Shown: one piece after another, positions 1-64,000 of the stretch | Numbering within the stretch: the stretch's first letter is position 1 | Layout: each line of letters opens with the position of its first letter | Source: Raillietiella orientalis | Taxonomy: Eukaryota | Length of the DNA stretch: 64,000 nt | Reading direction: 5' to 3' | NCBI GenBank assembly: GCA_036172245.1 | Contig: JAYWIR010000008.1 | Location: 3,348,001 to 3,412,000, forward strand | The notes under the pieces: generated by a model | What the model was told of the DNA's origin: nothing | The model's input: only the letters and a program-made list of their open reading frames with translations | Databases searched by the model: none | Translations under genes and position numbers: made by a program

Positions 1-563
1 TTCTCCTACAGCACATCCCTTCTTGCAGGCGGAAACGATTCTGCAGCCTCCCTCAGCGTGGAGTCGATGCGCGCGACCCCCTATCGCTGTCGGAGCAGCT
101 CTGTCTCAGGCGTTGCGAATCGTAGTGAACCCCTGATGTGACGGCGCAGAGTTGGGGCATCGAGGAGGCAGACGAAAGTCCGTCGCGTGTGCGGCGCCAA
201 CAGGCAGCACCGCGCCAGGCGTGGTCCACCTGCTCTGAAGAACGCCGCTCCGTATCCGAAAACGGATCCGGCGGAGACAGACGCGTCGGCTCCTTGCAGT
301 CCGGAAAAAAACGCCTTCGTTGCTCGGCGATGCCGGCCCTTGCTCGCGCTTCTCGGGGGAGAAATCGGGCAGTGCCAGAAAAGCCACGCCTCGCGCTGAC
401 ATCCGCAGAAGGGTGCGAGGGAGCAGATGCTCCGAAAACCCTGCGAACGGCGAGTGGCGCTCTGCATGCCTCTCTCCAGTAAGGCGGAGCAGTTGGCACG
501 TCATCACGCAACAGGGAAAATCCAAGGCTGCGCGTCTGGTGGCGCGACTCGTTTCCCGCGAGC

Positions 564-1113
564 ACCTAATTGGCCCTGCCAGGTGTAGACCGTATTCTCG
601 TCTCGAAGGCTGAGCCATGATGTCCGAGTCCGCGCCGAAAGAAGGCACCAATGGCTCTCTGAATCGGCTGCTGTTCCTTAGATCGTTGTGCAATCCTTGA
701 GCTAAGGCACGTTTTCAGCACTTCGTCCTTGAGGGTGGAGGATTATTATTATTATTATTATTAGGACAGGTCTGATGGGTTTTCTCCGAGGACCTAGAAA
801 CTCTTGGTGACCCTGAATAATTTTGGACTGATCACACAGTCTCATACGGACGACTTTCCTTTCGAGTGTCCACTTTATCACCTGTCGATTGCAGGTCGTG
901 ATCCTGCCGTGGTTGCTATGGGCAACGGGAAATCGGTGTTCCCAGCTTCCGGAGAGGAAATCTAGGAAACGGCTACCGCATCCCAGGAAGGCGGCAGCAG
1001 GCGCGCAAATTACCCACTCCTGGCGCGGGGAGGCAGTGACTGAAGGCTAACGATACGGGACTCATATGAGTCCCCCCCCCCTCCCCTCAATCAGAATGAG
1101 TGCGCTCCAGATC
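564..1113 (+). pseudogene. Degenerate 18S rRNA 5'-domain fragment (orphan rDNA pseudogene)
   Basis: Decayed versions of universal 18S motifs occur in the right order: ACCTaaTTGgcCCTGCCAG (564), AATGGCTC...GTTCCTTAGATCGT (~650-687), GAAACGGCTACCgCATCccAGGAAGGCgGCAGCAGGCGCGCAAATTACCCACTCC (966-1020), AACGATACGGGACTC, GAATGAGT. There are many indels and an (ATT)n insertion at ~742-762. Confidence 0.85.
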
Positions 1114-1294
1114 TGCTGCGGCTTGAAATCGGGGCGAGCGAATTGTTCCCGCCGGGAGAATCCCAGGCCGATCCGCGCGGAGATAGCTGGCGCGTCCTTC
1201 GGTGCTCTTCGTTGAATGTCGGCTGATGGGCGGTACGCTGGCTTGGAAAAATGGGAGTGCTCGATACAGGCAATGGCGCCAGGAAGAATAGATC

Positions 1295-1567
1295 GAAAAA
1301 CGCGCTGCTCCCCCCGGGAAGAGGCCCTTCGGAGAAATCGGGAAGTGTCCCTTTGGAGTCCTCTTCGGAGGAGTCGTGAAAAGCGGTTCCTTTCCGGGGA
1401 GTCCCTCCGGAGAGAACAGGGCAAGGGTTCCCTTCGGAGTTGCCTCCCAAGAGTAAGGGAGGAAAGGACTCCTCCCTCCGGAGCGCTTCTTGGATTCATA
1501 GGGTGGTTCCTCTGGAGTTACCCTCCCCTATCTTGAAGAGTTATACGCTCCTTTGGGTGGCGTGGAC
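1295..1567 (+). repeat. Dispersed repeat family, copy A (GGGTTCCCTCCGGAG / GGATCCCTCC-rich)
   Basis: Colinear similarity by eye to 29610-30075 and to 32234-32764 plus 34404-34491. Shared blocks include GCCCTTCGGAGA..TCGGAAG, AGCGGTTCC, GAGGAAnGGACTCC, TGGATTCATA, CTTGAAGAGTT and GTGGCGTGGA. Confidence 0.7.
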
Positions 1568-1740
1568 GGCGTCAAAGATCTTCCTAAGCTCCCCTTAAAA
1601 GAAAGGGGGGGGGGGCAAACGGTTCTTCATCACTCCTTGACAACCAAAAAGAAAAAAAAAATGGAAGGAAAGCAGAGAAACAGAAGAACTCAAAGAGTAT
1701 TTCCATCCTCCTTGACCAATAGTAACGATCCCTTGGTGAG

Positions 1741-4700
1741 GTCGCTAGTGGCCTTTTACACCTGGTCACGTATGACCGCAGCAATGTTGCGTTCTTGCAC
1801 ACCATGCATCGCGTGAGTACTTGCACGATCTCGAACCGGAGCCAGTCATTCCGCTTCAGCGCCGCTGCCCAGCTGGCATCGAGAAAGGGGGGAAGGGAAG
1901 AGGAGGAGCACCTGACTGTGCTCATCGAGAGGTCCCCACGGTATCCCTTTTCCCGGAAAGAATCCATCTTTCCTCTGTTCCGTCTTGCGTTTGCTAGGAA
2001 AGACAAGAAAGGAGGAGAGGAGAGAGAGGAGCACGGGTTCTTGCAGCTGTGACGTCAGTTTTTCGGCATCCAGGTCAGAAAACCTCTTTCTTCTTCAATA
2101 GAGAACCGCAACTACTGGATCGGCGGACAGAATTTTACCCCCACTGACTGGAAATGGGCGACGAGCAAGAAGTATTTTTCCTACGGCAGCCCTGGGTCCT
2201 ACAGACTCCTCGGGTACCACATCCCGTTCAGGAGCCGGTGTGAGTCCCCACAGTGCTGCCTGGTCGCCTGGAAGTCCACGCGGAGGGCCCGAGTTGAATA
2301 CCGGGCCGTGGACTGCACGAGGAGGCAGGGATCGTTCATCTGCGAGATGGAAGCAGCAGGCAGGTTTCCGGGGGGGGGGAAACCCGAGGTGCCTCGGGGG
2401 GACCTGCATCGTTGGCGCGCTCCAGCCAGTGCGCAAGAAACCTTCCCTTCGACGGCGGCGGCGAATGCGCCGCTCGCGAGAACCACGGCGAGTTCACCGA
2501 TGGTGATGGGAAATGCGCTTGGGGGGATGGGAAGCTTGCGCGAGGCGTCCCGGCACGTCCCTACCTCTGCAGCAGGAGGACTAAACCTGGGGACGCTTGC
2601 CGCCGCCTTAAGAAACCCCGTACCCAACAGGTTGCGCACGCACCTGGGATAATCGCGACTGAGGAGGGCAGGGTGCACGAGCCTTGAAAGACCGACGAGA
2701 AATCTGAGATACGTCACGGATGTGCCCACTTTCCTGTCTCCCAGCGCGTCTCTTCGCTAGTAGGGGGATGCTCTTTCAAGACAGCGGACGCCGTCCCTCT
2801 CCTTGTCGGCGTCGGAATCGTCCGCTGCTAGGGCGGCGACGCGCCGTCTTCGCGTGGTGGCTTGGCGTTCGCGCTTGGCTTCCTTATGCTCCTCCTTCCG
2901 ATCCCCCCGTTTCGATGTACTGCTTGGCAACCGCGAGATCCGAACCGCCGTCCTCCTCCTCCTCCTCCTCTCCCTCGAGACACCAGTGTGAAGGAGGACA
3001 CGAATTCCGCCCCCGGTTTGCTCCATCCATTGTCGCGTCGCCCCTGGCAACTCGCTCTCGGTTTGGATCCTGCGCCACCTTACGTGATCTTGGGCACGCA
3101 CGGGAGAGAGACTTTCGGATTGATCTAGTCGGTCAACACAAGGGGGAAGCGAGGTCCCGCCTCTGCTCTCCTGGAAGCACGATCCGACTGCGGGATTGGC
3201 ACTCTACCAGGGAACGTTGCAGGGATCCACCAGATTGGTGGCAAATCCTTTCGACGTCCAGGTGGTGGAAGATGGCTGGCCAGGTAGGCGTCCGGTGGAG
3301 GGGAGACATCGTGGTGCAGCTGTCGTGCAGAGGTGGCCGCGAATCACGTTTTGTTCCTCTCCCGAATGGTCCAGCGGTGGTGGGAAAGATGCAAGAGACG
3401 TCTGGAGTGGAGCGGTCCTCTTCGTGAGCGGCGTTCCCTGCAGGAGCACCAATCCGAGCCTCCTAAAGGCGAAGGGAAGGGAGTGGAGGAGGAGTGCGCC
3501 ATTTTGCATCACCTTTTGTGGGAGGGAGCGCTCCCGACTGCCCCTTCGCCGCCGGCTTTCAACCCTTTGTGCTCACTCGTTCTTTCCCCGATCTTCCCTG
3601 CTTTCCGGACGCGGCGAGCACGAGGAGCAGGGAGAGGAACGACTCGCACGCGCTTTCCCCAGGTAGTGTATCTCCCGCCCGGTCGCCATGACCTTCCATC
3701 CTCGTCTCGCCCAGTGGGCCTCCTCGACCCCGGTTGCCTGCTGCCTTCTCCGACTCCTCTCGTCTTCCCCGCGCTTTCTCCCTTCCGGCTGCTGCCGGTG
3801 GCCGTGGCCACCCGTGACTTGGAATTCGTATGGGAGAGGCGCCGCAAACGAGATCGATGTGTTCTTGCACCCATGTTCTTGTCTGCGTCGACGACGACCT
3901 CGGCTGCTTAGGGCGCAGGGTTCCTCGTGCGCGCGGGGATTCGGAAGCGCGCAGCCGCTGACCTCCGCAACCCTGGCCTCATGGATAAGTCGGCGTTGTT
4001 CCTGCCCCGTAGTCCTCCTTGTGGATCACGCAAGTCTCCGCGCCTCCCCTCTCCTCCCTTCGAATCCCCTGGACTGCCAGGTGCGCGAAGCCCGCTGGCG
4101 ATGCGACCACGTCGCCAGGCAGACAGTCGGGGGCCGACGTTTGCTGCAACTGCGCAGCGCCCTCCCGTGTTTTCCACCTCCGTGCCAGGTGGCGTCCTTC
4201 TCCCGGTCCCATCTTCTTCTGTTCCGTTACGGGGAGGGGAAGAGATCAGATCATGCCAGAGACACGTCGCTTCTCCTTGCCCTCCTCCCGCGGCTATCTC
4301 CGGCAGCATTAGCCATCTGGGCGGTGGAGTCTTTTCCAGGGACGATACTGGTGAGATCCGTCCTCCATATCCCCTTCCCTGGCCAGCTGTGGGAGAGTCG
4401 AATGCATTGTCCCAGGGTGTCGTTGGTGGACGAAAGACTCCCTGGGAGGAAAGGGGCGCTTTGGACGAAAAGTGGGCGTAGAGAGGGCGTCTTTTCTCCC
4501 ATCCATCCTCCCTTGGGGTGAGGAGGGGGGGGGAACCTCGCGTCATTCAGGAAGTCAGAGGCCCCGGAGTCGGCGGTCGACACGACGAAGACGCGTGCTT
4601 CGGGGGCGGAAGGGAGGGAGGCAACTGGACCTCATCTTCCTGCGGGAGAGCCAGTAGGGAGGCACTCCGCCATCTTCTGGCAGCGCTTCCTCATCGGGAG

Positions 4701-7700
4701 GAATTCTTACTCGGCCCGGGGGTCCTCCAGGTCAAGGCCATGCGGAACTCGCGAAGGAGGAGGGAGAAGGATGGCTGATCAGCTCTTTAGCTGGTGGCAG
4801 CCTCGGACTGCCGCTGCCGACGTCAGCAACAGCAGGCGATGCCGGATCAGCCCGCCGCGCTCTTCGCTTCCCGACACAAGAACGCTGCCTCCGCCGAGGT
4901 CGTCGGTGCCCCGACCTGGTCGTCTCCGCCGCCCCTTCTCGGATGGGAGGACCAGCGAGGTTGATCTCGAGGATAGGCAGGGAGGGTGCACTTCGAGTGT
5001 CGGACCCTCGCTCCGTTTCCACATACGAAGGTCGCACAAGTTATGTAATGTAACTTGACTACGAGTGCGCATTCTACAGCGTGCACGCATTCCACGAGTC
5101 AGCAGCCGCTCAATAGACAGGATTCACGTCGCGCGCACGAGCACAGTGCTTCCCCCCCCCCCATCTTGTCAGCGAGAGAACTTCCAGGGCAACGTGGATT
5201 TGAGGGGGTCTCAGAGGATGGCGTGTAGCATGAGAGAAGTCGAAGCAGCAGAAATACTCCTTGCGGGGAATCGCTGAAAATGAAACGAGGGAGGCACAGT
5301 GATGGAAATTCGGTTGGTGGCTTTCGCCCATTTTCAGGTGCCTCGTGACGCAGGACGGCGAGCATCACGTGACCCTCCTTGTCAACCGGCTCCTGTTCGC
5401 CTTCCGCGCGCGCGCTCCGCTTCCGCCGAGCGAACAGGAAAAAACCCTGCCCGATCCCGCGTCCTGATGCACCGGCGGTCACGAGGTCCGTCTTTCTCCT
5501 TTTCAGGAAGGGCGAAAGACATCCTCTGTCCCCGGGGATGGACCAGGTGGCCAATCTTCGGCTGCGTGCTCCTCTTCCACCGGCCCCAGAGCTTCCACGA
5601 AGCTCAGAACGAATGCGCCAAGCAGTTCTCGATGGTAGCCGAAGCTTGGACGCTGGCAGAAGAGGCTGCATTGGCTCAGCTCGCAAGCACTTTCAAAGGT
5701 GATCTCCGTTTCTTCCCTCCCCCCCCCCACGCACCTCTTGCTCACTGCTATCACCGGTGGCTCCAGCCTTGCGCGGGGTATGCCGTCTGAACGGTGGGTG
5801 ACACCGGCTCCTTCCAGGAGGGCTTTGGCACTCGTGCAGTCTTCCCGACTTCCAGGTTTCCTCCTCTCACTTCGGTCATGCGAAACGGTCAGTCGCTTGC
5901 AGCCCCCGCGATGGCACCGGAACTGTCCAGATTGGGCATGGAATCACCGAGCTGCCCCTTCGAAAAGACCCGCTGCTAGCCCTGCCGATGGGTCCCCTAG
6001 TCCCGCCTCACCTTCTGGCGCACTTGCGAAGGAGACGGACGCCTCCCTGCGCAGACTCCTCCTCAGGGTTCCTTCACTAGGCGTCGCCTCAGGGTTCCTT
6101 TCTCGAGCACGCGATCGGGCGAAGGACTCCGGAAGGCGACCCGACGGGAAGGCAGAAGAGCGGCTTCGCTTCACTCGAAGGAGGACGAGGGAGAGCGCTA
6201 GGAGCCCCAAGAGGAGAGGGATGAAGGGAAGATAGAAACGCACTGGGTCCAGGCGCCGCTCGCCTCCTCTTCGACCGGATGGCGCCAGTGTCGAAGAGCG
6301 GACTTTCCGCCTGCGCTTGCTCTCGAGAGAAGGTGTCGCCTCACGCTCCCCCTTCCGCTACCAAGGGAGGAGGGAACTCCTACTTGTTCCGAGCTTTCGA
6401 ATCCCAGATAGCAGGATGCATCCCAGGAGCGAAGGGAGCCTTCTGGCGTAGGGGTGACAGGGCTGTGGAGCGGGTGCAATGCAGCTCCCTCCCGGATGTT
6501 CTTGCCCTCCGACTTGGCTTTTGGAGCCTCATCTCCTGTCGCCAATGCGCGGAGTTCTCTGGAGACGAGTCCGAGACACAGGAGCGCCCGCATCGGCTCG
6601 AAAGAGGGCGTCCACCTTCGAGATCGACTTCCCTCCTACCCGAGCACCTTTCTGGCGCGCGACCTTGTGGAGGCTCTGATCCGGAGACGCCCATCCACCC
6701 CATGAACTCCCAGCGGACTTCCCTTTTCTTCCTCCTCCTCTTCCTTCCCTCCCTCTGCATCATCATCTTTTTCTTCACCTTCACCTCTCCATTTCCCTTC
6801 TCATCGTTCTGCCCCCCTCCTTCCTTCTGCTTTCGTAACCGGAGAAAACGGAAATTGACCGCTCTCTCACCTAGGGTTTGGGAACCTTGCTCACGGGCAG
6901 TAGCGCCGCCGCTGAACGAAAGAGAGGCTCGCTTATTGCTAGTTGAAAACTCACCTAGGGTAGTGTCCGAACATCCTCGAGACGGCCGTCACTCCCAGAC
7001 CGTGCCGCCGGGCTCCTGGTCGTTTCCACAGCCGACAGTAGTCCTCTGTTTTGTCTTCCAGTGAAAGGCCTGTGGTTCGTACCCAAGACTCCTGCCGGTC
7101 TCTCCAAGGACCCGTCGAAAGGGCCCTGCTGGCTGATGACGCCTCTGGGAAGGACGTCCGTGAACTGCAGCAAGACGTCCCACTTCCTGTGCAGTTTCAC
7201 TTCCGGTCTGTTAACCTTTCGCCCGCGTGCCCTTCCTCTTGCTGTTCCTTTGTCGGAGGACGCCTGATTCCCTTCCAGGGGAAGTAGTCCCGCTTTCTTT
7301 AGCGGGCGAGCAAGAGGAGTGGGGCCAGTCTTCCTGACCGCCGCGTTTCCTGCTGCCGCTGCTTCCGGTCCCCGGAAACACGGGAGTGGGTGGAAGGGGG
7401 ACTAGTGGGCGAAGGGAAGAGGAGAGATTCCGACCCAAGGGCGGCAAAGAAGAGAAATGCGCGCGACCGGGCAGACCCGACCCGGCCTCCCCGGACTTAA
7501 CCCCCTACCCCACCTTCTCTTCCAGATCTTCGGTTCTCCCTGGACTCCGGTAGGCTGTCCGGCAGTAGGATCGTGTGGAAGACGTCCTCTTCCTCGAAGG
7601 ACCCCCTGCGGGTGATCTTCTTCGTGCTGCCCACGCGCCAATTCTGGGAGCAGCGGGTCGCCCCGGGGTCTCACAGGCACTGCTCGCTGTTCTTCTCGGA

Positions 7701-10700
7701 GGTCGGGGGTGAGAATGGCCACCGGCAGGTGCTCGCGGAGCTGCGGCTCTTTAAGGGACAGCTTTCCCTGCTGGACCACCTCCACCGGGAGGGAGAACCG
7801 AGGGTCGCGGCGCGGGTGGACATCGGGACGTCGGTAGTGACGTGGGCCTTCTTCTCCGGGGAAGCAGAGGTTCACGTGGGCCCCGGCCGGTGGCTGTCGA
7901 TCGCCGTTGAGGTGAGCGCCTCAAGGGTGTCGGCAGAGCTGCGGGACGGGAGGCATAGGGCGCGGGTGCTCCTGGCCCCCGGCCCGGGAAACGAGCACCT
8001 AGCCGAGGCGGCGGCGGCCGTGGAGATTGGCGCCACGCACGCTTTTCTCGACTGCGCCGATGCGGAGGGCTGGGCGGTGGCGCCCTTTCCATGCCCTCTC
8101 CGTTCTGGAGAGGAATGCTCCCCTTCTACCTACGCGGGCGGTGCGAGCGGCGCTCACGCCCTCCTCGAAAGCGAGTGCAAGGAGGGGGACGCTACCGAGG
8201 AGGACGCCGACAAGAAGTGTGAGTCACACGCCTCTTGCGCGGGCGGCGGCGCCTGCGTCCAGCCCGACAGCACCTGCCTCTGCGTGCCCCCGCTCGGTGG
8301 GGCCTTCTGCTCCCGCGAGGACCCCTGCGCCCGCAGCCTCTGCAGGGGCAACGGGTACTGCGTGCGCGACGGCCGCCTCACCGAGGCGGGGCAGGGGGGG
8401 CGCTGGACCTGCCGCTGCTTCCCCGGCCACCACGGCGACCGCTGCCAGCACGACGCCTCCGCCCGCCTCTGCCCCATCCCGGGGTGCCCGGCGAGCAGCT
8501 GCTTCCTGGATGAGACTCCCGACGGCACCCTCTTCTCCGCCTGCACCCTGCCATCCAGCCACGGACAGTGCTCCGCCTGCGGCGACAGAGGGGTGTGCTA
8601 CCGCGGCGACGACGGGGAGACCAACTGCCTCTGCAGCTACCCCTACTCGGGCAGTAGATGCTCCGAGAAGCTCCGGTTCCACTGGTTCACAGGTGAGGGC
8701 GACGTCTCCTCCCTTTAGGGGGGATAGGGAGGAAATTAAATCACCGGAGAACTCAGTTGAACAGGGAAGAGAAAATCTGGATTCGAATGAAGGAGTGCCT
8801 GACTAGGGCTGGCTGAAGACTGAGATGGGTCGAGGTCGGGCTTCTCCCTGTTCCCGGCTTGCTCCTGATGCCTTCTCTTCCGCCTACCCCCTCGCCGTGG
8901 ACGCCGTCGCGGGGGACTTTGCAAGAGCTTTGACGGCACGCAGCAGCAGCAGGACTCTCCCGCATTCGTAGCACTGGGATATGTGGCGCTCCGGCGTTCT
9001 CGCGGAAGATGTGGCGGTGCCCACTGGCGAGCGACCGGCCAGTCGGGGGCGCTTCTAACGAGCTCTTCAGGGGGTCCTACGCACCGCCGTGGACGACTTC
9101 CCCAGCCACTCCTCGGTTTCCAGGCAGTCGCGGACGCATGCAATTTTCCGCGGCTCTCGGGAAAGCCTTCCCTTCCCTTTCCCCTCCAGACTTTTTTCTG
9201 CTCTTCCATCCCGGTGGGTACGGAAGCTGCGGGCGCCAAAGGGGCACCGTGCTTCAGATGTCCATCCTGTCGTCTACGGGAAACTCCCCGGCTGCTGGTC
9301 GGCCAGCTCCTTCGTTCAGGGGCGCAGTCGCGTCCCCGCTTTTGCACGGGACCCTCTCCCTCTGTAGTCCCCAGGAACTTCTCCCTGCGGCACGGCCTCC
9401 TCGGGCGTGCACCCGCCTCCTTCGCCTGTCCGCCCGCAGGGCAACAGGAGTCCCGCAGATGTGCTTAAGGAGCAGCAGGACCGGGAGGTTTCTCCAGGAA
9501 GACCCCGCCTGCGGGGTCCTCCCTTCCCCTTTTCTCCCCCTAAAATGTCGAAGCCGTGAAGCTGTAATGACAGCATGCCCGCCGCACTCAGCGCTCGACA
9601 TGGATGCGGATGTCCACTTTCCCCACCTGGAGTCCTCTAGGTTTCGGACTCGGTTTTCGAGGGCTTCCGGTGGGAGGCCGGGGATTGACCCTTTCTCTCC
9701 CCCTGCCTTTGGGAATACACCCCTCCGAATGGGGGAGTTCCTTCCCTCTGTCGGAGTCTTTGCCAAAGGTCCCTTCCTTCCGGCAAGAGGGACGAAGGGG
9801 AGGTGAGGGAGAGAGGGAAGCGCGTAGTGCCGCCCACCCACTCCCTTCCCTCCTCTTCGCCGCCACGAGGGACGACAAAGATCGTCCATACCGGAAAATT
9901 CCAGACAACCCGACGTTGACAGTGCTCCTCTCCCTCATCCGTCTCGCGACCTCGCAGAGTTCTGTTCCCCTCCGCTTCCTGCTTTTCCGGTTGTCGTGCA
10001 CACGACTTCTTCCGCCTTTCCTCTGAGCGTCCATCCGTTTGCAGCCAACTCTCGAGTCGCTCGCTCCCGGAAGCTGCTTCTCCAGTCCCTCCCTTTCTAG
10101 TTCTGGGGTGGAACGTCCCCGAGTTCGAAACGTTTGTGTCGAGAAAGGCATAGCACGGGAAGGAGGGGAGGATTCCCCCCTCTCGCCTCCACCCCCATTC
10201 ACCTTCGCCTTCAAGCATCCACTTCGAGACTCTGAAGACCGGGACGCGAAGAAAGGAAGGAGTAGAAAGGAAATGTCAAGCGCGTCTCGCGCGATGGGTG
10301 TGGGATGTAGAGGGGGGAAAGGTGGTCCCCACGGGGGACTCAGAGAAGTCACCATGAGAGGTCCACGATATGTGGGTGGATGGGGAACAAACAAAAAAAT
10401 CTAACGGGAGGGAGGCGTCATCCGAAGCATGCGCGGGTAGGCGATAGCACGCGCGCGCTTTCACCTCCTCGTACAGCCGGGTCCCTATCCGCGGCTACCG
10501 AGATCTCAACCGTGGGCGCAGGCATTCGTCCAAATTCTGTGAATAGACGCCGGATGGCAGTGCCCCCGTTCCAGTGCATCTGGTGTACGCCGTCACCTTG
10601 CCGACCCTGATGTCAGCCTACTTGGTGTCCGTCTTGATCTTCTGGCTTCTCGGGCGTAACAAGAATCACGTTCAGTTGGTGAAGAAGCAGCAGAAAGGTA

Positions 10701-10813
10701 AAGGGCTTGCTGCGCATGCATTCACGCCATTATGGGATCATGTTGTGGAAGCAGCATCTCATAGCAAAAACTGGATGACTGTTTTGGCATCCAGTTTCTT
10801 GCTTACCAAATGA
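1741..10813 (+). CDS. Multi-exon type I membrane protein: C-type lectin domains, LamG-like region, EGF repeats, transmembrane helix (5' end undefined)
   Basis: Exon ~2104-2360 encodes NYWIGG...WKW...C...DC..RQGSFICE (CTL). Phase-consistent GT-AG exons follow: 5507-5698 (CPRGWTRWPIFGC...SFHEAQNEC), 7062-7205 (GLWF...C...NCSKTSHFLC, rest of a second CTL), 7526-8692 (DGRHRARV LamG-like stretch, then EGF repeats such as CLCVPPLGGAFC, CRCFPGHHGDRC, CLCSYPYSGSRC) and 10575 onward (LVYAVTLPTLMSAYLVSVLIFWLLG then a basic stretch). A possible upstream exon ends at 1812 (GTGAGT donor). Confidence 0.75.
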
Positions 10814-13616
10814 TGGCATTTTTTTTTTCTGTTCGTTAGCAAAGAAATTACTGGATTCCCATTTTGCCGATGTCGATGCCAGCGATCACATGGACTCGTG
10901 GAAGCTTTGGTAGCCCTGCGTCCTGAGGCGTGATGAAGTGCTCCATGCATCGCAGTGATACCGATGCTGTGGGAGTTGATCGAGAGTGTTTTTGCCTTGG
11001 ATTCGTTCGCAAGGAGTGAAAGAAAACATCGTGTCCGCATCAACTGTTCGTCGCGCACGCACGCGCGGAGGTTGCGAACAAACACTGCTACGCGAGTGTT
11101 CGCATTGGTCTTTCAACTTGTCACGAGTGCCGGCTTCGTCTCTGCAGCAGAACACGCCTGAATTCAGTTAGATTTGACGGGGGGATACCCTATAATGCAC
11201 TTCCCTTCATTTGTTTTTGGTTCTAATGTATACTTCGAAGCCGTATGTTTAGCTGAATGAATTGATTTTCATGAAAGCAGTAGTTTTGTTTTTCTCTGCA
11301 TCCATTTTTCAGTTTCAGTTCACTTTTTACGCTCCGCACAAAGACTTCGTTCACGTACATATTATCACGATTGGTTCATTCTCAATAACGGGCAGTCCGT
11401 TATGATTCCCTCTCCCTCCCGCCCACCCCCTTTTTTTTTTCCAATTTGGTAAAACAAATTCTATACCTTGTTCTATTGAGTATTTGGTTTATTTCCTTTG
11501 AATGTCTACTTTTTCCTCTACTTCCTATTGAGGAAGAGAAGTGTTTTCTTCATTGATGTCCCATTTCCTCGAAAATTGCATTCTTCACGATGGTTCTACT
11601 TGTTGAGGCCTCGAAGGGCAGCAATATATTGCTGGACTTCGTGAAGGCGACCACCAAGACAGCGTCGCTTGTAGCTCTTAAAACCCTTATTTACACGAAA
11701 CAACATGTATTTTAATTTAGCAAATCCTATATGCATGCACGAAATATGCACTTGAAATAGGAAACGAGGTATCGACTTGTGTTTCTTGGTTTCGTATAAT
11801 TTCCATACTTTAAAAAAAAACAAAAAACAAAAAGAAAGAAAGAATTAATCAAATAGAAAGAAGCTCTCATGAGAAATGTTTTCCAAAAAGTTCACCACTA
11901 AAAAAAATTCACAAAAATCGAAAGTGCAATACTTGAAACGAAACTGACTTGGCATTCCTCCCTCCTTTTCCCTGACTCTCTCCGAAATTTGTATTTGTTT
12001 TCCACAGATATTCACCTAATTTTCTGATTAATTACGAAAGCAAAAACATACTTTCTTGACGAGAGTTGCTGCCTGTTTTAAAAAAAGTAATGTTTTGGCC
12101 TCCAAAGTCCAGCCAGGTTTAAATCTGCAGATATGAGCCTCTTCTTTACTTGATATGAGGATGAACGATGCAACAAATGAAAACGCATTTGATTTTCATA
12201 TGGAATATTTATGTTCCTTAAGTAGACTTAAATTTTATCCTTTCACAAAGCAGTTCTCTTTCTCGTTCGATTATTTTCATTCATTCTCTATAATATCAAA
12301 GTTCAGTCCTGAAGTAAACCGACTTGTTCCATCTTCACTGCGCAAAACACAGTTTATCCGTTGGTTTCAGAAAACATTTTTTTTTTTTGTTGCTCGTTGT
12401 CTTAGAGGTCTAATTTTGTATTTCTTTTTTTCGTTTGCAGTAATCATATTCACGAAAGCTACATAGACACACAGTTTTTTCTTCTTCTTCATTTTAGTAA
12501 ATAATCCAAGTATAAAAAATAAGTGTGCGGTAAATATTTCCAATGTTCCACTTCTTCCTCTGCGCTGATTCCTTTCGAGAGAGTCCAAGGGGAATCTCAA
12601 CACGAGTGGGCTCTGCATACCCTTCTGCATTAGTGTTTATGAGTGTTGATTTGTCTCACAAAAACGTGTAGCCACAAATGGGAGCAAAGTTTTAAAGCGC
12701 ATTCAACCCTGCTATGGTCCACTGACTCATAGATAGCATTGAAATACTGTCCAATACCAGTGCCTTCGAGCATTTTATGAACTCGCTGCAAGCCATTTGG
12801 GCAAAGATTGATGCAATGTGTCCCCAAAGACTGACTGTTTATTACTCGAAGACGAAAAATGAAAGCAGACAATTGGGACCGCTTTCCTCTTCGTGAGATA
12901 GCATCCCAAGATCTTTTGGTTGTTGAACTTTCTGATAAACCTTTTAGATTCGTCACTATCTCTTGCTTGGCGTACATAATGATGGAATGGAATGTATTGA
13001 ATCGCATACATTAAAAGCTGAGTTAAAAAAAAAACAAAAACACTACCAATTCAGTGGGGGCCATTTTACTATTTTGAATTCCTAGTCGTTTGCTGCCTTT
13101 TTATTTTGTTTCCTTTCCTTGCTCCTCAGCGTGCAGTATGAACGTCAAACGCATGCTATTTAAAAAAAAAAAGAAAACAAAAAAAAAAGACTTTCTTTGA
13201 AAATATGTATGCAGACTCGGAGCAGTGTAAGGATGTGCATTTCTGATTTAATTCATTCTCTAAATGCAATGGGACCACAATGTTGAATGTGGACACATTG
13301 AGATTCATGCTTTAAAGAATAATGAAATAGCGTGAGATGAAAACATAGTGACAAGTGCATGTGTAGCAAGGCTGCAGTGGAATTTGCGAATATTTGGCAG
13401 TGTACAGTATTTTCTCTATTAGCTGATTCAGAAGGCCTCTAATTGTTCGTCAGTCGTTCAAAGTTTTTTTTTACACCATCTTTTGTGCGGTTAACACTAT
13501 ATGCCACCCTTTCATCTGAATTCATGCAAGGCGTTCAGCTTGTTTGTCTTGGAATTAAGTTTTGCCATTAAGCATGCCATGATGAACTAATTTTAATGTT
13601 TTATTGACAAATAGGT

Positions 13617-15527
13617 TTAGAACAAAGTGGTACGTGCGCCATAAAGTTTCAATTCGATGTTGCATTGCTGTGCAATAATTTTTATTTGTTGTAATTCAAA
13701 AAATGTTAAATATTCTTCATATAAGTATAAAGTTTGAATACCTTTTAAGGTATCCAATAATTTTAAAAAGTTGTGGATAACTTCTTCTTCTGTGGTTTCA
13801 TGAGAATTGTTCGAATTTAGTAGTGTGTCACTTACTAAGTGGAATACCTTGATGCCCGTGTTTGTTGGTACAAGATCTTCGGTTCTCAAAATTATACCAT
13901 CCCAGTTTTGAAGTCTACTCAGTTGTAGAGTATGTAGTTGAGAGATGTAGGTATTCATATAGGATTGCAGCGATTCTTCATGAAAGATCCCTCGAATTAA
14001 CTTCAATCCGCTTAAATTGTTGTTTTTGACAAAGTTGGTCCGTATACAGCCTTCGTTGTTGTCCATGCAATCTGCCATTTGCAAGCTTTCCAATTTTGGG
14101 TACAAAGCACTTATGTCAAATAAGTCAATATTATAAATCCTCGTTATTTTCAATTCCTTCAGATTTGGAAGTGCCAAGGGTGTATCTGCTGTTAACCATT
14201 TAGGAATTTTTGTTTGTTCATTGAATTCAACTTGAAACACTTCAATTTGATTTTCCAGATTGAAAAACATAGCATCCAGTTTGTTGTACCCATCCAAGTA
14301 TAATGACAGTTCTTTGAGGGCTTTGAAACATTTGAAATCCCTATTATGAAAATCAGATTTCTCTGAAAGTTCCATTTCCATCTTTCGGATATTCGGAAAA
14401 TACTTGTCTAGTATTTCAAAATGTTGCTGCTTGGGAGATTGTAGTTTCATAAATTCCATGTCATATTTTGGGTGCTTAAAACCTGCCTTAAATAGTTCTA
14501 TCAGTATGTCTGCAATATTGAAATCCATTTTGAACAGTTTTAATTGTGGACAGGAGTTGATAATGCTAGCTATGTCATCTAATTTTAAGCAATATTTGCA
14601 AAACTCTCCAAATTCTAGAACTTGAAGAGAATGCTGATGCTGCAGCAGGTGTACTGAATTGTTAACTTTTGGAGCAAGAATGGGTAATGCCCCAATGTAA
14701 ATTTTTCTCAGTTTGTGGCAGTTTGCCAAAACTTTCTCCAGGACAACGTCGATACCAGGTGGAAGCATTATGACTTCCTTAACTTGTTTCATTTTTTTGC
14801 ATTGTTTTTGAAATGTTTGGATCAGATATTTATCTGACAAATAAGTTTCTGGAAATTTTAATACCAATCTTACTAGGCGCTTAAAATTGTTGAGGTTTTC
14901 AATGAGTAATCTTTTCAAATCTTGAAATGAAAAATATAATCTCTCAGTAAGCAGCAAATACTCATCAGGAAGGCCACGAATATAATCATGAAACAAAACA
15001 GTGTACAGCATTGATTCTCCTTCTATAAGGTTTTCTAAATTTAAAGTTCGCAAGTTTATCGGAATGCAAGGAAGAAAAATTTGCACACTTATATCTTGAA
15101 CAGTCATGATTATACCACACATGAGCAGTAGTAGCAGTTTCCAATAGTTTGAGATGAGAAAATCTGGAATGTTGCTTACATATTGCAAAACCTTCTTTGC
15201 AGCAATTGCAGTCACTGGATCATGGAAAATTGTGTCCAACAGATTGCTGGTAGAGTGGCTTATTAGTAGCCTTTTTTTTTTCTTCCTGCTACAATTTGAA
15301 TGCCTTGGTTGCATATTAACTTGCAGAATGTACATTCTGCACCTTGTAGCCCATTTTGGAATGTACTTTTCCACCAATTTTTTTTTTTCTTGCAATCTCA
15401 CTCCAAAACACATTGGGATCTTACAGGGATTTAATGACAGACAGGATGATACCACAGTATCAACAATTTTTTCAAGGCATAAAGTTTTCAGACAGCAATT
15501 AGGATTTCCCAGAAAGATTTTTTCCAT
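13617..15527 (-). CDS. Leucine-rich-repeat protein with N-terminal BC-box-like motif (putative cullin-RING E3 substrate receptor)
   Basis: Uninterrupted ORF of over 630 codons in AT-rich DNA. The likely start is ATG at 15527 (MEKIFLGNPNCCLKTLCLEKIV). RNI/F-box-type LRR units include NCHKLRKIYI, SCPQLKLFKM, FPNIRKMEM, LPNLKELKI and YPKLESLQM. Confidence 0.75.
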   Translation of the reverse strand: MEKIFLGNPNCCLKTLCLEKIVDTVVSSCLSLNPCKIPMCFGVRLQEKKKLVEKYIPKWATRCRMYILQVNMQPRHSNCSRKKKKRLLISHSTSNLLDTIFHDPVTAIAAKKVLQYVSNIPDFLISNYWKLLLLLMCGIIMTVQDISVQIFLPCIPINLRTLNLENLIEGESMLYTVLFHDYIRGLPDEYLLLTERLYFSFQDLKRLLIENLNNFKRLVRLVLKFPETYLSDKYLIQTFQKQCKKMKQVKEVIMLPPGIDVVLEKVLANCHKLRKIYIGALPILAPKVNNSVHLLQHQHSLQVLEFGEFCKYCLKLDDIASIINSCPQLKLFKMDFNIADILIELFKAGFKHPKYDMEFMKLQSPKQQHFEILDKYFPNIRKMEMELSEKSDFHNRDFKCFKALKELSLYLDGYNKLDAMFFNLENQIEVFQVEFNEQTKIPKWLTADTPLALPNLKELKITRIYNIDLFDISALYPKLESLQMADCMDNNEGCIRTNFVKNNNLSGLKLIRGIFHEESLQSYMNTYISQLHTLQLSRLQNWDGIILRTEDLVPTNTGIKVFHLVSDTLLNSNNSHETTEEEVIHNFLKLLDTLKGIQTLYLYEEYLTFFELQQIKIIAQQCNIELKLYGARTTLF

Positions 15528-16150
15528 TAGAAACAAGAAAAACAGCAGTGAAGAATAAGTATGAAGAGAATTCAGCAGACAAACAGTTTTTACATTCAAG
15601 GTTTCCATGGTTTTATATGTGTGCATGTGTGTGTGTGTGGGTGTATGTATGTATACATACATACATATATATAGTGGGACTTAAGTGAATGCCTAGATCT
15701 GTCAGTAATCTGCTCATTTTATGGAGGTGGTGGTGATACCGTCATGAGTTTCAAGAAACAGAAAAGGGAAATATAAAAAAAAAAAAACTCACTACTTTCA
15801 AGTTGCTTTTGAAAAAATTGTCATTCTGTTGGTTGATGCTTTGGTTCTTCTGCATTTGAAACTGAATCTTTTTGTTTGTTCATTTGTATGTTACTGTCCC
15901 AAGTAGTGATTTTGTTTGTTTAACATTTTGTTTTTGTTTTTGGAGATAGCATCTTGCTAGTACATCAGATTATAAATTTGAATTTTGAAATTTTTTTTCT
16001 CTCAACTAGATTTGTAATGATCCAGTTGTTTTTTCTTTCCAGAATAATTATGACATTCTCATAGCTTCTTCTTTTAAGAGAATTCCTAAAATGTACTAAA
16101 AGCATTAATTGTGCTCAAAAGGATTCAGCTTACAGCATAGGGTAGTCAAA

Positions 16151-19100
16151 ATGTCAGAGGAAGGCAAGCAATTAGGTAACAGTTATTAAATTTTCTCCAA
16201 ATTTCTTTACATGCACATATTTTTCTCGAAAGGTCACACTATTATACCAGCTACAAGAAGGATGAATGGCACTTGGAGAAAAGCCATCAAAGTGAAAGAA
16301 GGATATGTTCCACCAGATGAACAACCTAAGTATATCTCATTGATGTTATAATAAATGAATCCGTTGGTTTATCTCTTGCTATCTGTTTTAATTTTCCCTT
16401 CATGATAAGTGATTGCAGTTGTACCATCAGCTTTTGTTCATCTCTGAGTTGCCTTTCACTTGAGTATTATGCATGAAGTCATTCTGAGAATCTTATAGGT
16501 TTACTGTTTTTGCTTGGCTTATTTTTTCATTTGGCTTTTTGTGAATGGTTGCTTGCTCTTTAATGGGTTTTTGCTAATTTTGGATTATTGTTTCTTCTTT
16601 AGGAGATGTTTTCATTTTTATTAATTTGATTAATATGATGTGAATGCTTTAGGAAAAGGTTGCCATTATTTTATCCAATTATTATCCTTATTCTTCAATC
16701 TAAGTTGTGTTCATTTCCATCTTTTATTTTTCTTATATTTTGGGTGTGAAAAAAGAAAAACGTATTCAAAAATGTTTGCATCCATGATACTTGTAGTAAT
16801 TGTAAAATTTTGCCTGTAAAGTTAGTATGGTCACAAAAAAATTAATTTGCCTAAAAACAGAAATTAATAAAGGAGACCACATTACAAACTGTTTCCCTTT
16901 CCCTGTATTCTGCAACAATTTGAGTCATATCGGGTAACGTTTTTTTGCATCCTAATTGCAAACTACGAGCTATTTTATTGTCACTTCTGAAGCTCCCTAA
17001 AGTGTCTGTTCTAGTCTTGAAATTTCGCTTATCTGCTCGATATTATGTAACGTCGACAATATTTTTTTGTCCGATATTTAGGAGCTTCTGGAATGCTTGT
17101 ATGAGACATAAAGAGCTTATAATCGTGCTGTCAAGAAATGTATAGGAGAAGACTAATTGAGATGTGTAATTCTTTCAATTGCTTGAAAACTTTATATTTC
17201 TCATCAGAATCACTACTAAGAGAAACTAAAAGTGGCTGTCTATCGTAAAGGGTCTAGTTTCTGATGTATGAATAGGTTTGCTTGTTTCCAGTTTCCTTGC
17301 TTATCACTTTGTAGATGTGAGAAAAGGATGAAATGAATGCCATTTTGTCATCATAGAATTATTATTCATTGTTTGTTTTTTCATATTTAAATTCATATAT
17401 ATCTTCTGCAATTCCATTTACTTTGTTGACATTATAAAAGTCTTTCTTTATACAACGCCCAGGATGGCAAGCAATTTATTGTTCGTCAAAGAGTTCACTA
17501 TGGCAGTTGTGGTATGCATAAGAGCATCTGCTGCATCTCAGGTCAGAAGGCAATATGAAATTACGTTTCAGAAAAATGTGGATTGAATAGAAATAGTGTA
17601 TGGAAACCCAGGGGCATTCGAGAATTGTATTTGTACACCATTCATGCATGAGCCATGTTTAGTTGACAAAGCTGGTTTTCATTGTAGCAGAGTAAACATC
17701 TGCAATTATGCAGATGCACCTATTTTGATCTTTTGTTGAATGTAGAGTAGTGTATTTTGAAGCATTTTATGTCACGTTCGGAAAATTTTGTTCGACATTT
17801 AATGAAAATGACAATAATGAAATGACTCTGTGCTGCATGATCCATGATAGTATTTTTGCTCATTTAATTTTGGTGCACGTACAAGAATAGCAAAATCTTT
17901 ACTTCAGTAAATGACATCTTCTTACAAGATTATATACAACCCATTAGGAAGTGTTTCCTAGTCAATGCATTAATGATGTGTCTTCTTTATTCACATTGCC
18001 GTTTTATTTTGTAAGCAGTATGTGCAGGGTAATTTAGTAATCATCATTTCCTGATCACATCCAGTTTGTAAATAACAATTTTATATTGTATCAAACCAAG
18101 TACCTTAGCGATTACAAATGTAAGTGTTACAGTATGCTTAGGTATTTGTTTTTGTATACCCCATGCATTTATCTTTTGAATTGAGTGGTTACAGTGGCAT
18201 CTTTAGATGGACCATTCTTGCCAGCCAAAAAAAAAAAAAAAAAAGTGCATTATTTCTTAAAAGATGTTTGCATCTTGTGCTTGTGTTCTTCTTATAAAGT
18301 GCATCAAAACATGCTTTTATATATTTGATAGCTGCCACGCAATTAGTAGGTGTATTCTTCACATATTCTGTTATTGGTATTAGGAGTGTTAGTCTGACGG
18401 AGGCTTTAATATTTTTGTTCAAACAACGTTGGACATAATCATCAGGATTTGCTGATGTAAGTTTGTCGATAATTTTGAATCCATAATTGATTTTTTCAAT
18501 GATTGTCTGTCTGTTTGCGATTCTGATCACTTCACCCCCCATTTCTATCAACTCACTTTCAAGGAAAGCAAATCAAAGAAGAAATTCTGCAGAAAGCTCG
18601 TTCCCCCCCCCCCCCCCCTGCAAATAAGAGCATTATGTGAAATGTTAACAGCAAAATGTGTGGGTTTGTTGCTCAGGGTGATTTCCGTTTTAGATATAAA
18701 ATTAACAAAGTGTACACATCTGAAAAGTCGGAGTTCCCCGTGGGTTTAGCGCCTGAAGATATTGAGAAGGCCAAGCAGATGCGAATAATTAGAGAAGCAA
18801 AGGAACATGGGCTTGAATTGAGTTTCACAAGTAAGTAGCCATCGAATTGCAATTCTGACTTGGTGAAGGCATTCTTTTGCTTGAACGTTGTTTTCATTAG
18901 TATTTAATTGATTAGGTAGAGGTGAATCTCTAAATGAAAGTTATCATTACGAGGTGCTGATCTTGGAGTTTTTGTTTCAGAGAATTTGTCACAGTTGCTT
19001 TTTTGTTTGCTCTTTTGTAGTGATGTCGAAGTCTGCGAAGAAAAAGGCGAAGAAGAAGTTGGCCAAGCAGGAAGCTGAGCAGAAACTCCTAGCTGAGATG

Positions 19101-19346
19101 AACAACCTCCAGATAAAGAAATCCCAGGCCCACGAAGAGGAGGTGGAAGCCAAAAAATCGGAAATCTCGAAAAAGTTAAAGAACTTGCGCAAGAAGTTAA
19201 ACGACACGGAAAGCCTGGAAATTCGGGTCGAGTCAAACGAAGTCCAACCCGATAAAGATCAGATCGAGAAGCTCAGAAGGAAGCCCGAAGTTCTCCAGGA
19301 AATCAAAGATCTGGAGGTTCTTTTGAAACAGCTGAACGAGAAGTAA
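16151..19346 (+). CDS. PYM1: Partner of Y14 and mago (PYM/wibg), 4 coding exons
   Basis: Exons 16151-16175, 16233-16329, 18694-18830 and 19021-19346 splice in frame with GT-AG junctions. The N-terminal Mago-binding motif is IIPATRRMNGTWRKAIKVKEGYVPPDEQPKY, and the C-terminal signature is KKLKNLRKKL...IEKLRRK. Confidence 0.9.
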
Positions 19347-21685
19347 GATGCGCGGGCCCGCCGCAGGACTTCCGGGAAGACGATATTCTGCAATGCAAAA
19401 CATGGTTGAAAAAAAAAAAAGAAAAAAAAAAAAAAAAAAATCCTGACGCTGACCGATTGCATGTTATTTATGTGATGCAGAATGCAGCCGCATTGTGTGT
19501 AAAATACAAGTACGTTTGGAAATTTCCAATTTGAAACTTGTTTTCTTGGCAGGTGCCACGTTTGAGATGGTACCAGAACTAAGGCATCATCGTTGCTGTC
19601 ACCAGCAAGCCCCCCCCCCCTCTCCCACCCCCCCCAATGTTGGTGTCTGATTTCAGTTTTCCTTACATGATTTCATGTGTTGTGTTGTGTGCCGCAATTT
19701 CGCTCCAATCTTGGACATGGCACGCAATTCTGCAAATGAGAAAATGCCAACACGTGCTTTGTATTGAAAACAAAAAAAAAAAAAGGGGGGGAGGAAAAAG
19801 ATGTGCAACCGAAAGTGACTCCAATGGGAAGAATAGAATGGAATGCAAACGGGAGACTTGGAAAATGCACGGAAGCTCAGCGAAACCACGAGCTCCTCGA
19901 GGACATTCGTCAAGCCTAGCAAATAAGAGAACGTTTAAGCTAAAATGCCGAGTTCATTTTCTTTTACAGTCATCAGCTGGACACCCTTTTGACCCTGAGG
20001 GTTGTTAAGTACCATTTGAAAGGAGTACGTCATCAGAATCTCGACAGGGTTTCAGCACGAAGCTGTCCAGATTATCGCCCCAAATAATAAAAAAAAAAAA
20101 AAAAAAAATCTTTCCTGGTATGCAGGGCGAACACCAGGCACAGCTGCTCTTCCCCCAGGAACAGCGCAGTTTCAGTGCAGCCGGAATTAAAATAGAAGTC
20201 TGCATGCTTTAAAATGATCTTCACTGAGAGATGCCACGCTGGCAGCTAATAATTCTGTCGGGACAAAGATCTGTGAAATCCATAAGGATCGAAGGTCTGG
20301 GATTAACGGAATGTATCTTCAGCTCGGCCTTGCTCGAGCCGCCGGGCACGCACCGGCAGCGAGGAGGACTGCAAAGTTCCCGTCGCTCCCGTGCGAATAT
20401 TCCCGGAGCTTCCCAGGGGGAAAGTTCCCAGCACTTGCAGGATCTCTGCCGAGGGCGTGCGGCCGCGAGCTGTTGTTTGGGGAGGGGGGAAGCGAAGGGA
20501 CGACCTCTTAGGGTGCGGCTCTTGCGGCAGGACGTCGGGGCGATGAAGGGATTGGGGTGGTTGGTTTCGTTCCCTTTGTCCTGCATAATCCCTCGGGCCG
20601 TTCAGGAAACGGAGCTGGTTCGAGCATTTTCCTGGAATCGCGATAGACTCCGCCCTCTCTCCCTTATACCTCGCCTTATCTTAGCCGTTGGGACCAGTCC
20701 GTGATTACTTCGCCCCCTTCCTTGATCCATCTCTTGGGACACTTCCGCGACATCCGTTCCGTTTTGCCACAGTTTCGGTTCGGGCCGTTCCGGCTTCTCA
20801 GCCTTCCAAAATGTTCCACATGAAGATTGTGGCATCGGATGGCCACCTCCGTGTACGCCACTTTCATGATTTACGGGCTTCCAGGCAGTGGCGTTGTCTG
20901 AGGTCTTTCTGGTTCCACCAACATTCGGTCTTCCACCGGGAATCCGGAAAATGTCGCGCCGTCTTGGAGATCCGAAAGGAAGCGTCCGTTGCGTTATCCA
21001 GCAACCGAGTCACCGTTTGCAGATGGCCGTGCACCGGCTACACACGAAACAACACCATGTGCGTGCCTGTGGTGTCGGTTTTGCATGCAGTGAACGTGAA
21101 AGGGTTCAAAGAATGCAGGCTTGCAGCAACTTCCAGACCGGAAATGGTGTTCACATTTTTTTTTTTTTTTTTTTGCGAATGCTGGCATACTGGATCAAGC
21201 ATTCAAGTGTTCTCTTTTTTTTTTTTTTGTTTGTTTGTGCTGCCTTCCTCGTAATGCAAGCTGGAGTGTACAGTGCGTGTTGGACAGTAAGCGGTGATCT
21301 TGCATCGGTATGTTTCGAGCGCAGTCGTTGCTCTGGAGACGCGTGCATGATTGGACACGTCCGCTGTGAAGTCACCGATCGTCTTACTGTGGTGCGTCTG
21401 ATTTCATTCTGGCTTGCGTGGGTACCATGGTTTCGCTCCCAACGTGTCACGGCGAGCGCATGGATCGGGAAGTACTCTCTCTGGAATAAGGAGGGACGCT
21501 GGGGCTGGTTCCGGATTCCCTGTCCCCTCCCAGCAGGGGCGTTCTTCGCTGACACGGCGGAACGGTTTCTCGCGGTCGACCGTGCTTTACCGTTGGCAGC
21601 AAATGACAGCAAAAGAGAAACCATGCTTCTGCTGGACCAGATTCCATGTCAGTTCCGGAACGATCATCGCCGAAATGAAGGACGA

Positions 21686-21686
<1 letters not shown>

Positions 21687-21716
<30 letters not shown>

Positions 21717-21717
21717 G
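21687..21717. repeat. (GAT)n microsatellite
   Basis: Directly visible tandem GAT run. Confidence 0.9.
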
Positions 21718-23674
21718 TACTTGTAAACCGCTCAAGAAGCGCTAACTTTGGAAACGGAAGGAAACTGTCCCGTGTTTGACGGCCTGAAATGACAAAAAAA
21801 AAGTGCTTCTTGTTTCCCTTCTCGTTTCAATCGACACGCCCATGTCCGTGTCAATTGAAAACACACCAATGCCTTGGCAGACGGTGCACACAACGCGCGT
21901 ACAAATAGATGAAAAGACAAACGGAGATGGAAGTCACGAGTGCTGGAAACCCCCTCGAAGTAAACCGTAACCGTTTAAAACCGAGTTCACCAGTACAACT
22001 GGTTTATGTAATGTATTTCTGCAGGTATTGAAGGAGCAGTGTTGGTTCGTCATTAAAGATCGCAGTGTGCGCACGCTGCATGTTTTCTATTATAGGTATT
22101 GGGGCAGAGTAGAGGTTAGTGGGGAGGCTACCAGTTTTCGAGTGCACTTGGAACGGAATGACCACATTCACGTGGGGGATGAGTGCCTTCTTCCGAACAT
22201 GTTGATCCGGGAAAACAAGCCGGGCAGCCCTTTCCCGGAATGCATGACAACAGACCCCTCGAAAACAGTTCTTCCTTCAGTAGTCATGGTGGGCAGTGCA
22301 GAGAATGGGAAGTAGGCACTGCGTCTCCATGTTTCCCTAGCATGCAGATGCTGCTGAAAATGCGATGGTGGGGCGTGGCAGGCGCGCGTGCCATTTGTAG
22401 TTCGAGAAAAATCTGCTCCTCGTGATAGTAAATTCTCTTTCTTCCATGTTGGCATTAATGGTTAAATTAATAAGGGCATTAGAAATGCTAGTGGGCCTCG
22501 CCACAAATACAGTGATTGGTCAGTCAACACATGAAATGCAGGACATGGATCTGCAATTTAACCCTTCGAAGCACTCCAAGCGTTTGCCGACACGGCCGAC
22601 CAGCAGCACTTTTTTTGCGCACTTTCGCAATCGAAAATTTGAAAAGAAACGGCTTTGCCCTGATAAGGAGGGGCAAAAAAAATGATAAACGTTCATCCGT
22701 CAGGTGTTTCGCCGCGACGATTCTTTATGCAAAGCTGTTGGTCTCTTCTTCGACGATCCGCTTGACAACAAGCTCTTCCGTGAAAAGTAGCTGGGAACGT
22801 TCCATTGGTTCGACAACGCTGGATGCAGTCTGCGGTCCGGTGGCCCCGGGCGGTGCTGCGAAATGAATCCTTTCGGGAATCCTTCTGCTATCCGTTCTAT
22901 CCACCCATTCGTCCTCTTCTGCGAAAGAATTTCCACTCTCAACGGTTCCGATTCTTCGTCGCCTTTCCACAATAATTTCGCCATCGCTCGAATCATCATC
23001 ACTCGAATACGAATGCCTTTTTTGTACTCCGCAGACATGTATTGGGCTGAAAATTTCCGGTTTTACATCGGCTAGATGCAGGCAAAGGTTACTGGCAAAC
23101 ATCCTTAATGCATCCGCGGTGGTGGCTCGTAAGATTTTACTCACAGTTCCCATCGTTTCGCTGTGAAGTTTGATCACAACGGTCGGTTTTAAGACTTTCA
23201 AGAATTAAGTTGTGCATAAGGGAAATTTGGTTTCCGGAGCCATTCTTGGAAAATTTGCAATTTCCTCCGTCGTTTTCTTCTTTTTCGTTTTCTTTTCGTG
23301 CCCTTCTTCACATCGGTTTCCTGCAGACGAGCGAAACGACAACCAACCGACCCCAGGCGGAGGTTCCGTGGGCTGCGTGTCGTCTCGGAGTTGAGATTTC
23401 CCGAGAAGCCCTGACGGAGCAAAACCTACGCTCCTGGAATCAGCAACCGGACTCAAGCGCGAAGTATCCATCGGATCCCTCAAGTATTGCCCTCAGGCGT
23501 TCATAACGCTTGCCTGCTTGAACAAGGCTGCGTAAGGCGGTGCGTACGATTGCCGAAGACGCAGAAGAAGCATCCAGTGATTCGGGCTTGGGAAATTCAG
23601 TAGGGAATCCGATAGGTGGGAAAGGCGCATCATCGGCTGAGCTGTTTCAAAGAGGACCGCGCAGCGTTAAGATT

Positions 23675-23830
23675 GCTTCTCACTGTGGGCAGCACTCAGG
23701 AAGGAAGCTTTGGACAACGGTCAACGTGCGGGATGTACGCGCGGTGATGCCGCAGGGTGCAAAAAATTTCTTTCCTTGAAGCAGTATGGCTTCGTGTGCC
23801 AGTTTGGAACAGACGACACAAGCTGCGTGT
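23675..23830 (-). pseudogene. Possible decayed RING-finger coding remnant
   Basis: CVVCSKLAHEAILL...PCGITARTSR...CCPQ* has RING-like spacing, but several metal ligands are missing and a stop sits where the last Cys is expected. Confidence 0.3.
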
Positions 23831-24559
23831 TTTGTTTTTCCTGTGTTGACAGCTGCACTTTGTTTTCTTTCGAACTCTGCGCTGTTCTCAGAATGGAGAC
23901 CGGGATGGAATGCACCTTGTTTGGAGCAGTCCACTGAAGTGAAATAAAGAAAGAAAAAGGAAGAGTATGGGCCATCCGGTCCATTGAGGTGAAATAAAGG
24001 CGAAAATGTGGCCAGTCATAAAAAGAGACAGTGCCCTAAAAGTTCGCGATCTGGAACACCTCGTGTGTCCTTCGCTCGAGTTGGTCTTCTGCCTTGCCTT
24101 TGTCATCATGCTTACCGAAATCGAGTGCCCTCTCGGAAGAACCGGGGGGAATCCGGATGCTCACCTGGAAGGTAGGAACAACCTTTCTGGATTTCCCCGC
24201 AAAGCGAGGGCCCATGCTGATTTTCTCACAGCCTGCGTGCAGGGATTCGTCTGAGCTGCAGCTTCGCTAGAATGATTCTGTGAGAGTCCTCTACACTTGA
24301 ACTGCTCATACTGGCGTGTTAGCATGGGGTCTGCACCATGGGTTAGCGGGCAGTGAAAGACTTTGTCATGCACCATCAAAAACCTACAAGCGCTGAAGGA
24401 GAGCGTGGTCAACATGGAGACATGGCCACGAAGATGCACGAAAAGGAGAGAGAGCCCGCCACTTGCCTCTGCGGCTCCGTGAAGCCTTCCAGTTACTGCT
24501 CGAGGTCCCGGGAGGTCCCGAATCCGGTCAAAGGACCTTTGCGTTCCAGGTAAGAATGG

Positions 24560-25225
24560 TGGACTGAAGTCTCCTTACGCTAAAGAGGATGGAGCGTCAG
24601 CTCCAATCCCGAAAACTCTCACTGGTCTTGCAAGCTTTGGACCACTCCTTGGTGAGCCACGGCAAGAATCCTTCGGAGGTGTGCCCCCCATCTGCAGCAT
24701 GTGTGGCGAGAGAGAGTTCCTCTCTCACCTGCTCGTGGATTGCTTTGCCCTCCGTCCCATGTGGAAACGCTTTGCTGCGTCCCTGAGTATTCCCTAGGGC
24801 AGCCCCAGAGACATTTTGAAGCGCCTCTTCCTGAGCGACGCCCTCACGCCGGCCGCATCCCCAGCAGCGCTTTGCTGCCTACGCGGGATCGCTGATGCAT
24901 GGAGCAACGCAAGAGGAGGCCAAAATGATAAAGACGCCATCTATTTTGCCGTCCTCTTCATGAGGATAGCGTCAAGATGGCCTCGCCTGGGGATCGTAAA
25001 ACAGGGACTTCCCTGCATCGTGGAAAGGATGCAGGGAACGCCTTCCAGCATCTGTTGATCTCTTCCCGAGACCTACCAATTCTTTTGCGTATATTTTTTT
25101 GTTTTATTTTTATATTTCTTTCCCCTTCCTCTCTGCTGCCAAGGCGAAACCTCGCCGGCCTGCGCGCCGGCTCTCTGCAGGTTCCCATGGTTACACTGAC
25201 TTGTATGTTTATTTGACAAATAAAC
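24560..25225 (+). mobile_element. L1/Tx1-like non-LTR retrotransposon 3' fragment (degenerate)
   Basis: zf-RVT-type knuckle PICSMCGEREFLSHLLVDC at ~24685-24745, followed by a T-rich 3' UTR and AATAAA at ~25219. Confidence 0.65.
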
Positions 25226-26899
25226 GGCCGCGGAACAACCGGATGTCATTCCAACCTCTCCATCCTCGACCCGACCCAGCAGAACCTCGCGATTCAGGAA
25301 AGGTCTTGCCACCGCCGCAAGACCATCCGGTGCAAAGTCACGTGCTGGAACGGGGAGATGATCAAAGTTCAGCATAAGGTAGTAAGGAACAAGATGTTAG
25401 GATGGCTGAATTTCAGCCTAGCATTTCTGCTGACTCCGAGTGCTGCAGCCCATCAAAGCAGTTCAAGAAATTCTCTCCCAAGACCATGCAGCCATTCATC
25501 CAGTGCATCTTTTACCACTGGCGATTTGGCAAAAAGTCTTCATTCTACAGTGGTCACTCGCGTAAAATTGCAACCGTTGTAAGGAGAGAGAGCAGAACCG
25601 GTGCCGAATTTTCACTCCGACAACCATGGATGCGGACACCACAGCGAGCTCCTGCGCCTTTCAGCCAAGGTCAGCGAGTGGGTTTCTAAAACGAGCGAGC
25701 GAGCGACTGTGTTAAGGAGGACAAATCACTGAGGTCTTCATAGAAGAAGGGAGACCCTTTGCGAGGACATGCGACAGAAAATCTCGCGGTGTGATCCTTT
25801 GGGAATTTTCGGGTGGGGGAGGGGAGGAAGCAAACTCCTTCGTTACTCTCCTTCGACTCTAACGCAGCTGAAGAAACATCCGAATCGCTGTGAATCCCTG
25901 AGCAGCCAACGACGAAGTTTGGAGCTTCCATGAAAACGTGCGACCTCACAGGACTGGTGCACAGATTTTACACGAATGCCACCAGGACGCTCCCGGTCCA
26001 CGTTGGCGAATCGCGAAACCGACCTTCAGTCCATCTAATCAGGCACTTCCATGGCGATGGTTCAGTGGCACAACCATGGTTGAGGTTCGATGGTCTTTCC
26101 GTGGAAAAAAAAAAGAAAAAAAACTGCATCACCTCCGAGGAGTGGCATCCAGAGGTCAACACGGGTGTACACACACTCGAAGGATACACTCCCTACCTCT
26201 CCTACTATTCTTCCCGCAAGGACACGTTTCGAATGGGAATGCCACTCAAAAATCAGCGCCCATCCGAGTGACGTTTTGAAATTGCCCTCAGGCTCCAGAG
26301 AACTCTGCGCATTCTGACCAGGAGTTGGTTTGCCTTTCTTGTTGCTATTCTCTAGAGGACCCCAACAGCGACCCCACTGTTCGAGATGTTTCGAAAGCAA
26401 TCTAAGAAGAAAATGTTAGCGACGCAGTTTATTGTAGAAGTGTGTGGGAACGTCAGAGTGCATGACTCGGGCGCAAGAAAAACGGAACCAGGATTTCCTG
26501 GACTCTCTCGAGTGGACGGAAAGAAGCACTCGGACCCGGTCGGGATTCGGAAGCGAGCCACGGGTTTGAAGTTTTCGTCTCCAAGAATCAACGGAACGGA
26601 CTCCCTGCTGGGTGTTCCCCGTCTCACGAGCGCCATTTTCCATCTGGGCCACCCAGCGATTTGTGCTCTTCGAGCGTCCTTCTTTCACCCAGGGCCCTCT
26701 TTGCATGCGGAAGAGCATCCGGAAAGGGACACGACGTAGGTCACCAAGCCACACACTTTCCTTGAATCGAAAGGCGAGGTTGCCTCCTGCGGTCTCTTCT
26801 CTCCCCATCCTGTTAGCGTTCCCTCGAGCACTCCGAACCGCCACTAAGGTGGCGCTCTTTGGCTACCTATTCTGCCGGGAAAGCAATCGATTTCGGTAA

Positions 26900-28130
26900 G
26901 CACGCTGGAAAAGGCAAGGTAGCAGACCAACTTGGGGGGTGCCGCGTCGGAGATCACGGGGTCACGGTCTCTGCGCCTGGCATCAGATGTCGTGGGTTCG
27001 AATACCCGGAAAGAACGGACGCAGGAGAAATGGGGGTTGCCACCCGGTCACTCCGGAGCGTTCATTTAAAAACTGCCTATACATTAGCGGTACTAGGCCC
27101 CAATACGGCCAATACAACACAGGACCTGCCGCAACATGATGTTTCGCTCTTGGAACTCCGTTGCGCTCACCTCTCCCCGTACTGCACGGTGGATGAGGTG
27201 TGCAACAGCCAGGAGAAGTGGACTCACCTGGCCGTCACGTCCCTCGCCAACGTGCTGTCAGCCCTCAGGGCAAGTGATGACAGCTGCCTGCCGGCGAGGT
27301 GGGAGGTCGCCTGCACCATCGCAGGAACAACCCGACCCATAGACGGCTAGAGGACTTGCGAGCTGGCAGACGCCGCCACGCCTCGCAACATCCCGAAGGG
27401 ACTCCTTCGGTGGAGCGAACATTTGAGTGTGCCCCCCGAAGAACTTGTGGTCCCTCCCTCCTGTCTCAACACTTCTGTGTTCCCCCTTTCGTGGAAGCAG
27501 GACGTCATCATGCTGGTGCATTGGGGTTTTCACCCCAACCAGCGGACGAACCGTGTTTCCGGGGGAGTTGTCTCCCCAAACTGTAAGCGGTGCGGGGAAG
27601 TGGAAACGCTCCCGCACCTGCTCTTGGACTGCAGTGTCCTCCAAGGACTGTGGCGGAGGCTGGTCTCAGCTCTCCAGGACCAGGGGGACACCGCCAGAGA
27701 CTTGATGCACCGCTTCTTCACGCCAGGCAGCCTGTCCTTAGGTGCTGTCATCGCAACGGTCTGTTGCACCCGCGCCATCGACAAGGCCCACCGAGAGCTG
27801 GAGAGGCAGGCGATTCGTCGACAGGCCACCGGAATAGCCGGTGTGAACATGGTGTCGGCTGCCGAGTGGGCCCATCTTCCAGAGGGCGTTAGGAGCGAGA
27901 TCACCGGCATCCATAGCCGGTTCTGAAAGAAAGGAACGGCCAAACCAAAGAACCCCTGTCCCCTACCCTCCCCATATCTTTATTTCTATTTTTTACATGT
28001 GCATTTGTGGTCCCCTCCCTCCCGTTCCGGACTTTCGGTTTACCGACCTGCGTGTCGGTGATCCCCCCCCTTCGTTTCTTCTGTGTCCTTTGTCCGGAAA
28101 CTCTGTTCCTGGATAGTTTGGGAATAAACG
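26900..28130 (+). mobile_element. L1/Tx1-like non-LTR retrotransposon 3' fragment
   Basis: ORF 27423-27926 has SPNCKRCGEVETLPHLLLDCSVLQGLW (CxxC-x8-H-x4-C zf-RVT). An upstream GGCRVGD resembles the post-RT GGLG motif. A T-rich 3' UTR and AATAAA (~28123) follow. Confidence 0.75.
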
Positions 28131-28443
28131 CTCCGGCGTACCCGGGTGACAAAGAAACTGCCGAGTCGCCGGTGCGCAGACCGACTTGACTCTCCTCGGC
28201 AGCGGAAGGGGATGGAGAAAAAACAAAAAGAAACGCTTTGGAGGGCCGGGAAGGGATCACTGACCACTGGAGGGAGGGTCCATCCTTTGCAGGATGCTGT
28301 CTGGGTCCGTTCGAATCCCACCCAGGTGGGGCTGTCTGGTCGCAATCCGCAGGAAGCGGCCTGCGAGTTCGTCGACGTCCCTTTCGCTGTTTGGTCTTCT
28401 GACTTTGCTCCCCGCAGCCACAATATCTCCTCGCAGGAGAAAT

Positions 28444-28828
28444 GAATCGAACCCTGATTCCCTGTTACCCGTTACAACTATGGTAGGCGCATACCATCGA
28501 TGGTTGATAAAGCAGACACTTGAAAGACAAAGTCGCCGGTACGAGACCGTTGCGATCAGCCCAAAGTTACTCAGAGTCACCAACAGTTTCTGGGTCCGCG
28601 AAGGGAACCCGTTGGTCCCGTTCTAATAAGAGCCCTCCATTCGCAAGGACGAAGTGTTGGAAGCATGTATTAGCTCAAGAATTGCCACAGTTATCCAAGT
28701 AGGAGTGTACGATCTAAGGAACCACAACTGATTTAATGAGCCATTCGCGGTTTAGCCTTGTTTCTGTATGGACTTAGACGTGCATGGCTTAATCTTCGAT
28801 TACGTCTACTGGCAGGATCAACCAGGTA
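28444..28828 (-). pseudogene. 18S rRNA 5'-end fragment (truncated, partly degenerate)
   Basis: The minus strand begins TACCTGGTTGATCCTGCCAGTAG at 28828. It continues with AAGATTAAGCCATGCA, AATGGCTCATTAAATCAGTT, TACTTGGATAACTGTGG and GAGCTAATACATGC, and stops abruptly after GTAACGGG...CAGGGTTCGATTC. Confidence 0.92.
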
Positions 28829-29480
28829 GATGCGCACCGGCTCAGCCGCGCGTGCGGGAGATGGGGGATCGGCTAGGCGCGCGCGACGTCCGCTACCCGC
28901 CCGCAGGCAGCAGGCAGCCGTGCGACAGCGCGCGCGCGCGGTACTCTGCGATGGCCTTTCGGGGGCCGCGGCACAGGGGGCCGACGGCCAGCCCCGAATC
29001 CTCGCTTCCCACAAACGACAGTCGTGGTGTCGCCTCGTCCCGCGAGACGGAGCTCACGAAGAACCTCCTCCGCCGAGCGACGCGGCGGACGAAGCGGGGC
29101 TCAAAGGGGCCCCGCCCATGCCCGCGCCATCGTGGACGGTGCATTCGAGAACGGCGTGATGCGAATCGGGAAAGCACAACCCCGATGTTCGGTACGGGAA
29201 AGGCCGGTCCCTCGTCGGGATCCGACCGCGGAGCGCAGGCATCCAAGGCACGAGGACGGCACCTCCGCGGCAGCCACCCGCGCCCAGGGACCGAAGCGCC
29301 CGCAGGGGACGACGAGTCAGGCAGCGAGGAGTGGAGGCAGCCGGGGATCAGGGCGACCGCACAGACACGGAAGATCCCCGAACACCGCGGATCCCGGGAT
29401 CCCGGCCCCGAAGTTCCGGGCAGAGGCCCGTCGCCTCCGATCGACAACCTCGCGCGACGAGAGGTTCCGAGGCGAAGCTG
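28829..29480 (-). other. Probable rDNA 5' external transcribed spacer carried with the 18S fragment
   Basis: Very GC-rich and CpG-rich tract directly upstream of the 18S 5' end. The call rests on position and composition only. Confidence 0.5.
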
Positions 29481-29609
29481 CGACGAGAAATGGAGGGGGG
29501 GGGATGCGTCGTGGGTTCGAGTTCCTCCCCCAAAATGACGCTGGTTGGCCTGTATTCGAGTGCGGTGGCACAAGTGGAAGCTGGATGCCTCCGGTTTAGG
29601 ACGGGATCG

Positions 29610-30075
29610 GAAGTCAACCCTCTGGGTCCCTCCAGAAATCAAGGAACCCTTAGGGGCCTCTCCAGTTGTAAAGATGAAGCCGTTCTTCCCCACGGGGGGC
29701 TACCCTCCATCTCGTACCATGGAGCTGGTGGATCCATACCTCTCCAGAGTATGAAGAAGCGCGTTGTTTTTTCTGGGGAGCGCCCTTCAGAGAGAATCTG
29801 GAAGATCCCTTCGGGATTCTCTCCAGGGGAAGGGTGGAACAGGAGCGGTTTCCTTACGGAGGATCCCTCCAAACAAATTCCACGGAAGGATCCTTTCTGG
29901 GTTCCCTCCGGAGAAGAAAAGAGGAGAGGATCCCACAATCCAGGGTTCCCTCCGGAATCTCTTCGGAAACAACCAGGATGGAGGATCCTTTTCAGGATTC
30001 CCTCCCTAGCTTAAGAGGAACGGACTCCTTCCTCTGGAGCCCTTCCTGGATTCATATGGTTCAACACCCGGGTAC
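29610..30075 (+). repeat. Dispersed repeat family, copy B
   Basis: Shares GTC..CC...GGTCC.TCCAG.AATCAAGGA, CCTCTCCAGTTGT, GGGTTCCCTCCGGAGAAGA, CTTCGGA.ACAACCAGG and GAGGAACGGACTCC..GAGCCCTTCCTG with 32234-32764. The 3' part also matches copy A. Confidence 0.75.
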
Positions 30076-30083
30076 GTCGGGGA

Positions 30084-30900
30084 GTTTATTATATAAAATG
30101 AACAAACAAAGTGTAGAGCCATAGGCCCTACAACGTCCGAAAGAGTTCGGAACCTGCCGAGTAACCGGTACGCAGGCCGACGAGGTTTGCCTCGGCAGCG
30201 GAGGGCAAGGGGGCAAACAAAACTAAAAACAAAAACAAAAAATAAGAGGGTTTGGGAAGCGATCAACCGGAAGCTGGAGGGAGTCCTCTGCATCCTTTCC
30301 AGGATGCTGACAAGTTCCATCCGAGTATGTCCCAGGTGGGACCATCTAGCTGCCGTCCTCATGGAGCTCAGGGAGAAGCAGATGGCGTCCCTACCGCGCC
30401 TTTCTCCCCTCGCGTATCTCCAGGTCGCCAGAATCCCTCGTAGGCATCAAAGGGCTGCTAGAAGTAAGGCAGGAGAAAGGACATCGCGCACGAAGAGGTG
30501 CTCCATCACGTCCCCGGGATTGTCCTTCGATGCCCAAAGGGCCGTTGCATAACGCAACCACAGGGGCCGGAGCACAACACAGTCTACAAGCAGGTGCGGG
30601 AGCTAGGATTCCCGTTCCCTGCACCTGACACAGTTGGGGTCCACAGCCCTCCGGGTCCAGTGAGAGCGGCATGAGTTGCACGGGAGACCCTCTTGCAACA
30701 GCAAAAGTGCCGACTCCTACCACTTCATGGGGAGGGCCCGATTGTTCTCTAACTCTGAGAGCCACTCGAGGTCTTCCTGTGGGATTCCCAGCAGTTCGAG
30801 AATCCGTTGGATAAAGCTCGGCAAGCAGATGCTTCGGATGCAGCCAACTCGCATGGCCGCATCCGGAAGGATGGGTTATGGGGGATTTTCTTGCTTGCTA
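30084..30900 (-). mobile_element. L1/Tx1-like non-LTR retrotransposon 3' fragment
   Basis: Minus strand ~30645-30560 reads VDPNCVRCRERES/LPHLLVDCVVLRPLW (zf-RVT, frameshifted). A T-rich 3' UTR lies at ~30215-30245 and AATAAA at ~30090. Confidence 0.7.
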
Positions 30901-31012
30901 TCTACGATCTCTTCCTCTGCACCCATCTCAAGCGTTTCGTGAGATCTCATCTTGGGCAAGCTCCATGTGATGCCTTCACACGCGTCCTGAACTGTTGCCC
31001 TTGCCAAGCCAA

Positions 31013-31433
31013 CCCATCCAGACGAACGCTCTATTTCCTGTCCCTCATTTTCCCCACGACCTTTGGAAGGTCTCCGGTTCCCCGATGCCAGTAACCCTTG
31101 CAAAGTCAGTCGATTTCCCTTGGTTCCATTTCGAGACGGTACGCGGAAGCTGAGAAGACGCGTCTTCAGCTGAGCTCCTTCCCATCTGCTCGTCCGCGTT
31201 ATTCCGTTGCTCGTGCTGCCGCCTTCTGCGCTCTCCGTTGCCCTTTTCTTTGCCGGAGCCGTCCCCATGGACACACCAACCGTCTTGGAGCCATCGACGA
31301 GTCGATTCTTTCATTCAGGGTGGTGCTTGCCATTTCTTATCGAACCCCAAGCCGAGATCGTTCTTCTTCATTCGAGCCCCATCGTAGGTTTTCCGGTTCT
31401 TATCTTTCTAATCTGCTGCTTTCACGAGAGCTC
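31013..31433 (+). repeat. ~420-bp repeat; inverted near-identical copy at 44697-45118
   Basis: ORFs 31098-31457(+) and 44703-45032(-) translate almost identically. The nucleotide match runs from ACCCATCCAGACGAACGC to GAGAGCTC with few substitutions. Confidence 0.9.
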
Positions 31434-32233
31434 ACTGAGACCTGCAAGATTTGTTAACGTCATATCCTTGGCGTCTTTCTCGCTTTTCCTATCCCCACCT
31501 TTATCGCACTCATCCTTCTCTGTAACTTCCTGCATCTTCCTTTTTAGTACCAAATGACGGATAAAGCCCGCTGCTTTTGTGCCGCATGCCGCGAAGGAAA
31601 AAGGTTCCACTTCAGAAGTTCCTCGCTCGTGGCTCGCATGCTTCGTAGGGCGAACAGTCAGCAAACGGAGCACTCAGAGAGACCTGGAATAAAACAGATG
31701 GGATGGGGGTGGTGCACTGGTCAGCCAAAGTAGCCCCAGGTCGGTTTCCCCGCTCTTTCTGCTAGCTGGAGGCTCGTGCAAGCGATGCGACCACACATTC
31801 GCAACTCGGAAGCTTTTTTTTTTTTACTGGTGGAAAAATCTGGAATCGATATTCCGAAATCTTGAAGTGTTCGCCAGGCACTTCCAGAGGGGATGGGGGG
31901 GGGGGAAACACTTTGGCACACCATCCGGGTGAAATTTTCCGACCCGGAAGCATGTGGAAATATGACTCGTGCGATCTTCCTGAAGACCTCTAGTGCAAAC
32001 CGCGGTTGCATTTTCCGATACGATGGAAGCTGGAATGAAGACGTAGCCCCTGTCGGAGGCTTTGCAGTTAAGGCTTCCACGTGTGGCACCATGCGTCGCG
32101 GGTTCGAATACTCCGGCAGAAACTGACGCCACTGCGTCGTTGGGTTCCGAGTTTCTCCTGCATCGGCGCCGGTTGGCCGAGACATTCGGGCGTAGCACCA
32201 CCTGGAGGCTCCCGATGAAAACAGGAACAATGG

Positions 32234-32764
32234 GAGTCGACCTTCGGTCCTTCCAGGAATCAAGGAGTGGGGAGTTCCCCCTCCGGCCATACAACGGAGA
32301 GCGAACCCCCCTCACCGGAAGGACCCCTCCGGTTTGTTCAAGATGGAGCAGGAGTATTCACAGGCACCTCTCCAGTTGTTTAAAGGAGCGGACCCCCCCT
32401 GTTTCGGGGGGGTCCGCTCCTTTAAAGTAGCCGCCTCTCCAGAAAAGTGCAAGGAAGCAAGCGAGAGCGATCCCCCTGCGGGAAGCTGCAACGCCCCTTC
32501 TGAATTTCGGAAGCGTCCTTTAGGGGTTTTCTTCAGAGGAGTGAACAGGAGCGGTTCCCTTGCGGGTTCCCTCCGGAGAAGATGAAATGGAGAAGACCAT
32601 CCCCCTCTTCCAGGGGGTGTCCCTCCGGAGAGAATGAGGAAGGAGATTCCTTTCTGGGTTCCCCTTCGGAGACAACCAGGGTGGGAGGTACGATCCCCCC
32701 CGCCCCCCGGGTGGATCCCTCCCCAAGCGTGAGAGGAACGGACTCCGAGCCCTTCCTGCGGACT
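32234..32764 (+). repeat. Dispersed repeat family, copy C (left part, interrupted by the viral insertion)
   Basis: Colinear with copy B up to GAGGAACGGACTCCGAGCCCTTCCTG, then switches to viral sequence at 32765. Confidence 0.7.
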
Positions 32765-33038
32765 CAAGGACCTTGTCACAACTTCGACGACCTCCATTCA
32801 GCAGATGCCATCTTGACCACGCCAAAGGATCAGCAAGCTCCAACCTGCCATACTGCTCCAAACAAGGTGAAACATCCCTGGGCTTTCGGAGCACTCGACG
32901 ACCACAATCCTGCCGAAGAGAACTACGAAAAGAAGGTATACTTTTTCCCACAAACAGTATCATTGCTTTTTAGATGCTCCAACTCATCCCATCAGACCAC
33001 ACCGAAAAGTACATCTTGGAAAACCACACCAAATTTTA
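32765..33038 (+). pseudogene. rep: Inverted partial duplicate of viral rep (motif III region plus a segment missing from the main copy)
   Basis: 32765-32929 is the reverse complement of 33852-34016 with 1 mismatch in 165 bp. 33023-33038 matches 33835-33850. Confidence 0.9.
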
Positions 33039-33377
33039 GGAGTGAAGGGAATAAGATGGTACACTAGGTCGCTAGTGAGAGTGCAGGAGAGTGTACATGG
33101 AGGTTATGATGGCAGATCCAAGAAGTGTCCTTGGTTCGATAGTGGATCTGATGGCGGATTAGATGTGGAAATGAATTGTAACATATGGAATGGAAAGATG
33201 TATGTGATAAAGCACATGTCCGGACAGGATATTCCAGACGATTTCAAGGAAGGAGGGCAGCAGCGCGCGTTTCCTGATGAGGGAACGTTGAAAGCAGGAA
33301 TGCCTGCTTATCACATGTCGGAGAAATATTATTTTATGTTCCAAGGAGCTAGAGATAAAACAGTGTATGTTCAATAA
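33039..33377 (+). pseudogene. Putative CRESS virus capsid protein, C-terminal part
   Basis: Open frame convergent on rep, ending ...YHMSEKYYFMFQGARDKTVYVQ*. This resembles the YYxxF C-terminal strand of circovirus-like capsids. The stop overlaps AATAAA. The call rests mainly on genome position. Confidence 0.6.
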
Positions 33378-33420
33378 ATTGGTTTATTATCGGGAAGCAT
33401 CGGCGGTGCCAACATAGTTA

Positions 33421-34188
33421 TTATCGGTTTGGAGGGTTGGTTTGATGAATGGAAGTATGTATCCACGGTGTCTTTTTCCTGTTTGAATGGGTGTCGAGGT
33501 CGATGACGATCCATCTGTCGTATAATAGTTTGGCGAATTCAGGTTCCCAGTTTGCCAGGACGATGACGTGAGGTGTGTCATCATACTTGATGGACCCTGG
33601 ATATTTTGGGTCGAACAAAATTCCATTTTTCAAGGACTCGATGAAGCCATATTGGACGAGTTCTTTTGCATCCCTGGTGAAATCGACGGCGATCGTTGGT
33701 TCTCCGTTGTATAGATGAGCTGCATCTGCCTTTTTGCAGCTCTGCATGTAGATTGCCTTTCTTCGAAGGAAGAGAAACTTGGCCAAGGTGGTTTACTAAT
33801 TATTATCTTTGATAAAGTTGATATTTTTTTTGAATAAAATTTGGTGTGGTCTTCGTAGTTCTCTTGGGCAGGATTGTGGTCGTCGAGTGCTCCGAAAGCC
33901 CAGGGATGTTTCACCTTGTTTGGAGCAGTATGGCAGGTTGGAGCTTGCTGATCCTTTGGCGTGGTCAAGATGGCATCTGCTGAATGGAGGTCGTCGAAGT
34001 TGTGACAAGGTCCTTGGTTCATGAGTTTGGATGTAACCTTGAATGTGAGGGGTTCCACTTTCTCCCTGTCCTTTTGCAAGGATCGCCAAGGAGCGGTGTA
34101 GTCTGCTCCATTTCTTGAGCAAGTCGAGTTCTCCATCCGTGTAACTGTTTAGGGTGATGCACCAATCCGTGTAAGATGCGCACGGCAT
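33421..34188 (-). pseudogene. rep: CRESS virus replication-associated protein (Rep), frameshifted and internally deleted
   Basis: RCR motif I WCITLN, motif II GTPHIQG and motif III YCSK, with PWAFG after a frameshift. SF3 helicase remnants: broken Walker A (..TTLAK), Walker B region IAVDFTR, YGFIESLKNG, motif C PHVIVLAN and Arg finger DRW. Confidence 0.95.
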
Positions 34189-34241
34189 TTTAGTAAGACT
34201 ACGAAACGCGTGGTGGGAAGAAAAGGCTTATGTACCGGGAA

Positions 34242-34284
34242 AGTGCGCAGTTAGGCGATTCCAGTATTGCCCGAACTGCGCACT
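34242..34284 (+). promoter_or_regulatory. Viral rolling-circle origin stem-loop with variant nonanucleotide CAGTATTGC
   Basis: Perfect 11-bp arms AGTGCGCAGTT (34242-34252) and AACTGCGCACT (34274-34284) enclose CAGTATTGC (34262-34270), one base from the NANTATTAC consensus. It lies about 54 bp upstream of the rep ATG. Confidence 0.85.
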
Positions 34285-34403
34285 GTCAGCGTTTCATGGG
34301 AATTCCGTAATGGTTACAGTAAATGTGTCTGTCTATTTTTTTTTTTTTTTTTGTCTAGTTTGCTTCTGTGAGGGTTTTTGCGTGAAGGACTGGGTGTGAG
34401 CGC

Positions 34404-34491
34404 TAGGAATTCCTCCCTGGATTCGTAGGGAGGATCCCTCCCGGGGTACCCCCTACCTTGAAGAGTTGCCCACCCTCGCGTGGCGTGGAAC
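34404..34491 (+). repeat. Dispersed repeat family, copy C (right part)
   Basis: CCTCCCTGGATTCGTAGGGAGG...CCCCTACCTTGAAGAGTT...GTGGCGTGGA matches the 3' end of copy A (~1470-1566). Confidence 0.7.
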
Positions 34492-37315
34492 CGTAGCGCA
34501 CACGCAGATGCGCACGGCATCACCTCTGTGCGCGTACAGCTACGCAAATGCACGTGTACATGTGATCCGAAATTCCATGTACACGTGGACACTCGGAAGG
34601 GAAGCAGGGTGTCATCGCTTTTCAGCTCTTTGGCCACCGAGGAAAATGTCCCTTTGCTCAGGATCAAGCCGCGATCGAGTCACTTGAGCACCGGTTAACC
34701 AAGGATTATTCCTAAGTTTCGGCCTTTTCCAAAGCACCGCGTTTCATAGAACTAGGTGTCTATATATACTCTCGGGAAGCTGGAGACATGCAAGGCTTAA
34801 AAATAAGCACTTGGAGTGAAGCAGCGTCCCGGATATACAGGAAAACCCGTGTAGTCATGGAGGTAAATCCCTAATGTGTTTATTAGCTTGGCATTCATGG
34901 CGGTGAATCAGGATTGGTTGTTAACTACTAATCGGGGTTGTTTTGAGCGTGTTTGTTGTTCTCATTCATTGCAACGAATTGTTTGGTGTGTTGTTGCACA
35001 CTTTTTTTTACAAAAAAAAGAGAGAGAGAGAGAGAGAGAGGAAGAAAGAAACGCTCCTGCGAATCTTCATTTGGAGGACCTTCTCACTTCTTCTTGCTTT
35101 CATTTTCTTCTCTTGTGTCGTGTTTCGTGACTTCGATGGTCCCTCGTCCCTCGTAAAGACATAAACCGTGCGAAGCCCTTGAAAAAAAATCAGGCCAAAG
35201 AGAAGCGCGAGCATCCGTTCGTCACCAAGGCGTACCGTTGCGAGCCTCCGCTTCCCCGAGCAGCAGCTGTAGCACTTTTCGCCCAAGCCGGAAGTTCCCG
35301 AAAATCGATCGAAAAGACCTACGGCAACCTCAGCTGCCACTGAACTCACTCAGATACCGACCCGTGGTTCTTGGGCAGTGGAGGGCAGATCCGTGGCGCC
35401 GTGCGTTCGTGTGTGTCCACTTCTGCTCTTGCAAGAAAACGACGGTTCCTCGCCACGAAGCCGAGAGGATGTTGTGACTCCCCCCTCAAGCTGGAACGCT
35501 GAAGGGCTTCAAAAGCCTTATCGGTCACCCACGCAGATCCCTGAAGTGTTGATGGCTGCAAAGCTAAGCGGGATCTTTAAGCTCCAACTTCTACATTTTC
35601 TACTCAAGGGACCATGTTTATTGTCTCTGTTCTTTGTTAAAGTTCTGTTAATCAAGAGAAGACATCGTCTAGTGGTCAACCACACGGAAAACCTCGCTTT
35701 TGTTTTAGCTGGGGCTGGGGACGGTCTTCCTGAACTGTTGTATGCTCTCTTTTTGGTATTGATTTTCAATGACTTAGCTGTCAACCAAGGTGTGGGGCTA
35801 TTCGGAAAAGAAACACAACGGCGGCATGTCCCTGTAAAGCACCTGCTTTTCGTCTTCATGCAGCACATGAAAATGTAGAAACCACAGAAGCAGGCGTCTC
35901 AACACGTGTAACTTCCCCGGTTCGAAGAACGCAAGCTGCCCTCTGCCGTTGGACTCGACAGCTGTGACCTGGCTTCAACCACCTGGCTCACCTTCGTATC
36001 GATGTGCATAAAGGGTTCTGAGCTCAACCGTGGCAAAGTTAACGAGTCCCCATTTACTGACTCATGTCCAGGTCTTCTTAGCAAGAAATAATGATGGGAC
36101 CAATGGTGCGTACATGTATCCCACATTCATTCGATTATCTCAAACCAAAGAAAATATTGTGTCATTTCATGCACAGAGACTTCCTCTAAATACAGGGTCA
36201 CTGACAGCCTGGAGTCGAGCTATAAACACTATAAGCAATGGGACGATCCTCGGATCACTAAGGCTGGCCAACCACTACGGCAGTACCATGTTGGGCCTGC
36301 AAGAAGGTCAGGTCTCTGCAAGCGATCAGTTTTTTAATAGAATGTGGTTCGAGCATTTAGTAATGTGACTGAGGCAGCTGTAGGGTCAATGATTCTCAAT
36401 AGCCGGAAGGCCACAATGCACAGGTTTTCCCGACACGCCATAAAAGAACTGATGGAGACCAGGTCATGTTTAAAAGGGCCTATGTACCATCCTTTTATCC
36501 TTCTGTTTCTACGTATAGGGCTTTATCCTGCAAGCTTATACACTTGTTGTCATCGACTTGTGATAGGAAATGAGAAAATGTGTTGCTTGCCGTGTGATGG
36601 TAGCTATCAAGCTCCATCTACTAAAAAGAACCTTTTCGGTGTTATGCGTAGTCCGTTCTCATGGATGCCTGATCACTTCAGTTTCCTGGTAACAAATTTG
36701 ATTTTGGGAATTTGAATCATTTCCTCCTTAAACTCCAAATCTTTGTTCACTCCCTCTTTATTCATTTCTTTTGGGGTCTTAAGGCTCCATCGCAAAGACC
36801 CATCTACTGAACGTAGTAACGAGCTCCGTTAAGAATTAAAATCCGTTACAGTAAAAGCTACCGTGCAGGCAGTTTCCATGCCAGGCCCGTGCATCTTTGG
36901 CAACCTGGCCAATGTCGTGGGTCCTTGCACTTGGATGCTGATCAGCATCCGCTGCCGACCCCATCAATGCAATTTCATCTGCTTGGATCCGGTCGCGTAC
37001 CAACGTGATCGTGGGGGTGGAAAAATAAGTTGAAATCACTTGCCACAAACGATGTTCATCGTCCCTATCACGCCGATCTCCCGGGGCACGCTTATCTGGT
37101 GACATTTGCATGTCGATTCGAGCCCCTTCGTTTAACTTTCTATGTGTGTGTGTCTTAGGGGGCAGAAAGCTACTGATAGTTAACGAGTTCAGGATTATTG
37201 CATTCCTTTCAGAGTAATGTATTAGCAATTATATTAAATTTAAAAAACGGGAAGGCACTTAAAGAGCTGCCATTCATCTTGAAAATCTGTAGTAGTAAAC
37301 AATGATTTTTTGCAG

Positions 37316-38404
37316 ACAAATCCTTTTCAAGGGAAACAGAATGCAGATGAACCACTCCCAGTGGATGTGAACCTTTCACTGCCTACAATTTGCTTAACAT
37401 GCCCTATTTGCTTGTGCCTCTACAATTTGGAAGAACGTGCTCCTGTTTACTGGATTACTGCCAATCCAAAGTGCTATCATACATACTGCATTCTCTGTGT
37501 AACCACATGGATCTCTACTACAAAATATCAGTGTCCCTTGTGCACAGTAGAAGATTCAGAATCTCCTGACGTTAACCTGGCCTCCATCCAGTACAATTCT
37601 GTGCTTATGATGATTCTAAAACAAGTCAGCGGCAATCAAATTACGCTGGTGGATCGGGAAGAATTGAAAAACAAATTTGAAACAGTTCAGAAAGTACTTG
37701 CTGAGTTAAAAAGAGAAAGAAATCATGACAGGCTTGAGGACAGGCCTGAACAAAGGATACCGCCTCAAACTGAAGGCAAAATTCAATCCATATTTCCATC
37801 GGATCAATGTGATTCGTCAGCAAAGGATCAATTTTCTGATGAGTATCCTATAGCAAGAATCCTCACACTTAGACCAAAACAGCGGAATCCCAAATTTTTT
37901 ATGTGGTTTGCCAACAAAAACAAATCCTTTGGTCGCATCATCTTGGAAACGCGTCCAGATTTAGCTCCCAAAATGGCGAAAAATTTCAATACTTTCTGTA
38001 GCAGTCTCGAACCCAGCTTCTGTTACAGGAATTCCCACATTTTCCAAGTATGCCCAGGTGAAATGATCCGTGGTGGTGATGTGCAACTTAATTCAGGACA
38101 AGGTGGCTATTCAATTTATGATCGGAAAAAGTTCCCTGCAGATGAATCTCCTTTAGAACCTCGAGCAGGTGCTGTTGTCATGGCTAGATGGGCAACTGAT
38201 GCAAAAACAAAACTAGATTTAGTAGGATCACAGTTCCTAATACGACTAAATGTGTGTGGCAGTGATCGTGGGCGTATATTAGGTTATGTGATATCAGGTT
38301 TAGAGGTTGTAGATGCTATCAGCCATATGGGTGGCTCCTCCAAAGTTGGACCTCCTCTCAGCACAGTCTTTGTTTCTGACTGTGGTAGGTATGATGAAAA
38401 ATAA
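37316..38404 (+). CDS. RING-HC, coiled coil, cyclophilin-like fusion protein (terminal exon; start probably in an upstream exon)
   Basis: C3HC4 RING: CPIC...KCYHTYCILC...CPLC. Heptad-rich REELKNKFETVQKVLAELKRE. Cyclophilin signatures FGRIILE..PDLAPKMAKNF, GGD...GQGGYSIY, GSQFLI, G.VISGLEVVDAI and VFVSDCG. A TTTTTTGCAG acceptor ends at 37315. Confidence 0.88.
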   Translation, partial: TNPFQGKQNADEPLPVDVNLSLPTICLTCPICLCLYNLEERAPVYWITANPKCYHTYCILCVTTWISTTKYQCPLCTVEDSESPDVNLASIQYNSVLMMILKQVSGNQITLVDREELKNKFETVQKVLAELKRERNHDRLEDRPEQRIPPQTEGKIQSIFPSDQCDSSAKDQFSDEYPIARILTLRPKQRNPKFFMWFANKNKSFGRIILETRPDLAPKMAKNFNTFCSSLEPSFCYRNSHIFQVCPGEMIRGGDVQLNSGQGGYSIYDRKKFPADESPLEPRAGAVVMARWATDAKTKLDLVGSQFLIRLNVCGSDRGRILGYVISGLEVVDAISHMGGSSKVGPPLSTVFVSDCGRYDEK

Positions 38405-38435
38405 ATCACATTTATTAAAATAAAAGCAAAGCAGA

Positions 38436-39294
38436 TCACTGTATCTCAAGAGTAGTCTCCCCTTTCTCTGTGTGTAATTTGACCAAGCTTCCTGAAGCTG
38501 GCCTATCATCATTCAAGCTCCATTTATAGAAAAGACTGGAAATATGATATTCAGTTTCTGAACCTGTTACACAAAAATTGCACCATCTAACCTGGCCAAG
38601 AATGTCAAAGGAGTCCACTTTGATGTATCTGCTTTTGGCATCCACTTTCGGTTCATAGGTGTATCCAAAACTGCAGGTAGCACAGCCACTGCTGTACTGT
38701 TTGATGGCATTCCAGATTTAGGTGCACCAAGGGATTTGACAAGGTGATGCACGGCCGCCTTCACCATCCCATAACCAATCATACTAGGAGTAGCTTCACA
38801 GGCAGCTGCAGCCCCACATAAAACCAACAACCCTCCATCTTTTAAGTGTTTTGCTGCCACATTGGCTGCAATTGTAGAGCTCCAAAGACTCTGTCTAATA
38901 ACAGTATCAGTGTTTTTAATAAAATCTAATTGGGGATTCATATTTTTCATTCATGGCTATTCCAAACCTTCAGATGCTATATTGCCTCCTGCCCATCCTC
39001 CTGCCATACATAAGATAGTATCCAATTGATTGCCCTCTAAAACATTTTTCAATTCATCATGGATCTGCTCTGACTGCTTTATGAAATCACGAGAAAAATC
39101 TACTATTATATCTGTATCAGCACCAACTGATGTACTGGAATCTACGGATCCAACCCACTAGGAACAGAAATGTCCTTCATTGTTAGACGTATGCATCATT
39201 TTTTTTTTACCCAGCTTTTATCTTTAAAACATTTCACACAAGCAGATCCGAGGGCGCCCTTGCCGCCAAAAACCAAAACTCGCTGCTTGCTCAT
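38436..39294 (-). CDS. QDPR: Dihydropteridine reductase (4 exons)
   Basis: [50 protein letters not shown] (YxxxK), [11 protein letters not shown] and RPASGSL, separated by three short GT-AG introns (e.g. 38926-38967). Confidence 0.95.
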
Positions 39295-41725
39295 CTTAAA
39301 AATACTACTTTTACTTTTTCACAATATAACCTAATAAAAAAATGCATTTTCTTCAGCGTACAGTACAATCACGAACCGTATACAAGTAAAGGCAAAATGG
39401 GAATGCACATATGCAAGGAACTTTCTATAAACCAGTCTTCCACGCAATGACTTCCAAATTATTAACACAAATCACACGACACGCGGCAATACTCATGTCA
39501 TCAAGCTTTTTACTAAGAGCACCAACAAATTGCAAAGGCAACCAAACGAACACGCCTCGGGCTACGCCGAGGCATCTGCGACGCAAGCATTGCCTTGCAG
39601 TTGGAACTGCCGAAAGTATGGAGCCGTCCCCTGGACCGGTCTCCTGAGGAACGGTGCGAAAAAGCACGGCTACCACACGCAGATCATGTAGCCTTCCAAT
39701 GCGTTGGGTGAACCGCCTGCAGCACACATGGGAATGTTTCCCTTTCCGCAGACAACGCTGGGTCAAAAACGAACGTCTCGAATCGCTCCCGCAAAGGAAC
39801 CTCTGCCCCTCCTCCCCAAGAGAAGACAGAATACACGAAACCCTCCTTGTGAAACAAATAATCTTCAAAAGGCATTCGAGGGAGGGAGGGGAAGGGGCAG
39901 AGGCAGATTCTTCTAAAGGCTTGATTGATCATTTTGAGTGGAAAGCTATGCCAGTGGAGAGGAGGAAAAAACAAAAAAAATCGGGTTGACAGCCGGATGT
40001 TCATATTCATGTTTGAAACGGAGTTTGGTTTAATTCAGCATTATTGTATTAAGGAGCAGCTGGATCTTACGCTATTTATCATTACAGTGCATACGCTAAT
40101 CTTTGAATCTAGAATAAAGAACGGTTGAGCTATTAAAGTAAAAACTGATCTTCATAGATCTCTGTTGTTTCTTATTTTAGGCCAAATGAGTTAATATTTT
40201 AGTAGCAAAGTTTTCTCCCAGTAAACCATAAGATGCACTAACCTAGGCGAATAGGATCAGCATACGAACAGCAGAAGCTTAGCTTGTTAGTGACAGGCGT
40301 ACATTCCCACTGATCGTGTGGGAACCGAGTCGCTGTAAGACATTTAAGCAAAAGAGCTCCTAGAGTATCGTCATATTAAGTTTCCCTTGGATGGTTTTGA
40401 TTCCTGGCCCCTAGACTTAGAGCAGATGGCCTCTGACATGAGAACGAAATCCGAAGTTTTGTGCCTTTTTAGATGGAGCCACAACGATGTGTGTGATATA
40501 TGAGCACAAAAAAATACTCTAGAAGAACAGGTAGGAAAGAAGCTGAAGTATTCGTTGTAATGATACTACAGTGCAATGATAAATTAAATTTGAATTTTTT
40601 TTTAAAAACAAACAAACAAGGAAATTCATATCTGATATTTGCAAAGCAGTTTTCTCGGATTCTTCCGGAAGCTCATTGCATTGCAAGTGCTAAACACAAG
40701 TTTAAAATAGTTGACAGTTAACGGCTAACTTTTTTCGGTTGGCAATACTTTTTTCCCTTCCACGAAGCTCTCCGTAATCGTAGTTTCATATTTTCAAAAT
40801 TTGAAGATCAAAGGCGGTCCTTATGGTTGTTCTCACTCTCTCTGTCTTTCTCTTTCGAATCTCTTAGGACAGACCAACCCAAGCCCGTTAAATCGCAACA
40901 GCGCAAAACTGCTCTCATTTTGTGAGATTTCACGTTCGATCAAAGATTCGTGCAAAAAACACTGTGAAAGATCTCCCTCTCCTTCCCTTGAAGGCAACAT
41001 GAGTGCTACTGTACTCTGAGAAGGAATTCCTGTGTGAGAAACATCAGCTACGAAATGACGAAATATATGGCAACTCTGATGATGTCAGAAACGACGGAGG
41101 AAGCAACGAAATACATGGCATGTTTCCAGAGTAACATCCTTTGGAGATGGCTTCAACATGTAGAAAGTTGAACGTGTGAACTTTTAGGTCAAAAACAAGC
41201 ATGTAAGAAAGAACATGTCATTCCGCCTTTTTTTTTTTTCTAGGCCATCGATGGTACCTTAACGCTGGAGAGGAAAACACTTGGATATGATTAAGTTTCG
41301 TGGTAGGACTAGTGCTCAGTGCTCTAGAATCCTTTAGAAATTCCTATAAAGAATTATATTCAAATGCTAGTGAATTAAATTGATTAATAAATAGTAATCA
41401 GTTAAAATTTGTAATGGTTGATGGAAATGGAAAAAAAACAAAAGTGCTGTGCTGAGGTATTTCGTATTCGTGTATTAAATTATATGGAAATGAAATTTAA
41501 TTTGATGTAACGCTACACTGGCATAGTATATAGTATTTCTATGTTACAGGAGCAACTTAAGAGATGCTCGATTTATGAATGCCATGAACATTTTGAATAT
41601 TATAAGGATGCGTGCTATTCTATAATTTTCTTACTTTTCTTACTCATAAACAATCAGTAAGGTAATCATCTCACCATGATTCTCAGTGATCTGCTGTAGA
41701 TTCTCAGTTTCCAAGGAGACGAATT

Positions 41726-41956
41726 TGATGGTTTGTTGATTCACTGGGTGCCAACTTCCTAGTGGCACTCTTGAGAAGGCACGGTTCCCGCATATTTATA
41801 AAGTAAAATATCCATTTCTCTTAGAAATGGATTCTAAAGCTCCAAAAGGGAATGCGTTAAGAACATAAGAATATTTTACTTTATAAATATGCGGGAACCG
41901 TTCCTTCTCACGAGTGCCACTAGGAAGTTGGCACCCAGTGAATCAACAAACCATCA
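41726..41956. repeat. Foldback: 86-bp inverted arms with 59-bp spacer
   Basis: 41726-41811 is the reverse complement of 41871-41956 with 2 mismatches. Confidence 0.92.
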
Positions 41957-44696
41957 GGAATGCAAAAAGTTCCAAAAGCTCCTTCAGAATGAGGATATTC
42001 GCCTCTCCTTCCTATCCACATCGGAAAGCCACAAGGACGAACTGCTCTTTATCGTTAAAACCAATGAATTCGAAGATGGTGTGGAATGTGCAACTTGGTT
42101 TTCCGAAGACCGCAGCAGACTGGGGGCAGATTTGTCTTTTTCCTTTTCCCGCTAAAATCAAACCAAAGTGGAAGTGCTGGAAGCACAGCGAAAGTTTAAG
42201 AAAGTTTATCCTCGCTCTTGAAGAAATTTGAAAAAACAGGTTTGATGACTGTGTGCCCCAAGCAATAATCTGTCAACTAGGATGTTCAGGATGGACGATT
42301 CCTGTCCTTAAACTTGATAGTTCAGGCAACCCATAATGAATGGCAATCCATAATCATGTCCTTAAAGGCTATACTGATCACGGAAGGTGATGAAAATCTT
42401 GGGAAATTTCACACGGGATGAATTTTTTTTGCAAACCAGCTTTTGGATCTTCCCTTCATGTGGCAACGCAGCACAAATGTGAAGATCGGCTTTCCTGTTT
42501 GGATTAGATCATGACTATCTTTCCCCAACGAAATTTTAACCCGCTTTCTTGTCGATTCTTTTTCGTTTCATTTTTTCATGGTTTATGTTACAGTTAACTG
42601 TGATTAGGGACGTTTAACAAAACACCGATCCCGATGCCATGATATGTGTAGCATTCAGTTTCGAACCCCAGTGTCGGGAGATCAAATGTTCCCGCAAAAT
42701 CAACCATTTCATCCTCCCCATCAACCAAACCGGAGTGGCCATGAGTCCTCTGGACACAAGAACACGTGCAGAGTGAGAATAACGCATGTTGAGTTAAGAA
42801 TGCATGAAAAATGGCGGTATGGCGGCACTGTGATAACTGGGACCGTGGTTCGATCAAATATCTGGACAGTATCACGGTCGTTAATAACCACGCTCTCACT
42901 AGTAGTATCCTGTGTTCTTCTAATGAATCTTTTTAAATCACACGATACCACGAATATAGGATTTCACGAGCATTTAGCGTCGCTGCTGAAATCGTATTTT
43001 CAGGCTTCCATGTCGCAGACATATTTTGGTTTCTTAGCACTTGAGTGCACAGGTAGTTGAGTACAGATTATTTGGATTATGTGGTCAAGGGCCTCATGGT
43101 GGATTTTGTCCTCTGCTGGGATACCGATGTGCAGACTGTGCATAGACCTTCGCCTACGGGGAGACGTTGGTCACCTAGTGCAAGACAGTTCCCTGCACGT
43201 GAAGAGAAAGCTCGGAATTCGGGAATGGTGCCGTCCTTGGTATCGACGAATCGTAGAGAGGAGGAGGACAACGTGGTACAGTTCCGAAAGTGGGATAATT
43301 TTGACAGAGTTCATCAGCATCATTTTTGTTAATGACTTTCAATTCTTTGGAAGTGGAGTAATGTAACCTTTGCAAGTACTGCTTCTGCCCTGGTCTGAGA
43401 ATTACTTTTTCAATCCCTGCAACGAAACTAAGGACCTCCTAATCTACTCGAATGGAAACATCAAGTGACTTTAACGAAATGTGCAGCTAATATGATGGAC
43501 CCGATTGTTTCAAGATGAAAGGAAAGCACTTTTTTTCGTTGAAAAGCTTCATCCTTACTAGGGATGCCAGGACTCTTTGATACAGGGACACGATGTATAT
43601 CCTTTCTAGGGGAGGACCGCGCGTGTGACATATAGTACACGAGGACGCTACTCATATGCTACTTAAGCCGGAAATGAAAACTGAGAGCTGAAGGATTTAA
43701 AAGCACACATTTCAACTATCCTAATGTGGACTGTGGATTATTTAGGTGGTATCCATGACTCCGTGTCTGTAACTCCATGTCTCTTACTTCTGGTCTCTAC
43801 CGATTTTCGTATTAATGATCTGAAGAGGGCACATCCATGGAAAATTTCGCTCTAAAGTGCGAAATGTTGAAATTATCTGCTTTCACTAGTCAATATGGAC
43901 TTCCTAAGTTATTTTCTCAGACTGTCTTTTCTTGATCTTGACGAAGCATTCATTTCGTGGACCACTTGCTTGTGGAGTGCATCAAAACTGCTCAGTTCCT
44001 CAGGAAGAAAGCACCCTTGCAATGCAACCCTTCTATCCAGTCACCTCACATAATGAATGCGTAACTTCAAAGCACTCTTTTATTAGACAAACAGCACTTG
44101 GGGCTCGATTTCCGAGTACAAAGTTCGTACACGGATTACGAGCTCTTCAAAACATATTGGCAGAATGAAAATTTTGTCAGTGCAAATTCCATTGTAATTT
44201 ACAGAATTCTTCATTATTCTTATTTACGTGCAATTTATGCCAATGAACCTTGGGTTACACGAGAAGGGTACCGGATCGGATCGTATTTACTGTCGCATCT
44301 TTCTTTTTTGTTTGTTCCATCCATAAACGGGGGAAAAGCTTCCGAGGTGGGGGGGGGGAATCGTATTTCTTTTGAAGGAATCTTTTGACATCCAAATTTA
44401 GAAAAAAAAACTGCTTAAGCACACGGTTTTTCAGGAGGAAAACAGGAACTATCCTGTTTCAAGTGGATGATAGAAGATGCTTGCTTAGAGTGAGAATTCA
44501 GTGGATCCATACATTCCCCATGACGACGATGCTGCCTACTCACACCTTTCCTCTGTAAAAGAGTGGTGAGTGATGGCGCGGAGAGCAAATTGCAAAGGGC
44601 AGGTGCAGTGATGGGCAAAGTTCTCTTTGCTCATTTATCGTAACGGCAAAGGTCTGACGTTAATAAAGTTTACAGAGTCGGAGATAAAGCCTCCGC

Positions 44697-45118
44697 GAGC
44701 TCTCATGAAAGCAGCAGATTAGAAAGATAAGAACCGGAAAACCTACGATGGGGCTCGAATGAAGGAGAACGATCTCGGCTTGGGGTTCGATAAGAAATGG
44801 CAAGCACCACCCTGAATGAAAGATTCGACTCGTCGATGGCTCCAAGACGGTTGGTGTGTCCATGGGGACGGCTTCGGCTAAGAAAAGGGCAACGGAGAGC
44901 GCAGAAGGCGGCAGCACGAGCAACGGAATAACGCGGACGAGCAGATGGGAAGGAGCTTAGCTGAAGACGCGTCTTCTCAGCTTCCGCGTACCGTCTCGAA
45001 ATGGAACCAAGGGAATTCGACTGACTTTGCAAGGGTTACTGGCATCGGGGAACCGGAGACCTTCCAAGGGTCGTGGGGAAAATGAGGGACAGGAAATAGA
45101 GCGTTCGTCTGGATGGGT
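44697..45118 (-). repeat. Inverted copy of the 31013-31433 repeat
   Basis: Reverse-complement match to 31013-31433. Confidence 0.9.
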
Positions 45119-46239
45119 CGGCAATGGCGACGACGTTCAAGACACATCTGATAGAGGCCTTTTTAAGCCATATCGTTATGAAGTATTCGAAAGATCACTT
45201 CATAGGCGACCTATGAAAACATCACTGTGCTTTAAGACGAAGAAAAAAAAAAAAAATTGGGCTTTCTGTTTGATTTAAGCAGCGGAGCACGAAAAAGGGT
45301 TGCTAAATGTGATCTTTGCTAAGAACAGCTATAGCTGTGATGTGAGGTTGAGCACGATGGACAGAGTTCTGTGCTCGTGGAAAACACTGCTTTCGTGTCG
45401 CTCGCCGAGCGCGCTGGCCCCGTGTCCATGCCGCCTGCATCTGCGTGTCAAAGGTGAACAAGGTAGTGTACATTCACACGTCGTGGTGTACGGTAGCGAC
45501 GGGCATCGTCGGTCCACGGAGGAGGGATTCTAATTAGCTGCCAATTAGCATTTGCGGATGAGGAGCTGAAGGGTTGCCACCCTTCCACTGAACTCTGCGG
45601 AGTGTGCTTCAGGAGAAAATAAAAAAGGCACACGAAGACGATAAGCTGTGATAACGTGATGACAGTGGTTTGTGCCGCAACTTTTCGAAATAAACGTGTT
45701 GAAGATTCCAGTTGGATGTGTTTTGTGATATATCCGCCATCAAGTTACGATAAGTGTATGTATGCCTTTATTGATATGCTTTTATTAAAAACGGAACACT
45801 AAATTGTATTGTATTTCTATGCATATGGCACATAGGTGCAGCATATTCCCAATCGTAGTAATGCTTTATTATGGACTTTATAAGGAATGGACTGTACTGT
45901 ACTTAGTAGAACCCTTGATAGTTATCAGTACATCAATGTTGTTTGATTTGCATTATATTTCCTGCCGAATCAGAATTTGAATTCTCGGCATTGCATGTAT
46001 TGTAAAAGTGAATATATGCAAACTAGTGTTCTCTATTGTATGTGTGCTTTCCTGTATCGAATGCAAAAATTCCTTTGTCAGCCAATGTCGAAAAAAAAAT
46101 GTTAGTTTCCATTCTCAAGAATGAAGCAGTTTCATATCGGAACAGTGGGTCAGATTGGATATCCCCATAGCATTAAAATTATATGTATTTCATTTTCATT
46201 GTGAATGATACATTGGAATTCAAGTTTTCCAAAAAGACG

Positions 46240-49200
46240 ATGACTGTTCCCCAGATTGTCAATAGAGTGACAAAGCAGCAGCAGTTGTATGGTGTGGGTA
46301 AGTACCTTATTTTTTGTAACTATAGTTCTAATATTTATCATTTAGCTCTTGCTAATTTTTGGACAGAGAATCAGAATCACCTGGATTTTTCAATTGGTGA
46401 AACAGTGGTGATTTTAAATGAATACCATGGTAAACAACTAAATTTGAATATCCTTTGGGTGTTTTGTTTGCTACATTGGTGTTGTTTAGTTTTGAGCACA
46501 AAATCTTTTAATTCCCCGATACCGATTGAGCTTGGAAAATTAACTGATTAGACATTAATGTTTAATTCATTTGTTTGCTCTTTGTAGTTCATTGCTTTGT
46601 TAGTCATCAAAATTGCAACTTCTGCCCTTTTGGTTTTTCTATAACCTTATTTTGTTGTTTCTGTAAAATTCATTCTTATTTAAAGATTGACAGCTCATTT
46701 GTGTTTGTGAATTTGTATTTCCAGAAAGGAATTTATCGAAAAGTTTTGTATTTCAAAAATGCCCACCATAGTTTCTTTTTAATTATTTCTGAGTGCAAGT
46801 TTCATCAAAATAAATAAAAAAAAAGATTTTACTCTCAGAATTTCATTCTGATATCTTGTTAGCAGGTCATTATTTCTTTCTTGGGATTAAATTACTTTCA
46901 AAACTGTTTTAAAATGCTCATTAATTTTGCATGTATTGTTGAAAATAAATTCTGAGAACTCTGGATTTGCAGTGATAATTTATATGAAATTGTTATTGAT
47001 TTCAGTTATTGTTATTGAGCCTGATATTGATTAATACTGTGTGAGTGTGGCTGTAACATCGTTGAAAGCTCAATTTGATACGAAGGTTGAATGTCTTGCA
47101 CATACAGACAAGTTCATCACTTTAATGAATTGGTTTTTCTGAGATTCCAAGCTTTACTTAAATTATTAGTTTATTGGTGAATTGTAGAATTATATGCGCA
47201 TTTCTTTTATAGAAGCTCACAGTTCCATCAAGAAGAAATCATTATTACAGTGAAATTTGACTATAAACCTGCATTGTGCTGGTTTTGCAGCAAAATTATA
47301 AATAAGGTTTTTTACTAATTTGAGAAATGTCCTGTACGGTTTCCTGTTTTGTCTATTAAATAAATACATCAGAATACAAAGGGGTTTCATGTTTAGTTTT
47401 TAATTGTTTCCTTACGAAAACCTTTTTATAAATACATTTTCCATGATTTGTATCATAGATAACAGTAAGCGTAATGGCATAAGGTACTTATTGATAGATA
47501 ATTACTCATTGATCTTTCTAATTGCACATGATGCAGTTAGAAAAATCAGAAGTCACCAATCAGCAGGAATTAACAGTGGATCAGTTGGAACTGGGATTTT
47601 GGTGTAAGTTGATGCTTTCGATAGGAGCAATCCTTACATGCAGTTATGCTGCATGTTGGCAGATTTTGAATAGTTCTGAGTTCATTATAATCAGAAATTC
47701 ATCAGATATCTTGCCTTAATAGAGCCATTTTTGTATCATACTACTAGGCATCGAAGACATACACACACACATATTTCTTGAATTGAAGGATTATGTCTTT
47801 GTTATCAATTTCTGTCAACAAAATTCGGTGAAATCACATATCTTGGCTTCAAGCGATTCATATAAGACTATTTCTAAGATTGCTGTGTATAAATTTTTAA
47901 TTTTGCTACTTTGTTCTTATGGAATTGTAAGTTAAAGTTATATTGTTAAACTGCCCTCATAAAGAAATGTATATCTTAAGTGAGCACCACTAAAGGAACG
48001 ATTAGATTAGAGAGTTTCAAATGTAGAGTTTCAAAATGCCTTTGTATCACTAGAAACTAGTATTCATGCAACTGATGATTTAGTTTAATTAGTGTTCAAT
48101 TTTTTTTAGATGATTTAGTAATTAGTGTTCAATTTTTTTGATTGATGGCAACTTACACATCATTTTTTCTAGCAGTTATCATTTGTGGTTACAAGTTTTG
48201 CACCCGAGTTTTCGATTTACTGCAGGTCCCTTTGTAGATAGTTTTGTGATCTTATTTTTTGGGGTTGTTTTTCTTTCTCTTAGAATTTCAATTCGCAATA
48301 TGCAGAGTTAGAGCATAAAGTAATTTTGTATGGTATCGATTTTGATTACTGACAAAAGGATAAAAGGAGTTGTGTGAACACCATTTTACTTTAATTTGGA
48401 AAGTCTCCTAAATGTATGCAAGTTTGAAAACGTATTTTTCTTTAAATTTTGCTGGTGCAGTAACGAGAATTAACTTTGGTCATTATTTTCTTTATCGTTC
48501 TGGCTTGAGCAATTTTAAGCGTTTTGTTCACTTCTGTCTGGCAGCTGTAGGTGATCACCTTATTAACATGTCAGTCAAAATTGTTGTCATAAGATATTGC
48601 ATGTGCTCAAGCTTTTATGTAGTATAATTACCTCCTTTCACCATTTACTTAAGGGAAAGTTCTAGTAAGCAAGATTTCTAGCATACAATTTTAATTGCAA
48701 TTATATTATGATACCAAAATGCCAATTGCAGTCATTATTGCAACTGGCATTTCCAAATGAGTAAAGAACAGTATGAAGAAATTTGGAGCTTTTTCAAATG
48801 AATAATGCAAGTTAATGCACTCCACTTTTTTTTAATTCTTATCTGTAATTATGGAAAATGTTCAACACATTATCTTTTAGTTCTGCATGTAAACATTTGC
48901 AAAATGCTCACATAGTAAAAACTAACATTTAGGAAACTCATGTTTGTGTCATATGATGAAAGAGCCGATAAGAAAGACTAAAAAGAGTGTTAACGTTAGT
49001 CATTTTACTGCACTCCTTTATTTTATGTGTACGTTTAGCCAATCGTTTATAAAGATAAATTATATTTTTATTTATTATTATACTGAATGCAAGATTCATC
49101 ATAGGCAGTGTCTAGAATCTTGAACATATCTAGAAAACAAAAAGTTGTGCATACTTGTAATGGTAAGTGGAATGAGATAAAAAAATTATTTTGAATTGAA

Positions 49201-52200
49201 TTGTAGCTGTAGACTTGTTCCTCTTAAACATGAAACTATTGTAAACGTGAAGCAAGCCACATGTTCCTCCTCCTTGGTTCTTATATATACTCTTAACATT
49301 TAATGACAATCATTTTTAATAATTTCCAATATTTATGGAATTTAAAAACAATAGTAAATTTGATTCTAAGTTATGCATAAGTTATGCTGATAGATCCACT
49401 ATTAGCAATTAATTATATTACAGCATCAGCATGGTGTGAAGTTGAGAAAATCTAAATATTTGATGCACATATACATTGACTCCAAAGATAAAGAACAGAG
49501 ATTTATCTATGCTCAAAAGAAAAATCATTTGTTTTGTGCTTGCTTGTTCAGATTGTTTGTTCAGTAGTCTTGTAAATCTAAGCTAGTTTTTTTTGAAACA
49601 AGAAACCTGCAAATTAGTTCGCTGATTTCTAGGATAACAAACTTGGATAGAATTATGAATCTATTTGGTGCTCTTAATTAAGTTTCATATTCTGCATAAA
49701 GTTCTGCAGTTCAACCTTTGAAATTTACATAGTGTTCTTAGCCAAGTCAGAAGTACAAATTGAAATGTTGCAACAAAAATTACATGAGATTGGGAATCAA
49801 GGAATTCATGTGGATTTTTTCAATCCCGAAAATGAGATGCTAGTTTAAAAATGGATGTACATTTATGAAGGTGTGATTGTAACACATTCAGTGATACATG
49901 AAATGGGTTGTAGTTTTTGAAGAAAAAAAAAAATGGCATATTTAGATGATAGGTTTGTTTAGATGTTGAATGAAGTAGTTTCAGAATAATGAGCATAATT
50001 TTGGTATGAAAACAAAGAACGTTGTAAGCGTTTTCAATGATTATTAAATTTTATAAAATGAAGAGTTAAAGAGATTCCATTTTATTATGTTTTCCATTAT
50101 ATGAGTTCCACTGACTTGGTCGTATTTAAAATTAGCTATAAAAGTTCAAAATAATTTGTATTAGAATGAGAAATACCCTAAACAACCATCTAAGTTTCAG
50201 TTTTACCTCATTTTTTATTCATGTTAAGGTCTTGTATTTCAAATACGTTAAGAAATGTGGATGGTATATGGTCAATTGCAATTTTCTTTTTGCAGAATGG
50301 TGTTTTGGATATAGAGTTAACAATCCTAGTAAGAAGGGCATATTTCCAAAAAGTTTTGTGTGTCTTCGGACTGCAACTATATATAACCAGGGGCAAGTTC
50401 ATTGTTTGCAACTGTAAGTGATAATCTGTTTTTATTCAATTTTAGAGTGCTGAAATTATGTGATCATAACATTCCTATCATTGTTCAAGAAATCAATATT
50501 GTTTTACATGAATGGGCCCGTATTTGGAAAGAGATGTATGTGGTGGGTACTGATATGTGCATTAAAACATAAAAGAAATGCTTATTAAAAGGCCCATCAC
50601 CCATTATTTGAGAGAGTTAAGGTGATGCTTCATGAATTGCTGCAACATCGAAGTAAGCTTCTGTCTGATGGTTTGACAGCTGATGAAATGCGTCAATATT
50701 CTTCAAAAATTGCTCATCGCATTGATCGTGGAAATGAGTAATTTATTAGTTTTTCTAATTCGATTTCTTTCTTTTTTTTTTTTTCTTTTCTTTTCTACAC
50801 AGTATGCTTGGTCTGGACATGGTGGTGCGTAATGATGAAGGAGAAATTGTGGATTCAAGTCAGATTTCTACCATCGAATTGTTTCGTCGTCATGAGATTG
50901 CAGCAAAAAAATTGAAAATTGTATGACTTACAGATTCACACAAATTTGTATTGCTGAACTTTCCAGTCTACACATACTCTTCAAACAAATAGTTCCTTCA
51001 TTCAAAGCAGTTTATGTTTGTATCTACATTGTCAACGATTAAAATGTCCAGTTCATTGTGATCTTGAACTGATCTTTTGTTTGTATGATGTAGCTCGTGG
51101 AGAGGCCATAACAGAAAATTTCGTTATTCCTGTTGCGCAGAATGATGTCGATGTGACAGAACTCTCTTCTCGAGTTATATATACGGTAATATTGTATGAT
51201 CTTATAAAGAATTGCAATTTTTCCTCTCCAGGATTTGAGTTATACAACTTTTAAAAAGCAACAGTTAGCTTTGGTGTGTTACATTGTTTGGTTAGGATCC
51301 ATGCATTTAAAAGAAACTACAACAAGAAAATCAGGATCCCTGCACAAAAAAACGAAATTAGAACAGCTCAAACGACCCTTGGGAGTTGCATCACTGGACA
51401 TCAGCAGTCTCGATGCCCCCAAAATGCAACCATTTGATAATGAAGAGCATTTCATGCCCATGCTTCTGTATGTGGGATTTCATTTTCGACTTGTAAATGT
51501 GTTCATAGATGTGGAGACAAAGATTTTTTGGATACCACTTTAAGGAAGCTGTTGTCAAGCAAGGATATTGGGAAAAAGGATACTTGTCTGAGGAATGGAG
51601 TGTTTATCAATTTAAGGATGCTAGTAGGAGATGTAAATCGTGTGCGAATGGAAAACCCTCACATCATCAACTCAAATGTGGCTGTAGCCCGAAGAATTGG
51701 TTCTCCTGATACTATAATGCCAGGGGATGTTCGTAATGATCTTTATATCACTCTCATGACAGGCGATTTTCCCAAAGGTAACAAAACCTCAGATAAGAGT
51801 GTGCAAGTGGTTGTCAGTGTTTTAGATAACAAAGGAAATATCCTACCTGTAAGTGTAGTTAATGCAATTGATTTAATTAACTTATATTCATGCTAGAATG
51901 CTGTTGGTCTTGGTTCTGGACAGGAAATGGGATCCAAGTACGTATCAACTGTGTATTACCACGAAGATAAACCAAAATGGCATGAAACTATAAAAGTGAA
52001 CATTCCGATTGAAAAATTTGCATCAAGTCATATTCGTTTTACCCTCTGGCACAGGTAGGGAGCATGTGCTTTTATTCTAGTTATACTATTTTACTGGTTA
52101 GGTCATCTCATGAAAATAAGTTTAAACATGACAAGCCATTTGCTGTTGGATACATTCAGTTGATGATGACAGATGGTACTACCATTCACAATGGAACACA

Positions 52201-55200
52201 TGAATTACTGTTGTATAAGGTGAACTACTAATCTAGAGTAAGCAGCATTTTTCAGTTTGTATAGATAGATCCAAAACTTTTTCAAGAAAATGAAGTGTCG
52301 TATCTGAATCTTCCATTCAGCAAAGAGGATAAGAAAAACTCAAGTAATCATATAGAAATGCCTCTCAGTTCAAAGGAATCTCTTATTCTTACAACCAACA
52401 CTTGCTCTACAAAGCTGACACAAAATTGTAAGTAGGCATGTGTGCTTGCCTTGCTGCAATACTTGTGCGTTAAGTGAACCTGCTTTTATTATTGCGTTGG
52501 TGGAATAATCCAGAAAATCTCAAAGAAATTCTTGATGGGTTGATGAAAGTAGAAGGTGATGAGATAGTAAAGTTTCTCCAGGATATTTTGGATGCTCTTT
52601 TCAATATTCTCATGGAAAATAACAATGAAGATTGGTATGATAATCTTGTTTTTGAAGCTTTGGTATGTTTCCAAAAAATGTTAGGCTAATCTTTAATACT
52701 GTATTTTAAAAGTTGTATGTCATTGGTCTTCTTGAGAATCCAAAATATCAGCACTTCAGAGATGTCCTGGATCTTTATATTAAAGAAAGCTTCAGTGCGA
52801 CATTAATTTACCCGTAAGTATGAAAACATTGGTGTTCTGTTACTTAAGCACTTTACTAGTAAATTACTGCACGTATTGACTACACATGCACAGAAAGCCT
52901 TGACCAGTGAACGTCAACGCATTCTGTTAGCAGCCTTTCCCTGTCTAAAATATGTTCTTCGAATTATTTTGCGCTCACAACAACTTTTCATGAAGTAGGT
53001 TTGCAATACGGGAAAAATTCACTGCAGATGAATTCTTTTGTAGTCTAAATGAAAACATTGATCAGTCACATTTCCAAACTGCATTTCAACGTTTGCTGCA
53101 AAGTTTAACTCAGTTAACCTCTTATCTAGATGAATCTATGATTCCTATCCAAGTCAGTTGCTTACATCATCTGCCCACTTGCATTTCTGAATGTCAAGAA
53201 GTATTGGATAATGTGACTATCAGCAACTTTTTTTGTGATATGTTGCGCAGCCTTCCAGTCAAACGACTGCTAGTTGAAAGAATAAATACGATCCGAACGC
53301 TGATACACAGCACGCTATTTTTAAGAGCTGAGAGTCGAATGGTTTTGCTTCCTGTGTTTTGTGATGCCATACAACTACTACTTGAAGAACCACAAGAGGT
53401 GAGTATAGCAAGCTTTTGTGCATGGTGCATGCAGTTAATAGATAGTAGCTATTGAATTGTACTTTAAACAAGAAGTTAGTTAGGTTTTGGGGAATAATGC
53501 AGCATGGATATGTTGTTAGATAACCAGAGAAAAGACTTGGTGAAATTCGATTCTGTATTTCAGTTGCAGTTGTGTATTGACTGCTTCTCTGATCTTCTGG
53601 ATTTCTTGTTTGATCAGAGATTGCGGACCTACTTTGATGTAGAAGTCGTTATGTTAACTTTACTGCACAGAGTTACCAAAACAATAATAAAAATGAGCAA
53701 CTCACAGCCTTTCCTTCCTCATTTAGTTACAACTCTCATTGCTATTTTTCGACTAATGACGTCGCAACATTATAGCCAGTTTGTAAAGATGCTGTCCATG
53801 AACCGTGATTTCGATGCCGTGAAGGAATTTCTCATAGAATCCATGGCTATTTTTAAAGATTTGTGGAGTTGCTCAGTGTACCCCAGCAACTGGTCCGAAA
53901 TGATTCTGGTTCAGAATCGGATTCTTTTGGAGGCATTAAAACAATTCAAAGAGACAGTACAGAGTAGCTTCTCTAACCCATTTTGTGTGCAAATCTGGAG
54001 CAATTTTTTTCATTGCATCATTGCCTTTTTGACACAACCGGCATTGCAGCTGGAATCTATGTCTCTGATTAAAAAAAATCAAGTGTTGGCTACATATGGT
54101 GATATGCGTTTAATTGCTGGACGAGAGATCAAACATGCCTGGCTTAACCTAAGGAAAAATAAAAGTCACTTCATTCCTTCACTGATAGAACCGTTTCTTG
54201 AAATGACAATGATACCTCAAAAAGAACTGCGATGTGAAACCCTTCCAATTTTTTTTGACATGATGCAGTTTCAGATAACTACCCCCCATGATACTGCTCA
54301 TTTCCCAGAAGCCCAACCATCCCTGACATATTCAACGGTGCCCTTTGAGCAGTTTTCCCATGAATTGATGTCCAAGCTGGATGTTTTGATCGGTGGTGGA
54401 AGAGGGGATGAAGAGTACAGAGTGCAATTCGAAGAAACATTGAAAAAGCTGTGTAGAGATCATCGCACGCTGTACCTTCAAGGATATCAGTTTGTGTCCA
54501 TAGCTGTGCAACAAATGCAACTGCTGCTTGAACTCCGTACAGCGATCCGGGAAGAATGCGAGGAAGACGAAATTACTTGTCTAGTCAACATGGCTCAGTT
54601 CTATCGTCGTTATGAAAAATCCGATCTATATGTGCGTTATCTCGATCGTATTAGTGACATAAATGCCAAAAAGGATTATTTCGTGGAAGCAGCGTTAGCC
54701 TTGCACGATCACGCACATCTGCTCAGTTGGTCCAAAGATCCCATACAGAAAGAGGGACTTTGCTATAGAATCATTGATTTTTTCGATAAAGGTTGCATGT
54801 GGGCCGAGACACTGCACGTGTGCAATGACTTGGTGAAATACTATGAAAGTGAAACTTTGGAGTATGATAAGTTGGGAGCGTTGTATCAGCGGATGAGTGT
54901 CTTTTGCAAGAAGATGGCCGAGAATCAAAGCCAAGACCCAGAGTACTTTCGAGTTGCATTTTACGGGACAGGATTCCCTCGTTTTTTGCAGAACAAGGTT
55001 AGAGAGATTCCGACAGGGACGATGCGTATAATGGTGTTTAGGTGTTTGTCTATCGAGGGCGCCAACACGAAATGCTGTCTGATTTCCGAAACCGGCTGAG
55101 CGAACAGTATCCGAACGCAACTCTTCTAACGAAATTGGCGATCCCTTCCCAGCAAGAAATGGAGGGGCCGAGCCAGCGTAAGCATCGACAGTCTGCATCC

Positions 55201-56409
55201 CGAGGTCGTTCTGACTCCCTTCCGTTAAAGTTTTGCAGATTAATAAGGTGGACCCCATATATGAAACAGAATTCAGCCCAGAAACGAACAGGAAACTCAC
55301 AAGAAGTAGCTCAGTTGCCGAAAAAGTGGCGAGCCATTACAAAAACAGTCAGGTCAAGAAGTTTGTGTATTCCCGTCCGCTGAAGAAAGCCAAGGGGAAG
55401 GATGATGGGGACTTTAGCAATTTGTGGCTAGAAAGGAATATCCTGACACTGTTGGATCCTTTACCCGGGATCCAATGTCGCCATCCTGTGGTAGCTGTCG
55501 ACACATTCGAAATCACCCCCTTGCAAAGTGCCATCGACACGATGAGGAACGCAAACCGACAACTGGAAGAGTTGTTGGTGGATTCCTCTTTCAAAACACT
55601 GAGTGCGAAACTAACTGGGATGCTTGACCCAGCCGTCATGGGAGGTGTCGCGAATTACGAACGTGCGTTCCTCAACGATGAATATCGGCAGAGTCATCCC
55701 GACGAGCAGGGGGAACTGGAATCTCTCGGAGCACTGATAGCCGATCAGATCCCTTTGCTGGAGGAGGGACTGCACATCCTTCAGAAGGATTTTCCCGAGA
55801 ACATGGCTCCGTTGTTGAAACACTTGAAAGAGTGCTTTGACGCCATGAAAGCTCAAGTTGAGTCCCGTTACGGCAAGAGGGTAAGGGCTTTGCGCGTTCG
55901 TCGGGTTCCCCCCAGCTTTCTGCTTTAGCCCAGCCGTCTCGCGTTTTCTTCCTGGAGTGAAAGCAGGCGCTTGTCGAACCAGCGGACCGCGCACGTGGCC
56001 CAAGAGTAAGTGCATATCTGTTCCTTACCGCCAGTTATTTTGTGCCGTTGTTTCCCCTGTTCAGCGTAAGTCACCTAACCCGCTCGCTTGCAACTAACCT
56101 GTCTAACAGCTGGAATAACCTGAGCAGCCTGAGCAATAGGTAAAGCTGATTTTCCAGCCCCGTTCCGTGCCGCTGCAAAGACCGGAATCTCCCCGTGGGG
56201 TCTCCCCTCGCCTGAGAGACTCGTGCACTTTCAGAATCATAACGACCAAATCCGTTTCTCCCAACTTCAAATCTTTCCAAGTCCTGAGGAAGGATGACGC
56301 CCTCCACAAGGCGTACAGGAGCCTGAATAAGTTGGAAATGAAAAATGAGATCGGGGACGTTGAGAAAAAGGTTTGCAATTTTCCGTCTGCTGCGTCCATA
56401 GGCAAATGA
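46240..56409 (+). CDS. Dedicator of cytokinesis (DOCK180/myoblast city/CED-5-type) Rac GEF, many exons
   Basis: The SH3 domain is split over exons 46240-46297, 46346-46429 and from ~50297 (YGVA...LDFSIGETVVIL...WCFGY...KGIFPKSFV). DHR-1/C2 gives PGDVRNDLYITL and VYYHEDKPKWHETIK. The ARM region gives EIVKFLQDILDALF and YGDMR. DHR-2 gives PEYFRVAFYGTGFP.FL.NK and LTGMLDPAVMGGVANYE.AF. The final stop at 56409 is tentative. Confidence 0.92.
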
Positions 56410-58899
56410 TGAATCTTTACAGAGATCATCGTGGGACACAGCTGTGAGGGAAAAGCCCCTCTCTCCGTATGCAGTTTCCAACGGGTCGTTTTCCGAAGAC
56501 TCCCAGAATCAGAAGCACGCGGACTCCAGGACTGCCTCGGCATCTTTTTTACAGCAGTAGACGTGCAGTTGTGTTTCTTGTCGCCAAATACAAGTTCTGC
56601 AGACTTCCCGCCGGGTCACACCGGCGTTTTGTACAATCTCTCCCCCCTCCCAATCCTCCCGGGATCGTGCAGAAAATCATCGCTGCCTGCCTTCCTTCAG
56701 ACTGCAATTTCATGACGTTTAGGGCGATGGTGGGCTCGTTGCGCGGTAACGAAGCTCATCCGCGGACGAGCTTCGTACTTTGTACCAAGTACGTTGCCCG
56801 TACTTGGTCTTCATGGTTTGGGTTTGCCTTTCGCACCCCTCCAAGGGTTCGGTCCATTCGAGCTTGTGGATTGCCCGCGTTTACTGCACACTGCTGAAGC
56901 AAAATGGGGTCAGCCCTGTAAACCGTGAAGATTCTTCGCGCACTTGCGGCTTTTTTGACCCGTAATCCCCGTGAAGTCATGCATGATCGTTAGGAGCAGA
57001 CGGGGGGGGGGGAGGTCATTCGTACTGCGTTTAGAAGGGGGTGAAACCCTCGGATCGCCTCGAGACGGACCGTCGCGAAGGTCAGGAACGTCTTCATTAT
57101 TCAGGTTGGAGAGGTCCAAAGGCGATCGTGTACGGCCTTCGTTCTAACACCACAAACGATCCGCCGGCGTCAGGGCGTTGACCCGGTCAACCGAAGTTTC
57201 CAAGAAACCAGTGTTCGGTTTGTTGACGGAAGCATGACCGGAAGGTTGGAACTTACGGGCAATGACGGAATGGCAGTGGATGTGATCGTATTTTTCATAT
57301 AATTTTTTTTTTTCTCACTACTTCGTTTGTACTCTTACGTCTCGAAAGAACAACCTACGTCTCAACCTACGCACTGAGCGAAAACAAGTAGGCTCGTAGG
57401 GCGAGGACCCGTGGAAAGGCCGTTTTCCGAGACGTAGGAGAGCATTTTGGTGGCCGTGCTGTTTGAACGGCTTTCTTGAGCCACATGACGGGCGAACGCT
57501 CCCGGCGTGTGGCTTGCGCAAGGTGCTGTCCTCCCGTGGCACATGACTTTGCAGCAGGGAACGCTCCTTGCGTCGGGACGCGAGTTCCCGACCCACGGAA
57601 GCCCACTGGATGGGCTGGGCGGAGGAGGAAGCGATGGCGGTCGAACAAGGCGGATGACGGAGACGTTAGCCGTCTTCCCAGCATTTTTCTTGCACGGCAC
57701 GTAAGTGCACCGTTGAAGGTGCGTGCGGTGGTTGTGACGCTCGACTGACGTGGAAAGGTTGCCACTTTGCATTCCCCCCCCCCCTCAAAAAAAAAAAAAA
57801 AAGAAAGAAAGAAAGAAAACGTTTCATCACGATACGCCTCACATCAGCGCGGAACCAAAGTGCACTGTGCACCGCGCGAAGATGTAATTCTCAAGCCGAT
57901 TCTCTGTTTAAAAAGCAGAAAGCCGTTGAAAGCAAAGCAAAGGAGAAAAAAACTGTGATTTTCCACACCGCACCGATCGGGTAAATGCAAGGACATGTAA
58001 TTTCACGTACCGTTGAGAACCCCGATAAACGGATTCCAAGCTAAATCACAAGCAGTCTGCTGCAATGTGGTCCGTTTGCAGCGGTCGGTTTTCATGGATT
58101 GCACAACTGTGGATGCGCTGCCGAGTGGAAAATCCACTGGCAACGAGGATTTAGGAGAAACGCTCGTAGCTTGGACCATCGGTTGAGTATTCTGGCAAAA
58201 TGATCGTCCGTTGGTGCCGCTGCTAGCCATTTTTGCACAGATCAGTTTTCCTGTTATCCAAAAGTGCACACAGCAATGCTTTGTTAGATGTTGACGGTGT
58301 TTCCTCGTGTCCGGTTTTACCTTCGTCTTGACGAACAGCAGCACTTGCTTTAAGCACAATCCATGAGGGAGATCTTTGCTTAATGATCTTCAGCTGTGTC
58401 CCCATCCAATTGCAGATCTTGTTGAAGCATGCAATCTTATGAACACCGGATGTGTGTTTCGGGACCATGAATTCGTTCCTTCGAACGATCGCCCGTATCT
58501 GCTGCTTCACCCATCTCGACGGAGGGCATTTCACTCTATTCGACAGTTGAAAGCAGTTTGACAGGTGTCTCGTTAAAGACGTAATGTGAAGACTCTTAAA
58601 AAACTGTCCCGGATAGCTTCACTCTGACTGACGACAGTTTTTGGTGTGTTTCATTTCGCTGTTTACCTTAAAAGCTTGTAAGAATTCGTAAATCAAGGAC
58701 TCCCCTTTACAGAATGAACAGAGGGAGATCGGACACGAAGTGTTCGAGGAGGGGCTACTGGCTTGCTTTTCCATGGCATCATCCATGCCAAGAGGGTTTC
58801 GTTATTTTTTTTTTTCTCCTCCCCCCTCCCCTCCATGCGTAAGAGAAGCTCTTGAAAATGGCTTGAAGGAAACTGAGAAAGACCCTCCGTTTCCTGAGA

Positions 58900-60350
58900 T
58901 CGGAATTCTGCCAACGCGCTCTCGCAGTTTCTCCGCAGAACCAGACTCTCAAGCCACCAGCAGGAGAGAACTTCCCACCTGCTGGTAGAGCTCGCTCCAG
59001 AGATCACCCTCCCTGTGGTCATCTCCGTGATGCTGCGGAGAAGGCGCGGAGGGGGGTCCCACTGACCCTGAGAACGAGTTGTGGCGTCCTCCTCCCCGTG
59101 AAAGGGTTGGGGGCTACAAGGACTGCAGCTCAGTGGACTCTCCCCCCCCCCGCTCCTCATCGCTTTCCCTTTCCTCCCGTGCGGCCTTTGCTGCCCCGGA
59201 CTTCTCCCCTCGGGCCGTGTACATGGAGGACTGCATGTCCCCTCCGCATGGCTCCGGCGGGAGATCCATCCCCATCCACACACCCACCCGGCATGCCAGC
59301 GCACTCTCCAGAAAAGTAAGCGTCCCGGAGGAGGATCCAGGGAAATGCGCTGGACCGCGGCGGGGAGGAGAATCCCCGCGCTGGAAGCGCGCGCGTGGAT
59401 TCCGCGGGACATAGTCGCTTTTCCTCCGCGTGATGCGCACCAGGAGTCAGTAAGAGTGACCTGCGCACAGAGGACCCAAGGGCACTCCGCCAATCCTACG
59501 TTCGGCGAGCTGCGTTCTCCTTCACATCTGACGCCGAATGACCGTTGCTGAGACCGGTCGGCAAAGAGGAGGAGTCGCGCGAGTCAGGTGCGAGCATGAG
59601 TTTCCTCTCTCCCTCGTTGCATCCCGTGGTCCAGTCATCTTGATTGGACCAAATGGATCTGCGCGTTGCTGTCCAGATTCATTTGGTCCCGAAGAGGGGA
59701 ATCCCGCCGAACTCGCTCGCGTGTCTTCCTCACCCCAAAAAAGTCCTCAGCCACGTGCCGCAGTGCCCTTGACCCCGAAAGTTTTAGCCCAATTCACTGC
59801 CCCTCGACATGTCTGCGCAGCGCGACCTGCGGTATCAGTATCGGGCGATCTTTGGCTCGCAGTACACGACCCGAGCGCCGAGACGCCTCCGGCCGATGAG
59901 GGTCGATGTGCTCCGCTGTAGCCACGGGAGGGAGCGTGGCAGGTCTCCAAGCATCCCCGACGCGCTGAGGGAACCGGGCTCGGATGACCCCGTTCTGGAA
60001 GTCCAGAGGCCAGTCTTGGGCTGCCGATGCCCATCCTCAAGCACCGGGATGTCCTCTGCAAGCACGAGCCGTCCCAGCTGACCACGTTCCTCCTAAAGCT
60101 TCGCAGGTTCTCTCAAAAGTCCTCATCGAGCGCGCGTCCCATCTGGTTCCTTTCCTGCACCAGCAGGTTGGCGCCACGCCACAGCAGCTAAGCTCTCCTG
60201 GTCCACCCAGATGCACGCGGCCTGGATGCACGCAGTGACCATGGTGAGCCGCGTTTACCTGGCATGACGGCTCGAACTGCAAACTCAGATGACGCGCGCG
60301 GTTCCAGAAAAGTACTGCACGTCCCAGCTTCACCGTGTAAGAAACCCCGT
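58900..60350 (-). mobile_element. Degenerate L1/Tx1-like 5' portion (ORF1 knuckle remnant plus APE endonuclease remnant)
   Basis: VLCAQVT (cf. LCLQET), SRG...SSAGILL, D...GRLL, VLHVHGP (cf. NVYAP) and GG..LSC occur in APE order across frameshifts. A decayed CCHC-like stretch lies at ~59790-59860. Confidence 0.5.
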
Positions 60351-61106
60351 CCCCATCGTCAGGGGATGCAGGCAGTGGGATGGGCCAGATTCAAAGCGAG
60401 ACGCAAAAGCCGGTAGTTGTTCAGCTTCCATCGGCCCATCGGCCTGGGGTCGATTCGAAACTCTGGATGGAACTGGTGCTCCAGAATGAGGGAGGACGTC
60501 TGGTATCGACGCCTGACATCGCCGAACAGCACCGAGGAAATCGAAGAAAGAGAAAGGGAGGCGGAAGCCGAGAGCCGACTACGTCCTTCCACTTCTCTCC
60601 GAGGGAAGCGCCCGTCCGAGTCGACGCGAGCGCTCCTTATCCAACATCCAGGGAAGACGTGGAGCGTTCAACGAGTAGGCGGAGCTGTTGATGAAAGCGA
60701 GAGCGCGCCTCAACACTCGACATTTGCGAAACGCAGATGGGATGCGCCAGTCGGTCCACAGACCGAGACGAGTAACCACCCGACGCATCGAAGGCTACAA
60801 ATTGGTTATCCTAGGCTGGAATGACTGAATAAACCAAAGCATGGAAACGATGGAGAGGGCCCTATCGACGCTTCTTATACAGAAGAGGATGTGAATGAGA
60901 CGTTGGTCGCCTCGAAGCGAACGTCGTCTTCTCGTGGTCATTCAAGAGGATTCAGGATGACCAGTAGCATTTTCCGGACCTAGGAAGGCCAATCGTAATT
61001 CTTGCAGGGTCTTCATGTGTTGCCCTTCAATTTGGAAAATGCGCGGAGAAACTCCCTGGAACAGCGACTGCAAAAACCAGTATCCTGAGAGAACCTGCGG
61101 TCGCCG

Positions 61107-62296
61107 TTGCTTTCTCCCCGCCCTGCTTTTCGGCTGCCGGTCGACGTCTTCAGTAAGTGCACGTCTCGGTGTCAGAGCTGTTGGGATTGGGGTGCCTCAA
61201 GCTCCTCTGGATCCGAGGACGTCCTCTGGGAAGCGACATTCGGACTCCGTTGGTTTCGTTCCTCCTTGTTGACGGAAGAGTCAGTCCCACCCATCGTTAA
61301 TGACCCTCCCCTCCACCCACCCACCCATTTGCCCACACAAACAGTTCGAAGATCGGCGCGCTATCGAGAAGAAAGCAGGCGCCTGCGGAGAGACGTCGCC
61401 GCCGGTTCCAAGAGGAGGGGGACATCCAGCGGAAGGCTCCGATTCGGCTCTTCGTCCTCCCTCCTGGACCCTGAGCCAGCCCGTTCACAAAAGAGACGCT
61501 CTCTCTTCCAGAACACGCATAAGAGGTCACAAACGCACCGGTTGCTGGAATATCGAATCATTCTGTCACGCCGGTTGCTGGAACCAGTGTTCAGCGGCCA
61601 CAATCGCATCCTGGAAGTGCCTTCCAAGTGGAAAGGGCAAACGCTACGCATCTCCTGGGAACAGTCCAAGTGGCGCAACATCCCCCTCAAGTTAGTCAAG
61701 GTTTCTGTTACACTGCCTTTCACCCCCTACGCTTCTTTCTTAAGGGTTGCTATTTTCAGAGGCTGATCGGTGCCTTAGATCAGTGTTTACTTGATAGCAT
61801 GCATCTCTTAGCAACCGCCGCTATACGTGGTATTCCCCCTGTCGTTCCTTCCGTTCCAGATGTGCAAAGCACGCCCGAATTCCCGAAGGGAAAAAAAACA
61901 TTCCTGAAGGAACGACAATTAGGGTCAGCTGGTTTGTGAAGGGAACGGAAGGGGGCACCTTTTGGGTTTGCGGAGATTCGTGCTTCTACGTCGACGTTTC
62001 CACGAAACGACCGGGTGGCGAACAGGGCGACCTTCCCCGAGACATAGTGGTCCTGATTTGCTGAAACGGCCTCCTCCTCCCGCCTTCCTGTTCGCACCAC
62101 ACTTCGGAGGTCCTGGGATGGATGGAAGAGACCGATATTCCAGAGCCGCCCTTCCTCTCGTTTGCAGCGACTACAGCATTCGAAGGACGCCGGCCCACTG
62201 CTTTCTCATCTTGCAGCTCTTCAGGCTGCCTTTACCCAGTATTGAAGGTTACTTCGATACTGAGTACGTTTTGCATGCGGTAAATCAAGCTGAGTA
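61107..62296 (+). CDS. Possible exons of a hypothetical protein
   Basis: The open frame ...ISWEQSKWRNIPLKLVK ends at a GT donor (61701). It could splice in phase to CAG/LFRLPLPSIEGYFDTEYVLHAVNQAE*. No family recognised. Confidence 0.25.
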
Positions 62297-63681
62297 ACGT
62301 TTAAGCACACTTTCATGCAAAAACGCATCTCCTCGAGAAGGAACAACCGGGAGAATCCAACCCTCCATGCAGGTAGAAGAGTTTTTTTTTTTTTTCCCCA
62401 TGTGGATGCATTTTTCTGCATGTACCTCACTCAGAAGTGAAAGCAATAGACCGTTTCTGCACTCTGCCACAAGCTTATCTTGCACTACCAATGGTGAATT
62501 GTGAGCTCTGCAGATTAAAAACAGATGACACTGGCCAAGCTTGCTTGCCAAGGATTGTAGATTTGAAACAAAATACACTTCTAATGTAAAACTGACTGAG
62601 TAACCAATTGCACTGAATTTAGATTTAATTCACCTTCTTTCGTTTTATTTGCAACAGAGACGTATAAAGCAAATTTGAGTAGCATTTTACTGGGCCTTGT
62701 GCATCTATCCTCGGCCACCGCGAGCTCTTAAAAAGACCACACTAAAACTCGCAAGTACTGAGGAGGCATAACCACATAATGAGATAAATTTGCACTTGTA
62801 TTTGATACAGAAACAGTCCTATGGCCAGGGTTCATTCTTAATGGCTTTAAGAATGCACATAAAAAAGGTATCACTTGAACAGTACAGTGCAAGTGTCACA
62901 ACTTTAACAAAACTCTTTCGTCCCGATACCTGTACTCTCTTCACAAGATATGGAAGCACAAGGCTATTATCGCCCACTTTATTCAAAGACTGCTTATGCA
63001 TAACTTACCTGAAAGCAATATGCTCTACAGTTAGTCACATAGCATGCTGCCCATTACTTTCAGCATGCAGTCCCTTAAAACATGTCTTTCTCACCAAAAC
63101 AAAACTACTTAGAACATCAACATCTTGAATATTCAAGTCTTTTTTTTCTTTCCGAATATTGCAAAAAAAATACAACGAATAAAACTTTTTTGGAACTTCA
63201 ACTTTTTGTGGAAACTATTTATGCCTGCATTTTTCAAACAACTAGCAACATGCCTCCTTCATACCAGCACTTTGAGTGCCACATGAAAGTTGACTTCAAC
63301 ATATTCCAATTAGTGGATGCTAAATAAAATGAAACCGTCAAATAGATTAATACTATATCAAAACATGCAAAGTTCGAGGCATATGTTTACAAATATAAAG
63401 CTACATGCAATGCTTGAACTGAGTACCTGAACTACAAAATCGGACTTGATGGAAAACAAAAAAATGCTTATGCACATTGCAAATTAAAAATGCCTTTGAT
63501 TTCTTCTCAAATCGTCAAAAGTAATTGTAAAGTCTTATATACCAATATCTTTCACTTTCTTAGTTACAAACTATCTGGTGCAAATATATTAATCAGCCGT
63601 CTGTCAACAATGCATTCATTAATGGCGAATCATTAAAACTCTAGCATGAGGTCAGGAAAACTGGAGAATACTAATCATCTT

Positions 63682-63955
63682 TCAGAACTTTTTAGATCGC
63701 TGAGGTAGCAGCACTTCTTGTATTTGACGGAATACAAACAGCAGTCCATATTTGTTGTTTCGTCGAGAGAAATAGTTGCTGACCACATCATCCTCTGGGA
63801 GTTGACCTTATCTTCAATATGTCAAATGGCGATTACTGACCTTTATAAAGAGGTCTTGTCTCAGCCAAGGTGGGAAGCACATGATCATTAGCTGACAATG
63901 ATATCAGGAATATAAAAGGCACTAACCATATGCAAATACTGAAATAAGCAGTAAC
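63682..63955 (-). CDS. TEX261: TEX261/Svp26-family ER cargo adaptor, last two exons (gene continues beyond window)
   Basis: Exons 63841-63955 and 63682-63806 give VTAYFSICIWLVPFIFLISLSANDHVLPT...DDVVSNYFSRRNNKYGLLFVFRQIQEVLLPQRSKKF*, matching the TEX261 C-terminal signature. Confidence 0.88.
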
Positions 63956-64000
63956 CTGCAACAGAAATACAAATTTGGCAATCTCTACAATTCTGTTCCT

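Follow-up and report, generated by a model that had tools for sequence, protein, structure and literature searches.

The window, that is, the whole stretch of 64,000 nucleotides that was analysed, contains an endogenous CRESS-DNA virus element, and the reading preferred here is that it is probably a recent and dead insertion, present in one copy, of rearranged viral DNA, lying in a part of a eukaryotic chromosome that is rich in repeats and free of genes. That a virus of this kind had become endogenous here was the core of the original prediction, and it is confirmed by a Rep nuclease, a helicase remnant, an origin hairpin, a pair of polyA signals and the insertion of the whole into a host repeat. 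The coordinates of these features are collected in Table 1.

Table 1. Features of the virus-derived insert, with coordinates in the window.
Feature	Position	Strand	Description
Virus-derived insert, whole	32756..34417	.	About 1.66 kb, within a multi-copy GC-rich host repeat
Left arm	32765..32926	+	Rep sense, Rep residues ~58-111 including motif III; inverted relative to the main rep
Left-only segment	32927..33018	+	92 nt; GAAAA at each end (32924-32928, 33019-33023)
Second short arm	33019..33038	+	20 nt, 1 mismatch, pairs with 33854-33835; 33038 is the last position of the left rep copy
Cap-like ORF remnant	33039..33377	+	112 open codons plus stop; converges on rep; capsid identity putative
Back-to-back polyA signals	33373..33388	.	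AATAAA (+) at 33373-33378, overlapping the stop of the Cap-like ORF; AATAAA (-) at 33388-33383, 33 nt after the rep stop
Rep SF3-helicase remnant	33421..33792	-	123 open codons; begins just past the Walker A position and includes Walker B, motif C, the C-terminus and the stop
Two adjacent in-frame stops	33793..33798	-	At the relatives' Walker A loop; tblastn alignment NN-stop-stop-TTLAKF versus ...GKTTFAKY (P0007)
Rep N-terminal ORF	33799..34188	-	130 codons from ATG 34188; HUH nuclease motifs I-III, then ~35 codons without homology
Right arm	33835..34016	-	33855-34016 plus 33835-33854; belongs to the main rep copy
Origin hairpin	34242..34284	+	11-bp stem 34242-34252 / 34274-34284, 21-nt loop carrying CAGTATTGC; rep lies on the other strand
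Viral intergenic region, remainder	34285..34417	.	T17 run 34336-34352; inside the insert boundaries

The viral identity of the insert is clearest in the N-terminal part of Rep. A profile and protein search of Rep, suggested by the original prediction as a check, was run, and it assigned this ORF to Pfam Viral_Rep (PF02407, E 1.3e-10, 41.9 bits against a cut-off of 26) and gave 3337 protein relatives at E<=0.001 in an exhaustive search of 1.84 billion representatives, the best of them with 47% identity. Among 616 IMG/VR relatives the closest nuclease is 45% identical, and against a Rep profile built from 25 full-length relatives the nuclease scores E 7.9e-33. In addition, there are eight PDB sequence matches, the best being the nuclease domain of PCV2 Rep (2hw0, E 1.8e-9). 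Motifs I (CITLN), II (PHIQGY) and III (YCSK) fall on columns that are invariant in 27 sequences, and the invariant residues T12, N14, H48, Q50, Y87, C88 and K90 are all kept, while three of 11 nearly invariant nuclease positions deviate from the family consensus (N15S, G38A and E40G). A word-indexed protein search with the nuclease piece gave no match among 65 candidates, and the one 17-residue match (L001) in a single-protein scan of IMG/VR was judged irrelevant.

The helicase part of Rep is a remnant. Its positions 33792-33424 align with profile positions 187-289 (E 1.4e-26) and have tblastn matches to the 25 relatives, with a best identity of 51% over 100 residues (P0242); no PDB sequence match was found for it. 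Walker A and profile positions 102-186 have no counterpart in Rep, and the nuclease and helicase parts share one reading frame in which two adjacent stops separate them. The predicted breakage of Rep is correct as far as deletions are concerned, the central part being missing and the two stops being present, but frameshifts are not demonstrable, both parts being in the same frame. Damage of this kind to the helicase is what a degraded copy would show, as opposed to an intact gene.

The predicted origin stem-loop is found next to rep, whose ATG lies 53 nt downstream of the hairpin. Its 11-bp stem gives a DNA fold with z = -3.49, and equally good folds arose in 1 of 200 shuffles. The motif CAGTATTGC alone is not significant in the window (six found, 1.9 expected), and the origin is assigned from the context of the motif, which lies in a stem beside rep and matches the arrangement in L008, the closest complete relative. 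The paired polyA signals, likewise predicted, are read directly in the sequence; both hexamers sit between the arms of the inverted repeat described below, each so oriented that a transcript would terminate once it had passed the first arm. PolyA hexamers are in general weak predictors.

The gene converging on rep is probably the capsid gene, judging by its position, which agrees with that of Cap in L008, and by its openness, a frame of this kind staying open in only 1 of 20000 shuffles. The original prediction had recognized a Cap C-terminus here, and this was not confirmed, for six different tests gave no detectable homologue. The ORF had no homologue in Pfam, in the word-indexed protein search (0 of 15 candidates) or in Atlas, its best E value against 16 profiles made from 228 non-Rep ORFs was 15, and the AF2 model built without an alignment reached a pLDDT of 46. 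Two tblastx HSPs among 80 viral loci (L029 and L078, 23 bits, E 6.6e-5) were rejected: both cross a subject stop codon, the one to L078 falls inside the rep region of L078, and their E-values are attributed to sum statistics over the Rep HSPs that these loci also contain. A reading of this plus-strand ORF as a second, inverted helicase was also rejected, the colinear tblastn matches being weak (E 0.057-3.8, seven queries) and the profile values being E 140 for the helicase and E 240 for full Rep.

The element is integrated in host chromosomal DNA. This follows from the eukaryotic genes on the same contig (DOCK, RING-cyclophilin and SDR), from the SSU rRNA fragments likewise present on it and from empty paralogous sites, the insert being absent from two ~75%-identical paralogues of the flank within the window (1341-1566 and 29806-30059). 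In Atlas, the DOCK exon lies nearest to clusters in which Chordata, Arthropoda, Streptophyta and Bacillariophyta are the most frequent taxa, an indecisive placement that lends the arthropod framing of the original prediction no support. Furthermore, sequencing-run contigs that stem from the flanking repeat at its other locations pass directly from 32755 to 34418, from 32757 to 34428 and from 32758 to 34439, skipping 1662-1680 nt; the joints in these contigs have short sides of 25-30 nt, so the boundaries of the insert are approximate. The run-contig observations come from 8 of 133 pieces. Two 151-nt contigs (33242-33392 and 33376-33526, 100% identical) show the interior of the insert to be low-copy with a depth of 2, equal to that of a unique flank contig (30863-31013), while bin depths in the flanking repeat reach 17-33. 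The bins 32808-33041 and 33978-34211 have a run-contig depth of 0, so that the arms and the host-virus junctions are uncovered and the contigs are uninformative there either way; the structure of the insert rests on the assembly. The neighbourhood from ~19 to 36 kb is repeat-rich and holds no Pfam domain above the curated cut-off (104 of 106 scanned ORFs without a match, two with weak sub-threshold ones). A candidate target-site duplication, CCTTCCTG (32748-32755) and CCTCCCTG (34412-34419), agrees at 7 of 8 positions and was set aside as weak, because the repeat is rich in CCCTCC.

A near-identical inverted piece of rep around motif III had been predicted and is present. A repeat search found arms at 32765-32962 and 33819-34016 (198 nt, 92%), and in a gapped local alignment the core arms, 32765-32926 and 34016-33855, agree over 162 nt with one mismatch (32915/33866) and lie 928 nt apart. 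The left-arm ORF (p_32638_32970) matches Rep profile positions 60-103 with E 1.1e-8, and when the element was compared with the whole window by blastn the inverted copy was recovered with E 4.5e-81 and no third copy of the rep piece was found. With the second short arm included, the arms differ by two substitutions in 182 nt and by the 92-nt indel, and these substitutions and the GAAAA-flanked indel argue that the arms are two real copies and not one copy assembled twice. The 92-nt left-only segment is plausibly ancestral rep lost from the main copy, which is too short by comparison, and the microhomology at GAAAA points the same way; the Rep profile gave no significant match to the segment and hence no signal of such an origin. 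A possible intron in the segment (GTATAC...TTTTTAG, 39 nt) was rejected, since its excision leaves the two rep copies unreconciled.

The original prediction had contrasted near-identical arms with an otherwise broken Rep, and this contrast disappears on closer analysis, for the damage is structural and the frames elsewhere are stop-free. The three viral frames are free of stops over 365 codons, and the probability of this is 0.73 at the per-arm divergence (d=0.55%), falling to 0.056 if neutral substitution reaches 5% and to 0.003 if it reaches 10%. As so long a stop-free stretch is improbable at 5-10% neutral substitution, the whole insert is young, and given this youth two differences in 182 nt are the neutral expectation and call for no selection.

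Under the preferred reading, the DNA captured by the host would have been joined fragments or a defective rearranged molecule, not one clean genome. One fragment would run from the origin hairpin through rep into the converging gene, probably that of the capsid, of which it would hold the 3' part, and a second would consist of inverted rep (from Rep residue ~58 onward, ~274 nt) that replaces the 5' part of the capsid gene and abuts the host flank. The inverted repeat would thus be a by-product of capture, the near-identity of the arms would come from a shared viral source and little time for divergence, and the insert would probably be without function, the formation of dsRNA requiring read-through of two polyA signals. 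A single capture is simpler than a later targeted duplication, because the homology of the left arm begins within ~10 nt of the host junction and no host DNA intervenes between the viral pieces. The open nuclease ORF with all its catalytic residues and the position of the arms over motif III would also fit a maintained element.

Rearrangement might instead have followed integration, a simple insert having been altered by host replication or repair (a fold-back or template-switch inverted duplication), possibly with gene conversion and with no function. Inverted duplications with microhomology are common products of repair, and the GAAAA on both sides of the 92-nt indel points to at least one later event of the microhomology type in one copy. 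However, the duplicate would have had to land precisely at the host-virus junction, replacing the 5' part of the converging gene and bringing in no host DNA, and no lesion common to both arms, by which the copy could be dated to a time after decay, was found, the profile aligning through both in one frame. This course of events is therefore considered unlikely.

A further reading is that of a functional hairpin-RNA locus, in which a putative read-through transcript would form a 162-bp rep duplex that Dicer or a PIWI pathway would turn into small RNAs silencing related viruses, a heritable antiviral memory. As was predicted, any transcript that included both arms would by construction give such a duplex, and structure prediction for 32745-34036 (MFE -630.8 kcal/mol) does pair the arms. 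The arms span motif III of an essential viral gene, the neighbourhood is repeat-rich and devoid of protein domains, as described above, and each half of the idea has a precedent in a published study (PMC10317233, PMC7493932). Against this, youth accounts for the identity of the arms, the loop is long (928 nt) and contains both polyA signals, and no known exogenous virus is close enough to be a target, the best amino-acid identities being 47% (nuclease) and 51% (helicase). No near-perfect complementary target was found among the 1.84 billion representatives and the 616 IMG/VR relatives, and the sole complement known is the element's own rep. A functional hairpin locus is accordingly rather improbable, and the fuller version, in which a germline-fixed insert was captured or reshaped into a rep-specific hairpin yielding siRNAs that shield the host from a circulating virus, is a degree more doubtful still. 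Inverted-repeat transgenes serve to engineer virus resistance, and the locus, if it worked in this way, would be their natural equivalent and the first known hpRNA born from a virus and not from a host gene; a non-exhaustive full-text search of the literature found no description of a CRESS EVE in hairpin geometry. The geometry is important only if it is expressed.

An artefact of assembly, in which two rep pieces from different loci or molecules were mis-joined in the contig, is very unlikely. The flanks are multi-copy repeats, the run contigs leave the arms and both host-virus junctions uncovered, and an exact-like repeat of 162 nt is able to mislead a short-read assembler. Nevertheless, beyond the 162-nt arm the inverted rep goes on through 92 nt + 20 nt of unique sequence and then into the Cap-like ORF, so that a mis-join inside the arm would not abolish the inverted geometry. 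Moreover, the substitutions and the indel between the arms indicate distinct genomic copies, the structure is not the spacer-less palindrome typical of chimeric reads, and 33242-33526 is confirmed by the two contigs of 100% identity. Finally, an expressed truncated Rep, a putative 130-codon nuclease and origin-binding protein without helicase that would be driven from the viral upstream region and interfere with the replication of related viruses, is hardly credible: no stop interrupts the ORF between ATG 34188 and 33799, it carries the three catalytic motifs, the viral upstream region survives together with the origin, and geminivirus work has given examples of dominant-negative truncated Reps, but youth by itself predicts the openness and three of the 11 nearly invariant positions are altered.

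Endogenous CRESS-DNA virus elements in the genomes of eukaryotes were reportedly described by Liu et al. in 2011. Whole naryavirus-, nenyavirus- and vilyavirus-like genomes are integrated in Entamoeba and Giardia according to Kinsella et al. 2020 (PMC7493932), which also describes AGO2-2-bound small RNAs that map to the Entamoeba CRESS EVEs and already raises the idea that host small RNAs on such EVEs could act against exogenous virus. The insert resembles these elements in being Rep-bearing sequence of a circular ssDNA virus in a chromosome and in being partly degraded, and it differs from them in its unassigned Rep lineage (at most 47-51% identity to anything searched), in being a single rearranged copy and in its inverted rep fragment.

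The closest complete relative, L008 (IMGVR_UViG_3300001680_001350, 2250 nt), belongs to the uncultivated CRESS genomes of ~2.0-2.5 kb in IMG/VR, and its named relatives include Dragonfly larvae associated circular virus-10 and the Rep of Rakkovirus canuewis. In both the insert and L008 the origin hairpin immediately precedes rep and has its nonanucleotide on the other strand, a circovirus-like nuclease is combined with a helicase whose C-terminus reads '...DRW.I.D', and the second gene converges on rep, with a palindromic polyA pair between Rep and Cap (1407-1422 in L008). However, their identity is only 45% in the nuclease and 35% in the helicase, some 50 or more codons from the middle of Rep are missing from the insert, as is the second gene's 5' part, and the loop motif is CAGTATTGC in the insert and TAGTATTAC in L008. 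In PCV2 Rep (PDB 2hw0) the HUH domain aligns over query residues 7-93 (E 1.8e-9), a distant match at the level of sequence only, with the helicase part having no PDB counterpart.

As for hairpin RNAs, those of Drosophila simulans come into being when their targets undergo inverted duplication (Vedanayagam et al. 2023, PMC10317233). As in those loci, a piece of the would-be target is duplicated in inverted orientation in the insert, and the arms are of roughly the same size, ~200 bp, with the near-perfect complementarity that young Drosophila loci show. The insert differs from the Drosophila hpRNAs, which are recognized by a demarcated primary transcript and by siRNAs that depend on Dcr-2, in that its target would be a virus and not a selfish gene of the host and in that its long loop carries two polyA signals. 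The insert is also comparable with the arthropod EVEs that give piRNAs (ter Horst et al., bioRxiv 10.1101/396382), being a non-retroviral viral insert in repeat-rich DNA and a possible template for small RNAs, although the production of piRNAs requires no inverted repeat. If the arms gave rise to small RNAs, EVE-derived immunity and the de novo birth of hpRNAs, so far separate fields, would be joined. Even without this, the insert stands as a clean fossil, apparently recent, of a CRESS-DNA virus lineage for which very large sequence collections offer nothing more than ~50% identical. Its origin hairpin and Rep nuclease are preserved, and it connects the lineage with a eukaryotic host, which makes it useful for assigning a host and for dating.

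The element in the Raillietiella orientalis window derives from an endogenous CRESS-DNA virus, as the original prediction held, and this identity is supported by the Pfam family PF02407, Rep profile hits, the arrangement of origin and rep, and insertion in host DNA. The first ~95 residues of the ORF starting at ATG 34188 match Viral_Rep (PF02407) with E 1.3e-10 (41.9 bits, cut-off 26). In an exhaustive HMMER search, 3337 of 1.84 billion representative proteins were related to the nuclease at E<=0.001, 103 of them at <=1e-10; top identities were 45-47%, and the best ten Rep clusters, none of which bears a name, all lie on contigs of 1.3-3.4 kb. Eight PDB sequences match the nuclease, the top one, at E 1.8e-9, being 2hw0, the Rep nuclease domain of PCV2. 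Aligned with 26 hits, the window Rep has all invariant residues of motifs I (CITLN), II (PHIQGY) and III (YCSK); of 11 positions that are nearly invariant, 3 deviate from the consensus. A Rep profile built from 25 full-length relatives and scored on 1564 stop-to-stop window ORFs, each of at least 25 residues, gave exactly three hits (nuclease ORF, helicase remnant and left-arm ORF), rank 4 having E 3.9. Profiles of alternative or antisense frames overlapping rep in IMG/VR genomes weakly match 33633-34148 (-), 33800-34021 (+) and 32523-32969 (-) (E 5e-4, 3e-3 and 9e-3, respectively), and we read these matches as a side effect of conserved rep DNA and not as a sign of extra genes.

Features of the insert and of the surrounding window
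Feature	Position	Strand	Remarks
Inverted rep fragment	32765-33038	+	from Rep residue ~58 on; 274 nt with the 92-nt extra piece
Left-arm ORF	32638-32970	+	Rep profile E 1.1e-8, positions 60-103
Breakpoint	33038/33039		inverted rep fragment, then cap-like 3' part
Cap-like ORF	33039-33374	+	112 open codons
PolyA signal AATAAA	33373-33378	+	overlaps stop of + ORF
PolyA signal AATAAA	33388-33383	-	33 nt beyond rep stop
Helicase remnant	33424-33792	-	Rep profile E 1.4e-26, positions 187-289
Nuclease ORF	33799-34227	-	Rep profile E 7.9e-33, positions 4-101
Rep nuclease ORF, start	ATG at 34188	-	Pfam, HMMER, profile and PDB matches
Origin hairpin	34242-34252 / 34274-34284	+	11-bp stem; 21-nt loop with CAGTATTGC
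Intergenic remainder	133 nt after origin hairpin		T17 run at 34336-34352
RING-cyclophilin ORF	37283-38404		
SDR fragment	38570-38950		
DOCK-family gene	51208-55928	+	few long exons: DOCK_N, C2, TPR_DOCK, DHR-2 lobes A-C
Partial SSU rRNA	605-1040	+	Rfam RF01960, 113.8 bits, model 39-471 of 1831
Partial SSU rRNA	28442-28779	-	Rfam RF01960, 149.5 bits, model 57-388 of 1831

The origin hairpin sits 53 nt upstream of the rep ATG, and its DNA fold (z = -3.49) is equalled by 1 of 200 shuffles. The octamer AGTATTRC occurs six times in the window against 1.9 expected, a count reached by 2 of 100 shuffles and not significant alone; its weight in the origin call comes from its position. The closest complete IMG/VR relative, L008 (IMGVR_UViG_3300001680_001350, 2250 nt; nuclease identity 45%, helicase identity 35%), also has its origin stem, with the motif TAGTATTAC, opposite the rep strand and just upstream of the rep start. 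Its Rep converges with a 244-residue arginine-rich Cap and a palindromic AATAAA/TTTATT pair lies between them, which is the plan of the insert, where both AATAAA signals are placed between converging reading frames. Because of this shared plan, the plus-strand ORF stands where the Cap C-terminus is expected, and chance would rarely leave so long a frame open (1 of 20000 shuffles). Origin, Rep and paired polyA signals were thus rightly recognized from the start, but of the claimed Cap C-terminus only the position fits, every homology test having failed: the ORF has no match in Pfam, in a word-indexed protein search or in the ESM Atlas, a tblastx comparison with 80 viral loci produced nothing beyond two HSPs of 23 bits, both crossing subject stops, and the best of 16 profiles from 228 non-Rep ORFs of viral loci had E 15. 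Its AlphaFold2 model made without alignment has a pLDDT of 46, and we infer the name Cap from position. Weak colinear tblastn matches (E 0.057-3.8) had hinted at a second, inverted helicase in this ORF, which would give a tail-to-tail rep dimer, but the idea is rejected, as the profiles score the ORF at E 140 and 240.

Rep had been described as broken by frameshifts and deletions. No frameshift is demonstrable: the nuclease and helicase parts share one frame. Between them stand two neighbouring stop codons (33798-33793), at the site of the Walker A loop in relatives. The deletion stands: the main copy lacks roughly 50 or more central codons, because profile positions 102-186 have no counterpart there and the matched parts are just 96 nt apart.

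The inverted repeat is real, and its first description (165 bp, one mismatch, about 920 bp apart) was accurate. A repeat search gave arms of 198 nt (32765-32962 / 33819-34016) with 92% complementarity. In a gapped local alignment the core pairing is 162 nt (32765-32926 with 34016-33855) with a single mismatch (32915/33866) and a spacing of 928 nt; a 92-nt segment (32927-33018) occurs in the left copy only, and a second match of 20 nt with one mismatch follows (33019-33038 with 33854-33835). With the element as blastn query, the arms match each other at E 4.5e-81 and no third copy was found in the whole 64-kb window. The 92-nt difference would fit loss from the main copy by a microhomology deletion, because that copy is too short and GAAAA stands on both sides of the segment in the left one; the segment gave no signal against the Rep profile.

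Eukaryotic genes in the window (DOCK, RING-cyclophilin, SDR) have long exons and very short introns. Consecutive open frames of the DOCK gene are only about 45-115 nt apart (53452->53498, 55099->55215), and therefore the host genome is one with very short introns. An open frame of 687 codons at 13620-15680 (-), in DNA of 33-36% GC, has no Pfam match, gives by eye the impression of leucine-rich-repeat-like periodicity and is probably a host gene. Between about 19 and 36 kb, 104 of 106 scanned ORFs have no Pfam match and the other two are weak and sub-threshold, none reaching a curated cut-off. On both sides of the insert the adjoining DNA (32106-32807, 34446-34679) is multi-copy and divergent; its bins reach depths of up to 33 in X1, a low-depth set of contigs, apparently from DNA, and the only public sequencing run found. 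X1 contigs of other flank-repeat copies join 32755->34418, 32757->34428 and 32758->34439, skipping 1662-1680 nt, and 151-nt contigs, 100% identical and of depth 2, cover 33242-33392 and 33376-33526 in the element and 30863-31013 in the flank. In addition, the flank paralogues in the window (1341-1566 and 29806-30059, ~75% identical) are both without the insert. Consequently, the insert spans about 32756-34417 and is low-copy. An 8-bp target duplication (7/8 matching) is too weak to count.

The flanking repeat (32100-32760, 34418-34680) is composed of short GC-rich sub-units with recurrent ...CCCTCCGGAGA..., its ORFs have no Pfam domain, and its X1 contigs sum to a depth of 17-33 per bin, where unique sequence has about 2. 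The multi-copy left flank contains at 32379-32426 a perfect palindromic hairpin of 21 bp (TTTAAAGGAGCGGACCCCCCC, a 6-nt loop and the complement), and a (GA)n microsatellite lies at 35019-35042, some 600 nt past the insert on its downstream side. The mapping of X1 passed over both this microsatellite and the T17 run because they are repeats. Each SSU rRNA piece is within about 0.3-1.3 kb of one of the two paralogues, and the repeat DNA around the insert may be rDNA-derived or spacer-like.

The nuclease ORF (130 codons), helicase remnant (123) and cap-like ORF (112) are stop-free over 365 codons. The 2 differences in 182 nt correspond to a divergence of 0.55% per site for each arm. Calculated from the number of stop-creating single changes, neutral substitution at that level would leave all three frames open with a probability of 0.73; the values for 5% and 10% are 0.056 and 0.003. 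The insert as a whole is young, so the identity of the arms needs neither selection nor gene conversion. The contrast once drawn between near-identical arms and an otherwise broken Rep thus dissolves, the damage being structural and not accumulated point changes.

The inverted rep fragment starts no more than about 10 nt from the host junction, and after the breakpoint come the cap-like 3' part, the polyA pair, the helicase remnant, the nuclease (rep minus strand) and the origin hairpin; the second gene is without its 5' part, and the inverted piece fills that place. We consider it reasonably probable that this is a non-functional, young, rearranged viral insert, the inverted piece of which was made at capture: fragments or a defective molecule would have been taken up, and host end-joining would have linked them. 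A single event is preferred to a later inverted duplication on the host side, which we regard as unlikely, because there is only viral DNA between the host flanks and the inverted piece lies exactly at the junction.

Slightly less likely still is a functional small-RNA hairpin, whose main argument, arm identity, is undercut by the youth of the insert. Any RNA over 32765-34016 is predicted to fold with the arms paired, which bears out the rep duplex expected of a read-through transcript, and the predicted fold of 32745-34036 (MFE -630.8 kcal/mol) is a direct consequence of the repeat. The loop, however, contains both polyA hexamers: a plus-strand transcript would meet AATAAA at 33373 past the first arm, and a minus-strand (rep) transcript at 33388 ahead of the left arm. 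Both of these single-arm transcripts would carry rep in the sense orientation and could not pair with one another, so a duplex would require read-through.

An assembly artefact is distinctly improbable. X1 may be the assembly's own sample and, among its contigs listed, none lies over either arm or a host-virus junction, so the arrangement rests on the assembly; but the inverted rep runs on into unique sequence that joins directly to the loop, a mis-join inside an arm would keep the geometry, and the arms differ by substitutions and an indel. Expression of a truncated Rep, ending at the adjacent stops, is scarcely credible.

CRESS EVEs (endogenous viral elements) as a class are already well documented, and for those of Entamoeba AGO2-2-bound small RNAs and a possible antiviral role are discussed in PMC7493932; a full-text literature search found no description of one in hairpin geometry. 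Hairpin RNA loci, as presented in PMC10317233, are born by inverted duplication of a target fragment; what defines them is a primary transcript together with siRNAs that depend on Dicer-2. Arthropod EVEs often yield piRNAs (bioRxiv 10.1101/396382), an output for which an inverted repeat is not required. Relatives of the L008 Rep lie on contigs of 17-825 kb (P0180, P0193, P0198, P0199, P0203, P0207, P0210-P0212 and P0236), and two carry the source names Mytilus edulis (mussel) and Lamellibrachia satsuma (tubeworm). These long contigs and names suggest that the L008-type Rep lineage has been endogenised independently and repeatedly in (marine) invertebrate genomes.
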